The notes under the pieces: model-generated
Told to the model about the DNA's origin: nothing
Database searches by the model: none
The model's input: the letters and a program-made list of their open reading frames with translations, nothing else
Assembly (NCBI GenBank): GCA_964187785.1
Contig: OZ076409.1
Location: forward strand, 56,236,001-56,296,000
Length of the DNA: 60,000 nucleotides
Reading direction: 5' to 3'
From: Amphiscolops sp. MND2022
Lineage: Eukaryota
Position numbers and translations under genes: made by a program
Shown here: piece by piece, positions 1-60,000 of the stretch
How positions within the stretch are numbered: position 1 is the first letter of the stretch
How the letters are laid out: the number at the start of each line of letters is the position of its first letter

Positions 1-40
1 GTATCAAAAGCAAATCTGTGAGTTAGAAGGCATTTTGACT

Positions 41-120
41 GTCACTTGGTCGAGTGGTTAACCCGGATTTTCCGACGTCTAAAAACCGGAGAGCGCGGGT
101 TCGTGTCGCACACTGAACCA
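41..120 (+). repeat. tRNA-derived SINE-like head (Pol III A/B boxes)
   Basis: TGGTCGAGTGG (A-box-like, ~47-57) and GGTTCGTGTC (B-box-like, ~97-106). No convincing cloverleaf. Confidence 0.35.
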
Positions 121-974
121 AAGACAGTTCAAAGCTTGCAAACGTAAGGGGAGGCCCAAGGCACACTCTTTGTGTTCATCTCGGCACAATGCAACTTTTT
201 AATGTAGTTTTTGAACCAACGTGGCCATCATTTAGATTTTTTTGCAGAAACAAAACGTTCGGAGTGCATAGAAGATCACGATATAGTTTTTGGACACAAT
301 GCGTTTTACTGGAAATGAAACAAATTCTAGAAACAGTTTTATTCTTGGATTTGAAAAACAGTTTCGCAATATCTCTGTGAAAAGCCACACTTCCTTGGAA
401 AAATTTGAGCGTATTTCGGCTTTGTGCTGCGGTTTTTCGGAAAACATCCAGGTGGTCGAAGGATACCCTCTTCGGATTGGTCATCGTTTTGGGCGTGAAA
501 AATGCTTGTTGCGAGCATAAAACTCCTTTTTCGGATCTTCTAGACATTTCTAAAAAATTGAACTTCACAAAAAAAATTGATTCTCATGGTTTCGTTGATG
601 TTTGCAGTTGAAAAGAAGCGAATTTCGAGTTTTATGTGTATCCCTTCGGATGTTTTCTGGCACTGTTAGTTCGATGAAATATTTGAATGAACATGACTTT
701 TTTCTTCCTTGTATGGGGCATCGACTTGGGACGCTCTCGGCTTGTTGGAAAAGTTCAAAAATCGAGCCTTTTGCTTTTCGGGCACAAAATCTCATGTCAC
801 TGTATTTCTCGTTTTTCATGTTTCGTTGGGTAGCAAATTAGATATTTCTAGCCCGTAGTTTTTATAATGAGGTTGACAAGTGCGTGTGTGTAGCCAGTGT
901 TACGCCGCCTTTTTGTGACGGTTTATTCTAACGGACTTCGTAGAAAAACAGAAATCCCTTTTTAATTTTCCTGG

Positions 975-1295
975 TGTTGTTCTGTAAGTTGTAAATTAGA
1001 ATCAATCTAATTTGTTGCGATTTATATATCAGAATCAATCTAATTTGTTGAATGTTTAAATTAGAATCAATCTAAGTTGTTGAAAAGTGAGAGAGCATGT
1101 TAAAGTTTTAGACTGGGTTTTACTAAAGTGACAGAAAATTGTGGGAAGTGAGAACAAAAAATGAACAAATTACGTTAGCAATGACGTATACAAATTTACA
1201 TGTGAGTGTTAGTTAGCAACACTAGTTTGAAATAAATGCATAGAAAATTTCACAATTTGATTTCATCTTCTGCTTGATTTAGTTGTGCTTCAACA
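975..1295 (-). repeat. 3' LTR of Bel-Pao element A
   Basis: TGTTG...CAACA termini. Internal TTAGAATCAATCTAA repeats are shared with 24123-24476. Confidence 0.9.
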
Positions 1296-2962
1296 ATCCG
1301 CCCGCCTTTAAGGATCTGTAGATTGTTTAATGATTTCAGACTGTGCAATGAATCCAGCTGAAACAGTTGACGCGGCTGGAGAGGTTAGTATCGGCCAGGA
1401 GGTGCAGTAACAGGAGGTTAGTAACAGTCCCAGAAGAGAGTCGCGTTGAAGAGGTGTTCGCTGAAGTTGAACAGCGTGGAGGACTGGCGTGGCGATAGAG
1501 GAGAATTCTTCCGCTGTTGGTGGTCTCCATCTTCAGCAATGGGATCAATTTTCCAACTGTCCCCACGGTGGTTCGAGGCGCTGCAGCAGACAGTCTCTGT
1601 GATTTGGCTCCCAGAGTCAAGTCACTTTGGAATGAGGGTGCTTGTGCGTTCTCGGACTTTTTGCAGTCAGCAGGTGCCACTGTTACAAGTCGCAGCAAAG
1701 GAAGGGCAACCGGGGTTTTGAAGGCAGCAGAACGTGCTCATTTGTGTTGCCTGACTCATGGTCAATTGTCTTGCTACCGACTACATCAAAGTCGGTTCCA
1801 AAGCTCTTTTAGCAGCGAAGGGGCCTCAGGTGGCATGTGGACACATCGAACCTGCTGGGAGAGAGAGTATTGCCAAGCTATCGTCCGGCCGCAAGCTGTG
1901 GATCATAGCTACCAATATTGGCTCTTCCAAATTCCTTATGTCCATTCAAAGCTTTGATAAGTTTTATCAGCTCTTGATGGGTGCAAAATCAAAACGTTCG
2001 AAAACGCATAAGCAGGACAAGAGAGACACTCGTGGGGTGCGGTTTCACTCAGCTGAAGAAGGTGACGTGTTAATTCAGCCTGCATGCTATGCGCACTCTG
2101 ACCTAACAGGTCGAGCTTTTGCTGCTGATGGCTCCACTCGATGCGCACTTGTACATGAATGGGAAGGACTGGATATGCGCGACACTAGGCGAGCCACTGT
2201 TGTTTTTACCAGTTTCAGTACGGGTTGCGGAAGAGGTTATATCTCACAGTGGTTGAGGAGGTTTCTTGAAATTAAAAAATCCCGCTGAAGGAAGTTGTAG
2301 CCAACACTCCTGGGCGTCCATTGGAGCACCTATACAGCTGGAAGACGTTTCAATGTTATGCGGGACCGAAAAAAACTTCGATAGTTTCAGAATTCAAAAG
2401 CAGGTGTAATACACATAAAATTGAGATAACTTCACAGTTGTATTCAATAATTCCGCTCCATAGAATTTCTGCAGGGGGCTTTCAGGAAGCTTTTGAGCGT
2501 AATACTAGCATCTGTAAGTACATGGTCTTGATTCGCGACCGAAAAAAACACAGGTGATATATGCCAAATTTCGTTAAAATACGAACTTTGTCTGATTAGG
2601 AATGAATTTTTTGAATCGAATTGGTAAGTGGCTGTTTATTGCATTTTATAGAAAAACTGATAGTTCTAGGAAGTAAGAAAGGACCAGAAAAGACCAGACG
2701 TAAACAGCCGATATGAAATGAAGTGAATAATTGCCAATTCTAGGGTAAAAATACTGGGGTGAACCCAAAATCAAATGGCCATAACTTTAAATATAAGTCG
2801 AAATCGAAATTTTGGCTCCCTAGACCCTTTCACGGAGTTGACAGGGCGTCATTAACAGAGATTCGAATATCTGCATAATGTACCAACAAAATTTGGGACC
2901 GAAAATGTCTGGTCTGACTAACAAGCCCCAAATTTGCGCTGATGTTTTTTGATTCTTTAAAA

Positions 2963-5900
2963 CTAGAGTTGTTGTGTCTCAGGGCCTGATATAGCTTGCG
3001 AGATATCTATAGAGAGTTTTCTAAGCTTGATTACTTCTCGGATCATGGTTCCATTGATTGATTTGACTCTTCCAACACGATTTATCTCATCATTACCAGA
3101 GTGAAGATCTACTACACGAGCCATTTTCCGGTGCAAAGGAGGCTGATTGTCTTCAGCAATCAAAACTAAGTCACCTATTGCCAATTCTTGACCGCTTGTG
3201 AGCGAGCCATCTTTTTTGGGTTTGTAGCGTAGCCAAGTAATCTTGATGCCAAGACTTCCAAAATGAGGATTCCAATTACTCCAAAAACTTTAATCTGACA
3301 TTGATATGTAAGTTTTCATCACTTTCACTTGCGTTCAGTGGAGGTAAATCGTCCCTACCTCGTCCCAGAATGAAGTGAGCTGGAATGAGCAACTGCAAAT
3401 TATTGGGCTCAGCGGACATTGCACTGAGAATTCCTTCCATTTGTATAACGAAAGAGTTCAATTCATCATGAGTCAAGATTTGCGTACCCTCACAACGCCC
3501 TAAGTGACGTTTCAATGACTTGATAGCAGCTTCCCAGAGTCCACCGATGCGCGGAGCTCTAAGTGGAATAGTATTCCATTCAATTCCACGACTATTAATG
3601 TAATTTTTCATTGAGTTTTCATTTTTGTCTTTACTGAAGAGACTTTGAACTCTCGCAATATCATTTCTGGCTCCAATAAAATTGGTACCATTGTCACTGA
3701 AGGTCTTTCCTGGTAGTCCACGCCTTGCAACGAATCGTTTCAAAGCTGCAAGAATCTTTGGTCAAATCAGTGACTAATTCAATGTGAACAGCCTTTCTGG
3801 AAAAACAGACGAAAACTGCAATCCATGTGTTGTTGTCTAGCTGAGAGATAATAGGTCCTGCCAATTCAATCCCAACATTAACGAAAGTTTAGTAGGCGTA
3901 AATTTCTCGGAAGGTGAGTCAGGCATAATTTGAGCTGAAATTTCACTGGATAATCGACTGCATTTGACACGTTTCCGGATAAATTTGTTCACAACAGTTT
4001 TACCTCGAACTATTCAGTATTCTGATCTGCTGGAGTTGAGCGTTAGCTGCCCCCCGCCATGAAGGGTAGCATCATGAAAATGTTGTGAAATCACTACTGG
4101 GAGATGAGAGTCAGGGTGGATGAGATGAGGAAATTTTCGATACTCGGCAAGTTAACTTTGTGATAATCTACCGAAAACGCAGATTGTGCCAGTATGTCCA
4201 TCATAGAAAGAACATGAGTTGAGAGGCTGGTGTTTTCTGCTTACTTCCTGCCCAGCTTCCAAACGATTTTCTGTGAAGAACTCTTGTTTTTGAAATGAAA
4301 AGATGAGATACTTCGCTTTTGCGAGTCTTGAGGGACTGAGACTCATATGAGTATTGACCTTTTGAAGTAAGTCAATGTCTAGATGCACGTTTGCTGCTAC
4401 ACGAAAGACTTTCCCAAGAGTGCTGTATCGTTTAATGTCAAATGGAGGTTCCACGACGTGAGAGGCAATGACTGTAGTAGTGTTGGATTTCTGCTTTTGT
4501 TCTGTTTGAAAATTTTTTCGCATTTCATCATCGATCTTTGAAGATATTTGAGGCCAAGTAGCATGTGCAATAGCCAATTAGGACCGAACCACCAGAGACC
4601 ATGCTTGAGCAAGTCTTGGACTATCTATCCTCTTGATGCACAGTCTGTCGGGTTCAAACTGGAGGAAGAGTTTGCTGAATTTCGGACACTCTATTGGCGA
4701 CGAAACTGGTCCATATTCGTGGTAGCTGCGAAAACCAATGGAGAACTATCGTGGAATTAGTCCATCCGTAGATAGTTGGACTAGTCAGATTGACCTTGAC
4801 AAGTAGCTTGATTCCAAGATGGGCCGCAAAAAGTTCCAATCGAGGCAAAGACACTCTTTTGATGGGTGCAACCCGTGTCTTGTTTGCGACGAGTTTCGAG
4901 ACAATATGCCCGTCAACATCTGTTCTCCGTGCGTAGATAACAGCGGCATATGCCATTTCAGAGGCATCTGTAACCAAAAGAAGTTGAACATTGGCAATTT
5001 TCCCTTGAAGTGAAATACATCGCTGTAGCTTCGGTTCTGACAAATAGGGAAGTCATCTTCTATATATTCCCATTATTCCTGAATTTCTGTAGAAACTAGT
5101 TGGTCCCATTCATTACCTTGTGCCCAGAGTTTTTGAAGTAAGACCTTGACTCTGATTACAATGGGAGAATGCCAACCAACAGGATCAAAATGCTTAGCTG
5201 TTTCTGAGAGTAACTGTCGTTTTGTCACGTTTCCTTGAACTGTCAAGTTTGATTAGAAACCGAAGTGATCTGAGATGGGTTTCCCAGACACACCCAGCGT
5301 TTTTAATATTTTGTAGTTGTTATTCACGAATTTTCATTTGTTTATACTTTTCCGTAAAGGACAATGTGATTTCACGATGACTAGACGCCCATTTCCGTAG
5401 CTCAAATCCATAATTGTTAAGAACTGCGCAAATGTCATTTACTTTCGTTTTGGCATCTTCAACTGATTCAGCACCAGATAAGTAGTCATCAACGTAGAAA
5501 TAATTTTTTATTGATTGAGCAAGTGCTTGGTCTTTACACAGATGGGCGACTTCTACCAGGACTTTATATCACTTCGAATTGAATGAAATCCCGAGGAAGC
5601 AATTCCATAAGTAACACGAGTCATTCGAAACTGCTTGATGAAGTCTGTGTTTGAATCTCGCCATAAAAGTCTGCGCAAATCTTTTACAGCTGGATCTAAT
5701 GCAAAATGTTGGTACATTTTTGCGATATCTCCGTTAGAGCAACCTTATGCAACCGAAAGCGAACAAGAATTGAGAACAAATCTTGTTGTACTGTTGGTCC
5801 TATCATGAGAGAACCATTGAGTGAATTGCCATTACTGGATTTGGCAGATCCATCTAATACCACACGGAACTTTGTGGTAGATGAATCCTCCTTGTGAACA

Positions 5901-6137
5901 CAATGATGCGGCAAGAAGTTCAATTGATGATCAGGTTTTGCAATTTCATTGTCATGTACAGGTTCCAGATGATTGAGATCATTGAATTCGTGAATGAAAT
6001 CTGTGTATCGTTTTTTAAGAATAGGGTTTAAATCCAGACGCTTTTCAAGATTTAGAAAACGACGTTTCGCTTGAGTAAAAGTATCTCCCAATGGTGATTT
6101 GTCAGGTTTGAAAGGTATACCAACATGAAATCTTTTA
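2963..6137 (-). pseudogene. pol: Bel-Pao pol remnant (RT, Pao RNase H, integrase, C-terminal DUF5641-like region), many frameshifts and stops
   Basis: FLPHHCVHKEDSSTTKFRVVLDGS; FYVDDYL (~5480-5500); TDASEMAYAAVIY; SLPRLEL; SDNGTNF...GGLWEAAIKSLK; GDLVLIAED. Confidence 0.9.
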
Positions 6138-6728
6138 TCTTCTGTCATGAACGTGACGGGCAGATTGTCCACCCGATCGGTATCCATCATGTTGTTCATT
6201 TCTACAGTCGGCCTTAGCACTTGGAATTCGCTGTTCCTCGGCATTTGCTTCCGGTCTCTCGACTGGGACTTCCCATCCCCCTCTGGTCTCTCGGCCTGAT
6301 CCGGCCATTATGACATTCTGTATTTGAGGCAATACTTGACTACTAATAGCTTCATTAATGGCCCTTTGGATCAGCGTATCAACATTACTCATCATTTCAT
6401 CCATCTCACGGGATATCCTAGAGTTCAATTCGCTAGACAACCTATTTATCTCAGCTAGTGAGTTTGCTTCAGCCGAGTTTTGGCCAAGATCGGCACTTGT
6501 CCTAGGTTCATCATTTCTACAATTTGAAAACATGCTTTCGCCCTCGTTGTCTAAGTTATTACTCATGATACTTTCTCTCCTTCTAACGGAGTTACTTTCT
6601 AAACTCCTTTCTCTTTCAGTTCCCTTGTAACGATCGCCTCCTAACATTATATCTAAATTTTCGATATCAGAAAGGATCTCTAGTCCTCTGGACTTTCTAG
6701 CCTTCTTTTGTTTTCTTGTAGTAGGCAT
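6135..6728 (-). other. LTR-borne duplicate of the gag N-terminus (~195 aa), stopping in flanking DNA
   Basis: MPTTRKQKKARKSRG... matches the first ~195 aa of the ORF at 19462-20997 except for two substitutions. Confidence 0.9.
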
Positions 6729-7870
6729 AAGGAAAACTTCGAGTATAAAATTGAATTAGATTATATCTCGAAAATAACAGTGAAACCGTTTGTACTAATA
6801 TGATAGTCTTTTTCAGAAGAGAGCAAATTAAGAAGTGTCTCCTCTCTCAAAGGCACGGGTATTTATACCCCTGAAAGGGTGACACTCTCATTCTTTACAT
6901 TCCTTGACTAAGACAATATCATATGACTGCATTTTTGATGGTCACGGGATGAACGCTATCCATTCCAAATATTATACATCAAAGGAACAATCATTCAACC
7001 GTTAGCATCGTTTACATATTTGGCGAAATATTTTCATTGAACAGGTATTTGTTGATGTAAGTGCACATACTTTAGCACGTGGCAGCACAACAAATATGTT
7101 TAGTCTAAATACCTTTCACGGGTACAATGGCAAAAGGCCTAATAAGGCAACAATATCAAATTTCATGCAACAGCTATTTTAGAACAAATTGGATAACTAT
7201 TTGTTAATGGTACAACAGAACATCAATTAACACTTCAGATTGGTATTTCATGATCAACAAAGCTAACTATTAACTAAATATCATTACATGAAATTAGCAT
7301 CAATCATAAGTGCTTTGTTTATGGCGGACTGAATAGCCGGATTAGGCCGGTTGCCTGAACGGCATTAATAGCACTTTCGTTCGGTTTGTACAAAGGCCGT
7401 AATTGGCAAAAGAGAATAAAGCACACGAAAATGAAGGCCTCTGATTGGCTAATTGGGTGAGCGCAAGCGGCGTTGGCAAGAAAGTACAGGAGTCCATTTG
7501 AACTCGTTTCCGTACTTTCTCTTAGTTGCTTGCTATAATCTTTGATTATTACTACATTGCATTGATAATACAACAATACAGCACAATCTATGTTAACAGA
7601 CTAATATACAGTTAACATTCAAGACTAAGGTTGATCATAAGTAATCAACAAGTGCGATAATTCTAAGTTTTGGTAACAAGGGAATACGTCCCAGTACGGC
7701 CCTTTTTGGCTATTTTCTAAAATAATATGGCAACAAAATACATAAGCAACGTAAAAGTTTAAGAGAAAGTTTTAGTTTACTTTAATAGATAGGGAGGGTT
7801 CCTGGGGCCACATCCTGGCCAACAGCTGTTGTTGTAATCCTTGTGCCGTCACAGGCGGCAGCCTGCGACA
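6143..7870 (-). repeat. 3' LTR of Gypsy element B (1728 bp)
   Basis: Near-identical to 20412-22139. I noticed only four substitutions by eye (~6166, ~6533, ~7797, ~7813). Confidence 0.97.
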
Positions 7871-8552
7871 CAGCGGGTGCAATGAAAAGAAGACTGCCTG
7901 CATTAAGACCATTGATGTAGGCTTCTTTCCTGAGAGCCGTGATGTAAGCGGGTTCGCTCCTTGGAGTTGAGACTTCCATATATCTGTTTATCTTTATGGA
8001 TTTTATTTCGTCCACAGATTTTCCACAAACCATACAGCTTGTGCACCTTTGGGAGCTGATATCAGTGTAAGGCAACGCATTTTGTATGTGGAAAGAAGCA
8101 TGGAATCCACTACTTTCGGGTTGTATCACCGGCGTATCCATAGACGGCCCTCTCTCATGAGCGGGGGGCGAAAGCGGCGACTCTAACACAGGCAAAATCG
8201 TCTTGCATAATTCTATTCTCCTCTTCGTGTTGCCTCTAGACGGAGCATAGCATAGTTCCTCGTCGAAGTAGGTTTTGTCCAGTTTCGGTGTAGTTTGCGC
8301 GTCTGAAGGCACAAAGCTAGGACCAGGTTCGTCGCTCGCCGTCGTCATCCTTCTGCCGGCTATGGTAATTGGCTCAGCCTGGACTTGAGTTTCAATCCTC
8401 CTCACCATCTCTTCTGTGTCCGTAGACCAGTCTGAGTCCCATCCGTCAGAGGTTTCTTCATCACTGCTGATGTAGATTACAGAGTCTCTCGATGAGTCAG
8501 AGCTGAATTCCAAAGAACCAAAGAGTTTTCTCGCTTTATTGAATCTTTCCAT
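7782..8552 (-). CDS. Accessory ORF of element B, 256 aa, unknown function (acidic/Ser-rich N-terminus, CxxCxxC motif); ends inside the 3' LTR
   Basis: Intact ATG-to-stop ORF containing CTSCMVCGKS. The last ~29 codons lie within the LTR. The junction peptide resembles the one at element D's 3' LTR border. Confidence 0.7.
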   Translation of the reverse strand: MERFNKARKLFGSLEFSSDSSRDSVIYISSDEETSDGWDSDWSTDTEEMVRRIETQVQAEPITIAGRRMTTASDEPGPSFVPSDAQTTPKLDKTYFDEELCYAPSRGNTKRRIELCKTILPVLESPLSPPAHERGPSMDTPVIQPESSGFHASFHIQNALPYTDISSQRCTSCMVCGKSVDEIKSIKINRYMEVSTPRSEPAYITALRKEAYINGLNAGSLLFIAPAVSQAAACDGTRITTTAVGQDVAPGTLPIY

Positions 8553-9595
8553 TATTAGTTTTTTCGCAATTTTGGGGATTTGCTAGTCAACTTGTCGTGA
8601 GCGAGTTTGAAATCAGAATGAGCTTGTTGCCTCCTCAAATTCCGAGTTAGGCCTTTTCCCGAAGTTTCCAATTTAGCGGGAGAATCTCAGGTTGATTGCC
8701 CCGATTCTTCGTAAACATTCCTGAAAGAAATTCCTAAACGGGGTTGGCGGCCCCGATTAAGTAGGTGTTTGCCCTTCATACGAGCCATCATCAAAGTGGG
8801 TGTAAGCAGCACTTAATTTGTTGATATCAAATATCTTTTCTTTAAGTGGGTAATTAACGGCTTGCTTCGGATCAATTAATAACACGCGCCGCTAAATTCT
8901 TTCAACATGGCTTCAGCCAATCAGAGTTAAGCTCTGATAAAATGAAAAATTAAATAATAAAATGGCGAAAATAAAAAATCTGAATAATTCAAAATGGCGG
9001 ATTTTTAACTAGCGGTAACTGAGTTAACTGAACTAAATAATAAAGTGCAACAGGTCAAACGGCCGGAATCGGCAACTAACTAAGTAAGCTGTAAATAACA
9101 AAGTTCTTTGTACATTTCGCTGGCAGACTCCATGTACATAATAAATATGTAAATAACTAAATAATATTAGTCTGATAAACTTCCTTCAGCCACGAACTCC
9201 AACTTCTAATTCCATTAACCCATTTTAATTCCAATTCAATTCCAATTATTTTACTTTGTCTTCTTCGTCTGATATCCATTACCGGACAATTTTCTCCACT
9301 CTTCTTAATCTCTTCAACAGCGTCCTTCTTCCTCTTTGAAGTATTCCCGAGACCTGTCCTTGGTCCGAGTTCGGCCAGATTCCACACCTTCTGAGCTTGA
9401 TTGGTTCGACAGTAAAAGGCAAAGCAGGACGGAATGTCTTCAGTTGAAGGTTGGTTTGCTTTGGTTTTGAACTTAATTTACTTGATCAGGGCTAAATTTG
9501 TTCACAAGATGCTTCCTGTATCCATCAGTAAACACGTGATAACACGTTTTGTTCAATTTTTCAAAGTACTTCCGGAAGTTTTCTAATGCGGTAGA
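8553..9595. promoter_or_regulatory. Candidate internal bidirectional promoter between the divergent accessory genes
   Basis: Head-to-head ORF starts. AGCCAATCAG (~8916), TGATTGGTT (~9399) and two AAAATGGCG (YY1-like) motifs (~8959, ~8991). Confidence 0.4.
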
Positions 9596-12500
9596 ATGGA
9601 TTTCTTTCAAGGAAGCTTACCGCCAAATTTCATCTCCTTCTGTTTAGAACAACAGAACGTCGACGAACCACAAATTCAAAGCATTTCCACAACTGGTAAT
9701 TCCACTGCGCTTCCTCAACGTCCTTTACCCATCTCAATGCCCAGCAGTACGCCTTCTCCACCTCCGTTTCCCCCAATAAGAACATTCCTCGGCCAAGCGC
9801 AACAGTTGACTGCTGACTCTCCCTTTAGCAATGAAAGTAACGTTGATGTCACAGCGTATGCAGACGAGATGGTCCAACGTATGGAAGTCTCACAGGGGTT
9901 GACTGACACAAATCCTGCCGGCCCTAGGGAAGAAGAGCCGTCTCCGGCACAAGGCCCAGTTGTCCCAGACGTGGGTCACGTCCTTATTCAAGTGAGAACT
10001 AGCACCCCAACACCCTCAGAGCAGCCTGGAACAGAAGTTACCAGCATTTCACAACTTGAGTCCTCACTGTCAGTAGCGCCGCAGTCGCAGTCTGGTTTCC
10101 CTGAGCTGCAACTTGCCCAGAATCGTAGTCACGATACATCTGCAGTTTCTTTCCTGCAGTCAGATGATGAAGCCTCATCTTCTGTCCATGAGCCTCCTCC
10201 ACTCCCCGGCGGAACAGGACATTTCACCGCTCCAGGGGACCACAATGACACCACCCAGGCTGTTGATACTACCAGTCAGTCTGAAATTCCCCTCTTGTAC
10301 GCGAGCATCCCTTTCGGAACGGGGTCAACATCAGAGGCTCAAGAAGATTCAGGATCGGAAATACACGATCCAGGACCACCAGGGACTTCTCGGTTTAATC
10401 CTCAGCCACAAGAAGAAGTTCTGCGAGATTTGTCAGGACGCAGCAGAGCCACTCTCAAACAGTATTTTGAGGCCGAAGACCCTTACACGTTCCCGGTTGG
10501 ACAGAGGTTTGTAGCCTTCACAGAGCCGCAGGTCTATCACCTGCTTCGGGTTCTCACTGACGAGGCCATCAATATGACTTGTATCACCATGGAGAGAATG
10601 GTAATTGGAGCAGTAAAAGGAACTCCCGTGACTGCCCCTTCACGGACTGAGAAGTTCCGGACGCGAACCCGAGCTCCTTCCCCAGGATCCAATCGCCAAG
10701 CTGGGTCCAGCTCCGACGAGCTTTCTGTCGATCTTGGTTCTCAGCCCAGTCCACAACTTGACCTGAGCACACTCCAGGATGTCAGTGGTCTCTCCTATCT
10801 CGAAGATAGTGACAGTTCCATGGAAAGGCTCTTGATTGACAGAGTTTATAATAAACCTGCTCCTGAAAATCTCTCTACAGCCTCACAACCAGGGCTGTCA
10901 CACAACACGACTGAGGGAGAGACTGAATTCCAGGAGAAGAGCAGCCTGGACTGTACTTTGTCTGAGCTTCGCGGTCAATCTCCTACCCAGAAGTCCCGTC
11001 AGGCAGTTGTCTCAGCCAGGAAAAGCAAGAGCAAGAGGATGCCAAGGCGGGGTGTGCCTATGCGTGAGGAGTTCTTCTCCAAGATAGCATGGACAAGATC
11101 CTTCATTTCTGGCCCAGCAGACCCGCTACATAACCCTTACATGGTGTGGTGCCACATGTGCAAGAAAAATTTTAGCATAAAGACTAAAGGCACTGTGGAA
11201 ATCTTGCGTCACCACAGGACTGAGAAACACCTTCGCCGAGACCAGAGGTGGCGGTTCGAGCACCTCAAGACAGTTGATGACGTGACAGGGAAAGTCCAGC
11301 ACAGAGTTCGAGGAAGGGATGGCAAAGTCCTCAATAAATCCGACCTTGCGCAAGAGCTTCCCAAATTCATCCACACAGAACTTGTTGACGTTGGCGAGAG
11401 ACATCCTTTTTACGAGGATTACTTGAAAGGACACTCTTCGGCTCCTGTAACACCTCAATCGCGATTGCAGGCCCAGATTTGCCTCTTGGGAGATTTCGTC
11501 CAGGACTCAGGCAACATAGCTATCCTCCGCAGGTTGTGGGCTAGAGCAGGGAGCTATACTGGATTCCAATCAGTCTTCCATGATTTTGACTGGAGCGAAG
11601 ACCACATCATGGTAAGTTCACTCGTTTGTTTCATCATAGAACCATTCGTAGCGTAAGGGTAGCTTGTAATGGTAAAGCCGTATGGTCATCCGAGTTTCGT
11701 TCCGTTTCAGGCCATTTTCCAACACGTCTTCAACTGCATGATGGAAGACGTGGCAGAGCAAGTCATCGCTTCCCAACACTATGGGATTGAGTTCGAGAAG
11801 AGAGGGGCCAATCGCTTGATGTATATCCGATTTTGGAAGGGTGCAAAGCTTTGTCGCATCTTCGTCTGTCGAAGTGGACTTTCTGGCGTCGGGCTCACTG
11901 AGGAGATGGGCTCCCTATCACGATTGTTGTCTGCCATTTCTACCGCTCCCGATGTGGTCGCGATATCTGGATGTGCCGTTGACCTGATAAGGACAGTGGA
12001 CCAGCATCCCTCTTACCCACGTGGGATCCAAAGTTGCTTCCGGTTTGAGTCGCTCGACTTGAGGACCTTGATGCACAAGGTAAACTACAGCGTCTTCGGG
12101 CACATAGACATGTTCTCTGTCCTTCAATGTCTTCTGGTCTCGCTTGGAGGTTGCTTATCTGAGGACTGGGTCACCGATTCGACTGAACTTGTCCGAGTAA
12201 GTCTATTTTGCAAATTTGTTCTGCATAATATTGGTGAAGGGCGGAGGTAGTCACTGACAGTTAGGGCTCCCATTTTTAAATCGTTTTGTTTAGGCTATCA
12301 CAACTTGCACACTGGAAATAACCAAAATACCTGATTTGTGCCGCGATCTGTTGAAGAAGTGGAAGTCGATCCTGCGCTACTTCACTGTGCATTCACGCCG
12401 ACAAGAGAATCAAGGGGTCCATAACAAGGTTGTAATTCACAAAATCATCTGTCCTTTTAGACAGAGTTCTAGTGAACGTTCCTTTTCATAAGCATAGGCA

Positions 12501-13856
12501 GGGTTATCGTTTCAAATTTACATCATACCTTTCCACAGGTCCAGAGCTTCGAGTGGTCCCTGATCATGGACAATTTCTTCACTGTCAAACTGGAGCTGTT
12601 CCAACGCCTGGTCAGCGATTGTGAGTATTTCTAGTTTGGTAGGGTCACTTTGGTCTGCCGTCCTTTTAGGGACCTTCAGATTCTGTGTTTTAGATGTCAC
12701 TAGTTTCGCCATCAATTTGGGTCAGAGGCGAGATGCTACCTTCTTCCTTTGTGGAGAGATGTGCAAGTACATCAATCGTCTTTGCTTCCGCATCTACCAG
12801 CCTGACACTGTGCCTCTGGAAAGCGCTTGGTTCCTGTTGATGGACTTCCGAATCAGTCAGGGCAAGCCCATGAGTGATGAAGATTTCCTGGTACGGCTCA
12901 AGATTGTCAGTAAAGTGACCAGTGCAAGCAACTTGAAGGCAGCGGGGCTTCATTTCAACAAGAAATCTAGTAAGGCAGCGATCGACAAGACTGCTGAAAG
13001 CGCAAAATCAGACTTTGTGAAGAGTGCGAGGGAGTTCATCAAGTTCTTGTTGTCCGGAGTACTCCAACACTCCGAGCTCGGATCTGACCTCATCAAAGGA
13101 CTGGCTGCGTTTGATCCGCATATCCTCTTCAGGAGGCCCGTAGAAATTGCTTTGCGGCATTTTGACCGTCTGTATTCCACTTTCCAACTGCGTTCCTGGG
13201 TTTCAGCGTCCAATGAGTCAGTTTGCCGGGACGAGTACGTTGCCCTATTGGAATACCTACGAGCCAACCATTCTTCTGAGTTCGGCTCCTCCTGCGATCC
13301 TCCTGATCTCATTGACTTCTTCATGGGATTGGAGTTCCTCCACACACATGAGCATCTCTGTTATCTGTTCAAACTGAGTTGCCTCTGTATCACTTCTGTG
13401 AGTCCCGAGTATCCTCCTGTTTCTTTGGGCAAGATTGACACAAAGGGGCTTCAGTCTCGTTTAGCGGACGTCATCTTGCCTTGTCAAAGTTATCTGTCAA
13501 CAGTGCCTGATTCTCTGGTTGCCTGCTGTTCTGAGTCTCGTCTCGAGAAATTCTTCGAATTGTCTTCGACGTTTGGACAGACTGCCTTCACTGCCGATTA
13601 CGACCCGTGGACCTTTGTAGACAGCTTCGGCCGTTCAGCAATTTACAAGACTCTCGTCACTTCTTATCGCTCTGTTCTCGCCGGGTCAGAATTCCATTTT
13701 AGAAGTCCTACTTTCGCTGATACTTCTTCTGTGTCTGATGCTCCTGCTGTGAGGCCACCCAGTGATAGTAAGCGGAGGCGGATGGAAAAGAGTTGTTCCC
13801 GGGGTAGAGCTTCGTCTGTCCTTGGTGAATCTTCTGCTGGTGGTTCTAAGAGCTAA
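9596..13856 (+). CDS. Spliced antisense gene of element B: BED-like zinc finger plus degenerate hAT-transposase-like protein, ~1293 aa. Exons 9596-11611, 11711-12196, 12294-12428, 12539-12620, 12694-13856
   Basis: Four GT-AG introns (GTAAGT..TTTCAG, GTAAGT..TTTAG, GTTGTA..CCACAG, GTGAGT..TTTTAG) with matching phases 0,0,0,1 join into one 3882-nt open frame. Motifs include WCHMCKKNFSI...ILRHHRTEKH, DLLKKWKSILRYF, LAAFDP and LCYLFKLSCLCITS. Confidence 0.8.
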
Positions 13857-14082
13857 TTGTACATATGTATTTATGTACTTGCAGACTGTAAACTTTGTTG
13901 ATTTTCTGTTTATTATTTATTTCATTTTGTTGCTCTCGATTTTTCTGATCCCGTATTTATTTTCTTTGTAAGGGATCGTCCGAGTGTCCCATTATTTATT
14001 CAAATGATACTAGAGGGACTGGAAAAAAAACGGAAAAAAAGATAATAAGAAAGAACTCCCATTTTCGGGAAGAATTCAATCT

Positions 14083-17000
14083 TTAGTATCTGAAGTCTTC
14101 TGAGTAGTTTGGGTTAGGGTTAGGCCTGAGATTATATTTCCCTCCTCTAGGGCTCAGACTTTCATTTCTAGCATCGCTTTCGGATATTTCGGGCACGATA
14201 ATATCATCCCCCCTTTTTGGAGAGTTTTGTGCATCGTTTTCATTCGTCAAGTTTCTTTCTGAAAAAATTTCATCATTTTCCGGTCCACCTGCCGTACCCG
14301 GCAAAGAATTTTCTTGGTTTTTTGGGGAAACGGCCGGATTCGGCCAATCAGATTTGGTATTTTCTGTCACTGCAGTAGCTTTATTTCTTTCAGTGACGTC
14401 ATCATCTAAGCGTTTATTCCGGCTGTGTGCCGCGTTGTCGTTGTTTAATTCTTCTCGCGTGATTATGTAATCCGCTTCGGTCTCGTCTACGTCATTTGCA
14501 TTCGTTTCCGCCGTGTTCGGCTGTTCGCCATTCGGCACGCTAGTTGGAATAGTCTCGCTGCCTCGTGTAACTAGTTGCTCTCCAAAATCTGTTTCCCACG
14601 CTATGACGTATAGGTCGTCTTGCGGAATGACAATTTCTTCGTCTGGCTGCAGACGTTGTTCTCGGAAATTGTCCTCAAGCGGTTGATTGGGAATAAACCT
14701 TTTAAGGCGAATGCGATGCAAAATTTGAGTTTTGTTCGTATTGATTCTTCGTACTATGTAGTTTTCATTTGGCAAAACCTTTTGGACTACAAATGGTCCA
14801 ACCCAACGATAATCGCGGAATGGAATTTTTGATCCTTGATGATCCGCTTTCGGCTGTAAGACGAAACAGTAATCATTCTCCTTCAATGGAGCAGCTTTTG
14901 CTTTGCGATTGTAGTATTCTTTGTATTTAATATACGACTGCATAATGTTCTGTTTCGTCTTGTCAATCAAGGTTTTCGTCCGATTTTGGATTTCCTCGGC
15001 GAATTCAGTTGTAGGGCTGATCTTTTCGTTTGGATTATTTCCAAGCTTGTGATCCAAGATATTGTAGGGAATTCTGCCATGGAATACCCTTGTTGGCTCA
15101 CAACCGATGCTGGCGTGATAACTAGTATTATGATTGAGTACTGCTAATGGCAAGTATTTATGCCATTGTCGGCGGTATTCCCCACATGCCATTTTGAGAT
15201 TTGTCTTTAATGAGGCATGGGTCCGCTCTAATTTCCCAATTGTTTGCGGGTGCTTTGTCGTTGCACATTTGAGTGTAATGCCCAAAATTTGCGTAACCTC
15301 CGCAATAATCGTAGAAGTGAATGCAGTACCCTTATCAGTAATAAGAGTCGTTGGCAGATATGCATGTTTGGTCATTATGTCAATGAGCGCCTTTGCCACA
15401 TTGATTGCTGATGCGTCTGTAAGGGGGTAAGCGAACAAATATCTGGAGAAAACATCAATTGCCGTTAGAACGTTTTCGTACCCTCCACTTGGGGGAAGAT
15501 TCGGCAATAGGTCAATCTGCATGGCGTCTTCAGGTCCAAGGTCCCATTCGGGCAAGTTGAGCAGCTCAGGTGTGATCGTTGCGTTAGGGACTCTTTTGTC
15601 TCTGGCACATTGTTCACACCCTTCTACCCACTTTTTGACGTGTTTAGCCATGCTAGGGTAGTAATACCTTTGTCTAATTTCCTGCAACATTTTTGAAATC
15701 CCGGGATGTTTATGCGCTGTCCCATGAAGGGAGCGAAGCAATTCCCGAAGTAGGTGTTGCGGGAGTAAAATTTGATGGTATTTAACATTCCCTGTTTCAT
15801 CAAAATATTGCCTCGTCAGGATTTCGTCCTTTAGTACAATTCGTTCCAGATTGTTTGCGTAATGTCTATATCGGGCATCTTGGTGCACTATGTTTTCTGA
15901 ATAATCTTCATGAAGGAGCTTTGCCTTCAATTGTTGCAATACTGCATCCTTGGACTGCTCGATGATTATCTGGTTTGTTTTCTTTAATCGGACTTGGATG
16001 TCTGGTTGTTGTTTGACCAGATTGGTTGACAGAGTTTCTATGGTAACAGTGGGCTCATCAGTCATTGGATTTTTCCTGATTGCTTCTTTTCTTGCCCAAT
16101 ACTGTTCCTCTGTCTCGTCATCATCATTCGTATAGAATATTTGTTCTTCCTGTGATACTCCCGCAGATTGAACATTTATCTCAATGGGTAAAGTCTGCAC
16201 GTCCTCACGGATCTTCATGATTAATTTATCCTTCGGGTCTGCCTCCAATCGGGACAAATAGTCAGCTGCTGTGTTCTGTGCTCCCGGAATATGCGCTATG
16301 ACAAAATTGAACTGAATCACATAATCGCATGCATTCCACAGGGCTGGGGGTATTATTTTCGTTTGGAAAAATCTCGTAACGGCTTTGTTGTCGGTAAGGA
16401 TAATGACCGGTTTGGGCGCACCCCAGAATATATGTCCAAATTCTTTGAATGCAAAGTAAATTGCCAGAAATTCCTTGGCATATATTGACATTTTGATCTG
16501 GGCTGGGGTGAAGGTTTTTGATCCATAGGCCACCGGTGCGTAGGATTTTCGGAGAGATGTGAATTTCTGGTTTGGATCGTCTTCTATTAAGACCGCATAT
16601 CCAGCTGCACCAAAACTTGCATCAGTCATTAGTGCGATTTGTTTGTTCGGGATAGGCTGTTGTAGGGCCAAATCGCAACATTTGTCGAGTGCCTTGTTGA
16701 TTTCTTCGAATTGTTGGACTAATTCTTTCGATACTAGGACCTTTTCGTCACTTTTGAGCATCTTGTAGAATGGAGCAAGGCGTTCAGAGAGTCTTGGGAC
16801 ATAATTCCTGTAGTAGTTCAAGAATCCCAAGTAGCGCTGCAAAGCCTTTTTCGACTTTGGGAATTTGGTCTTTTCCAGAAGGTTTTGCACGTTCTGTTTC
16901 TGGGGTTTGACGCCTTGCGGGGTAATAGTCCGTCCGAGAAAATCAATTTCTTTTGCACCAAAGTGACATTTGTGCATTGTCAACTTAAGGCCTGCTTCCT

Positions 17001-19287
17001 GAATGCATTTGAATGTTGCTCTCAGGTTCATTATGAGGTGGTGAACATCATTGGCTGCGATGCCGATATCGTCCACATACTGGGCGCACTGATCCGCTTT
17101 AATGACTTTGTCGAGGTATTCCCTCATGAAACTCGAGAATGCGGATAGTGACCGACTAAGGCCTTGTGCCAAGCGTCTGTACGCGAATGTACGACTGGCA
17201 AAATTGAAAGCTAACATTTCGATCGAGCGTTGGTCGGCCATTGGTAGGCAGTGGTATGCCTGCGAACAGTCTAATTTACAGAACAGTTTTTTGCCTGCCA
17301 AGTGTTGGGCAGCATCAACCAAGGTGCTAACAGGGTGATTATTGTTGATATAATCATCCGAGATGAGGTTGTTGATTTTTCTCAAGTCAACCAAAAGTCG
17401 TAGCTTCCCATTTAGTTTCTTTTGGGCGAATATTGGGCTTGCATACTTCGAGAACGGTAGTGTGGTTATTATGCCATATTTGTGCAACATGGCTAATTCG
17501 ACTAGGATGTCCTCCTTCAAGTTGATAGGGGCTGGAAGACTTTGACTATAGGCTGGGGAATCGTCCTTAGGTGTCAGTTTCACTTTGAATTCCTCGTTCA
17601 TGCCTATATCAAATCGGTGTCGTGCAAAGATGTCATGGAATTCCACTAACAATTCCTCAATTTTCTCCTTCTCTTCAGGAGTAAGGGTGGAATCTTTCCA
17701 GTCAAAGTTTTTTAAGAATTTTGCACGCGATTCTGCGTCTGTGGTGGGGTCGAGTGTCTCCAGGTCCTGTAAGGCCTGTAACTCGCGTAGGATTCGTTTT
17801 TGTATGGGTGTGTGTTCCTCAGGATTTCCAGGGTTTTCTGGAGTTGGGAACCAATAATTTTCGGAGTTTTGTGGATTTCTATTGGTTTTGATGAGACTGC
17901 TGACATAATGGGCTGCTTGCTCCTGGTCATTCTGCAAAAGGTGCCAGGTTGATGCCGGGTCTACCGGTTTGACATACTTCATTTGTTCTGGCGTCATGAC
18001 AGAGAAATTGGCAATATGTAGTCCCTTTTTGAGTTTATAAGGGTGGTCTGTGAAGTTGCTCATTGGTATCGATATATTGCCGTCATTCAGAGTGACCAAG
18101 GCTGGGCAGAATGTGATGTCGCCTTCTTCATGTAGAAGGTCGCTCGGTTGTAAAATTCCAGTGACAGCATTCTCAGGGTACAGTAGGGAATTGGTCCTAA
18201 TTAGGACTCTATCATTTGGCGGAATGGTTATCTCAATGGGATTGAGAATCGGTTCTAAGACATTTGAGTATTTATGGTCAGCTGTTTTGAGCTGCATTGA
18301 GAAGAACGGGAAGTTCAGTATTCCTTGTCTCATGTCCAGGACTGTATGATTTCGTTGAAGGAACATTAGGCCGATAATCGGACCTGTCAGGTGTTCCATG
18401 ACTATAAAAATCTCATGAAACTCAATGTCACTAACTTCAAATTTGAGCTCTATGGTACTCTTAGGAGTTTCCAATTGCCCGTTAGCAACCATTATTTGGA
18501 AATTTGGAGGCGGACCTTCCCGGATGACAGATTGTGGAGATAGAAGTCGAATTTTCCGGAGGTCCATTTCAGGAATTGCACTGGACAGCGCTCCAGTGTC
18601 AATAAGTCCGTCTATGGTCAATTCCCCAAAGTCCATGGGGAAGTACAACATGCGTTTTTTGCATTTGAGATTGATGTTGGTTGACAGGGGTATACAGTCT
18701 GGTTCACCATATCTGGTGATGAGTACATTTTGGAATTGTTTTTCATCTAATAATGATTGTGGCGTGATTTCACCACTGTTTTCAGTATTCTCGGTCCCCA
18801 GGGGATTTGGGAACACCGGATGGCTTGTGCCATCATTCATTTGCCAGGTTTCAATCAATGCTCTAGTTTTCTTGTTGTGGGTGATTGGAGGATTTTCATG
18901 GGCTGATTTATTGTAGAGTTCGATATCATCAATGACGTATTGGAATTGTAGCAGATCTTGGTTGTAGAGTTCCGTGTCCCAATAGGGATCTCGTCCATAA
19001 TCGGGGTCTATGTAGGTAGGGTTGTAATCGTCTACCAAGGGAATGGGCCTGAATCGGCTATTGAAAGCAGATGTGTAATCAGGATCCCATACAGGAATTG
19101 GGTTTTGGAACAAATGGGTATTATTGTAAGTAATAATGCTAGCTTTTTCCATCTGCTGCTGCCAGACAACAGAAGGATAGCCCATCAATTGTTGATTGTA
19201 TTGGTGGAAAGTTTGCGTTGGAGGGTCCGATCTGATGTATTGTCGGACAGATATTAGTTGATTGTATTGGAGTCGTGGCGAAGTTAG
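14083..19287 (-). CDS. pol: Gypsy Pol polyprotein (aspartic protease, RT, RNase H, integrase), reached by -1 frameshift
   Basis: 1701-aa ORF at 14083-19188, open upstream to the slippery site. LIDTGAL; KLDCSQAY...QYVDDI; MTDASF; HGTAHKHPG...CEQC; QIDLL...TDKG...LER. Confidence 0.97.
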   Translation of the reverse strand, partial: LTSPRLQYNQLISVRQYIRSDPPTQTFHQYNQQLMGYPSVVWQQQMEKASIITYNNTHLFQNPIPVWDPDYTSAFNSRFRPIPLVDDYNPTYIDPDYGRDPYWDTELYNQDLLQFQYVIDDIELYNKSAHENPPITHNKKTRALIETWQMNDGTSHPVFPNPLGTENTENSGEITPQSLLDEKQFQNVLITRYGEPDCIPLSTNINLKCKKRMLYFPMDFGELTIDGLIDTGALSSAIPEMDLRKIRLLSPQSVIREGPPPNFQIMVANGQLETPKSTIELKFEVSDIEFHEIFIVMEHLTGPIIGLMFLQRNHTVLDMRQGILNFPFFSMQLKTADHKYSNVLEPILNPIEITIPPNDRVLIRTNSLLYPENAVTGILQPSDLLHEEGDITFCPALVTLNDGNISIPMSNFTDHPYKLKKGLHIANFSVMTPEQMKYVKPVDPASTWHLLQNDQEQAAHYVSSLIKTNRNPQNSENYWFPTPENPGNPEEHTPIQKRILRELQALQDLETLDPTTDAESRAKFLKNFDWKDSTLTPEEKEKIEELLVEFHDIFARHRFDIGMNEEFKVKLTPKDDSPAYSQSLPAPINLKEDILVELAMLHKYGIITTLPFSKYASPIFAQKKLNGKLRLLVDLRKINNLISDDYINNNHPVSTLVDAAQHLAGKKLFCKLDCSQAYHCLPMADQRSIEMLAFNFASRTFAYRRLAQGLSRSLSAFSSFMREYLDKVIKADQCAQYVDDIGIAANDVHHLIMNLRATFKCIQEAGLKLTMHKCHFGAKEIDFLGRTITPQGVKPQKQNVQNLLEKTKFPKSKKALQRYLGFLNYYRNYVPRLSERLAPFYKMLKSDEKVLVSKELVQQFEEINKALDKCCDLALQQPIPNKQIALMTDASFGAAGYAVLIEDDPNQKFTSLRKSYAPVAYGSKTFTPAQIKMSIYAKEFLAIYFAFKEFGHIFWGAPKPVIILTDNKAVTRFFQTKIIPPALWNACDYVIQFNFVIAHIPGAQNTAADYLSRLEADPKDKLIMKIREDVQTLPIEINVQSAGVSQEEQIFYTNDDDETEEQYWARKEAIRKNPMTDEPTVTIETLSTNLVKQQPDIQVRLKKTNQIIIEQSKDAVLQQLKAKLLHEDYSENIVHQDARYRHYANNLERIVLKDEILTRQYFDETGNVKYHQILLPQHLLRELLRSLHGTAHKHPGISKMLQEIRQRYYYPSMAKHVKKWVEGCEQCARDKRVPNATITPELLNLPEWDLGPEDAMQIDLLPNLPPSGGYENVLTAIDVFSRYLFAYPLTDASAINVAKALIDIMTKHAYLPTTLITDKGTAFTSTIIAEVTQILGITLKCATTKHPQTIGKLERTHASLKTNLKMACGEYRRQWHKYLPLAVLNHNTSYHASIGCEPTRVFHGRIPYNILDHKLGNNPNEKISPTTEFAEEIQNRTKTLIDKTKQNIMQSYIKYKEYYNRKAKAAPLKENDYCFVLQPKADHQGSKIPFRDYRWVGPFVVQKVLPNENYIVRRINTNKTQILHRIRLKRFIPNQPLEDNFREQRLQPDEEIVIPQDDLYVIAWETDFGEQLVTRGSETIPTSVPNGEQPNTAETNANDVDETEADYIITREELNNDNAAHSRNKRLDDDVTERNKATAVTENTKSDWPNPAVSPKNQENSLPGTAGGPENDEIFSERNLTNENDAQNSPKRGDDIIVPEISESDARNESLSPRGGKYNLRPNPNPNYSEDFRY

Positions 19288-20997
19288 TTTTTTGACTCAT
19301 CATTGGAAGATGAGGCCTGTGAGTTGGAAGATGTTGATTTGTTTTGTGGTTTCTGCGCTTTTGAATTGGGTTTACCGTCATTAGCGTCATCTGGTCTGGT
19401 GCGTTTGGGTTTGAGATGCGCACCAGCACCTTGCCAACATCTTTCTTCCGGGTGGTTCTTTTTACCACAAGTGCCACACTCCGGATACGTCTTTTTCTGA
19501 GTTTGTTCGCCTTGTTGGGCATCTTTTTCTTTTTTTCTTCTTCAATTTTTCACAGTCTTTGACCATATGGCCCTTCTCCTTGCAGTAGTTGCAAGTGATG
19601 TCCGACATTTGCCCAGTAGTTAGAGGAGTCTTGGATTTTGTTGTCGAGGAGGTCATTGTGGCCATTGGTAGGTCGTCTGATTCGTCAAGGGCATTTAGTT
19701 CTAATTCTCTCTCTAAATGAGCAACTATTTCGTCATAAGAGCCGTTTTCGAGTCTGGCCATGTTTACAGACCGCTTCAGTTTTGGTGGCAGTTTTGCGTA
19801 GAGCAAACTGTCAATCATTTTCTGCGCGTGATCCCCGAATGCTTTTTCTGCCCCTTGATTTAATTCTTCAAGGAAATCTGGCAGTTTCATCGTGTTGGGA
19901 TCGAAGACTAGACGGTGCCATTTATGTTTGGCAGTTGCTTGTGATTCAGGTTTGACGTATTTTCGTCTGAATATTACCAATACGTCCTCTAAAGTCTGTC
20001 TATTGCTCGAGCTGATGTTGCGGAAGGTTTGGAGAGCATTCTTCCTCAGCAGTGAGTGGAAGTGATTTATTTTCATCTGTTCCGTCATTTCCGGTTGCAT
20101 CTTGATCATCGTGTGGAACAGGTCCTCAAACAGCTCGAATTTTTCACTCTTGCCATCAAAGGTCATTGTGTTTGAATTGACTGGGCGTATAGTGAGTTGT
20201 TGGGCTGTCGGACTATTCTGCATCGTTGTCAAGACATCTGCTAGTCGAGTAATAGGGTCGGTTTGAGCAGCCGGAGCATTTCTCTCTTGCGCTGGGATCG
20301 TCGTGTCAAGGTTGATGTCTTCATAGGACCTGTCGAGATGGTTTCTGGATGAGACTCGTCCCGTGAGAAACTCGGGAACTTGAAGTGGAGATTCGTTGTC
20401 TCCTGTCACCATGTCATGAACGTGACGGGCAGATGGTCCACCCGATCGGTATCCATCATGTTGTTCATTTCTACAGTCGGCCTTAGCACTTGGAATTCGC
20501 TGTTCCTCGGCATTTGCTTCCGGTCTCTCGACTGGGACTTCCCATCCCCCTCTGGTCTCTCGGCCTGATCCGGCCATTATGACATTCTGTATTTGAGGCA
20601 ATACTTGACTACTAATAGCTTCATTAATGGCCCTTTGGATCAGCGTATCAACATTACTCATCATTTCATCCATCTCACGGGATATCCTAGAGTTCAATTC
20701 GCTAGACAACCTATTTATCTCAGCTAGTGAGTTTGCTTCAGCCGAGTTTTGGCCAAGATCGGCACTTGTCCTAGGTTCATCATTTCTACAATTTGAAAAC
20801 AGGCTTTCGCCCTCGTTGTCTAAGTTATTACTCATGATACTTTCTCTCCTTCTAACGGAGTTACTTTCTAAACTCCTTTCTCTTTCAGTTCCCTTGTAAC
20901 GATCGCCTCCTAACATTATATCTAAATTTTCGATATCAGAAAGGATCTCTAGTCCTCTGGACTTTCTAGCCTTCTTTTGTTTTCTTGTAGTAGGCAT
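19284..20997 (-). CDS. gag: Gypsy Gag (~570 aa after removing one A from the A7 run at 19530-19536), with two CCHC zinc knuckles
   Basis: Capsid-like TFDGKSEKFELFEDLF; CNYCKEKGHMVKDC. The second knuckle CGTCGKKNHPEERC appears only after a 1-nt correction. Confidence 0.9.
19287..19293 (-). other. -1 ribosomal frameshift heptamer A AAA AAC directly before the gag stop
   Basis: Minus strand reads TCA AAA AAC TAA. The -1 frame (CTA ACT TCG...) is open and in phase with pol. Confidence 0.8.
20400..20411 (-). promoter_or_regulatory. Primer-binding site TGGTGACAGGAG of element B
   Basis: Directly follows the CA end of the 5' LTR and starts with TGG (complement of tRNA CCA). The tRNA identity is not established. 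Confidence 0.85.
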
Positions 20998-22139
20998 AAG
21001 GAAAACTTCGAGTATAAAATTGAATTAGATTATATCTCGAAAATAACAGTGAAACCGTTTGTACTAATATGATAGTCTTTTTCAGAAGAGAGCAAATTAA
21101 GAAGTGTCTCCTCTCTCAAAGGCACGGGTATTTATACCCCTGAAAGGGTGACACTCTCATTCTTTACATTCCTTGACTAAGACAATATCATATGACTGCA
21201 TTTTTGATGGTCACGGGATGAACGCTATCCATTCCAAATATTATACATCAAAGGAACAATCATTCAACCGTTAGCATCGTTTACATATTTGGCGAAATAT
21301 TTTCATTGAACAGGTATTTGTTGATGTAAGTGCACATACTTTAGCACGTGGCAGCACAACAAATATGTTTAGTCTAAATACCTTTCACGGGTACAATGGC
21401 AAAAGGCCTAATAAGGCAACAATATCAAATTTCATGCAACAGCTATTTTAGAACAAATTGGATAACTATTTGTTAATGGTACAACAGAACATCAATTAAC
21501 ACTTCAGATTGGTATTTCATGATCAACAAAGCTAACTATTAACTAAATATCATTACATGAAATTAGCATCAATCATAAGTGCTTTGTTTATGGCGGACTG
21601 AATAGCCGGATTAGGCCGGTTGCCTGAACGGCATTAATAGCACTTTCGTTCGGTTTGTACAAAGGCCGTAATTGGCAAAAGAGAATAAAGCACACGAAAA
21701 TGAAGGCCTCTGATTGGCTAATTGGGTGAGCGCAAGCGGCGTTGGCAAGAAAGTACAGGAGTCCATTTGAACTCGTTTCCGTACTTTCTCTTAGTTGCTT
21801 GCTATAATCTTTGATTATTACTACATTGCATTGATAATACAACAATACAGCACAATCTATGTTAACAGACTAATATACAGTTAACATTCAAGACTAAGGT
21901 TGATCATAAGTAATCAACAAGTGCGATAATTCTAAGTTTTGGTAACAAGGGAATACGTCCCAGTACGGCCCTTTTTGGCTATTTTCTAAAATAATATGGC
22001 AACAAAATACATAAGCAACGTAAAAGTTTAAGAGAAAGTTTTAGTTTACTTTAATAGATAGGGAGAGTTCCTGGGGCCACAACCTGGCCAACAGCTGTTG
22101 TTGTAATCCTTGTGCCGTCACAGGCGGCAGCCTGCGACA
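20412..22139 (-). repeat. 5' LTR of Gypsy element B (1728 bp)
   Basis: Repeat of 6143-7870, followed by the PBS. Contains the gag ATG at 20997. Confidence 0.97.
21129..21136 (-). promoter_or_regulatory. Candidate TATA box (TATAAATA) in the element B LTR
   Basis: Lies ~130 bp upstream of the gag ATG; copy at 6860-6867. Upstream CCAAT-like motif at ~21712. Confidence 0.55.
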
Positions 22140-22144
22140 TCTTC

Positions 22145-24070
22145 GATGTAAGTAGTTTCTTTGCAGTGCTTTTCACAAGCAATTATTTCATGGCTGTACC
22201 TTTTTGCTTCTGGAACTTTCTCAAGCTCCCAAAATTGTTTTAGGTTGAAGGAGTTGGTGATACAAAGTGAAGTGGTGACGACATTTGATTGATAATCTCT
22301 TGTAACACCAGAAGCTGTCCAGCTGATTAAAGTGTTTCTGAAACGGAGACTATTGTCTTCCTGAAATTTTCCTTCAAGGAAAATCTGCTGTGCAACATCA
22401 GAGCCCAAAAACTTTTCCGCGTTTCTGGGTTTATTGAATTCAGGGTTTGCTAAATTTACCGATCTCAGATGGGAACCTTCGGCGATGCTAAAATCGCGTT
22501 CAGGTAAAACTGGGGTAAGGTTGGGTCAGACATATGCATATACGTTAATGACACTATGCCCAGAAACTGGTTTCAATCGTAAACTAACACTACTGGAACG
22601 ATAAGGCTTTGAAACATTTCCAATTCCATTGATGGTAAGTGTCTGTATATGACGCTTCAAAATATCCGCTGCACTGCGGACTCTGAAATCAAACTGATCT
22701 GTGATCCTATGTCGATCATGGCTCGGCACATGGTGATTCTTGAAGAACCATCTTTAACGGGAACCATTGCGGTAGGAACGATGCCAGAGGCATTTCAGTA
22801 GTGGCCTGGTTTGTGGTAAGTGAGCCAGAAACAGCTCCTTTTGGTGCATCATGTAAGTGTAACAACGTGTTGGGTTTCGAAAGGCATGTTTTGCAAGTGT
22901 GTTTCGACTTGCATTCCTTAGTGATATGACTAGAATTCAGACAATTGAAACATAATTTCAACGTCCAAACGAGATTTTTTTGGTCCTTGAGACTCATATC
23001 AGTGAACTTTTTGCAAGTATAAACTCTATGATTTTCCGAACAACAAGGACACTTTTCAACACTAGACTTGTAGTTTTGAGTGTTTTGTGAATTCTTTTGA
23101 GAATTACCTTTATGACATGGACCTTCCGAAGCTTTGTGAGTTGACCTTGTAGACAATTCAAGAGCTTGAGATCTTCTGCCAATAAAATCTCGTAATCGCT
23201 TCAGGTTTTGTGGTTTTGGTCCCAAAGTAGTCGTTTTCCCGAAGAGCTCTCGAAGCTTGATCCAATCATTCGTGCCCAAATGAAATCTTCTAATTTATCT
23301 CCGAGTTTCAGAGCTTTGACTCCCATCAGAGTTTCTCCAAAGGTGACAACCAGTTTGCGTAACTCAGATGCAGAATCGCCTTTCATCGGCTTCAAGTCAA
23401 AGATAACAACTAAATGACTGTTGAGAATCAATCTAGGGTTGTTATAACGGTAAACAGGCGACTTCAAAGCAATTGGATACTTCGAGTTTTATATCGGCAG
23501 GTGAGTCACTAATTGAAGAGCTTCGTCAGTAAGTGAGGCTTGTAGATAAATAAATATTTGTTTTGCTGGAATGTTGGGATTGCTATCGACTGATGCCATA
23601 AATTGCTCATAAAAGGGAATCCACTTCTTGTATTCGCCGTTGAATTTAGGCAAATCGAATTTGGGCATCTTAATATGATTGCTGTGACTATTCGATGTGA
23701 CGTATGTTGATTCTTGAAGTGCTGCCAGCGATGAATCAGTTCCTGCGAATTGTCCCAGAATGCGACTGACTTCTTCAAGACGGGTACCACTTCTTCGTTC
23801 AGCATTTTCTGCATCTTCAAGCTCCCTTTCCAATTCGGCATCATTGTCTGGTGTTACGTCAACAAGTGCAGCATTGAGATGAGCAATTTCTTAAACCTTG
23901 ATTTCAAGCTTTTTCTTCCAGTAATTCAGCATATCAATGTCTTCATCTAACCGATTACTCTTCCTTTTTTCGTAAGAGGTTGGGCTTCGTTGCTAATTTT
24001 GGTGATCACAACAAGCAAAGCAGATCTTGACCGCTTCAATTGGTCAAATGTTTTGTCGGCGTACCTTGCA
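22145..24070 (-). pseudogene. gag: Bel-Pao gag/protease remnant of element A
   Basis: KMPKFDLPKFNGEYKKWIPFYEQF (DUF1759-like). CPCCSENH...LCFNCLNSSH...CKTC...NTLLH triple zinc-knuckle region. Confidence 0.88.
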
Positions 24071-24122
24071 GACATTCTGAGTAACAGTTCTGGTTTTTTC
24101 CCGGGTCGATACGGAACCAAAA

Positions 24123-24476
24123 TGTTGTTCCGTGAGTTGTAAATTAGAATCAATCTAATTTGTTGCAATTTGTGAATTAGAATCAATCTAATTTGTTTAA
24201 TGTTCAAATTAGAATCAACCTCTTTTATGTTTAAATTAGAGTCAATCTGTTTTGTTGAAAAGTGGGAGAGCAAGTTAAATTTTTAACTCGACACATTTTT
24301 ACTAAAGTGACAGAAAATTGTGGGAAATCAGAACAAAGTATAAACAAATTACGTTAGCAATGACGTGTACAATTTTGCATGTGAGTGTTATTTAGCAAGA
24401 CTAGTTTGAGGTTTGAATGCTTAGAAAATTTTACGTTTTGATTCCATCTTTTGCTTGATTTAGTTCTGCTTCAACT
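24123..24476 (-). repeat. 5' LTR of Bel-Pao element A
   Basis: Diverged copy of 975-1295 with extra internal repeat units, adjacent to the PBS-like motif. Confidence 0.88.
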
Positions 24477-24559
24477 CATGGGTTGATTCAACGTATTTTG
24501 TAGCATTTTTCATTGTTTGAATTTAGAAGTTATAATAATTAACCGAACAAGTCGCAGAG

Positions 24560-25480
24560 ATAATAAATACTTGGAGGTTAAGTCTTTGGACACTTTGTAC
24601 GCATCTCGACAAACAAAACTCCACGCAGATACTGGAAAGCAGCAGAATTGTTAGATAACTGGTGGATGGTCATGAGGCACACACCATGGGACATTATGGT
24701 TCAACGGAAATGCCGCCAGAAAAGGATGGACAGAACCCTGCAAAACGTTCAAAATACTTTTGCTTTCATTGAGGACAACCTGATAGTAACAAAAGGCACC
24801 AAAAGATCAGCACTTGAGAAAAGAGCTAGAAGCACTTTGGACATTGGATGAGGCTGGCATCCAGCTGGAACTAGCGAGATGACAAACCGCACAAACCAAA
24901 ACACCACGCTTGGGATTCAAATTATCAGCGAATGAACGAAACCGATTGACGAAATCATTCAGATTACCATTGATGAACTGAATCCGAGTGATAAGGAAGA
25001 GTTCCGGTTTTTTATGGGAGCAATAAGTCAGATGAAAAGATTCATTTTAAGTTTTGCACAAATTTTGTTAACCTTTGACCGTTGTCAAGCACTGAACAAG
25101 TTGGAAAGGAGCAAAGAAAATGAAAAGGCGTTTCAGGAGATAAAAAAAACCATATAAAAAAACAGAATAACACAGTTCAAAAAGAACCAACTGATGCGGA
25201 TTGTGTGTGACGCCAGCAACGATGGATTGGGAATAGTTTTTAGCAAGACTCAACAAGGCTGGAGAGCGGTCCTCATTCATGGACATTTTGGACAACCTAC
25301 TGACAGAAATGTTCAAAATTTGAGTTAGGTTTTTTGAGGGTAATATGGGTGGTAGTAAGTTCAGAACTACCTGCATGGGGCAGAGTTTGAGTAGTATCGA
25401 TTCACAAAGCCTTAGCGTCTTTAACAAACATAAAAAGAGTCAACAAAGTTTTTTTTAGTGGACTAACCAGGTCGATAGAC
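24560..25480 (+). pseudogene. Highly decayed Gypsy RT-RNase H fragment
   Basis: AFIEDNLIVTKG (degenerate YxDD region) and VCDASNDGLG (RNase H) in broken frames. Confidence 0.6.
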
Positions 25481-25879
25481 AAGACTCAGGAACCTCTTTT
25501 CATTTAACTGGGAACAAAATGTTCTTTGAAAACATCAGAATTTTTTCCTTCGTTAAATGTCGCATAGTGCCAAGAAATGTAAGAGACCCATTGGGATTTA
25601 GTAACATACATTTTGTTGCAAAATGTCAAAAAATTCGAAGGGGGGACCCTTTTTAGAAATTGAAAAATTTCGAAAAAAAACGCACAGTGCCGAAAAGAAA
25701 TCGGAACTGGAAATTTTTAGTCACGACCGGTTTTGTAGGTTACGTTAAAAAAGTAAAAAAATAAAAGGGGACAGACACTCTTTGCACTCAGTTTGCCATG
25801 GCCGGACTTAGTTTTAGTAGTAGGTTTTAGTAGTTTGTGTTAAAAGTAGATCGATCAGTGTGAGGCCTGTGAAACCTCT

Positions 25880-27400
25880 ATATAGTTTTCAAAAAACCCC
25901 TTTTTGCGGGAGGATTTGTGTTATTGCAGTTTGTTCACATGTTATTCTACGGCTGTGGAGATTGTGCCCCTATATGGCTAGTTTTTGTAACTTGCTATGA
26001 ACTTTTCCAGGGAGTCGCAGTTTTTTTTGTTGTGGATGTTCATGTTTTTTACTTCTGGTCGAAACTCTTCATAAGACTTGCAAACAAAAATAATGATAAG
26101 CGTCTTCTTCTGATTGTTGACAGGGACATAGTGGTGATTCAGCTTCCACATTTTCCACGAATATTCAGCTAGTGCAAAAGAGGTATCAATTGTGAGCTCG
26201 CATATTTTGATTGCAGGTTAAGTTTGGCCGTATATTAAAGGACTGCATGATATTACTGTGGGTTTTGTTCCGGGTAGATATGATAGGATACCATCTGTGT
26301 TGGATGTAACTTTCGATACCATTTTTGGTGTAGTTTGTCAAATTTATACCATTCATGAACTTCGAAACTTCAGTTATTTGCTTTCTCGAGAGGAGGCTGC
26401 TTTGCTTTCATAATTCAGTTTGGCATTCAGGTGAGTTGTTCTCACGAAATCGTTTTTCCATAGCGTCTTTATTGGTTATTTTATCTCTATTCCGTCATTC
26501 ATTATAGAAGTCCTGTGGGGGAAATCCTAGTAGTACTTCGCAGGTGCTTGAATTTGGTGTGTAACTATGTAACAGATCTAATAAATGCTGCTGGGTTTTG
26601 ACGTCAATGGTCTTTTTTCTGTTTAAACCAAATAGGTGATGCGTTCATCAACTGAAGAATGACAATCGTTTTGGAAAGCATCAGTAGGGTCGGAATTGAC
26701 TGGCACCATTTGAGCTTCCAAGCTTCCAGCTTCCTTTCACTTTCTCACAGTCTTTCAGAGTGTTCTTTGTAATTTGGCCGCCAGCTGTTGAGGACTTCCT
26801 GTGCTTCCTCAGACGACAAAAACTCCAGACGTATGTTACCCCGAGCTGTGTTGAAGGGCACTACCAAATTTTTCATTGGAAGAACTTTGACGAACGCTTT
26901 CTTTATTTCCACGCTGTCTTTGAACTTATGATTTCCACTGACGATCAATACTTTATTCACATCTCTTTCACTTTTCTTCGCTGATTTTCGTAAATTACTG
27001 GTTGGGGATGGGTCACGAGCAAGCTTGACCTTATCGGCTGAAGTGTGTAAAGGTTTCATGTTTTGTTGCATGATTGATTTGATAGTTAGAATGTCGATTT
27101 TCATTGAATTCAAAGCTTCTTGTTCTTGTTTCCTGTTTTCAAGTTCAGTAATTTGTCGTTGGTTCAATGTTTTTAGCGTTTTCAATATGTTTGCACTTTG
27201 ACGTTGGGTGTTATTGTTTTCACACTTGGGGCAATACCAATGGACGGCTAATTTTTTTGATAGGATTGGTATGATCCAACTTCTACACCTCCACACGTCC
27301 CGTGCCACCAGTCAAGGCAGCGGTTGCTTGAGATCGAGTTGTTTTTGTTTTTAGGTATCTTGGCTTTACATTTAGGTACAGGAAGCTACCCAGTTGAAAG
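25880..27400 (-). mobile_element. Internally deleted LINE copy (ORF1 5' part joined to probable ORF2 3' part)
   Basis: 26770-27370 is closely similar to 40495-41100 (WYCPKC, DVNKVLIVSG...FNTARGNI). Confidence 0.65.
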
Positions 27401-27913
27401 AAGCTACTTCGTTTTTTTTTCGTTGGTCAAAGCTTCTTCCAGGTCAATATAAGGTAGGGCAAGGGTTTTTTTAAAGTTTTGCTTTTTAAAGATTCAGGTG
27501 CAGTCAATAGAGAGGTCTAAGTGTGCTTCGGTTTCTTCGGAAGCCTTTTTCTTCTGCTGCTAGTAGAGTATTTGTCTCAAGGTGGCTCTTCACACGCGTA
27601 CAAAACATCCGTTTGAAGGGTTTTTAGCTTGAACAGTCGTCGTATTTTGCTTTATTGGGTTTGCGGATGAATATCACTCGTGGTTGGGTCCTTAGCCAAA
27701 CCGCTTTGTTCCAACATTTATTGAAGAATTCCAGAAGAAAGGTCCTGGCGTAGTCGCCAAGTTTCTTCACCATCTGGATATGGAATCCTTCGGGGTCAAA
27801 GGAATTTGTGCTAGGACATTGCTTCGATGAGTCATTCAGCTCTTCTGAAGAGAAAACTTCTTGGAAAATTTCCATATAGTGCTCTCCAATCTCTTCGGGT
27901 TGTTGAAGGAAAG

Positions 27914-28761
27914 TGTTGGCGCCAGTCAGACACAGGCAACGAAATTCGATTCCCGACATGCAGTATGAGAAACAAAACTTAAACTCTTAGAAACTTAGAA
28001 GAAAAACTGAAGAAGTATCAAGTGTAATAAAAATGGAAACCCCCCAAATAGGTTTTTTCTACAACTGTTATTCCTAGAGCCATGAAATTTGGCACACTTA
28101 TGCAAGGACCTAACACAAACACACCGGCTAAGTTTCAAGGTCATCCCCCCATTATAACTCACTTTACCCCCCACATGTGTGATATTCAAGGTCATTGAGC
28201 CAAAATAAAAATGTTGCTATTTACCCTTGTGACCCACTTAGAATATAACTCTGTTGAAATTGGTGATCATTACATTGTGTAAACATGCTTTAGAGCCTAC
28301 CTAATAATCATGTCAGAACCACCACATGCTTTGTTTACAATGCCAATACCTTTATTAATTCTCTTAAATGTCATTTATTGATACTTCATAATTTGACTTA
28401 TGTTCATCAAATAATTGTAAACGATATTTATACCAAAACTAGTTAGGCACAATTTGATTGGAAAGCTGTATTATAGTCGGGTCTCGGGACCATTTCAATT
28501 CTCAATTCATTTCTTTACCTCTTTTCGACGTTTCGCCAAAGACTAAGGGCGACTAAGTTAGGAACTCTCAACTTGTGGAGAGTTCGACGTGTTAAGAGAC
28601 AAGGAAGAATTGCAATTCGGGATGATTGGATCCTACTGAGTCAAGATACAGTCCATTTAATCTAGGAAGCAAGCAGTGTTCGGTAACGATCGGCAGTGCT
28701 GAGCACCGAATTCAGGGCGGCGTAAAACTTGGTCAAGTGTAGGGATCAAGCAGCCGTTAAA
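27914..28761 (+). repeat. 5' LTR of element C
   Basis: TGTTGGCG start; diverged direct repeat of 37830-38678; terminal CA mutated to AA. Confidence 0.85.
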
Positions 28762-29534
28762 TTTGGTCCGCTGACCCGGACATCATCAGTTTGAGGCGGA
28801 CATCATCACATTGGGCGGGCATCAACACTTGGAGTGGACATCATTCTGGGTGGACACTGCAAGAGGAACGTCGTCTTCATCGTGTGTGGATAGCATTCGT
28901 GGTGGAAGACACGTGAGCAACTAGAGTCATCAAACGGGTGACACAACATCTATCTGTTCAAGTGACACGAAGCTTGGAAAAAACTTCCGTGCTGGTTTCA
29001 TTGGCAAACCAGAGAGCTGGGAGGACAAGCCTAAATGTAGGGACCTTCCAAACCTAGAAGTGGCAGCAGGTGATCGTGTTCGCACAGCAATTGCAAGGTA
29101 TTGCAAGAGTCGTCGCATTCGAACGGAATCGCGACAATTAGCTGAGACAACTATTCTCGATCAACAAGAACTGTGGAGACTGGGTCTACAGTTGGTGATT
29201 GGAACCCTGGAAAGTGTACACTTGGGCTTTGGCATTGGTCTATTGGGCGATTTGGAACGGGATTGGTTGTGTACTCTGGGAGTTGGGCTTTAGCAGCACT
29301 CTGGAGGCAATTGTGCTCCATTCCAGTTTGGGACGAATGGTATCCTTGGGAAACGTTTTCCTAATTGAAAGCAAAGGATTGAACTAAGACGTCGATGCAA
29401 GTATATCCACCAAGTAAATCCAAGGGATCGAGTCATTGGGACAAGGTCCACCGAAACAATCCAGTCCGTCGAAGAAGGCAAGCATATTTGACATTGTTGG
29501 CTTGATTCTTCAAGAATTGGCGATTGATTACTGA

Positions 29535-32297
29535 ATGCTCGAGGTGCAGTATCCTCGAATGACAAATGTATTTGATCAAACAAACACAAAGCAGGGTCAA
29601 GAATTGATGGAAATCAGATCAAGAGACTTGGACAATTCTGACTTGTATGTGTGGCGCATTTATGTGGATACTGTGGCCACCCAAGTGGGAAAACTACGGA
29701 CTCTGATTAAAGAGTTGGATGACCAGCTTGACGAGCAAGGCATTACTCTTTGCAAAGGAAAATTGAATGATTGGGTATCCGAAAATCGCGAGAATAAACA
29801 AGCATTGTTACATAACGTAGATTCCATGTTGGACCTCACGAATGAAGAAGCTAAACGACAGCTGAGTCGAAGTGTGACTGATTTGGAAGAATTCTTTTCA
29901 CAATTAGAGGCCAGCTGGGGATATTGGTTCCCTGATGTGAAGACAATTTTGAAGAGTCCAAACAATGCGACAAACAAAACAAACTTCGGCAAATTTCACC
30001 TGGTGTCTCTACAAACGCGGCATTGAGATGCCCTTGCACAAGGAAGCTCAAGCAAAGTAGCTTCAACCCGACAAAACGCAATTGCTCAGTAGAAGTAGCT
30101 AGTGAAATGAAATCACTGCCACAGTCGAGCAGGGTAACTGATGAAGAACTCCAGGTTGTTGAGGTTGTTGAAGTATCCAACCCCTCTGATGTGATTAACT
30201 CAGTCAGTGATGTAAAGGTGTTACCCGAACAAAGCAACAATGGGTCAGTCAAAGCAACCTTGAAGAGCAACAGAACATCAATTAGGTCTAAATCATCAAA
30301 TGCAAAACAGATACTTCTTCTAGAATTGGAAGCAAAGTAGAAACAAGATGAAATTGATGAACAGCTAGCTCCAGCAGACGCAAAGCCGAAATTCGGAGGA
30401 AGCAAGATGGAATTTATACCCTCACAGAAAAAACTCGAAATTGCTAAACACGAAGAGCAAACAAGTTGCCACCCAAAAGAAGGAGTTAGCGCGAAATGAA
30501 AATCAGCTAAAACTGGCACAATCACAGATATTGACGAAGCAATTGGTATAAAGTAAAGGCCCGCAGAAATGTTATCGTACCGTCAAGGCAATATCGATCT
30601 CAACAAAGACTCCTACAGGAGCTGAATTTTTGAGCAGAGCGCTCACTCTCGGAAGGACGGACACAAAGTGACGAACAAGGAGTCACACCTGAGAAACAAC
30701 AAAGACCTCTGTTTTTTGGAAATTGATTCAAAGAGCATTGTTGGATCACATTTGCGCTCTAACCGTGAAAGCGTTGAAAGTAGTTCAACAATGACAATTG
30801 TGAAGCAAACTCGAACAAGGCAAACTTCAAGCAAGGAAAATTTAAGTGATCGCAATGGATCGCAGAAAACAAAAGACGAATTTATAGGCAAGACGGAACG
30901 GTTTTGCTCAAAGTTCTTGACTGGACAACAAAAGGTACGTGCAACAAAAGGAAATCTGAGCAGACCAAGTTTTCAAACAAGTGTCCAAACCATGGAAAGT
31001 TGCAATACAAAATTATCAAACGTGAAGCACATGAAGTCTCAAATATGACAAATGTTGAGAGCGGTGCAAACAAAGATACCTCGAAGCGTCTCACAGCAGA
31101 ATGGATGTGGAACTGGCCAGAAATAATCGTTGTAGACGATGACTGGCGAGACTTCCGTTCAAAAACTCTCCTCGTGGATACCACACAATTTTTCAAAGAC
31201 GAGATTCTCTTGGTCATGAATGGGCACTTGATAGTGCAAACAGAGGCGAACTTGGATTACACAATGACTGAAACAATGAAAGCTTCAAAGTTTAGCCTTC
31301 GCATCGAACAATGAAATCGCATCGAGTCAGAGTAATGTATGGAAGCATTGAACTGGCAGTGGAAACAACAGGATGACGCAGTGGCGCAGGCTAACGGCAT
31401 TGATAAAACTCAATTGAGCAAAGCCACCGCAAGCAACCGAAGAAACGAATTTGGAAGATTGAACCTATCTCGAACCTGATTCATGGAATGGAGAAAAAAG
31501 CTCAGTTGAACGTGAATGGAATACAAAATGACACAGTTTCGCTACATGATTTGAGAGACAGATAATCAGTGACAAGAATGGAAATTTGTTCTTTGAAAGT
31601 ACCCACAACAGCAAGTTGGAAAATGGGGTCTTGCAATGGGCCGGCTACACCATTGAAAACAATGTGGACTCAGTATATGTCTTTTGGTAAATTGGAAGTA
31701 TCTAATGATAATTCGGAGCCTGATGGAAACCAAGATGAAAAGACGTTGGAGTTGTGTGCTGAGAGAAGCTCGGTGACCCTCTACAAACTGAAGCAAAAGC
31801 GGAACTGCACAGCACTGCAGTTACTGGGAGACAATACGAAAGTAGCTACGAAAAACGACGTTTCTGTAAGTAAAGAGCTAAATGTAGTGCAGCAATTGAG
31901 TTTAAAACACAAATCTTTTACTATTCGATTCACAGATGACACTGAAAACAAAAGCAAGCACTTCAGTCGTCGTAACGTTGGAAGTTCTCTTTATCCAATG
32001 TTGATGATGATAGATGTTTTAACAACCTTTCTTGAACGCCAAATTCAATGCTTGAGTATGGATCGATTAGCGAATGAAAACAATTTGACATATTTCCTCC
32101 ACAGTCAGTCAACTTTGATGAGGAATTGTGTAGCAGAGCAAATCTTGGGAAACTGGCTGGAGACCCTTTCGACTTATCTGGAAATCTACTCTTTGGATGT
32201 TGAAATTATTATGGAAGTCGAGTTAAATGAACTGAAGCATTTCTGTATCACACCTTTTGAAGGCTCAAAAGCAAAGCAATCGGTTGAACTCAGTTGA
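29535..32297 (+). pseudogene. Decayed gag-like or unknown coding region of element C
   Basis: Run of broken plus-strand ORFs, with a coiled-coil-like start, downstream of the PBS. No RT or integrase motifs seen. Confidence 0.45.
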
Positions 32298-32362
32298 AAT
32301 CATCGGACGTTGATGATGGAGTTTGTGATGATTGGGAAAACTATGACCTGGTATGAGAAAAC

Positions 32363-33950
32363 TGTCACAGTCCGCGCCCGGACTGGATTGAATTAAAAGC
32401 AAACTAAAACTAATTTACGTCACCGCTTAGCCAAAACGATTGAATTTGCGTCGCGACTACGCTACGTCACAGCCTCGTCTACGCATACCAGACAATCATT
32501 CCGATTATCCGTCTATACTAATAGTTTACTTGAAATCATTCCAATTTTCCGCCAATGTGACGTCACAGCGCTGGCAGCTAACTAGCTAAAGTCTTATTCT
32601 AAATACCCGTCAGCATCACGTCAAACTAGACAAAATCTCATTTCTGCCAAGAAAACTCGTCAACATGACGTTGACAAGTTTATGAAATTAGACGTATTGA
32701 GTATTTTCCATCAAAATAGCTTGTTTTAACCCGTCCAAAATACCAAATTTACGTCCACTCTACGGCCACTAAAATTGCGGACTAAGACTAATACCAAAGT
32801 TACGTCCACACTACGTCCCAAATTTATGAAAATAGGCGTTTTAGTCAGTATCGAATTTAAAAGAAGCCTTATTTTACTACGGTAAGACTAATCGAAGCTA
32901 GAATATGAATCAACGTCAACACTACGTCTTTTGAATCTACGTCAACGCTACGTCAACTAATATACTAGAAGTTGAGAAAACACATTTCTACGTCAGTATT
33001 GCGTCGAGTAAGATTGAATTCGAACGGAATATGGTATTTAAGCCAGGATTTTTCAGACTAACTTAAAATAACAGTGTTTTAACGCTATTTAAATTGGAGA
33101 GTCACAGTTTATCCTCACTTTGTGTTAAGAAAGTGCAGTCTAAGCAGGCGTTTCAAATGTATGCTTTGATTACCTAATTTATTAAACTCATTGGCTGTTT
33201 GACGATGTCACGTCGTCTTTTATTGTTGCTCAAGGGTGTTCCTCTTAACTTTATTCAGATAAATAATTGTTGATTGTTGAAATATACAATTGTTTAACCT
33301 CATGTAAAACAGTCACTCTCTTAGCATCACCAAATTGTCTAAATCAAGATAATTAGTCATAATTTTCTTCAAGTAAAAATTCAAAATCAGGTATTAGTTG
33401 TTCACGTCAGCGTCATCTCCGCGGCGGTTTCTTACGAACCAAAGCAGTAAAACGGGGAAATATTTCCGGTTTGACAGACTGAAGTAATAACTACTTCCTG
33501 CTTGGGAGGAAACAAAAGGACGCCGGAGAGAAATGATATGATCATGGTTGATGACTTATACTCGATTAGAATTGCCGTGTCTTAAAAAGTGACGAAATGC
33601 TAACGCAGATCAAAATTTTGCCGCAAAATTACAGGAAGTGACTAATATCTTGATTCGAAATTAAAGTACGCGAGTATGAACAGATGATGCTAGGAGGGTA
33701 TATATAGATTGTACCTGTAAAATTATTCAATTCAATTTGTTATTCAACCTGCGTTTCAGTTTTGTTCTCAATTTCGATTGAATATCTACCTTCGTAAAAC
33801 GCAAAATTCAAAACTTACATTTCAAATACTTTGTTCAAAACAATCATATCTTCATCAAGATGTCAACTAGAGGTCGGAAAACAGTCCAGCAGTCGATTAG
33901 CAAAAAACACCCAAAATAGCCAAAGTAGCGATCGAACAAATTTCGTAACA
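32363..33950 (+). repeat. 5' LTR of element D
   Basis: Highly similar to 35998-37585. TATATATA at 33699-33706. Many ACGTC motifs. Confidence 0.92.
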
Positions 33951-34216
33951 TGGTGAGTGACAGGAGTTTAGGACCCTTGAACAAATGTACCCAAGAGAAC
34001 CTCAGCACAAACCACCGTCCAAACATCGTCCCTCCACATTGTGGATGCTCTTCGCCCCGGAAATGAAAACAAACCTACACCAACCCAACGCCAAATTGTC
34101 AAAGAAATTTCGCGAATTCGTCGACCGTGAGAATCTTGACCCAAGACGCAGTTCCACCAAAATGAAGGCTCCTACGTAAATGGCAATTGTAATCCACCAT
34201 AGTCGAGTACAATGAC

Positions 34217-34560
34217 ATGTTTACGAGACACCGACTCGACATTGGAATCAACATCGTTTTCAAAGTGAAATTTACCAAGAAGAACAACAGCTCTGTCTAC
34301 ACCCAAAGTCTAGCCGTGCCCATCAATTTCATAGAAGACCCCACAGTCGCTCTTGAGTCTAAGCAAAAATACACGATAATCACTACCCGCCCATTCTCTA
34401 AACCCGCAAACCTGAAAATTGAGCAACGCAACCCAAACGGCAAATGGAGACTTGTTGACCTACTGATGATAAACGAGTTAGAATTCGACGACTACACCAA
34501 CAACAACCACCCCGTCAGCTCATCGTCAGATGCAGTCCAACACTCGCCGAGGACATCAAT
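34217..34560 (+). pseudogene. Degenerate RT N-terminal fragment in element D
   Basis: FTRHRLDIGINIVFKVKFT...DDYTNNNHPVSS aligns by eye with element B pol FARHRFDIGMNEEFKVKLT...DDYINNNHPVST. Confidence 0.85.
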
Positions 34561-34931
34561 TACCACAACACGTGATTTCAAAAGTCGGCAGCATACTCTT
34601 TGGGGTGTTACATCGGTAAGTTAAAAAAAGTAAAATCTCCCTGAGGCTGAGACGTGCATTCGAAAGATGACGATGACGTAGTCTCTGAAGCACACATTCA
34701 CGAATCGACTAGTCAAAAAATCTAAGCAATGAACATTCAAAAGCAGAAAAGGCCTATCTGCAGTTTCGTATGATTCACAAAAGCTTAATGAAACGGGGAA
34801 TGTTACAAACCTAAGGGTTGTTGAACAACCAGCGCGTCGGCGTCACTAATACGCACATCTCCCTTAGAGAACAAAAATGAGTCTAATTATCACTTTGCAG
34901 ATCATGATCTTTTAAGACCATATGGATCTGA

Positions 34932-35250
34932 AAATGACCGTGTTATAACAACCCATATACAAAGACGACGCAAGATTGACGTCGCAAATGACCGGGTTAT
35001 AACAGCCCATTTACAAAGACGACGCAAGATTGACGTCGCAAATGACCGGGTTATAACAGCCCATTTACAAAGACGACGCAAGATTGACGTCGCAAATGAC
35101 CGGGTTATAACAGCCCATTTACAAAGACGACGCAATATTGACGTCGCAAATGACCGGGTTATAACAGCCCATTTACAAAGACGACGCAAGATTGACGTCG
35201 CAAATGACCGGGTTATAACAACCCAATATAAAAGGACGCAAGATTGTTGT
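34932..35250. repeat. 54-bp tandem repeat, ~6 copies
   Basis: Unit AAATGACCGGGTTATAACAGCCCATTTACAAAGACGACGCAAGATTGACGTCGC starts at 34932, 34986, 35040, 35094, 35148 and 35202. Confidence 0.95.
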
Positions 35251-35997
35251 CAATGGAAAAAACAGGGTCAAAACAACCCTATATAAAATGACGTAAAAGT
35301 GACCTCAATAAAACCTCAAAAAAACCCTCTACCGTTGGTGGTCGTCTATGTGTGTGGGGCCCTCACAGGAAAAATTGGCTGAATGATCTGAATGAGCCAG
35401 TGAAACAAGTCAGTCTATCAGAGAGAAAGTAACAGACTCAATTGGGCACGAGCTGCTATGTCCACCTCGACCCCAATTCAACAACACGAGAGTGTTTTAC
35501 CCCATGACAGTGGCCCTGTCACAGTCCGCTCCCGGCCTGGATTGTGCTTGCCAAAAGGTGCCGTTTGTCCGTTGTCATGGATGCATTATGGAAACATTTA
35601 GACGATTTTATTAAGCTGAAATAAACTGTAACCAATTAAGAGCATAAAAATTTAAGTTAAGATATGAATGATTTTATAGCCTAAGTCATAACGAACTTAT
35701 CTTCACACATTTCCACTCATTCATAGCGACTACATTTCAATAATTTTCCTGCAAAGTACAACGAAAACATATCATTGAAATTAGCTGCCGCAAAAAGAAT
35801 GAAGTTACGTCAACAATTATGAATAAAGAAAAACTGGAGATTGATAAATAAACAATTGAAGAGAAAATATTTCTCCAAATCTAAATGGAATTTTTTTCCT
35901 AGTACAGAAACAGTCGTCTTGAAAGTATACAAATCACAATATCCTCTCTTGTATTTTATCATGCCCATGGGAACTCTTCTTCCCATGACAGTGGCCC

Positions 35998-37585
35998 TGT
36001 CACAGTCCGCGCCCGGACTGGATTGAATTAAAAGCAAACTAAAACTAATTTACGTCACCGCTTCGCCAAAACGATTGAATTTGCGTCGCGACTACGCTAC
36101 GTCACAGCCTCGTCTACGCATACCAGAAAATCATTCCGATTATCCGTCTATACTAATAGTTTACTAGAAATCATTCCAATTTTCCGCCAATGTGACGTCA
36201 CAGCGCTGGCAGCTAACTAGCTAAAGTCTTATTCTAAATACCCGTCAGCATCACGTCAAACTAGTCAAAATCTCATTTCTGCCAAGAAAACTCGTCAACA
36301 TGACGTTGATAAGTTTATGAAATTAGACGTATTGAGTATTCTCTATCAAAATAGCTTGTTTTAACCCGTCCAAAATACCAAATTTACGTCCACTCTACGG
36401 CCACTATAATTGCGGACTAAGTCTAATACCAAAGTTACGTCCACACTACGTCCCAAATTTATAAAATTAGGCGTTTTAGTCAGTATTGAATTTAAAAGAA
36501 GCCTTATTTTACTACGGTAAAACTAATCGAAGCTAGAATATGAATCAATGTCAACACTACGTCTTTTGAATCTACGTCAACGCTACGTCAACTAATATAC
36601 TAGAAGTTGAGAAAACACATTTCTACGTCAGTATTGCGTCGAGTAAGATTGAATTCGAACGGAGAATGGTATTTAAGCCAGGATTTTTCAGACTAACTTA
36701 AAATAACAGTGTTTTAACGCTATTAAAATTGGAGAGTCACAGTTTATCCTCACTTTGTGTTAAGAAAGTGCAGTCTAAGCAGGCGTTTCAAATGTATGCT
36801 TGGATTACCTAATTTAATAAACTCATTGGCTGTTTGACGATGTCACGTCGTCTTTTATTGTTGCTCAAGGGTGTTCCTCTTAACTTTATTCAGATAAATA
36901 ATTGTTAATTGTTGAAATATACAATTGTTTAACCTCATGTAAAACAGTCACTCTCTTAGCATCACCAAATTGTCTAAATCAAGATAATTAGTCATAATTT
37001 TCTTCAAGTAAAAATTCAAAATCAGGTATTAGTTGTTCACGTCAGCGTCATCTCCGCGTCGGTTTCTTACGAACCAAAGCAGTAAAACGGGGAAATATTT
37101 CCGGTTTGACAGACTGAAGTAATAACTACTTCCTGCTTGGGAGGAAACAAAAGGACGCCGGAGAGAAATGATATGATCATGGTTGATGACTTATACTCGA
37201 TTAGAATTGCCGTGTCTTAAAAAGTGACGAAATGCTAACGCAGATCAAAATTTTGCCGCAAAATTACAGGAAGTGACTAATATCTCGATTGGAAATTAAA
37301 GTACGCGAGTATGAACAGATGATGCTAGGAGGGTATATATAGATTGTACCTGTAAAATTATTCAATTCAATTTGTTATTCAACCTGCGTTTCAGTTTTGT
37401 TCTCAATTTCGATTGAATATCTACCTTCGTAAAACGCAAAATTCAAAACTTACATTTCAAATACATTGTTCAAAACAATCATATCTTCATCAAGATGTCA
37501 ACTAGAGGTCGGAAAACAGTCCAGCAGGAGATTAGCAAAAAACACCCAAAATAGCCAAAGTAGCGATCGAAAAAATTTCGTAACA
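35998..37585 (+). repeat. 3' LTR of element D
   Basis: Repeat of 32363-33950, followed by the TSD AAAAC. Confidence 0.92.
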
Positions 37586-37829
37586 AAAACAGTATTTGGA
37601 AATATTTCAATGTCTTATGTCAACATGTGGAAAACAACCTTACGGTCAACGATTTGGAATATGAGCCAAGATTTCATTGCAGTAGAGGAAGAACACAGCA
37701 AGCAACTGGCAAACATGACTAAGAATCTGGAGTTCTCAGAAAGACAAAGACGATTGATGGCAAACTCAAAATACCAGTAGTGAAACAGGCACCCATGTTC
37801 AAAGTTCGGGAGAAAAACAGGGCCGGAAA

Positions 37830-38678
37830 TGTTGGCGCTAGTCATCCACAGGCAACGAAACTTGATTTCCGACATGCAGGATTAGAAACAAAACTTAAAC
37901 GCTTAGAAACTTAGAAGAAATTTTGAGGAATTATCAAGTGTGACAAAAATGGAAACCGCCCCAAAAACGTTTTCTCTACAACTATTAATCCTAGAGCTAT
38001 GAAACTTGCTACACATGTGCAAGTATCTAACACAAACACACCGGCGAAGTTTCAAGGTCATCCCTCTAATATAACCTCCTTTACCCCTCACATGTGTGAT
38101 ATTCAAGGTCATTGAGCCAAAATGTAAATGTTGCTATTTACCCTTGTGACCCACTTAGAATGTAACTCTGTTAAAATTGGTGATGTTTACATTCTGTAAA
38201 CATGCTTTAGAGCCAACCTAATAATCATGTCAGAACCACCACATGCTTTGTTTAAATAGCCAATACCTTTAATAATTCACTTACATGTCATTTATTCATA
38301 CTTCAAAATTTGACTTATGTTTATCGAATAATGTTAAACGATATGTATACCACAACTAGTTAGACACAATTTGATTGGAAAGCCGTATTAAAGTCGGGTC
38401 TTAGGACCATTTCAATTCTCAGTTCTTTTCTTCACCTCTTTTTGACGTTTCGCCAAAGACTAAAGGGGACTAAGTTGGTTACTGTCAACTTGTGGAGAGT
38501 TGGACGTGTTAAGAGACAAGTAGCAAGTGCAACTCGGGATCATTGGATCCTACTATGTCAAGATACAGTCCTTTTAATCTAAAAAGTAAGCAGTGTTCGG
38601 TAACGATCGGCATTACCGAGCACCGAATTCAGGGCGGCCTAAAACTTGGTCAAGTGAAGGGATCAAGCAGCCGTTACA
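37830..38678 (+). repeat. 3' LTR of element C
   Basis: TG...CA ends, preceded by a purine-rich tract and followed by the TSD GAAAG. Confidence 0.87.
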
Positions 38679-41412
38679 GAAAGAATTTACTGTCTTCTCC
38701 ATGGATTCATCAAAAGTTTGTTTATGTTGATGCTTGCCTTCAAGGAATGTTTCCTGAAAATCCTTACTGATCTCCGACACAGTGTAGAGAAGGTCTACAT
38801 GACTATTTTTGAGAATCCCCACATTTGGTTTGTTTTCATTGAAGAGCGTCTTGTATGACATCCAAAAATCTTTGCCACGATTGTGTTTCAGAGTGAGTAA
38901 GTATTCATTCGTCCAGATTGATGCTTTTTCACTCAGAAGCGTTTTGCAACTTTCCTTAGCCTGGTACAGTTTGGTCAAGTTCCTGTAATTCTAGTTGTAT
39001 CTAAACTTTCTCTTCAAGTTTCTCAGCTCTCTACTGGCATGTGTCAGTTCCTGGCACCAGAACGGCTTACTATGATTTGTACTTTTTTTGTTTGGTGTAG
39101 CCTGTTTAGTTGCATCTTTCCTTGATCTTTTGAAGTATTCCTACATGCAGGATGCATCTGGGTTCTCTTCAGAAAAGTCCAAAATTTTGGTTTCCATGTG
39201 GTTTGACCATTCATCCCAGAGAGCGTTCTCGATCCAAGGTTTCCGTTTATTTTTAATTTAACAGATTTTTTTCAGTGTAAATTTCACTGGAAAATGTCTT
39301 CTCGAAAGTGCCGCAGTGAAAAGTTCGGTTTTTTTGTCGGGGGTCAAGTTCCAGTCGTATTTGTTGATTAAAATGCCCTAGCAAATGCAAAGATCGATAA
39401 CGCTATATCCACTGATTGAGCAGAATGTTGGTTTTCCGTCGTTCAAGATGCTAAATAAGGGTAAATTACTATTGAAGTCATGTTCGAGTTGATTGCAGAA
39501 GTGATCAACCCAGTAGAAATGTCGGGCACTGCAGTAACCAAAGAAGATAACTTCATCCAATCTATTTGAGTCAGCAAACTTTCTGCAGATAATCTAGACC
39601 TTGAATTAGGCGCTGAAGTTCATCTTTTTTTGTCCTGTTTCACGTATGTAATTGTCACTAAAGCTCTCATGCCACAGTTTATGGATATGACGAGATTATT
39701 GCTGTTGCTAATTTCTAAGTCTTCCTTTCTAGCGAATGATGAACCATTCCGGATTAAAACTGCTACCCCGCCTGTGGAATGAGTTTAAAATTTGCTAAAA
39801 GTCATGTGGTTGGTGAAAGTTTTTTCTCCTATACTTAATTCTGTTTCGTTGAGAATAACGAATTCGGGTATATTGGTCTAGGTATCGGTCAATTGCAATT
39901 CTGCTGTGTTCGCTGAGTCAGCAATTATTGATCTCTATTATTGAGATGTAGTTTATATAGGCCATAGTTCTGTTGTCCAGGTGATGCAAGCCCACGGTTT
40001 TCATAGACAATTTGTTGTTGTTTTCTGTATTTGAGACATTCAATTGAATCTGCTTCATGGTTTCCTTTGCAAATTGCACATTTGCTGTCGGTTTCTGTTT
40101 TTGAGCACTCTTCGAATGTGTGTTCTTCGCTACAGTGTTTGCAAGTGGTTTTTGAATGACAGTTTGCACTGAGGTTGCCAAATTTCTGACAGTTGTAGCA
40201 GCAAACGATTCTGATACCCTTTTGTACAAAATCTGTCGGTTGAAAATACAGGCATTCAAGGAAAAGTCTTTCATCGATTGCTTTGAGAAAATGTGTTTCA
40301 CATTGGAACGTTAACTTAACTGTTTGAAGCACGGTACTATCTGCTTTCATGAAACGCTTAGCCTGCACACCAAGGAAAGGTATCTCAAGTTCGGACCTCA
40401 TTTTTTCATTTTGTAGCCCCGTTAGTACGCCTTTGATTACAGCACTTCTGCGGTCACTTCTTTCGCCAGTTTGACGAATGGTTGTTTTCGTTCCAAAGTA
40501 ATTTGGCCGCCAGCTGTTGAGGATTTCACGTGCTTCCTCAGACGACAAAAACTCCAGGTGTATGTTACCCCGAGCTGTGTTGAAGGCCAACACCAACTTT
40601 TTCATTGGAAGAACTTTGACGAACGCTTTCTTTGTTTCCACACTGTCTTTGAACTTATGTTTTCCACTGACGATCAAAACTTTATTCACATCTCTTTCAC
40701 TTTTCCTCGCTGATTTTTGTAAATTACTGGTTGGGGATGGGTCACTAGCAAGCTTGACCTTATCGGCTAAAGTGTGTAAAGGTTTCACGTTTTGTTCCAT
40801 GTTTGATTTGATATTAGAATGTTTATTTTCATGGAGTTGAAAGCCTCCTGTTCTTGTTTCCTGTTTTCGAGTTCTTTGTTTTGCCGTTGGTTCAAGGTTT
40901 TTACCGTCTTCAATATGTTTGCACTTTGACTTTGGAGGTTATTGTTATCACACTTGGGGCAATACCAATGGACGTCTAAGTATTTTGATAGGATTGGTAT
41001 GTCTTTAACTTCTAGACCTCCATAGGTCCCATGCCACCAGTCAAGGAGGCCGTTGCATGAGATCGAGTTTTTTCGCTTTCAGGTATCTTGGCTTTACATT
41101 GAGGGCACTTGTCAACGAAAACCGATTGGTTCCTACTTCTAGTTGCGGTCATTTTGGGAGAGTGCCAGAAGCAGTCTCTCTTCCGGGCCGCTCCATGTGG
41201 AAAAAGAGACTCAGGGAGCTACCCAGTCGATAGAATCTACTTCGATTTTCTGTTTCTCCGCCGATCTGCCAATGATCTCTGTTTGGACTTGCGTTTCCTT
41301 GTCTTTGATCCTTTTTGAATAACAAGTCGAAGAATATGTTTGCTGTGTTTCAGAATTGTGAAGAGAAAGCCTGTCTCTAGTTTGACACTTGCGTGTATTT
41401 TCTCAATCTCTT

Positions 41413-41835
41413 TTAGATACCAGTCGTTGTTTCTCTTCCGGTCGGATAAAAGATGTTTTTGAAGACTGATAACAAGGATACCACTTGTAAGTAGTCTCTC
41501 GAAAGTGTCTGGGTTCGGAAACAGTTGCAGTAAGTTATAGCAGCAAGACGATCTTTGTAAGTGGCGAGCGTAGAGATTAGTTGTTCAGTGGACCAGGGTG
41601 TGTTGCCGTTACTGGGATGTGCGGTAATCGTGTTGTTGATGATATCGTGACAAATTATAATATTGGATCTAGTTCTCAAATATCCACAGGTAAGAAGATG
41701 GAAAAACTCAATCGGTTTTTTTGACAAAAGCTCAGGCCAGGAATGTGAGTAATTTTTTTTGCTTGTTTTTCTGGAAGAATTTGAGGTTGAGTTGTAAGCC
41801 TTGTCCAAACAACTAGCTCCAAGGAGATAGACCAT
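41413..41835 (-). pseudogene. Divergent SGNH-hydrolase-like ORF (frameshifted) downstream of the element E 3' LTR start
   Basis: VYLLGASCL (block I-like); IPGLS in a shifted frame (block II-like); IIICHDIINN (block III-like). Confidence 0.4.
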
Positions 41836-42039
41836 AAAGGACAGGGGAATGAATGTTGATTGAACTTAAATAAAGAAAGGTTATTTGGAACGAACTAACT
41901 TTCGGATCTTTTCAAAGATCAAAAGAGTCCAATCCAGATTGAAGATTGTTCTCCAGCAATGATTGTAATGTAGGTCCAAGCAATGACCGTGATGTAGCTC
42001 CAAATAGCCAGTTCCAGAAAGAAGAAACGATTTTTATCT

Positions 42040-45000
42040 CTCGTGGAAAAAACACTACTTGCTGGAAGTTTCTTTTTGATATGCATTCATCTGAAGCCTC
42101 CATACAACACTTAGGCTAACATAAATAAGACAACGACATTATAAAACAGCAATAATTACATATCATTATATTACATCCATAACACTCCTTTCCGCTTCGA
42201 AAGTCTCTAGTTCATAGCCAACACAAAGTCGTCCAGGTATGTAGGTGGTTTCCTGTTCCTTGCCGAGCGTCGCAAGGAGGGAGCAGGAGAGTCCGAACTG
42301 ATTCGAGGTTCCTTTACTGGTTCCACAGGTTTAGGTGGTTAACACTCGGTTCCGATGTCAGGAACCGATGGTCCGATGTCTACATTGGTCTCCTTGTCGT
42401 TGTATTGACCGCCAGGTTGCGAGATCGTTTCTTCATAGTCAACATCCGGCGGTCATCCAGAGCGGTCACTGGTAGAAACCGTGTCAACTCGCCCATCGCC
42501 AAAGGAGACTCGTGCAAAGTGAGGGGAGATGACTTCGGATATCTGTACAGGCACAACTGGAGCTTGATGTTTCGCCCTTACAAATTTCCTGAGGTACGCT
42601 GGAGTGTATGCTCTGAGCCAATGTGCGCTACTGGAGGGACGGATCAGCGGCTTGCTGGGACTCTCCTTGGTGACCGTATTGATAAGTGTCCAAATCGACG
42701 AGAGTGTTGATAGTAGAACACATTCTCAGTCAGAGACTGGGCGGTTTATGGTGTGTAGCAGGCACTGAACCGCCTTCCACACAATTCCCTTGTAGCGCTC
42801 GTTTTGGCCATTGCCCTTAGGGTGGTAGGGCGTAGTTTTGGAGGTCGCAACTCCATTTTGGCGGCAGAAGTTTTGGAATTCCGATGAGACGAACTGTGTG
42901 CCCGGTCGGAGTGAAAGAACTGAGTTTGCTTCGAGTCATTGGTTTGGGGCCAACAATGTCGTTTGATGGTCGCTCCCAAGATTTGGAGGATCACCCTTTT
43001 CGCCTCATCTAAATATTTTGGGACTTTGTGTCTTTGAATGTACTCGTACAGTCGGGTCACTGCCGGATGCGCAAATGTCTCGTGTAAGGTTTTATGGGCT
43101 GTATGGACGCTAATCGAGACAGGGCGTCAGCTGGCACGTTCTGACAACCTCTCTGATAGCCCATTTCTATGTTGTATTCCGAAAGTTCCAAGCGCCAGCG
43201 AATCAACTTGTCAATTTTTACTCTGGAAGAGTTGGGTCCAAAAAAGAACGAGAGGGCATTTTGGTCGATGCGAATCAAAACCCGTGACATACGTAACAAG
43301 TCTGAGAAACGACGGAAGCCTTCCATGATAGCCATAGCTTCCCGTTCAACAACCTAGTACGCCACTTCGCTATGTTTCAGAGTTCTCGAGAAGAAACCGA
43401 CTTGTATGTCGCCCTGAGTGAGTGTCGCTCCGATACCGGTTCCGTTTGCATCGGTTTGTAGAACGAGAGGCTCGTTTGCCCGGGGCAGCCAGAGTACGGC
43501 AAAGGCAAATTTTCTTGAGAGTTGCGATAGTCAGCCGAGAAGCTTGATTGAGTGGAAAAGCCAGTTGTTTCTGAGCTGCGAGCAGAGGAGCAACCTTATT
43601 TGAGTAGTCTGCAATCCACTTTGCGTTGTACGCATTGAACCCAAAATGGCGTTTCAACTGGGACGAGATTTCGGGGATATGGAGATCCATCAAAGTCTTT
43701 GTTCTGCTCGGATCGGGGCGTTCAGACCCAGCTTGACGTTCAGGGGAGAACGTCAAGCCCGAGAATAACATCCGCAGGAAGGTTTTTTGCGACAGTGAAG
43801 ACAACTTGGTAGGTTTTTTGGCTTACCTCAATTTTAGCTTTAGCGGTGCCTGACGTAACCAGGGAGTCCCCATTTGCCAAGGCAGTTACCTTGCGTTTCG
43901 AGTGGACCTTCAGACCATATTTGGCAGCTGCTGAGGCGCTAATAGACGATCCCGTGGACCCGGTATCAATCATTGCTTGAACTTGTTCATTGATTCAGGC
44001 AAACTTGAGGCTGACATTCAGAGTGGCAGGCGGCAGGACAGTACGGCACAAAACGGTGGCAGTCTCGGGTTCATCATCAGTTGACTGTTGTAAGACGGCA
44101 GCGGTCGATCTACCTACCGACGCCCAGTGTCCTGCTTTGGAGCATTTGTGACAAGTGTTCTTTTTTGGCTGGGCACTTTGAGCGTTGGTGCTGTTTTAGA
44201 CAGCAGAACTGACAGCGCGGACGAGGCTTGTTCGAAACCTGCTGGGCAGCGGAAGTGCTGGGTCGATCAGGTTGCCCTTGAGTTGTCTGGGCGAACGGGT
44301 TAGTTGCTGCTACAGTTGAAGATTCGGCACTTCTGATAGATTTGGAAAAGTCACTGGATAATTCGTTAGCCAATGCAGGTGATGTGCGTTTATCGATGTC
44401 GGCCTTGGAGTCTTCCAGTTCTAGTAGTCTTGAGCAAATGTCCACAGACCTGATCCCGATATTATGGCGTCTCGTACTAGATAGTCTTTATGTGCTTGGA
44501 CGGTCAAGCTGGTGCATTCGCAGTCTTCAACAAGACGTTTCAACCTTCCAGAAAATTGTACGATGGACTCTTCGTCCCTTTGACTGGCACTGAGCAATTG
44601 ATGACGGGCAAAGAGCACTCTTGTGGGCTTCAGAAACTGCCAGTCCAATGTTTTCAGAACTTTCAAGGAGAGTGAAATAGTCGGAGCCGACAAATGTACG
44701 AAGAAAATTTTTTATGTCAGCATCTTCGGTTGGGCCAATGACACGTAAACCATCCTCGAAACATTTCTTCCACTGTTTCCATTTCTCGGGAGACGGATTT
44801 GATGGCAAGTCGGCTGGTTTGACCTTCATGGGAGACAGAAGAGGGAATACAACGCATAGACATTCGCTACGAAGAACAAAAGAAAGTACCGTTGTATCAG
44901 AATAGACGATAGCTACGAGGAACTTAAGAAAGTACCGTAGTAGCTTAAACAGGGAAGTTGCGAACCTGAAGACAGCTTATGTGACTTGGCGCAAGAAGGT

Positions 45001-45714
45001 GCAATGACCCCGACGGCACTCGTATGTTGGGGGATGACCTTGTTTGTCAATATGGGGGCAGAAAGCTGTCCGAAGCACTCGACTCTTTAAAATGGAGCGA
45101 ATTCCACTGATGGCCCTAGGTTCTAGGTGGATGTCGTTTCGGATAGTGTGATTTTCGACGCTTTAGATGCTTCAAGATATGCCTCTGTAAAGCCACCGGC
45201 CATCGTTGTTGCCTTCTAGAAGTCGATTTACGGCCTTGGCCTGGTCAGGAATGTCTAGCCGAGGAGGAATTGCGATAACGAAGACTTTGAGTGCAACTTC
45301 AGATGCTGCTACGGCAAGGTCAGAGATATTCCAGGCAATATCATGAGTGTTGTCGGTTGGTAAGTCGTTGCCTCCGACGAAGAGCACAATCATATCGTAT
45401 CGACCTTTCGCAGGTAAAAAGGGTCTCACGTCTCCAATTCGTGCACCTGGTAGGACGAGAATATTGAAGTTGGAGAACGTCAGGTTCCTTCCTTGTGATT
45501 CAGTAATCAGGTTACGAGTGAACGAGGTCTTGAAGAGGTGGCAACGCATGAGGATTATCAAAGAAAATTGTTGTGGCAAAACACTACTTGCAGGAAGTTT
45601 CTATTTGATAAGCATTCAACTGGAGCATACATAAAACAATTAGGCTAACATAAACAACACAACGACATTATTTAACAGTATTATTAACTACATATATATT
45701 CTACATTCATAGCA
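42040..45714 (-). mobile_element. Decayed, internally deleted Gypsy element (Mag-like; element E); left limit uncertain
   Basis: gag fragments at 44110-44829 (CQFC..QH..KCPAK); protease MIDTGS; RNase H and integrase remnants. PPT GAAGCGGAAAGGAG before TGTTATGG at 42184. Segment 42040-42184 resembles 45570-45714. Confidence 0.75.
45020..45530 (-). pseudogene. SGNH/GDSL hydrolase-like ORF with two premature stops, upstream of element E gag
   Basis: LITESQGR (block I), LPGARI (II), FVGGNDL (III), IPPR, and in-frame NDIHL (block V) after the stops. Confidence 0.75.
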
Positions 45715-46685
45715 TTAGCTAACAAAACTCGGCTAAATTCCCGGAACGCCAGATTTGAAACTGGCAGACAGCAGTTTTGAATCAGGGCAGTACTTCACCA
45801 TTCTGGCTATTGAACGTGCTAGAAGTGCCAGGCTGGAAGGAGCATATCAAAAGAGAAAAGGGGTATTGATTGAGCAAAATCAGCGCACAATTACATTCTT
45901 GTCGGCAAGACGGTCGCAATCGACGAATTTCTCCACGAGGGATATGGGACAAGCAGAACAACAACCATGCTGCTCAAAATAGACAACCACGATCAAACAG
46001 GCAGAACAGAACGAGTTGACAGATAGGGAAATGGATATTAACGCGACAATGGGTCAGAACCGAGCGACACTGCCAGGACAAAGTGAAACACCCAATGAGA
46101 AAGACGGCGCTGTATTGACCACACGAATCAAAACAAGACAACCAGCACCTTGAATCAACTTGAAACAAACGATGAGAAAAAGTTAATCACAGGCAGGAAA
46201 ACAAAAGCGGAAGAAGGAGAAGAAACCGATAGAATTGATCGGGAAAGAAGAAACCACACAATCAAACTCAGAAGAGGAGGAAAAAGCAAATAGCGAAGGA
46301 GAAGATACCAAGTCAACAAACCGGAAATAATGAAGAACAACAGCAACCAGACCAAAACAAAAACAAAATCAGAATATCGAAAAAAAACAGCAATAAGGCG
46401 AAAACAGCGAAAGAGACGCGGAAGTAACGCCATCAGCAAGACGATGAAAAAGGTGTTGAGCATAGTCCGAATACTCTGAACGAAACACCATGGTGACCGA
46501 AGAGACCCCAACGACAGAGAATAAGAGATAACTTTTCCCTGATTTCTTAGATCAGGAAGAGCTCAAACAAAAGAAACGAAACTAAAGAAGCTGTGCTTGT
46601 ACAGCACCCACTTTGTTTCTGTTGTTGCTACATTATGGTATAGGTACATTGTCGATGCGTTCCGGGTTGTGAGAGCGTGATGCTC

Positions 46686-47240
46686 TCAGAGCGTTTCCTC
46701 CTCGAGGCGAGAGGTAAACTGTTGGGTTATTGTCGATAACAACCCTTCAATCACGTTCATTTCAGCTTGTAATTTGGCGTTTTGGCCATTCATTTCTGCT
46801 TGTGAATTTAGACTAACTCCGTTCTGATGAATTTCAGATTCATTTGAGTCTGAATTTGCGTTTACAGCAATGTTTGGATCAGAATCAATGTTCGGATGAT
46901 TTTTAGATGAATTTCCAACAGTGCAAGAATTATTGATAATCTTTCCACTTCTAAGTCTACGAGGAGAAACTACCTTCATACAATCGAGAAGAAATTATTA
47001 TTATTAAAAGATTGAATTTAATCCTAAGAGAGAATAAAAGTAAGAGTCATAAATCAAAGTTCAGTAGCAACTGATTACAATAGTAGCAAGTAAGTTATTG
47101 AGCGCCCTTTGCGCTACTCGGTTGCGTCTACTAGTCAACTTTGTCACCTACGGGTGACTAGACTCAATTATCGCACCTTTCACTTCATCTTGGACTATTG
47201 CGGCGAGGTGAATATTGTCAACTCGCTCCAGTTCACCAAC
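46686..47240 (-). mobile_element. 5' fragment of another LTR element (PBS-like motif, leader, gag N-terminus)
   Basis: TGGTGAACTGGAGCG at ~47224-47238, followed by ORF MKVVSPRRLRSGK... with a coiled-coil-like stretch. Confidence 0.45.
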
Positions 47241-49019
47241 TTCAATAGTAATGTCCCTTACTGCAGCAGATTAACATAATTGGCGAACTATAATCTCTAT
47301 ACTTCACTGAAAATGATTTGATATTGCAACAAAGCACTTGATTAATCCCTGGTGGATTTACGATGCTAAATAGCACTTGTGATGAAGTTAAGATGAGCGA
47401 TATGAGAATGACTAAATTTGGATGGGTATTTGATGCGTGATGAATTATGGATGGAAATGGATGGGCCTTTCGGTCTTTGAGGCATCGACCTCGTTCCCTG
47501 AGTTTCCATCCCTTTTCCAACCCAGTTGAAATGACTGTGAAATCATCAATTTCTCTTCGGGGAGCATGAAAAGGTTATAAGTACTGATGACTGCTCTTAT
47601 TTGATCACTAGCACTTTTTACATGATTAAACTACGCGGTATCAGGTGCTCAAGTTGATATTAACTATAAATATGTATGTAAATTCAGCACTGAAGGAAAG
47701 GATGAATAAATAAGTAACGTAGGGTTGCTCACAACCATGTACCTTAATATATGGCTTCATATTGCCCATAATTAAGTATATACGACATATATGTACATTA
47801 CAAATAATACATTGTTCTATATTTCCATCATGCTGGCATGACATACATATTATTACATTCTACCATATCATGTGATTCCTTTGATTTCTGGTCAATTAAA
47901 TAGACCCATTTTCTTTTTCAGACCCATATTCTTTTTCATTTATTTTGGTGATGTGACAGAGCGTTAGCGGTCACGATTTTCTAACCTCACTGAAATTCTG
48001 AACCGAGTCAACAGGTTGTGGACTAAAACAGTTGTGCTCAACATAGAAAAAGAATATTCATTTGCCACAAGGTATATTCAGATGATACAGTTGCATCAAA
48101 TCAAGTGAAATTGTTTTCTCCTCAATTATACCCATCTACAACACAGCGAAAATGACATATCGTTGCTTCTTTTGTCAAAAGCTGTATTTTTTTCATTTTC
48201 GGCACTGCAAGTTATACCAAAGTTGCTTAACTTTAGGCCAAAATTAACGAAAAGAACAAAAATGAGGGAAAATTTTGTCCTACTTTAGAAACAATTCCAG
48301 ATTATCAGTACAAACATATGCCAAACAGCTAATTGATTTGTAGTCAAGCTCAGTGGGTGTCTATATCTACGAAGATGTTTCAAAATCGCAAAACAATGAT
48401 CAGACGTTCAATTTTGCCTCAGTATCTAGTCTACGAGCTTGATTTTTTTGTCGTTGCATTCTAAGCAAAAAAGTATTTTCTGAGTATAAGAATGGAAGAT
48501 AGCAAAAATTGGAAAAACAACGCTACAGAGAGCTGTTTTCCTGTTCTGTATTTTCTGATTATAGAAACGGAACGATGCATTTTTTCCTAGCAGAAAATAT
48601 ACGTCAGTGTACATTGAAAACGTAAAAAAGCCATGCGGCAGAAATTTAATAAAATTCGGGCACGTTTTTTTTCTAAAATGCGCTGACTAAAAACATGGAA
48701 CGCGTTATTATGAAGTCGAACAGCTTGATTGGATAGTTACAGATTACGACAGATTCTCGACTGCTCATCGTCATGCTCAGTGCGCTTTCTGTAACAGAAG
48801 AATCTTCTTTTTGCAGCAACTTGCTGCCAGCAAGTAGCCTGAACATCGAACGCATGGCGTAATGAGGTTTCAAACGAAAAAAAAGCAGTCTTGCTAATAC
48901 ATTCAGATTACTGCACTTACAGTTACTTACTTACGCTTTAAGGCAATTGCTATTCGGTTACACAACATTTCGTCCTATGCAATTTCAACCTATGCAATTT
49001 CAACCTATGCAATTTCAAC

Positions 49020-49478
49020 CAGGGGTGTGAAATATTGTATTTATATATAATTTTTCAAAAAAATAAATATATTGTTTGATTCAATTTCAGCAATAAATAT
49101 ATTGTATTTATTGTCCTGCAATGTTTTAGAAAAAAACCATAGATTGTGAATTATTTTATTGGGCACAGAAACATTCATTTACAAGGCCAACAAATGTTGT
49201 TTATTTGTATGAAGAAAGACTACACTCTCGAAATTAATAGGAAGCTTAGTGAAGCTTCTCTCTTGATAGTTTTTCACTTCTATAGTCCGTTTAAAATGCA
49301 TATTAAATGAAATTTTATTTCTGTTTTGCAATAATTTTTTAGCGCAATACATTGTAGAGCTCTGACAATATTTGCCTTATTCAAATAAATATATTGTATT
49401 TTTGCTCCGACAAAATAAATATATTAATTGTATTTTATTGCAATATATTGCAAAACAATATAAATTTTTCCACCTCTG
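49020..49478. mobile_element. hAT-type MITE (459 bp)
   Basis: Imperfect TIRs CAGGGGTG.../...CACCTCTG. Perfect 8-bp TSD ATTTCAAC (49012-49019 and 49479-49486). Repeated AATATATTG subterminal motifs. Confidence 0.85.
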
Positions 49479-49708
49479 ATTTCAACCGAATTAGGAACAT
49501 AAGGCAACGTTTTTTAGTAGAAAACTTTCACTGAACGAACGTTGGCTAATAGTTCCTAATTCGGTTGAGTTGTCATTTCATTACAATAGTTAGTAATGAA
49601 TTGGACAGGCCTAATTAATGATAATTATTCATGAACACAAAAATCATCAAAACTAGCACTTTTGAAATTAGAAATCTATGAAAAGGACCTATAGTAATTA
49701 CATAATTG

Positions 49709-51080
49709 GTACTCCTGACTAAGTGTGGTCCTTACAAAATTAGAACAACCGGCCTGAAAACTCCTGACAAAGTGTGGTCCCTAGAAATTTTAGAAGAGCA
49801 ATCGTACAGCAAATATTACATGTAGTTCAAAATTAAAGCAAAGATTACATGTAGTTCAAAGTATGATGACTATTCATCTGTATGACTTTACAAAAATTTA
49901 CCAAGTAGGTCTCAAACAGCAGAATTCAAATTACAGTATTGACGCTGAAAAGTTGATAAAAGACATTCAAAATTTAAACTGCTCGGCATGTTTGTGATTG
50001 GATAATTAAACAATATGGGAGCCTCTAAAGTTGTCGCTATATTAGGCTCGGAAAGCGCAGATTTGAAAGATGCGTAGGACGTTTTCATGAAAAACTCCTG
50101 TTCTCGGGCCTGTGCCTCCTCTTTACAAAAACACAATATAGTTCGGATATAACGTCAAAAGCTCTGATATAGCGCTTAACTCCGGATATTACGAGGGGGG
50201 ACTTCAAAAAAATCGAAGGGGTGACCCTTTGAAGACAAAACAAATTTTTCGAAAAAAAAGTGTCACAGCGCCGAAAAAAAAGAAAGGGGGACTTCTCAGT
50301 CTCATCCAGTTTCTTATGTTACGTTTAAAAAGAAAAAAATGAAAGGAGGACCCTTTGCGATAAGTCAGATGCGTTTCCCAGGCATTCGTTTATTTGAAAA
50401 AAGTGAACAAAAATATCCTCGCTTCGAGTCTGTCTTGAAGAGATAAACGAGTGACTGTATGTAATAGTCGTGCTTTTTTATTATTGAAAACACCGACCAA
50501 TAAAATAGACAATCAACTTTTAACAAATAGCCATTAAAGATTAGCATACGCTATTATCATGCTACTGGAGAGATAGAAAGAATGAAAATGCTGCTTCGCA
50601 TAGCGGCGCAAACTTTCAATCTTTATTACACGCGGTATGCTGGTCTGCTGGGGGATTATAAATTCGAATATCAATTTTAGAAATTTTAATGTCTATATAA
50701 AAAATTCAATATTTCACCTGATTGGTTCTTACATTTTGAATGTCGTTTATTAGGTTTTCAGTGTCATATACTGAACTAGTTTTGAGTGCTGTTACAGCGA
50801 ATATGCATGGAACTTGATTTGAAGAGGTTAGCATATTTGTTGTATGGCTCGATCGCCTTGCTCCCTTCGCCAAATAGCATCATTGAGGCATGGCCATATG
50901 TCACGTCACGTCGCTCCGCTTCGCTTCGCTCCTGCATTTAGGGCACTAGGGGTATGTGAACATACTTACTTAACGACGTTATAACAATAATTCCGACAAA
51001 ATATGCAGGGACCACACTTATGTATTGGGACCACACTTAGTGAAGGCAAGTCACTTGGGACCACACTTAGTCAGGAGTAC
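49709..51080. mobile_element. Non-autonomous TIR DNA transposon (possibly Tc1/mariner-like) with later insertions
   Basis: Perfect 23-bp inverted repeat GTACTCCTGACTAAGTGTGGTCC, with additional subterminal GGGACCACACTTA copies. Confidence 0.7.
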
Positions 51081-51448
51081 TGCATATTTAATTAAAATCC
51101 ATGAGCCTAAATTAGTTTAGGTTTAAATTGCAGAAATATGAATGTAGAATAGATTGAAAGTGTGAGCCGTTGAAATGCTAACTGTTGAATTTACAAAGAA
51201 TGAAATGCCCTGACACCTTGCTATTCAATATTGAGAGAATTAATCGTCACGCTTCTTCGGCGCCTTTATATTATTCTTCTCCTGCTCCCAACCTGATTCC
51301 GCTAGGTGATTTTTATTTACCATTGAGGATTTGTAATTTGAAAATGCCATGCTTTACTTTACATTTATTGTATCTCAGCTGTGGTTGTAATATTTGTAGA
51401 ATCAGAGTTTGAATGTTGATATAAATCCACTTTTCAGTCAAACAATCA

Positions 51449-51550
51449 GTTTCTGCGTTTTAGCGTGACTTGTTGAGCGCACTCCGAAACTACCAAATAT
51501 ATTTGGTAGTTTTGGAGTGCGCTCAACAAGTCACGCTAAAACGCAGAAAC
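51449..51550. repeat. 102-bp loopless palindrome (1 mismatch)
   Basis: GTTTCTGCGTTTTAGCGTGACTTG...CCAAATA|TATTTGG...CAAGTCACGCTAAAACGCAGAAAC. Confidence 0.95.
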
Positions 51551-51576
51551 AGAATTACACAGAAACAGAAACAGAA

Positions 51577-51781
51577 TACACAATAAAACAGAATTTATGT
51601 GCTTTGAGAAATTTTGCTCGGGCATGTCAAGACGGCAAAAAATGTAACTAATAAAATGTAAAAAGCAAAAAAGGCAACAGAAAATATTCTTTGTTTTTTA
51701 CATTTTATTAGTTACATTTTTTGCCGTCTTGTCATGCCCGAGCAAAATACTCGAAGCAAATAAATTTTGTTTTATTGTGTA
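51577..51781. repeat. Fold-back MITE-like inverted repeat (~90-bp arms)
   Basis: TACACAATAAAACA...GCTCGGGCATG...AATGTAACTAATAAAATGTAAAAA and its reverse complement, separated by a short spacer. Confidence 0.85.
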
Positions 51782-52355
51782 TAATCACCATCATTTTAAG
51801 AATCTAAAACTTGCATCGCGAAATTTCTGCATTGAAATAATTTAGCAACTAAGTACGTCAACTTGGCGTGAAGAATGCCAACAACAGCATTTGCAACTTG
51901 TAGCCAATCAAAGCCACCAAAATCCACGAAAATGTAGAAAAAGCAAAAAAACACTGTGGTATTTGATGCTTTTTCGTTCAATTCAATTATTTTTGTAATT
52001 AATTTCAAAGTACGCTCAAAAGCTAAATGTTTGCTTTTCAACAGTGTGGATGTTGGTATTCACGCAAAAATCCAAAACTTGTTGAAGAAATGCAAAATAC
52101 GATTGAAAAAAAGAAGTTGTTTATTCTTCATCCGTTTTTTTTATAATAAAAAACAAAATTAGACTTCTTAGTTTCGCCTGTAAGATTCAGTCGATACCTT
52201 TATCAGCCTACTAAGAATGCTCAACTATCACTCAATTACATCCGTAGGTACCAATCACGCGACAAGAATTGGCTGAGTATCTTCATAAAATTTATTCAAC
52301 TCCGAAAGACCCATTAAATTGAAAGCTGCGTGGCTAAGTGTGATAAGCAAATCAC

Positions 52356-52927
52356 CTTTTTAGTCGGCGCTTCATGAAGTGAAATGCGACTATTATAGTG
52401 ACTTTTTTTCAATCCACACGAACTGACCAAAATTGCTCTTGAAAGTTCTACGAAATTTTATGGTCCCAAATTAAATCATTTGGTGTAGCGAACTGAACCA
52501 AAAAGGTTTTTCATCTTGTTCCGCGTAACATACAATACCGGGAGAGACTAAAGGGTCCCCCTTTCAGTTTTTTCGGCATTGTGTGACGTTTTTTTGAAAT
52601 TTATTTTTCCCCAAATAGTCCCATCTTCAATTTTTCGATGTTTTGCGACAGAATGGATGTTGAAAAATCCCAAAGGTTCCCCTTTCAGTTTTTTGCGGCA
52701 CTGTGAGACTTGTTTTTGGACTTTTCCCCCCACCAAATGGCCCTTCAATTTTTTAATGTTGTGCAACAATGGATGTTGAACAATGCGGAAGGCCTCCTTT
52801 TAGCGCGCCAATTCGGCTCAATTTTTGGGTTTTTCGGGTACTGTACAATAATACTTGACATTTTGAAGTCCTTTTGCTATTTTTAGTCTTAGATATGGCG
52901 CCGACTTATGTCGTTCCCGGCTTGTTT
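52356..52927 (-). mobile_element. DINE-1/HINE-like non-autonomous Helentron-type repeat
   Basis: 5' end AAACAAGCCGGGAAC...AAGTCGGCGCCATATCTAAG (reverse strand) and far end CGCCGACTAAAAA. Same family as 53516 and 58373. Confidence 0.5.
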
Positions 52928-53515
52928 ATCCTTCCTACGAAACCAACTTTATCTCTCGACTCGTTTTTCTGAATACAAATCTACACTGCTCATAGTCTTG
53001 TTTATAGTTTTTTCCTCCGATGATTCCTGCTGTTCTTCGGGTTGTCCTCAAGTATGATGATTCTTGTTTTTGTTTTTCAATTATTGTGGATATGGTATTC
53101 TTTTTCAAAATTTTAACTGTATTACTTTTTTGTGTGTAAATTAAATGTACTAGCCGTTCTTTCGCTCAGCCAGAGACACCCCGATCAGGTCAAGGGTAGC
53201 GAGACAAATCCTATTGGAAGATACAAGTGATGGAATTCAACAAGCCAGTTTGGACGTTTGCGTTTTTCGTGAGTTTGATACTTTGAGTTTTCTGACACTT
53301 TCATGTCTTTTTGCTATTTTTGAGCCTTAGATACGGTGCCGTCTTATGCCGTTTCCGGCTTGTTGAATTAATCGGATGAAGCTATGTATTTCAAGAAGTC
53401 TGATTATACCTCTGCTTAGTTGACAGTGATACTAATGATGATAACAGCAACATTCTATGAGGCTGCTGTTGAGGCATAGTCACAACTCATCAAGAGACAA
53501 CTCAAATCAATCGAA

Positions 53516-53975
53516 AACAAGCCGGGAACAACAAAAGTCGGCGCCATATCTAAGACTAAAAATAGCAAAAGGACTTCAAAATGTCAAATATTATTGTACA
53601 GTACCCGAAAAATCCAAAAAATGAACCGAATTGGCGCGCTAAAAGGAGGACACTTTCGGCTTTTTAAGATCCATTGTTGCAAAGCATCAAAAATTGAAGG
53701 TGGGACCCTTTGGTGAGTTTTTGTTGCCAAAAAAGTCTCACAATGCCAAAAAGAATTGAAAGGGGGACCCTTTGGAATTTTTCAACATCCATTCTTTCGC
53801 CAAGCATCAAAAAATTGGAGGGAGACCCCTTGAGGAAATTTTTTGAGAAAAGTCTCACAATGCTGAAAAAACTGAATTTAGTCTCACCCGTTACTGTGTT
53901 ACGCGGAAAAACAGGGAAAACCTTTTTGGTTCAGTTTGCTAGGCCAAATGGTTCAATATGACACCATAATATATT
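53516..53975 (+). mobile_element. Same DINE/HINE-like repeat family, 3'-truncated
   Basis: AAACAAGCCGGGAAC...AGTCGGCGCCATATCTAAG start; internal GGGGACCCTT and AGTCTCACAATGCC subrepeats. Confidence 0.5.
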
Positions 53976-56717
53976 GTAGCGACAATTCTCTGTTAAAAAT
54001 GTACTGACTGAGTAGCAACTTTAGGGAGATATGTAATCAGTACCTTGATTGGATCCGGAGATATTAGTAGGCAACTGAACCGATAACTAACTTCCTGACG
54101 AAATAGGACTATGATGGAGCCTGCTCTAGTTGTATAATCAGGCTTTAGATCTAGGGCAATTGTCCCGACATCTTTAAGAGGAAGAATTTTTACTGGAACC
54201 CAAATAAATCTCGAAGATAAAGGTCCTAAAAAAACAGATAAGCTGAAATGTTGCATTTGATCAATTAACACTTTTCGTCAAAAATTGCACTAAGCAACGT
54301 TAGCGGAAAGAAAACTGTTCCACAAGAGTGCACCATGAAAACTAAGGATCATCATGCCAGTAGTTTAAATGGTTCTGAAAGTAATAGTAGCCAACTGATT
54401 AGAAACATCGCTTCGACTAAAAGTGAAAAGATTGCACGAAATTGAAGGCTCTTTTCTCTGGACTTCCTCCGTTGGTTTGGCACTTTTCATGGAAACTCAG
54501 TACATCAAGTTTGTCAAACAACCATTTATTTTCGCATGTAAAACTTGTTCAACAAAAAAGATATGAAACGTACTCTTCCGAAGTTTGAAATCCTCTCGTT
54601 CAATTCCGTCCAAAAGTTGTTAGGGCTCCCAAAGGAATAACGTCTGAAGTCAACGCCCAAACGAATTTCAAGATCAGCTTCTAATGCAAACATGTCTGAG
54701 AATTATAGCTTAACAAAGGAAATGAGCATGACTTGGCTAACATTTTGAATGATGAAGTTTTTGTATTGCATATTCCAGATTGCTGTCTCACAGAAATCAA
54801 AAGGAGACTGTTCGATTGAGTTTTTCCCCAAACATTTTTATTTTCTGCCCGCATTTAATGGGGGAGGAAAATCATAATCTGTGTTGCGTTTTTTTCTAAG
54901 TTCTGTCAAATCTCCACTTTATTACCCAAATTAGTAAATACTAAGTTGAATATTCTAGTCACCATGGAGCAGTTGGGACATGTACATTTTTGAGGAACAT
55001 TTTCCGGTGCTTAGCGGACCTCTTGGATCATATCTATCGTTGTCATATCCAAGATTTAATTTCTGTTCTTTTGTTTCCTAAGCTTTCATCTACACTCAGC
55101 GACAAAAGTTCTGTCCCTTGTCGAAAAAGTCCAACTGATTGAAACGTTTCATGAGAAGTAAAGTTTGGATTTTTGCTCAAAGATACAGTGCTTGCATATC
55201 AGAAGAGTTTTTAAAAATGTTTCAAAATATCATACCCTATGGAATTCGTGAAGTTGTGGAAACTTCGTACTTGGCCACCCTTGTTGCACATGCTTGAACT
55301 TTTTACATGTACTTTAATGTTGCCAGCAACTTTTCTTATGATTTTCTAAATATCTTACGGAAACTTTACCGCGTTAATAATTCCTTGTTGTAGCCAACTT
55401 TTATCAAGCTGCCTTAAAGAATCATCAACGTTTTGGCGGAAATTTCAAGCCGCGAAGTTCTGCAAGTTTCAATATGCATCAGTTCTAATTTTAAATGCAG
55501 CTGAGACGTCAACAATTTTGCCGCCATTTCAATGCAAATTAACTTCATTCACAATTTGAACAGGAGACTAGCGTCAACTTCAGCGTCCTATTTGGGGAGC
55601 GGTGATTAAATCAGATGAATATTTGAGAAATCAATAGAGAAAACAACGTGATCGTGTCCGTAAAAGAAGTGGGAAGTATTTTCAAATTTAATTGTTGTAG
55701 TGGAAAATGCAGTGTAATTCTAGAAAATTTACCACCAGAACCTTACTGAATTTTCTAGGTTTTATAAAAAATTACCATGCATGCAGGCCTGCAGCATGTA
55801 AAAAGTTCCAGCAGTCTCAATTAGGGCAATTTTGACAAAATTGCAACGTCTTGGTGAATGTTCTTGTCATTAAAACATGGGAGGCCAGTTTGAGAAACTC
55901 CTCGGTAGCTCGGAATCTAACCAATTAGTTTTACATTTACAAGGTTTCAGAAACAAATACCTCGGGAAGAGAAATAGGAAAAAACCTAAATTTCGTGAGT
56001 GTCCCATGATTTAAGATAGTGGAAATTTTTTGTTTTTGTCGAATTTTTTTCAAACACTAAGTGTTTTCAAAGTTTTGTAAACCAATGGTTTCCGGAAAAC
56101 GTTAAATGTAACAATAAAAAGTGATATGTTGCTATTTCTGACAAGAGCTGCAAAAAGCATAAATTTACAAGAACCTGTGAAACGTTTGTCTCGCCATTAC
56201 AGCAGTAGTTCAGCCTAAAAATGTGAACGTTTTCTTTCTGCAGCAGCAGTAAACTTCAATTTCATATACACTTTCCGTTGCTGGCACTCAATTGTGAAAG
56301 TATCTTTCCTGCAGCAGTAAATTTCATGCACAGTTTTCATTTCTGTCGCAGAATATGTAAATATAACATATTCTTTTTGCAGCAGTTCATATAGTTCTCA
56401 ATTCTGACGCTCAATTTCTTCTTAACAAAACCGTTTCTCACACCTGTCTTTTTCCACCAAAATTCATTTTAAATTTTATGAAGTTATTCCTTAGACATTA
56501 TTCAAGCTCGCGCTATCGTGCAGAAATTAGCATTAACTGAATGTTTAATTGAGTTCTTTTTCCAAAACACTTCGACATTTCTATTATCATTTTCAAAGTG
56601 TAAAATTCTTTCCTTTCTGAACTCTCATGTAGGGCAATTTTGGAACTAGTATGTATACACGCTAAAAAAGCCACAATGAAGACGGCTTTTTCATACATCA
56701 AGCAAAGATTCATTTTA

Positions 56718-57175
56718 TGATTTTTTTCACAATTATTTGTGGTTCAGTTTCCGTTTTCGTGTGATCTCTAGTTGATCAAAGTGCGTGAAACAAGTCTTTT
56801 TAATCGTCGAGTGTTGTACTATTGGACTGTACTGCGAACTGGAGAAACAATTTTACCAACAAAATTCAAATTCATTTCCACTCCTTACGTTTTTTTAGCG
56901 TACTGCTTTAGCTATCCATGCCTATGTAAATTCTTTTCTTTCTGAAATCTCATCTATGTAGTGCACTTTTTGGTCATGATTTTTTTCACGCTAATTTTTA
57001 GTTCAGTTTTTGTTTCCGTGTGACTCCAATTGATCAAAGAGGGTGGAACAAAATTTTTAAACTGTCGAGTGTTGTTTTATTGGACTGTACTGTGAACTGG
57101 CGAAATAATTTTACGAACGAAACTCAAAGTCACTTCCATTTTTACATCTTCTACGTACCGCTCTAGCTATCGATG
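56718..57175. repeat. Diverged tandem duplication, ~259-bp period
   Basis: ATGATTTTTTTCAC...TTGATCAAAG...GTCGAGTGTTG...TATTGGACTGTACTG occurs at ~56718 and ~56977. Confidence 0.8.
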
Positions 57176-57214
57176 CCGCTGAATCCTGCCATCTAGAATC
57201 GTAAAACTGGAGAA

Positions 57215-57451
57215 ATGATGACAAAAGCCTCTAAGAAGACCGGTTTTGTTTTGTTTATTTCTTTGATAATTACCCTGCTCGCAGTTTCCCATTTCTATCT
57301 TGGTTCTTCAATCACCCAGCTTAATTTAATCAATACCACAGTCAACAGAGGGAAGGTTCCTTTATTATCTGGCTTTCCCGGAGGACCAAAGAGTGAAATG
57401 GGAACCACCTCGGATCTCTGGGAACTATTACTAGCAGGCATTGTTGCTTAA
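57215..57451 (+). CDS. Possible host exon or pseudogene: type II membrane protein-like N-terminus
   Basis: MMTKASKKTG followed by a hydrophobic stretch FVLFISLIITLLAVSHFYLG. No family recognised. Confidence 0.25.
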   Translation: MMTKASKKTGFVLFISLIITLLAVSHFYLGSSITQLNLINTTVNRGKVPLLSGFPGGPKSEMGTTSDLWELLLAGIVA

Positions 57452-58372
57452 AATGTCAAAATCTTGTACTAAACTTCAATTATTACTACTTTTTTCAACT
57501 AACAAAGAATTATTAAAAAAAGACATGATATCTATTTTTTTTAAACTGGAGCATAATGTGTCCAACTGCCTTCGGTTTGCTTGCTTGAAAACTACTAGTT
57601 ATATGAAAAAACTCCAAAGATGGAAAGTACCTGATAATATTTTATGTACATTTTAAAAACACCGGGAGTAAAATTGCCTGTCAATGTTTTGTGCAACTAC
57701 TAGTGCAAAATTACCTTAGATATCTTGAGTAGAAATGCAAATTTCTTCCATTTTCTGACTGCGATTGTTCTTTGAATAATTTGAGCAAGTTCGAAGTGAT
57801 TCAACTCCTGATTACAGGTATATGTCTAATAACAATGTACATTTTTTATCCAAGTATTTCAGTTTTCGAGAACTAGAGATTTTCAATTTGTGGGCATTTC
57901 CATGGAAATTACCCGATAATAGAAACAAAGTTTTTGAGGCTTACCTTAAGTGGGGAAACAAACGTATTCTGAACGTATTCAAACATGTCTGCAACAGTGA
58001 CGTCTAAAAATACGACTAACACTAACCATGACGTCAACACATTAGTGTGTCCAATCTGTGGGGCTACCAAGTCATCACTAATTACTCTGGGTGCTAAGAC
58101 TCTGGGCCCCAAATGGAACCCTCACTTTAACCTCTCTTGGGTAAGGTCAGTATCCGGCCAATGGTAGAAAAAACTATTCAACTCTAGCTAACCTTCTGTA
58201 GACCTCAAGTTATTCGAAAACAAAATTGAACTAAACGTTTCCTAGATATCTTTCTACTGCGAGGCATCAATCTTTTACAAAATATTGCTCTTCTTATCAA
58301 ATAAAAACATGCCTTGGAGTTTTGATTATTCGGCAACGTTCTGTTAAGAAATTGTGATTGAATTGAAAATTG

Positions 58373-58893
58373 AAACAAGCCGGGAACGGGCCAAGTCGGC
58401 GCCATATCTAAGGCTCAATAAGACTCGAAAACCACTTTTTCTACAACTGGAGACAACAAAAGGTCTCAAAAAACTAAAAATTGAGGAAAAAATTTTCCGA
58501 ATTTGTTTTCGAAAGTTTTTTTGAAGTCTCCGGTATGTCGCATATTGCTAAAAAATGTAAAAGGGGGGCCATTGGGATTTTTTGAACATCCACTCTGTTG
58601 CAAAATATCAAAAAATGATGGGGACCTTTTGGAGTAATAAAAAAATTTCCGAAAAACATGAAACAACAGTGCCGAAAAAAGAGGGAAAGTCTCATTGTGT
58701 CAAAAAATGGGGAATCGGGGACCCATTTGTTTTGGAATGGCTTGTTAGAGGCTTTGGATGCGTTGAAAATGAAGTACTAAGTACATATGGTAAAAGTGCA
58801 TAATGCACAAAATTGGACCGATCGCGTTGAACTGACGAAAAAAAACAAGCCACTGTAAGAGTCGGGATTTTCTTCGAAAACGCCGACTAAAAA
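58373..58893 (+). mobile_element. Apparently complete copy of the DINE/HINE-like repeat
   Basis: AAACAAGCCGGG start. Subterminal AGTCGGCG (~58394) is inverted against CGCCGACT (58881-58888). 3' stem-loop AGTCGG..TTTTC..GAAAA..CCGACT. No TSD. Confidence 0.55.
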
Positions 58894-60000
58894 TCACAAT
58901 TACAGTTTTGTCGTTTTGCTTACAAAAACTGAAAGCTAACAAATTTTTTTTCACAATTCACAATTCTACCTTGCAATTGCGAAACTAGAAGCACATTCCA
59001 ATATTTGACCCCCAAGGTTCATTGGAGGTTGGGAGGTTGGTGTATTTAGCCACCAAATGTTTCGAAGCTCAAAACAGGAGATTCTATTTTTTCGCATACG
59101 TTCATTAAAGAGAAGGTAGGAAACTGACAAATAGTTGTGCATCTCCTTTTTGGTTTCCATCAATGATCATCAAAAATCACCCTTTTACTTGTTCGTATTG
59201 AGTCTTGTTCTACAAAAATAAAAAACTGTTGCATCGCTGGAGACATTGCAATCAAAGTGGACACAATCTGAAAAAAGGCAGCTTCAACGAATTTGAAATA
59301 GATCGTTTGATCTGAAATTTGTTCAGCCTGTTCTATTTCTACAGACATGAGTTAAACACTTATGAGTGTGATATAGACTGAAAATGAACAAACTCTTATG
59401 AACTCCAACCGTCCTTGAGATGGGTGCGCCTATTAACAGTTAACCATCGTCTGGACATGATCGGATGTGGTGCATTTAGTTACAGTAAAGTTGAACTATA
59501 TAGAAAGTAATTTCTTAAAACGAAAAAACGTCAATTCAACATTTTAGTATACTTTTTATTGAATTTGATTAGTTAGACTCCTACAATACGACAATCGTAT
59601 GTATTAAGAAGTCAAAAACTGTTTATCTGCTGGGCCTGTTTAGTTTCGGGGCTCCTTGCGGCGGCTTCAGTCAAACTGTGGATTTTTCTGTTGCATTCAA
59701 TCTGTAATGAATAGGCACGCACGGGCACACTGGTTGGACTCTATTCATATTTGGGTGTTAGATCACGTGGCTGCATATTTCGCAATCCCAATTTATTGAA
59801 ATGAAAGTACTTGTGTTTCAGGTGTTCCAAGTGTACCCACACTTTCGTGTGGCCTTTTTTGTCGGCTGAGAACCTGACTCGAATCTACTCGACCAGCTAC
59901 TCCAACCAGGCGGCCTTTTCATCTGCAGTACGCAGGGGCCAAAGCCAATTCGAGTTGCTTGAACACCTACAAATAATCACTCCCAAGGTTTCACTATGTA

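What the first reader, a model, noticed from the sequence alone, without database searches (positions are those of the whole stretch)
6143..22139. 16-kb, four-gene Gypsy with virus-like complex organisation, recently inserted
Seen: LTR(gag start)-gag-pol, then a convergent spliced gene, a divergent 256-aa ORF, and the LTR. About 6.2 kb lies between pol and the 3' LTR, with no env-like signal peptide or transmembrane anchor. The LTRs differ at only about four noticed positions and all ORFs are open apart from one homopolymer indel. Inference: this is a potentially active, possibly undescribed lineage with at least three transcription units.
Basis: partly seen in the sequence, partly recalled or inferred. 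Interest (0 to 1): 0.7.

Follow-up and report, generated by a model that had tools for sequence, protein, structure and literature searches.

The report
Retrotransposon carrying spliced antisense passenger gene
A young 16-kb Gypsy retrotransposon from a large family carries two extra genes, one a backwards five-exon gene that looks like a disarmed DNA-transposon enzyme, and it has a conserved hairpin where the usual second-strand priming signal should be.

The parts
20412..22139 (-). 5' LTR, 1,728 nt; TATAAA at 21136 and the first 195 gag codons lie inside it
6143..7870 (-). 3' LTR, 4 substitutions from the 5' LTR; encodes the last 29 residues and stop of ORF3
22140..22144 (.). target-site duplication TCTTC (other copy 6138-6142), inside a decayed BEL/Pao element
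20400..20411 (-). primer-binding-site-like TGGTGACAGGAG, no gap after the LTR; matching tRNA not identified
19284..20997 (-). gag (DUF1759 E 1.1e-5; zf-CCHC E 0.0012, below cut-off); frame broken in an A-rich run at 19543-19522, second knuckle in another frame
19287..19293 (-). AAAAAAC heptamer in register just before the gag-frame stop; candidate -1 frameshift into pol; only a weak downstream stem
   Evidence: heptamer type recalled
14083..19296 (-). pol, 1,737 aa open: protease, RT (YVDD), RNase H, integrase; best solved relative Ty3 Gag-Pol (E 4.9e-47)
13857..14082 (.). 226-nt AT-rich gap between the converging stops; four AATAAA on the element strand (13909-14000)
9596..13856 (+). gene A: antisense, exons 9596-11611, 11711-12196, 12294-12428, 12539-12620, 12694-13856; 1,293 aa; CxxC...HxxxxH finger, helical C-terminal domain; hAT-transposase-like without catalytic motifs
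8553..9595 (.). 1,043-nt spacer between the divergent genes, presumed internal promoter region; holds an unverified 106-codon minus-strand frame (9477-9157)
7782..8552 (-). ORF3, 256 aa: acidic, mostly disordered N-terminal half, CxxC plus helical hairpin, end encoded in the 3' LTR
7844..7893 (-). LTR left edge: pyrimidine-rich tract (TCTTC 23 nt before the edge, no polypurine tract), then a hairpin with a 4-nt loop; 28 nt identical in L001

Best explanation
A recently inserted member of a large, diverse Ty3/gypsy family that carries two accessory genes as a stable part of its genome. Shown: the anatomy, the conserved reading frames, the conserved splice donor, the missing polypurine tract and the conserved LTR-edge hairpin. 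Inferred: (1) full-length RNA starts after the TATA box in the 5' LTR, and Pol is made by a -1 frameshift from gag. (2) Gene A is read from an internal promoter on the opposite strand, so its four introns are invisible to the spliceosome on the packaged RNA and survive every round of reverse transcription. (3) Gene A descends from a hAT DNA transposase that kept its zinc finger and helical/oligomerisation part and lost the cutting residues; it most likely works as a nuclear DNA-binding regulator for the element (transactivator or anti-silencing factor), as proposed for plant Retand/Grande antisense genes. (4) ORF3 is a second, partly disordered regulator whose end is fixed in the LTR. (5) Plus-strand synthesis is primed by a non-purine RNA segment, bounded by the TCTTC box and the hairpin at the LTR edge. 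My odds: family-borne cargo 0.85, hAT origin 0.7, DNA-binding regulator 0.45, structure-guided priming 0.35.
Against: No sister copy could be read as DNA across the block. Pairing clusters by shared contig length gave r = -0.19 for the 5 divergent pairs (91 of 120 permutations as good); the overall r = 0.51 (p 0.03) rests on one near-identical pair, and another pair is discordant, 96% against 69%. Member counts are database sequences and may span several assemblies. The hAT evidence is below threshold: Atlas recognition 1,877 (under 2,300) with 145-146 shared features; Hermes ranks 19th at a Z that is common by chance; Foldseek found nothing at E <= 0.001; 0 of 100 last-exon homologues match Dimer_Tnp_hAT, and 1 of 49 matches zf-BED, at E 0.11. 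A loose inverted similarity does flank gene A (score 62, reached by 1 of 200 shuffles). The hairpin folds equally well on both strands, so it may be a DNA site. No expression data. The frameshift site has no strong nearby stem.
Confidence: 0.65

Rival explanations
1. Gene A is a separate non-autonomous hAT-type DNA transposon (or other repeat) nested between pol and ORF3 in this copy or subfamily, and is not cargo of the retrotransposon family.
For: hAT-like leads. Loose inverted similarity between 13857-14005 and the spacer, reached by 1 of 200 shuffles. Nested insertion is common in this window. The contig-length pairing did not show co-transmission.
Against: No terminal inverted repeat with an 8-bp duplication. 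No conserved catalytic acidic residue, yet frames stay open at 50-98% identity. Family size and identity tiers mirror the LTR-linked ORF3. The stop lies only 226 nt from the pol stop.
Confidence: 0.12
2. The architecture is as described, but gene A is not transposase-derived: it is a lineage-specific zinc-finger protein or a captured host or viral gene, with a structural or host-manipulating role.
For: No Pfam, PDB-sequence or Foldseek match passes threshold. The long N-terminal half is low-complexity and unlike Hermes.
Against: Two different methods point at hAT for the same region. Finger, then alternating strand/helix-like exon 2, then a helical C-terminus is the hAT domain order (recalled). 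ORF3's best Pfam lead, Spin-doc finger in 17 of 63 homologues (E 0.0052), is also a hAT-associated finger (recalled).
Confidence: 0.2
3. The LTR-edge motif has nothing to do with priming. It is an integrase attachment or protein-binding site, or a splice acceptor (pyrimidine tract then CAG at LTR positions 6-8), and plus-strand priming uses an unrecognised purine tract.
For: Equal folding energy on both strands. A 10-nt purine run lies about 50 nt upstream, at 7931-7922. A pyrimidine tract with CAG is present in all three elements.
Against: The LTR's left end is fixed by the plus-strand primer's 3' end (established mechanism; adjacency stated in PMC10085805), and the adjacent 15 nt are purine-poor in 3 of 3 elements. 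The second element keeps a stem with a 4-nt loop but a different sequence.
Confidence: 0.45

Closest known systems
Retand lineage and maize Grande (plant Ty3/gypsy; PMC11963269: abstract, background, part of methods, discussion and passages read)
   Same: pol-to-3'LTR region of 2,933-6,566 bp (6,212 here) with conserved antisense ORFs; TRP28 proteins predicted to bind DNA; Grande's protein is nuclear
   Different: Reported only in flowering plants; TRP28 has no similarity outside these elements and was not hit here; the word 'intron' does not occur in the paper; LTRs 315-1,194 bp against 1,728
Bdelloid rotifer LTR elements with non-env ORF3 (PMC5408684: abstract and passages)
   Same: Animal gypsy-like elements with extra ORFs after pol, treated as separate transcription units
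   Different: Their ORF3s are env, GDSL esterase or DEDDy exonuclease; no antisense gene appeared in the passages searched
Planarian Burro giant gypsy elements (review PMC6431247: passages)
   Same: Large, high-copy invertebrate gypsy elements with accessory functions
   Different: Over 30 kb, with extra domains fused into a roughly 4,900-aa polyprotein that has env homology; none of those domains was found here
Complex retroviruses: HTLV-1 hbz (antisense; named in PMC11963269), HIV nef, MMTV sag, foamy bel genes overlapping the 3' LTR (recalled)
   Same: An antisense regulator plus a sense accessory ORF running into U3
   Different: No env; pol is closest to Ty3 among solved structures; no sequence or fold link to viral accessory proteins
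hAT transposase Hermes and domesticated hAT proteins (FAM200/GTF2IRD2-like)
   Different: Below significance by every threshold; no conserved catalytic glutamate motif; no terminal repeats; carried inside a retrotransposon
Fission yeast Tf1/Tosmo plus-strand primer region (PMC10085805: passages)
   Same: A TCTT box upstream of the primer segment
   Different: There TCTT is followed by a polypurine tract; here the segment is purine-poor and followed by a hairpin

Membership tests
Ty3/gypsy LTR retrotransposon | Direct LTRs with TG...CA ends and a short target duplication | tested here: met
Ty3/gypsy LTR retrotransposon | pol order PR-RT-RH-IN with intact catalytic motifs | tested here: met
Ty3/gypsy LTR retrotransposon | Primer-binding site after the 5' LTR | tested here: inconclusive
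   TGG-starting site with no gap; no tRNA gene available to match
Ty3/gypsy LTR retrotransposon | Polypurine tract adjacent to the 3' LTR | tested here: not met
   5 of 15 purines; 6 and 7 of 15 in two relatives
Named gypsy clade (Mag, CsRN1, Tat/Retand and others) | RT phylogeny with named references | not testable with these tools
   No GyDB or Repbase reference set on hand; no RT relative found in viral contigs
Retand | Long pol-3'LTR region with an antisense ORF | tested here: met
   6,212 nt with gene A
Retand | TRP28 (PF04195) domain in the antisense ORF | tested here: not met
   No such hit for the exon ORFs or homologues
Env-bearing gypsy (errantivirus-like) | Third ORF with signal peptide and membrane anchor | tested here: not met
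   ORF3 acidic and disordered, hydropathy maximum 1.35; hydropathy only, no predictor run
hAT transposase | N-terminal BED zinc finger | tested here: inconclusive
   CxxC...HxxxxH conserved; zf-BED in 1 of 49 at E 0.11
hAT transposase | Helical insertion and C-terminal domain fold | tested here: inconclusive
hAT transposase | Catalytic D-D-E triad | tested here: not met
   No acidic residue above 45% in last-exon columns 230-250; exon 2 has E and G/S at the presumed aspartate sites in 3 to 4 sequences. Positions placed by recalled motifs
hAT transposon | Terminal inverted repeats with an 8-bp target duplication | tested here: not met

The most novel reading that the evidence does not exclude
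A whole animal gypsy lineage has replaced the polypurine tract with a structure-defined plus-strand primer (TCTTC box plus a hairpin at the U3 edge, embedded in an accessory ORF), and has domesticated an intron-containing DNA transposase as an antisense regulator or anti-silencing factor: one class of mobile element tamed by another.
Probability: 0.3. Interest if true: 0.82.

Novelty: new variant of a known kind. Interest (0 to 1): 0.62.

Why it matters
Antisense accessory genes of LTR retrotransposons are described in plants, and their origin and function are called unknown (PMC11963269). Here is a case of the same layout in an unrelated family, with a traceable candidate origin (a disarmed hAT transposase) and four retained introns, which show how a retrotransposon can carry a spliced gene. 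The polypurine tract is treated as a standard part of LTR replication; a recently mobile family of roughly a thousand or more sequences without one, with a conserved hairpin at the same spot, makes an alternative priming route directly testable. LTR finders that require a polypurine tract would miss such elements, and gene A would be mis-annotated as a large host gene family.

Full report
Observation. The element is as described. Two 1,728-nt LTRs (6143-7870, 20412-22139) differ at 4 positions with no indel, end in TG...CA and are flanked by TCTTC on both sides. The flanks belong to one decayed BEL/Pao element: Peptidase_A17, DUF5641 and DUF1759 are hit in 3 of the 7 flank frames scanned. The element runs on the minus strand. 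A TGG-starting primer site follows the 5' LTR directly. Gag begins at 20997, 195 codons inside the LTR, about 140 nt after a TATAAA. Its frame breaks in an A-rich run at 19543-19522, with a second zinc knuckle in another frame; mutation and assembly error cannot be told apart here. An AAAAAAC heptamer stands in register just before the gag-frame stop, the usual form of a -1 frameshift site (recalled), with only a weak stem downstream (z -2.3). Pol is open over 1,737 aa with PR, RT, RH and IN, and its best solved relative is Ty3.

Gene A. A plus-strand gene from 9596 to 13856 splices through four GT-AG introns of 99, 97, 110 and 73 nt into 1,293 codons without a stop; the introns are lower in GC than the exons. 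Homologues test this independently. Of 113 exon-1 homologues aligned at the exon end, 111 continue with V-S, V-G or V-R, the translation of a donor site, and 110 stop within 49 residues. Homologues that read through an intron match exon 2 at 80% and 59%, exon 4 at 61-72% and exon 3, but not the introns. The last acceptor has a second phase-compatible candidate at 12669. Because the gene is antisense to the packaged RNA, its introns would not be removed (inference).

ORF3 and family size. The 256-aa ORF (8552-7782) has 193 homologue clusters; the 120 listed sum to 1,728 members and 71 are full length. Its last 29 residues are LTR sequence and are strongly conserved, so ORF3 is tied to the LTR across the family. 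Exon 1 of gene A has 200 clusters; the 120 listed sum to 1,700 members. All 240 listed come from one source type and have no name or Pfam domain. The two sets have similar tiers: own subfamily 241 against 135 members, next tier 46 against 31. This suggests co-transmission but does not show it. A more direct proxy failed: 7 contig lengths are shared between the lists, yet distances do not correlate for the 5 divergent pairs (r -0.19, 91 of 120 permutations as good), and one close pair is discordant. Against a nested DNA transposon, no terminal repeat with an 8-bp duplication was found. A loose inverted similarity does exist (1 of 200 shuffles); it may equally be shared AT-rich end signals.

The LTR edge. 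No polypurine tract adjoins the 3' LTR: 5 of the last 15 nt are purines. One metagenome contig, L001 (1 of 171 pattern matches), encodes an ORF3 relative at 28% identity but shares an exact 28-nt stretch that starts at the LTR edge. All 9 codons there are identical, against 20 of 60 at identical residues elsewhere. The residues were selected by the search pattern; the silent positions were not. The stretch forms the most stable hairpin of 15,967 30-nt windows in the element and folds equally on both strands. A second, decayed element in the window (32363-37585; LTRs 1,588 nt with 27 differences; pol remnant 51% identical; related primer site) shows an ORF3-like frame in the same register, a different 7-bp stem with a 4-nt loop, and no purine tract. 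All three have TCTTC 23-24 nt before the edge. Fission yeast Tf elements have TCTT just upstream of their tract (PMC10085805, passages). The sample is three sequences, and L001's LTR edge is inferred from homology.

Mechanism. Shown: anatomy, conservation, splicing signals, missing tract. Inferred: LTR-driven genomic RNA with frameshifted Pol; an internal promoter region in the 1,043-nt spacer for gene A and ORF3; four AATAAA after the pol stop that may end a gag-pol message; gene A as a nuclear DNA-binding helper of the element; plus-strand priming by a non-purine segment bounded by the TCTTC box and the hairpin.

Comparison. Plant Retand/Grande elements have the same layout, with antisense ORFs of unknown origin and function (PMC11963269; abstract, background, part of methods, discussion and passages). 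Rotifer elements carry env, esterase or exonuclease ORF3s (PMC5408684; abstract and passages). Planarian Burro elements fuse extra domains into a polyprotein (PMC6431247; passages). PMC5718144, PMC6238403 and PMC12477816 (passages) added nothing specific. Ten searches found no LTR family with an antisense multi-intron transposase-like gene or without a polypurine tract. The library lacks most subscription papers, Repbase and GyDB, and no supplements were read. The host is unknown.

Verdict. Real and recently inserted; a new variant of Ty3/gypsy. Interest 0.62, rising to about 0.8 if linkage, hAT origin and non-purine priming hold.

Noticed in passing
window 32363-37585 (+): Decayed non-autonomous relative: 1,588-nt LTRs (27 differences), AAAAC duplication, related primer site, pol remnant, 54-nt tandem array at 34878-35288, and an extra partial copy of the LTR-edge motif at 35501-35544.
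   Followed up: partly
window 9477-9157 (-): 106-codon frame in the spacer, followed by an AT-rich tract like the one after gene A's stop; L001 63-89 weakly matches 9170-9143 (E 0.065). Possible small fifth gene or remnant; no clean start, no database match.
   Followed up: partly
window 6166, 6533, 7797, 7813 and their partners: All four LTR differences fall in the gag-coding or ORF3-coding parts of the LTR, none in the central 1 kb; three are transversions.
   Followed up: no
window 2963-6142 and 22140-23890 (-): Decayed BEL/Pao element split by the insertion; a diverged direct repeat at 975-1294 and 24123-24475 may be its LTRs.
   Followed up: partly
window 26769-28759 and 37825-41104: Two diverged duplicated blocks (about 89-90% identical) around the second LTR element, with ORFs at 26745-27311 and 39925-40938 that have no Pfam hit for the one scanned.
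   Followed up: no
window 51446-53979: Cluster of long inverted repeats (arms 54-135 nt, up to 96% complementary), MITE- or foldback-like.
   Followed up: no
window 42049-45714: GC-richer stretch with a diverged direct repeat (81%) and broken gag/pol-like frames on the minus strand; probably another old LTR element.
   Followed up: no
P0312: A homologue in which an exon-2-like segment is followed directly by a last-exon-like segment: an internally deleted copy of gene A.
   Followed up: no

Follow-up and report, generated by a model that had tools for sequence, protein, structure and literature searches.

A purine-poor 3' LTR junction and a conserved U3 hairpin in a Ty3/Gypsy retrotransposon lineage of Amphiscolops

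How a reverse transcriptase (RT) chooses its primer when it makes plus-strand DNA is still unsettled according to the available text of reviews, and a locus in Amphiscolops sp. MND2022 raises the question directly. Within the window, by which we mean the whole stretch of 60,000 nucleotides analyzed, a retroelement termed B carries CACCCGCTG directly 5' of its 3' LTR, with no purine tract. The first-pass annotation of this DNA proposed that the lineage of B does without a polypurine tract (PPT) and uses a non-canonical priming signal, possibly guided by RNA structure or by an accessory protein. What, then, sets the start of the plus strand in B?

Element B lies on the minus strand and is bounded by LTRs of 1,728 bp with TG...CA ends (5' LTR, 20412–22139, −; 3' LTR, 6143–7870, −), which differ from each other at 4 of 1,728 nt and are flanked by copies of the target-site duplication (TSD) GAAGA at 22140–22144 and 6138–6142. 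A 12-nt primer binding site (PBS; TGGTGACAGGAG, 20400–20411, −) abuts the CA of the LTR and pairs with the 3' end of a host tRNA-Leu; the tail pattern of this tRNA has 881 matches in the genome, and one of four such loci given to ARAGORN was called as tRNA-Leu(CAG). The gag gene (19462–20997, −), with a DUF1759 domain and a CCHC knuckle, begins inside the 5' LTR, where the TATA lies at LTR nt 1004 and the gag ATG at LTR nt 1143. The pol gene (14083–19296, −) is a single open frame of 1,737 aa in the order protease, RT, RNase H, and integrase. This domain order is that of Ty3/Gypsy elements (Metaviridae), as are the TG...CA LTRs, the 5-bp TSD, and the tRNA-Leu PBS, and among solved RTs, those of foamy virus and of Ty3 come closest (E about 1e-28 to 1e-25). 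To judge from these features, B is a Ty3/Gypsy LTR retrotransposon.

Downstream of pol, B carries three antisense ORFs of 689, 195, and 430 aa (9587–13856, +), probably exons of one gene; none has a Pfam match. The first contains a finger-like CxxC...H...H motif (WCHMCKK...HH...H), which we take to be BED-like. Homologues, antisense every time, occur in 37 of 54 relatives and were not found in the basal clade of the lineage, so that these ORFs appear to belong to the lineage, as a captured gene retained across most of it, and not to a nested insertion. B itself sits inside another LTR element, A (975–24475), of which an ORF fragment flanking B is presumably BEL/Pao-like. At 20412–20997 (−), gag starts about 585 nt within the 5' LTR, and its frame crosses the LTR end and the PBS (MVTG); the frame across the PBS is open in most of the 30 PBS loci viewed. 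Tails resembling tRNA-Leu also form a dense tandem array at G000:C8:35587799-35637281 and onward, with a spacing of about 240–300 bp.

Read on the minus strand, the 3' border of B is GGCAGTCTTCTTTTCATTGCACCCGCTG/TGTCGCAG, where the slash marks the LTR start at 7870. Upstream lies CTTCTTTTCATTGCACCCGCTG, and the LTR then opens with a 9-bp stem and a TGCC loop (GTCGCAGGC-TGCC-GCCTGTGAC; 7848–7869, −; LTR +2 to +23). A canonical 3' PPT has a U-rich tract 5' of the primer and a purine run abutting U3. The former is present in B at −22 to −14 (7884–7892, −), the U-box position; the latter is absent throughout the B clade, where the longest purine run within 4 nt of the LTR is 1–2 nt, only 3–4 of the 11 primer-site bases are purines, and the junction ends in CCCGC(A/T)G. 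The absence of a purine tract from the B border, as first annotated, was thus confirmed: none of the 30 closest B copies has one, and the upstream 28 nt are identical in 29 of them, with a single change in the other. Also borne out were the junctions and GC-rich stem-loops reported for B and for a second element, D, both of which fold beyond dinucleotide shuffles (z −3.7 and −3.2, respectively), and the claim that both elements integrated, given their TSDs (GAAGA and AAAAC) and near-identical LTRs. Exact matches to the LTR start of the B clade number 3,601 in the genome; the clade appears abundant and young, and, as far as its genomic copies tell, it integrates precisely without a purine tract.

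Several other candidates for the function of this border were considered and rejected. A purine tract farther upstream (AGGAAAGAAG, ending 51 nt 5' of the LTR) does not mark the end, as 30 of 30 LTR-start loci begin at TG; those at 3' junctions have the usual upstream sequence, the others abut unrelated flank, and no upstream extension was seen among them. A splice acceptor would fit the pyrimidines plus CAG of most B subfamilies, but the large subfamily to which B belongs reads CTG, and D reads CCC. A second tRNA-binding segment, as in Ty3, finds an antisense match to tRNA-Leu of at most 5–6 nt. Priming by a translocated primer, presumably of the hepadnavirus type, would call for a repeat, and the 8- and 10-nt words preceding the junction occur only once in element B.

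The PBS pattern of B has 7,527 matches in the genome, which share a single tRNA-Leu, span many distinct families, and belong to elements of about 15–19 kb; by this count, the tRNA-Leu-PBS lineage would make up a major part of the 1.07-Gb genome. Our sample of it consists of 71 elements from 100 PBS sites among the matches listed, all from the start of contig C1. Fifty-nine of the 71 gave a 3' junction (12 were unmapped), 54 of the 59 with a TSD, and together with B and D they form 35 junction families. At one and the same position, these families present a series of tracts that runs from the textbook AAAAAGGGGGGGAA through AAAGAGGCGGAG, AAAAGTGGGGAG, CCAGGGGGAG, CCCCCGGGGAG, AAAAATGCGGGAC, AAGAGGGGCCC, and ATGACAGTGGCCC to CACCCGC(A/T)G, with GGGGGAG and GCGGGAC among the intermediates at B's position. 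A purine run ending no more than 4 nt from the LTR is at least 7 nt long in 8 of the 35 families, 4–6 nt in 16, and at most 3 nt in 11. The proposal that the lineage lacks a PPT is not borne out in that form: the B clade is purine-poor with precise ends, but eight families have runs of at least 7 nt. PPTs had also been ascribed to elements A, C, and E of the window, which stands for A (AAAGGCGGGCGGA) and for one repeat pair that we took to be E (GAAGCGGAAAGGAG).

The coding sequence around the border ties the two ends of this series together. The ORF of the sister families reads PGG-VSQA where that of B reads APA-VSQA, so that B's eroded site is the homologue of the G-tract. A rapid phylogeny of 40 RT-RNase H rows, with SH-aLRT support only and rooted at the midpoint (15 of 54 elements without a single 300-aa RT match omitted, L155 and L166 among them), nests the B clade (5 rows, SH-aLRT 100) in a clade of 15 rows (99), the remaining rows of which end in G-rich tracts such as GGGGGAG, and places the autonomous relative of D, L278, elsewhere. 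A joint clade of B and D was rejected (AU p = 4e-77; the pairing came from the first-pass annotation, and the test was run after the tree had been seen). By position and phylogeny, the sites of B and D are evidently the same site as the purine tract, eroded separately. We found no clade-specific changes in RNase H; just three substitutions set the B clade apart from the rest, and these are conservative and all lie before the RNase H domain. One locus, L307 (G000:C1:8401244), has a B-clade LTR after AAAGGGGCCC, a sequence similar to another clade's primer site, which may reflect chance, insertion at a junction, or a chimera.

Loss of purines has left other features of the junction in place. G occupies −4 in 34 of 35 families, A is never found at −6 (0/35), A or T stands at −2 in 28, each position from −3 to −7 is G or C in 29–34, and a 10-nt window with at least 8 pyrimidines lies between −30 and −7 in 33. 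We compared these positions with the cut consensus reported for HIV RNase H (A/U at +1, G/C at −2, and a base other than A at −4; PMC5766924). If the cut is placed 2 nt before TG, all three positions agree in each of the 13 B subfamilies and in 27 of 35 families. No other upstream register does so in more than 13 of the 35, and one downstream register does so in 15; between −3 and −7, the consensus finds almost no rival cut site. This test borrows HIV's consensus and assumes a 2-nt spacer, which may not be the rule of this RT: seven D-side families have C at −2 and hence a non-preferred +1 under the HIV rule, the available text of two studies indicates that Ty3 RT and HIV RT each fail to read the other's junction (PMC3185511; PMC5371799), and the latter states specifically that Ty3 RT does not recognize the HIV junction (PMC5371799). 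HIV priming is further reported to require −2G, −4G, +1A, and the U-tract (PMC1802577); of these guanines, B retains the HIV-type −2G without the −4G.

From the register we infer a short G/C-rich primer followed by a two-base spacer that integrase would remove. The spacer (7871–7872, −; TG in B and AG, AC, AA, or CC in relatives) would be the first two DNA bases, and the RNA primer body would be TTGCACCCGC at about −12 to −3 (7873–7882, −), with the conserved G at −4 at 7874. Our preferred reading, to which we assign a probability of roughly 0.6, is that the B junction is an eroded but working plus-strand primer site, possibly aided by the hairpin. A short C/G-rich run would have replaced the 3' PPT of the B clade and likely still serves as plus-strand primer. 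With G at −4 and A/U at −2 as guides, RNase H would cut 2 nt ahead of TG; a primer of about 6–10 nt would survive behind the U-tract because the G/C run offers no preferred cut site; RT would extend it, and integrase would trim the two spacer bases. More speculatively, the U3 hairpin might refold the RNA just 3' of the cut and peel it off the minus-strand DNA, leaving free template ahead of a weak primer and so relaxing the need for purines. This RNA-clearing role is suggested because cuts downstream of the PPT are reported to make room for synthesis (PMC5766924).

The same bases might be conserved for other reasons, since the junction falls within an ORF in most families. In B, this sense accessory ORF (256 aa; 7782–8552, −) spans the 3' LTR border as ...FIAPA/VSQAAACDG..., and in coding families the G at −4 doubles as the first base of a codon. 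A degenerate pattern for the junction peptide matches the genome at 1,289 sites (control, 0), and the ORF has 190 homologues, the best 120 of which are 50–98% identical. We therefore compared fourfold-degenerate sites among 13 subfamilies with 54–88% amino-acid identity (17 of 86 loci, which lack a long open frame, were dropped). Diversity was 0.11 at codons −2 to +5 (7 columns; p = 1e-5), 0.70 upstream along the ORF (52 columns), and 0.69 after the hairpin (10 columns). Because fourfold sites are saturated elsewhere and nearly fixed here, the junction is constrained as nucleic acid, and what the first-pass annotation called a conserved coding junction is in fact a conserved cis signal.

Element D provides a view of this signal outside a gene. 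Apparently a non-autonomous relative of B (5' LTR, 32363–33950, +, TSD AAAAC; 3' LTR, 35998–37585, +), D has LTRs that are 98.3% identical and the junction GGAACTCTTCTTCCCATGACAGTGGCCC/TGTCACAG. The junction in use (35982–36025, +) comprises the primer site, the LTR start at 35998, and the hairpin CAGTCCG-CGCC-CGGACTG at 36003–36020. Its primer is half purine (ATGACAGTGG) and hence not free of purines. The first-pass annotation took D to be coding in B's phase, of which the peptide likeness stands, stemming as it does from the autonomous relative L278, while D itself has no long conserved ORF: at 30 D-type loci, the frame upstream of the junction is open for just 19–83 codons and broken by indels. 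In these non-coding copies, 16 nt upstream of the LTR persist, and sequence farther upstream diverges. Moreover, the LTR-start motif is present twice, about 400–480 bp apart and with no conserved long frame, in 27 of the 30 loci; in D, the upstream duplicate lies at 35501–35544 (+) as CCCATGACAGTGGCCC/TGTCACAG..., with its TG at 35517. At three of the 27 double-motif loci, the upstream copy abuts unrelated flank, and these three, located elsewhere, are solo LTRs that start at the upstream junction copy and have perfect 5-bp TSDs (3/3); either copy of the signal can therefore set the LTR end. The internal region of D also holds a decayed RT fragment and, at 34878–35306, a 54-bp tandem repeat in an open frame of 153 codons, and its PBS shows a 4-nt duplication (TGGTGAGTGACAGGAG).

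These data bear on the view that junction conservation reflects only protein constraint and an integrase attachment site, with the hairpin serving end binding, packaging, or transcription, and with loose priming from which only correctly ended cDNAs integrate. The location of the junction inside an ORF and some folding at U5 ends agree with such a scheme, as does the fact that all visible copies have integrated, which filters for correct ends. We nevertheless regard it as clearly unlikely: the synonymous sites upstream of the border (codons −2 and −1) are nearly fixed too, the 16 nt persist in non-coding D copies, and a clade as abundant and young as B's speaks against wasteful priming. Guidance of priming by the accessory protein, offered as a possibility by the first-pass annotation, is scarcely credible. 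Its ORF is subject to purifying selection and, in most clades, runs across the border in one and the same phase, but homologues were matched in 19 of 54 relatives, with none detectable in the basal clade, although that clade shares the architecture, including the hairpin and some C-rich primers, and the signal sets LTR starts even in non-coding D-type copies. The protein itself has no Pfam match; its model is of low confidence (pLDDT 51), with two or three helices after a CxxCxxC motif, and gave an uninformative best fold match (Z 5.0). The HIV nef ORF, which likewise overlaps the primer site, is described as overlapping the PPT with no such role (PMC5893875, available text). At G000:C1:47790868-47797073, the accessory ORF and junction occur in five head-to-tail copies spaced at 1,545 bp.

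The hairpin, which takes up about the first 24 nt of U3, is widely shared. Across 34 families, U3 positions +1 to +30 fold with a mean z of −2.3 against mononucleotide shuffles, below −2 in 20 families and below −1 in 27; control windows fall below −2 in 0/34 (+31 to +60), 4/34 (+101 to +130), and 2/34 (across the junction, mean z −0.1). Stem sequences differ by clade (TCATAC/GTATGA, TCACAGC/GCTGTGA, TCGCAAGC/GCTTGTGA, ACGACC/GGTCGT), within one register the stem pairs change on both sides, and consensus folds place the stem entirely in U3; the covariation check proposed at first annotation, run across the lineage, accordingly came out in favor of the hairpin. As it is present in the full-purine-tract families L153, L155, and L166 and in the basal clade, which is without homologues of B's accessory and antisense genes, the hairpin appears older than the erosion. 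Which strand forms it is less clear-cut: stability favors the plus strand in 19 of 35 families and the minus strand in 16, and G-T versus A-C pairs number 6:11 within stems by one method and, by another, 23:8 over positions 2–9 or 9:8 over positions 3–9. Some folding is seen at the U5 end as well (mean z −1.3, 9/34 below −2, mononucleotide shuffles), and the hairpin would thus also fit a role at the DNA ends or with integrase.

Such constancy invites the idea that the hairpin, and not the primer sequence, mainly decides the plus-strand start or RNase H cut, with upstream bases mattering little beyond their G/C content. It is the most constant feature among clades with differing stem sequences, it is kept in non-coding D copies and was duplicated there together with the junction, and stems are strongest in the B clade and the clade sister to it (mostly about −14 to −19 kcal/mol). 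However, it also accompanies full purine tracts, several families have a weak hairpin or none (z above −1 in 7/34), and conservation of the U-tract and of G at −4 does not depend on it; we consider this account unlikely. Fewer purines go with a stronger hairpin in a weak correlation (rho 0.35, p = 0.04, among families that are not independent), and the L159/L170 clade combines C-rich primers with a weak hairpin. A broader idea is that in the B clade the U3-start hairpin replaced the purine tract as determinant of the left LTR end; it might license a primer poor in purines, or else mark the cut site on cDNA that was primed at a newly acquired central G-tract. This we hold as tentative and rather doubtful; if true, B would integrate as an LTR element with no polypurine primer to specify its end.

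Central priming has a candidate site in B. Near the end of pol and about mid-genome, AAAAAGGGGGGA (14207–14218, −) may be a central PPT: an A-rich sequence followed by G5–6, about 6.2 and 6.3 kb away from the PBS and the 3' LTR, respectively. The plus strand of the B clade could start there, the left LTR end being cut later by integrase or another nuclease at the CA beside the hairpin. B shares the A-rich plus GGGGG(G)A tract with 7 of the 8 B-clade elements compared with it, the exception being an old copy with GGGGC, and sister-clade rows have GGC codons or other sequence at this position, with no G run. Genome matches number 1,041; among those listed, Gly is encoded by GGG in 100 of 100, whereas the Pro codon that lies three positions upstream is variable (73 CCA, 21 CCG, 5 CCT, 1 CCC), and the tract is kept in three internally shortened copies. 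Yet the 20 nt downstream are also nearly invariant, so the tract may be part of another signal, and a synonymous control gave a background of 0.21 from 3 columns only. The 3' junction, for its part, fits the RNase H consensus in every B subfamily, and a central tract can coexist with a 3' primer. In HIV, central-tract priming alone is reported to yield 1-LTR circles while integration goes undetected, and processing by integrase to be lowered when the ends are extended (PMC13332604, available text). Because central priming in HIV has this outcome, the G-tract of B more likely supplements the 3' primer than replaces it, and a central start with later end cutting is quite improbable.

We return to the preferred reading, an eroded primer site that still works, and its relation to known systems. 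The HIV-1 3' PPT and U3 consist of a U-tract, an A-tract, a G-tract, the cut G/A, and then ACTG. The lineage shares the upstream U-rich tract, a G/C run, a G two bases before the inferred cut, an A after it, and a two-base spacer before TG, and junctions such as those of L260 (AAAGCGGGGGAC/TG) and L181–L193 (AAAAATGC(A/G)GGAC/TG) are HIV-1-like. Unlike HIV-1, the B clade has lost the A-tract and carries CCCGC in place of the G-tract; HIV G-tract mutants are reported to lose priming and integration (PMC13332604), whereas the B clade integrates precisely. Ty3 belongs to the same superfamily and has a similarly short PBS. PPT and RT are thought to co-evolve, and the upstream T-rich box matters (PMC3185511; PMC10085805, available text). 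In the portions of the literature available to us, Ty3, Tf1, and Ty1 primers are described as purine-rich, single pyrimidines are at most noted for retroviral ones, and neither a mostly pyrimidine primer nor a conserved stem wholly in U3 is described.

Sireviruses (Copia) offer the closest parallel to the hairpin, an inverted repeat at the PPT/3' LTR border that is likewise precisely placed and was proposed to aid PPT formation (PMC2829016; PMC3601003); a systematic search for such hairpins has been called for (PMC3601003). As described in the accessible text, the Sirevirus left arm lies upstream of a purine-rich PPT, which sits in the loop (PMC2829016; PMC3601003). The B lineage shows a different arrangement, with both arms in U3 and the primer outside the stem. 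The mid-genome G-tract near the end of integrase coding recalls the lentiviral central PPT and Ty1 PPT2, but unlike these it is not a copy of the element's own 3' primer and resembles the ancestral form. A search of largely open-access literature turned up no Gypsy element described as combining a purine-poor primer with a U3 hairpin.

The junction feature, as read from the genome, is real and holds across the sampled lineage, and we regard it as a variant of PPT priming, with an eroded G/C-rich primer site and a conserved U3 hairpin, rather than a new mechanism. Ranging from families with a full purine tract to others almost free of purines, the lineage forms a natural series in which erosion took place at least twice, with closely related RTs and thousands of precisely ended copies. 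Its example suggests that priming can make do with a U-tract, G/C content, and a G in a set place. A role for the conserved hairpin could be tested with short oligonucleotides. Annotation of LTR elements by their PPTs would miss or mislabel such families. Elsewhere in the window, at 51446–53979, there are several long palindromes or inverted repeats (e.g., 51576–51782 and 52448–53979), which probably derive from DNA transposons.

Follow-up and report, generated by a model that had tools for sequence, protein, structure and literature searches.

A spliced antisense accessory gene, probably derived from a hAT-type transposase, in an abundant Gypsy lineage of Amphiscolops

Background

The window analysed here (60,000 nucleotides of contig OZ076409.1 of Amphiscolops sp. 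MND2022, to which all coordinates refer) contains an LTR retrotransposon with three plus-strand open reading frames (9587-11656, 11663-12250 and 12564-13856), lying antisense between its minus-strand pol gene and its 3' LTR. An initial annotation joined these frames into one intron-containing gene and proposed that the retroelement had domesticated a catalytically dead hAT-like DNA transposase. The locus raises the question of whether this is a genuine gene of the retroelement, and if so, where it came from and what its product may do.

Plant Gypsy elements and the fungal element Boty are known to have antisense open reading frames (aORFs) at this position; in the accessible text of one review their origin is called unknown and they are described as lacking similarity to other transposable elements (PMC7264820). 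According to the same text, an origin by nested insertion finds no backing in any similarity to other transposons, and antisense transcripts that are spliced should be looked for (PMC7264820). The aORFs of Retand elements carry PF04195, according to the part seen of PMC11963269.

Results

Architecture of the host element

The retrotransposon is a complete, young Gypsy element on the minus strand, running from 22139 to 6143. The two LTRs have TG..CA ends and are identical but for 4 of their 1728 bases.

6138..6142: left copy of the 5-bp target-site duplication TCTTC that flanks the element (right copy 22140-22144)
6143..7870, minus strand: 3' LTR of 1728 bp with TG..CA ends, whose U3 end shares 89 nt with the end of ORF3
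14083..19296, minus strand: pol, a single open frame of 1737 aa in which Pfam places protease, RT, RNase H and integrase, in Gypsy order
19462..21024, minus strand: open frame of gag, including a zinc knuckle; its Met, at 20997, lies some 195 codons within the 5' LTR
20400..20411, minus strand: primer-binding site, 12 nt, directly after the 5' LTR
20412..22139, minus strand: 5' LTR

The Ty3/Gypsy assignment is based on the LTRs with a short target-site duplication, gag followed by protease, RT, RNase H and integrase, and a tRNA primer-binding site. The bases of this site following TGG match the 3' terminus of a tRNA-like sequence that occurs many times in the host genome (1268 matches with at most one mismatch; 0 for the reversed control). 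At the position of the polypurine tract, before the 3' LTR, the conserved sequence is pyrimidine-rich on the sense strand and encodes ORF3 (see below). No env-like gene was identified in the element.

One antisense gene with four introns

Removal of four GT..AG introns (99, 97, 110 and 73 nt; phases 0, 0, 0 and 1) leaves 3882 nt, encoding 1293 aa with a single terminal stop. The joining of three frames and two small exons by phase-matched introns into a stop-free protein, as first annotated, was thereby reproduced.

9596..11611, plus strand: exon 1, encoding a 485-aa low-complexity S/P/T/Q region with conserved islands, a zinc finger and then a conserved domain
11150..11230, plus strand: C2H2 finger (C519, C522, H539/540, H545), BED-like, below the Pfam cut-off
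11612..11710, plus strand: intron 1, phase 0
11711..12196, plus strand: exon 2, predicted b-b-b-a-b-a-b, like the N-half of an RNase H-like fold (low confidence, pLDDT 52)
12197..12293, plus strand: intron 2, phase 0
12294..12428, plus strand: exon 3
12429..12538, plus strand: intron 3, phase 0; exactly absent in two copies of one clade, present in a distant lineage
12539..12620, plus strand: exon 4
12621..12693, plus strand: intron 4, phase 1
12694..13856, plus strand: exon 5, all-helical, like the hAT C-terminus by language-model features, with a basic serine-rich tail (KRRR)

The splice model rests on comparison among genomic copies. Across all 35 other aligned copies, 278 of the 280 splice dinucleotides are GT or AG as expected. 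Of 140 intron-copy pairs, 61 have an intron length other than that in the window, and in 56 of these the difference is not a multiple of 3; for exons there are 4 such differences in 140, two of them not multiples of 3. Five copies with an exon 5 that is only 51-58% identical have their introns at the same codons. A distant lineage with 64-67% pol identity, of which two copies were compared, has the same five exons in both, with all four introns in place and stop-free spliced cores that are 36-37% identical to that of the window.

In two of the five copies with a 51-58% identical exon 5, which form one clade in the exon-5 tree (c986 and c10), intron 3 is gone exactly at the predicted junction; in a third of the five (c13), exon 4 is out of frame past the acceptor. 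Since intron 3 is present in the distant lineage, its loss in the former clade is the simpler reading. Such an exact loss would imply passage through spliced RNA, and hence would be an indirect sign of expression.

The gene is integral to the lineage and under selection

The gene had been annotated as part of the retroelement. A simple nested insertion, the alternative named there, would be recognised by terminal inverted repeats (TIRs) with an 8-bp target-site duplication around the gene and by its absence from sister copies. So as not to select for the gene itself, copies were sampled by integrase: the 148 best matches, all close relatives of the window's integrase, were taken at steps of seven. 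The antisense gene was found at the same place in all 21 copies. In each of the 18 that were fetched, exon-5 sequence lies antisense at this position (17 whole, 1 internally deleted), and the other three were assigned by coordinate match to exon-5 hits. Conversely, in all 35 copies chosen by exon 5 the sequence continues as far as the end of pol. The gene flanks (7871-9600 and 13851-14400) were found to share no inverted match of at least 12 bp.

The lineage is very abundant (7,381-7,805 first-look candidates, and at least 107-150 scored matches per search). A search of the genome with exon 5 gave at least 107 scored matches from 7,805 first-look candidates, and one with the finger region at least 150 from 7,567.

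For the window against copies L031 and L033, dN/dS is 0.01-0.09 in the core; the N-terminus gives 0.18-0.20. Core synonymous sites approach saturation when deep subfamilies are compared (pS 0.66-0.92, pN 0.19-0.32).

The host is rich in hAT elements (at least 150 scored matches to PF05699), which would speak for a nested insertion. A recent nested hAT insertion or a chance splice path is nevertheless ruled out by the presence of the gene in 21/21 sampled copies and in both copies of the distant lineage, by synonymous saturation and conserved introns, and by the lack of a flanking inverted repeat of 12 bp or longer; we consider the probability of either to be negligible. On the comparison of copies, the antisense gene is a real, old, selected and spliced accessory gene of an abundant Gypsy lineage. 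For its structure, its fixation in the lineage, the purifying selection on it and the reassortment described below, the sequence comparisons leave us with little doubt.

ORF3, the shared spacer and reassortment

Upstream of the antisense gene, and head-to-head with it, lies a second accessory gene in the sense of gag and pol.

7782..8582, minus strand: ORF3, a 266-aa frame with Met at 8552 and an acidic N-terminus, entering the 3' LTR by 89 nt
8583..9595: head-to-head intergenic region, putative internal promoter with conserved CCAAT, AAAATGGCG and ACTTCCGGAAG blocks

This gene and the exchange of modules had been overlooked in the initial annotation. ORF3 has no Pfam match. It is kept in all six subfamily copies, at 54-70% per aligned piece, and at 32% in L093, the distant-lineage copy whose stretch reached ORF3. 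The 1-kb spacer is 67-84% identical among seven copies, against mostly 42-55% for non-coding parts of the LTR. The ACTTCCGGAAG block stands directly before the ATG of the antisense gene, also in L093. We take the conserved blocks to be sites for CCAAT, YY1 and ETS factors, and the spacer is probably an internal promoter common to both genes and independent of the LTR.

Synonymous distances of integrase and exon 5 barely correlate (rho 0.13 over 1081 pairs). Saturated exon-5 pairs occur with an integrase pS down to 0.008, and near-identical exon-5 pairs with values up to 0.50, contrasts that are inflated since both samples were picked by similarity to the window. The gene, ORF3 and the LTR show conflicting affinities among the seven copies, and copies whose gene alleles are very different still have integrases that are 97-99% identical. 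Judged from these distances, versions of the gene that diverged deeply are freely recombined with various LTRs and with a pol that is common to them. This argues against a protein that recognises the variable LTR of its own subfamily; what it binds is probably invariant. Across subfamilies, LTRs are 97-100% identical in their terminal 25-31 bp.

Features of the predicted protein

The annotated S/P/Q-rich N-terminus of about 500 aa corresponds to 485 aa with 13.6% S, 10.5% P, 8.7% T and 7.6% Q. It is disordered and acidic with conserved islands, and the C-terminal tail is basic. The predicted C2H2 finger is present (C519-C522-H539/540-H545) and is the most conserved part of the protein: over 57 aa it is 86-91% identical in five deep subfamilies that are elsewhere 50-60% alike. 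The body, annotated as helical, is so in exon 5, but exon 2 is predicted to be alpha/beta. About 150 aa beyond the hAT-like C-terminal stretch have invariant motifs of their own. Database homologues go as low as about 25% identity; among the entries with a listed name, every one is an unnamed protein. Two of these probably come from other genomes: within the present genome P0147 reaches at most 40% identity, over 107 scored places, and P0206 is without a match at 1e-60.

Ancestry of the antisense gene

Descent from hAT, and with it the BED/hAT assignment of the finger, was favoured by some tests and not by others. The strongest indication came from the ESM Atlas, searched with exon 5 after the hAT family had been predicted as the outcome. 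The top match was an unnamed cluster at 0.94, and 23 of the 30 matches belonged to the Dimer_Tnp_hAT set (best 0.93, with the family on 60% of members), scores to be read against shuffled proteins that reach 0.9 4-10 times in 100. FAM200/GTF2IRD2-like clusters scored 0.91-0.92, and nine of the ten best family matches share a clan. Exon 2 gave no signal in this search. The finger matches zf-BED at E 0.05-0.35 (11-14 bits, below the cut-off of 20.6) in 5/7 fragments; zf-BED was not listed for the three finger pieces of the distant lineage.

The alignment-based tests were negative. Nowhere in the antisense protein was a Pfam cut-off reached, PF04195 was not matched, and no HMM match to PF05699, the C-terminal hAT dimerisation domain, was found. 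Comparison with host hAT proteins by hhalign and by a custom profile stayed at background level, in tests of low power (shallow profiles, Neff about 3, and five of the seven distinct host hAT target frames Ac-like by eye). The strand-helix order of the low-confidence exon-2 model fits the N-half of RNase H. With Foldseek, Hermes appeared at rank 20 (E 1.9, 203 columns, not significant) among other RNase H-fold proteins, from predicted models too poor for fold comparison (pLDDT 52-53).

A real antisense accessory gene of other descent, with a finger and helical pattern that are convergent and an origin as obscure as that of the plant aORFs, would agree with the uniformly negative alignments, with the roughly 150 aa of private motifs past the hAT-like stretch and with the scores reached by shuffled proteins. 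However, the Atlas returned the family predicted beforehand, and did so through two hAT-derived family sets; the finger, the strand order and the weak Hermes row point the same way, and the negative tests, with shallow profiles and mostly Ac-like targets, had little power. Non-hAT descent thus seems rather unlikely, and the gene probably descends from a hAT-family transposase or from a hAT-derived host gene.

The initial annotation also regarded the protein as catalytically dead. ERxFS is missing from all ten aligned copies. At the presumptive positions of the DDE triad, assigned by characteristic hAT motifs, the first site is E699 or E701 (no Asp), the second S758-G759 and the third variable; across the family these positions hold Glu, Ser/Thr-Gly and a variable residue. 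The lack of the usual triad residues at these positions and of ERxFS argues against an active hAT transposase. Given hAT descent, catalysis has very probably been lost, the residue positions remaining presumptive.

Discussion

Proposed role and its alternatives

We propose that an ancestral Gypsy element took in an intron-containing hAT-type gene, oriented antisense, in the interval from pol to the 3' LTR. Antisense introns stay in the genomic RNA; because they are not removed from it, the gene is copied intact with its introns. The captured gene would have kept its zinc finger and scaffold and lost its catalytic residues, and it has a long disordered N-terminus. It would be transcribed from the internal promoter, head-to-head with ORF3 and independently of the LTR. 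The product may be a nuclear accessory factor that binds DNA or chromatin and acts in trans to keep copies transcribable, by trans-activation or anti-silencing. Its target would be something invariant: the tips of the LTR, for example, the conserved promoter within the element, or else a factor of the host. A captured hAT-type gene that is now a trans-acting nuclear regulator is, tentatively, the best overall explanation.

Among the candidate roles we favour trans-activation or anti-silencing over an integration escort or tether, and the latter over a self-limiting brake. A regulator is suggested by the highly conserved finger, the disordered acidic N-terminus, the basic tail and the putative LTR-independent promoter, although we would put this role at somewhat under an even chance. 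Integration comes next: the dead transposase scaffold would bind cDNA ends or chromatin and escort or tether the integrase complex to chosen sites. hAT proteins bind the ends of their elements, the LTR tips are nearly invariant, and a near-constant integrase beside very different gene alleles would suit a single invariant partner; a captured domain that steers integration has a precedent in CopiaMBD, according to the part seen of PMC6673714. Yet the gene would have a separate antisense transcript and shows no fusion to integrase, it diverges far more than its would-be partner, and the conservation of the LTR tip is also explained by ORF3 coding through it, so that we regard an integration role as unlikely. 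Still less probable is a brake, in which antisense RNA and protein would curb expression of the very element that encodes them or keep out sister copies, a role that has been suggested for antisense units of retroviruses and retrotransposons. Antisense transcription would run towards the 3' end of pol, at a distance of 226 nt, and regulatory roles of both protein and dsRNA are among those proposed for aORFs in the text seen of PMC7264820, but the lineage is very abundant, and an action at the RNA level needs no 750 aa at dN/dS below 0.1.

Comparison with known systems

HTLV-1 HBZ and foamy virus Tas are spliced or separately promoted 3' accessory genes, and nef overlaps U3. The present genes resemble these retroviral regulators in being accessory genes at the 3' end, with ORF3 entering U3. 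However, the regulators are small proteins of enveloped retroviruses, whereas here no env-like gene was identified and the putative promoter is internal instead of in the LTR. The HTLV antisense promoter is mentioned in PMC7264820.

The aORF-3R elements are similar in the position, orientation, conservation and presence in most copies of their antisense frame, and in Grande the antisense gene is served by a promoter of its own and its product is nuclear (accessible parts of PMC7264820 and PMC11963269). In contrast, the gene described here is interrupted by four introns within its coding region, encodes 1293 aa with a zinc finger, faces a head-to-head partner and gives no match to PF04195. Capture of a foreign gene followed by its retention is shared with CopiaMBD, the bdelloid ORF3s and the transposon anti-silencing factor VANC; in the portions seen of these reports, none is described as antisense and multi-intron, and for none is descent from a class II transposase mentioned (PMC6673714, PMC5408684, PMC13547354).

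With hAT transposases (Hermes, Ac, Tip100) and hAT-derived host genes (ZBED, FAM200, GTF2IRD2) the protein would share the predicted order of a BED-like N-terminal finger (below cut-off), an alpha/beta region and a long helical region; its language-model features match Dimer_Tnp_hAT and FAM200/GTF2IRD2-like clusters. It differs from them in the TIRs that were not found, the Pfam cut-offs that were not reached and the DDE/ERxFS motifs that are absent at the presumptive positions, and also in the extra 485-aa N-terminus, the C-terminal extension of about 150 aa and its spread by a retroelement.

In the literature searched, with most subscription papers and the Repbase records outside its scope, no multi-intron antisense gene or hAT-derived gene inside an LTR element was found described. 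What is probably new in relation to the known aORFs is an intron-rich gene for a probably dead hAT transposase.

Significance

For antisense extra genes of LTR retrotransposons, a class so far without a known origin or function, the locus provides a large, intron-marked, high-copy case with a donor that can be tested. Recombination among Gypsy subfamilies is marked directly by the precise loss of an intron and by the way in which gene, ORF3, LTR and pol have reassorted. If hAT descent is true, this is domestication of a transposase by another mobile element, not by the host. More speculatively, a class I element may long ago have tamed a class II transposase, which perhaps enabled its high copy number: the dead hAT protein, from a two-gene cassette with ORF3, would bind the element's DNA and shield or switch on all copies in trans, while many ancient alleles of the cassette would be kept by reassortment onto one pol.

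LTR tip, gag and primer site

No polypurine tract was found preceding the 3' LTR of the Gypsy element (window 7846-7895). The LTR tip in this interval, 25-31 bp long, is almost invariant between subfamilies and doubles as coding sequence of ORF3, the minus-strand accessory gene. Approximately 195 gag codons fall within the LTR (20412-20997), and a gag fragment is therefore present in every 3' LTR as well; this LTR-borne part has reassorted separately between subfamilies (61-95%). Elsewhere in the genome, tRNA-like sequence matching the primer site forms long tandem arrays at two places (G000:C8:35587799-35635277 and C11:5996587-6013164).

Other repeats in the window

The window contains the following additional elements:

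26769-27376 and 40498-41104: repeat pair, 89-90%
27908-28759 and 37825-38676: repeat pair, 89-90%
32362-37585: second, short LTR element; LTRs of 1589 bp, 98.3%; TSD AAAAC
34208-34600: pol remnant of 132 aa, within the second LTR element
51446-53979: several long inverted repeats, along with palindromes; they are probably DNA transposons of the non-autonomous type

The primer site of the second LTR element is similar to that of the main element. This second element also has a 54-bp tandem array, and no match to the antisense gene was found in the element. The frames encoded by the first repeat pair resemble the zinc-knuckle ORF1 of non-LTR elements.

Spacer and ORF3

At 9433-9578, an ATG directly ahead of G|GTTGGTT is conserved, with internal CTTGATCA and GGAAG. 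This pattern, also present in L093, a copy from a distant lineage, suggests that the 5' UTR of the antisense gene contains a fifth intron and a short upstream ORF. Upstream of ORF3 (8600-8910), conservation across subfamilies, judged by eye, looks three-periodic, so another short ORF or exon may lie there on the minus strand. Similar blocks rich in TGTACAT..GCAGACT occur in the intergenic spacer (9100-9160) and directly past the stop of the antisense gene (13855-13895), and are possibly 3'-end signals.

The N-terminus of ORF3 (8552-8500, minus strand) reads VIYISSDEE, as it does in two other subfamily copies, c10 and c7; this is similar to a SUMO-interacting motif. The protein also contains a CxxC pair. 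ORF3 could act against SUMO-dependent silencing.
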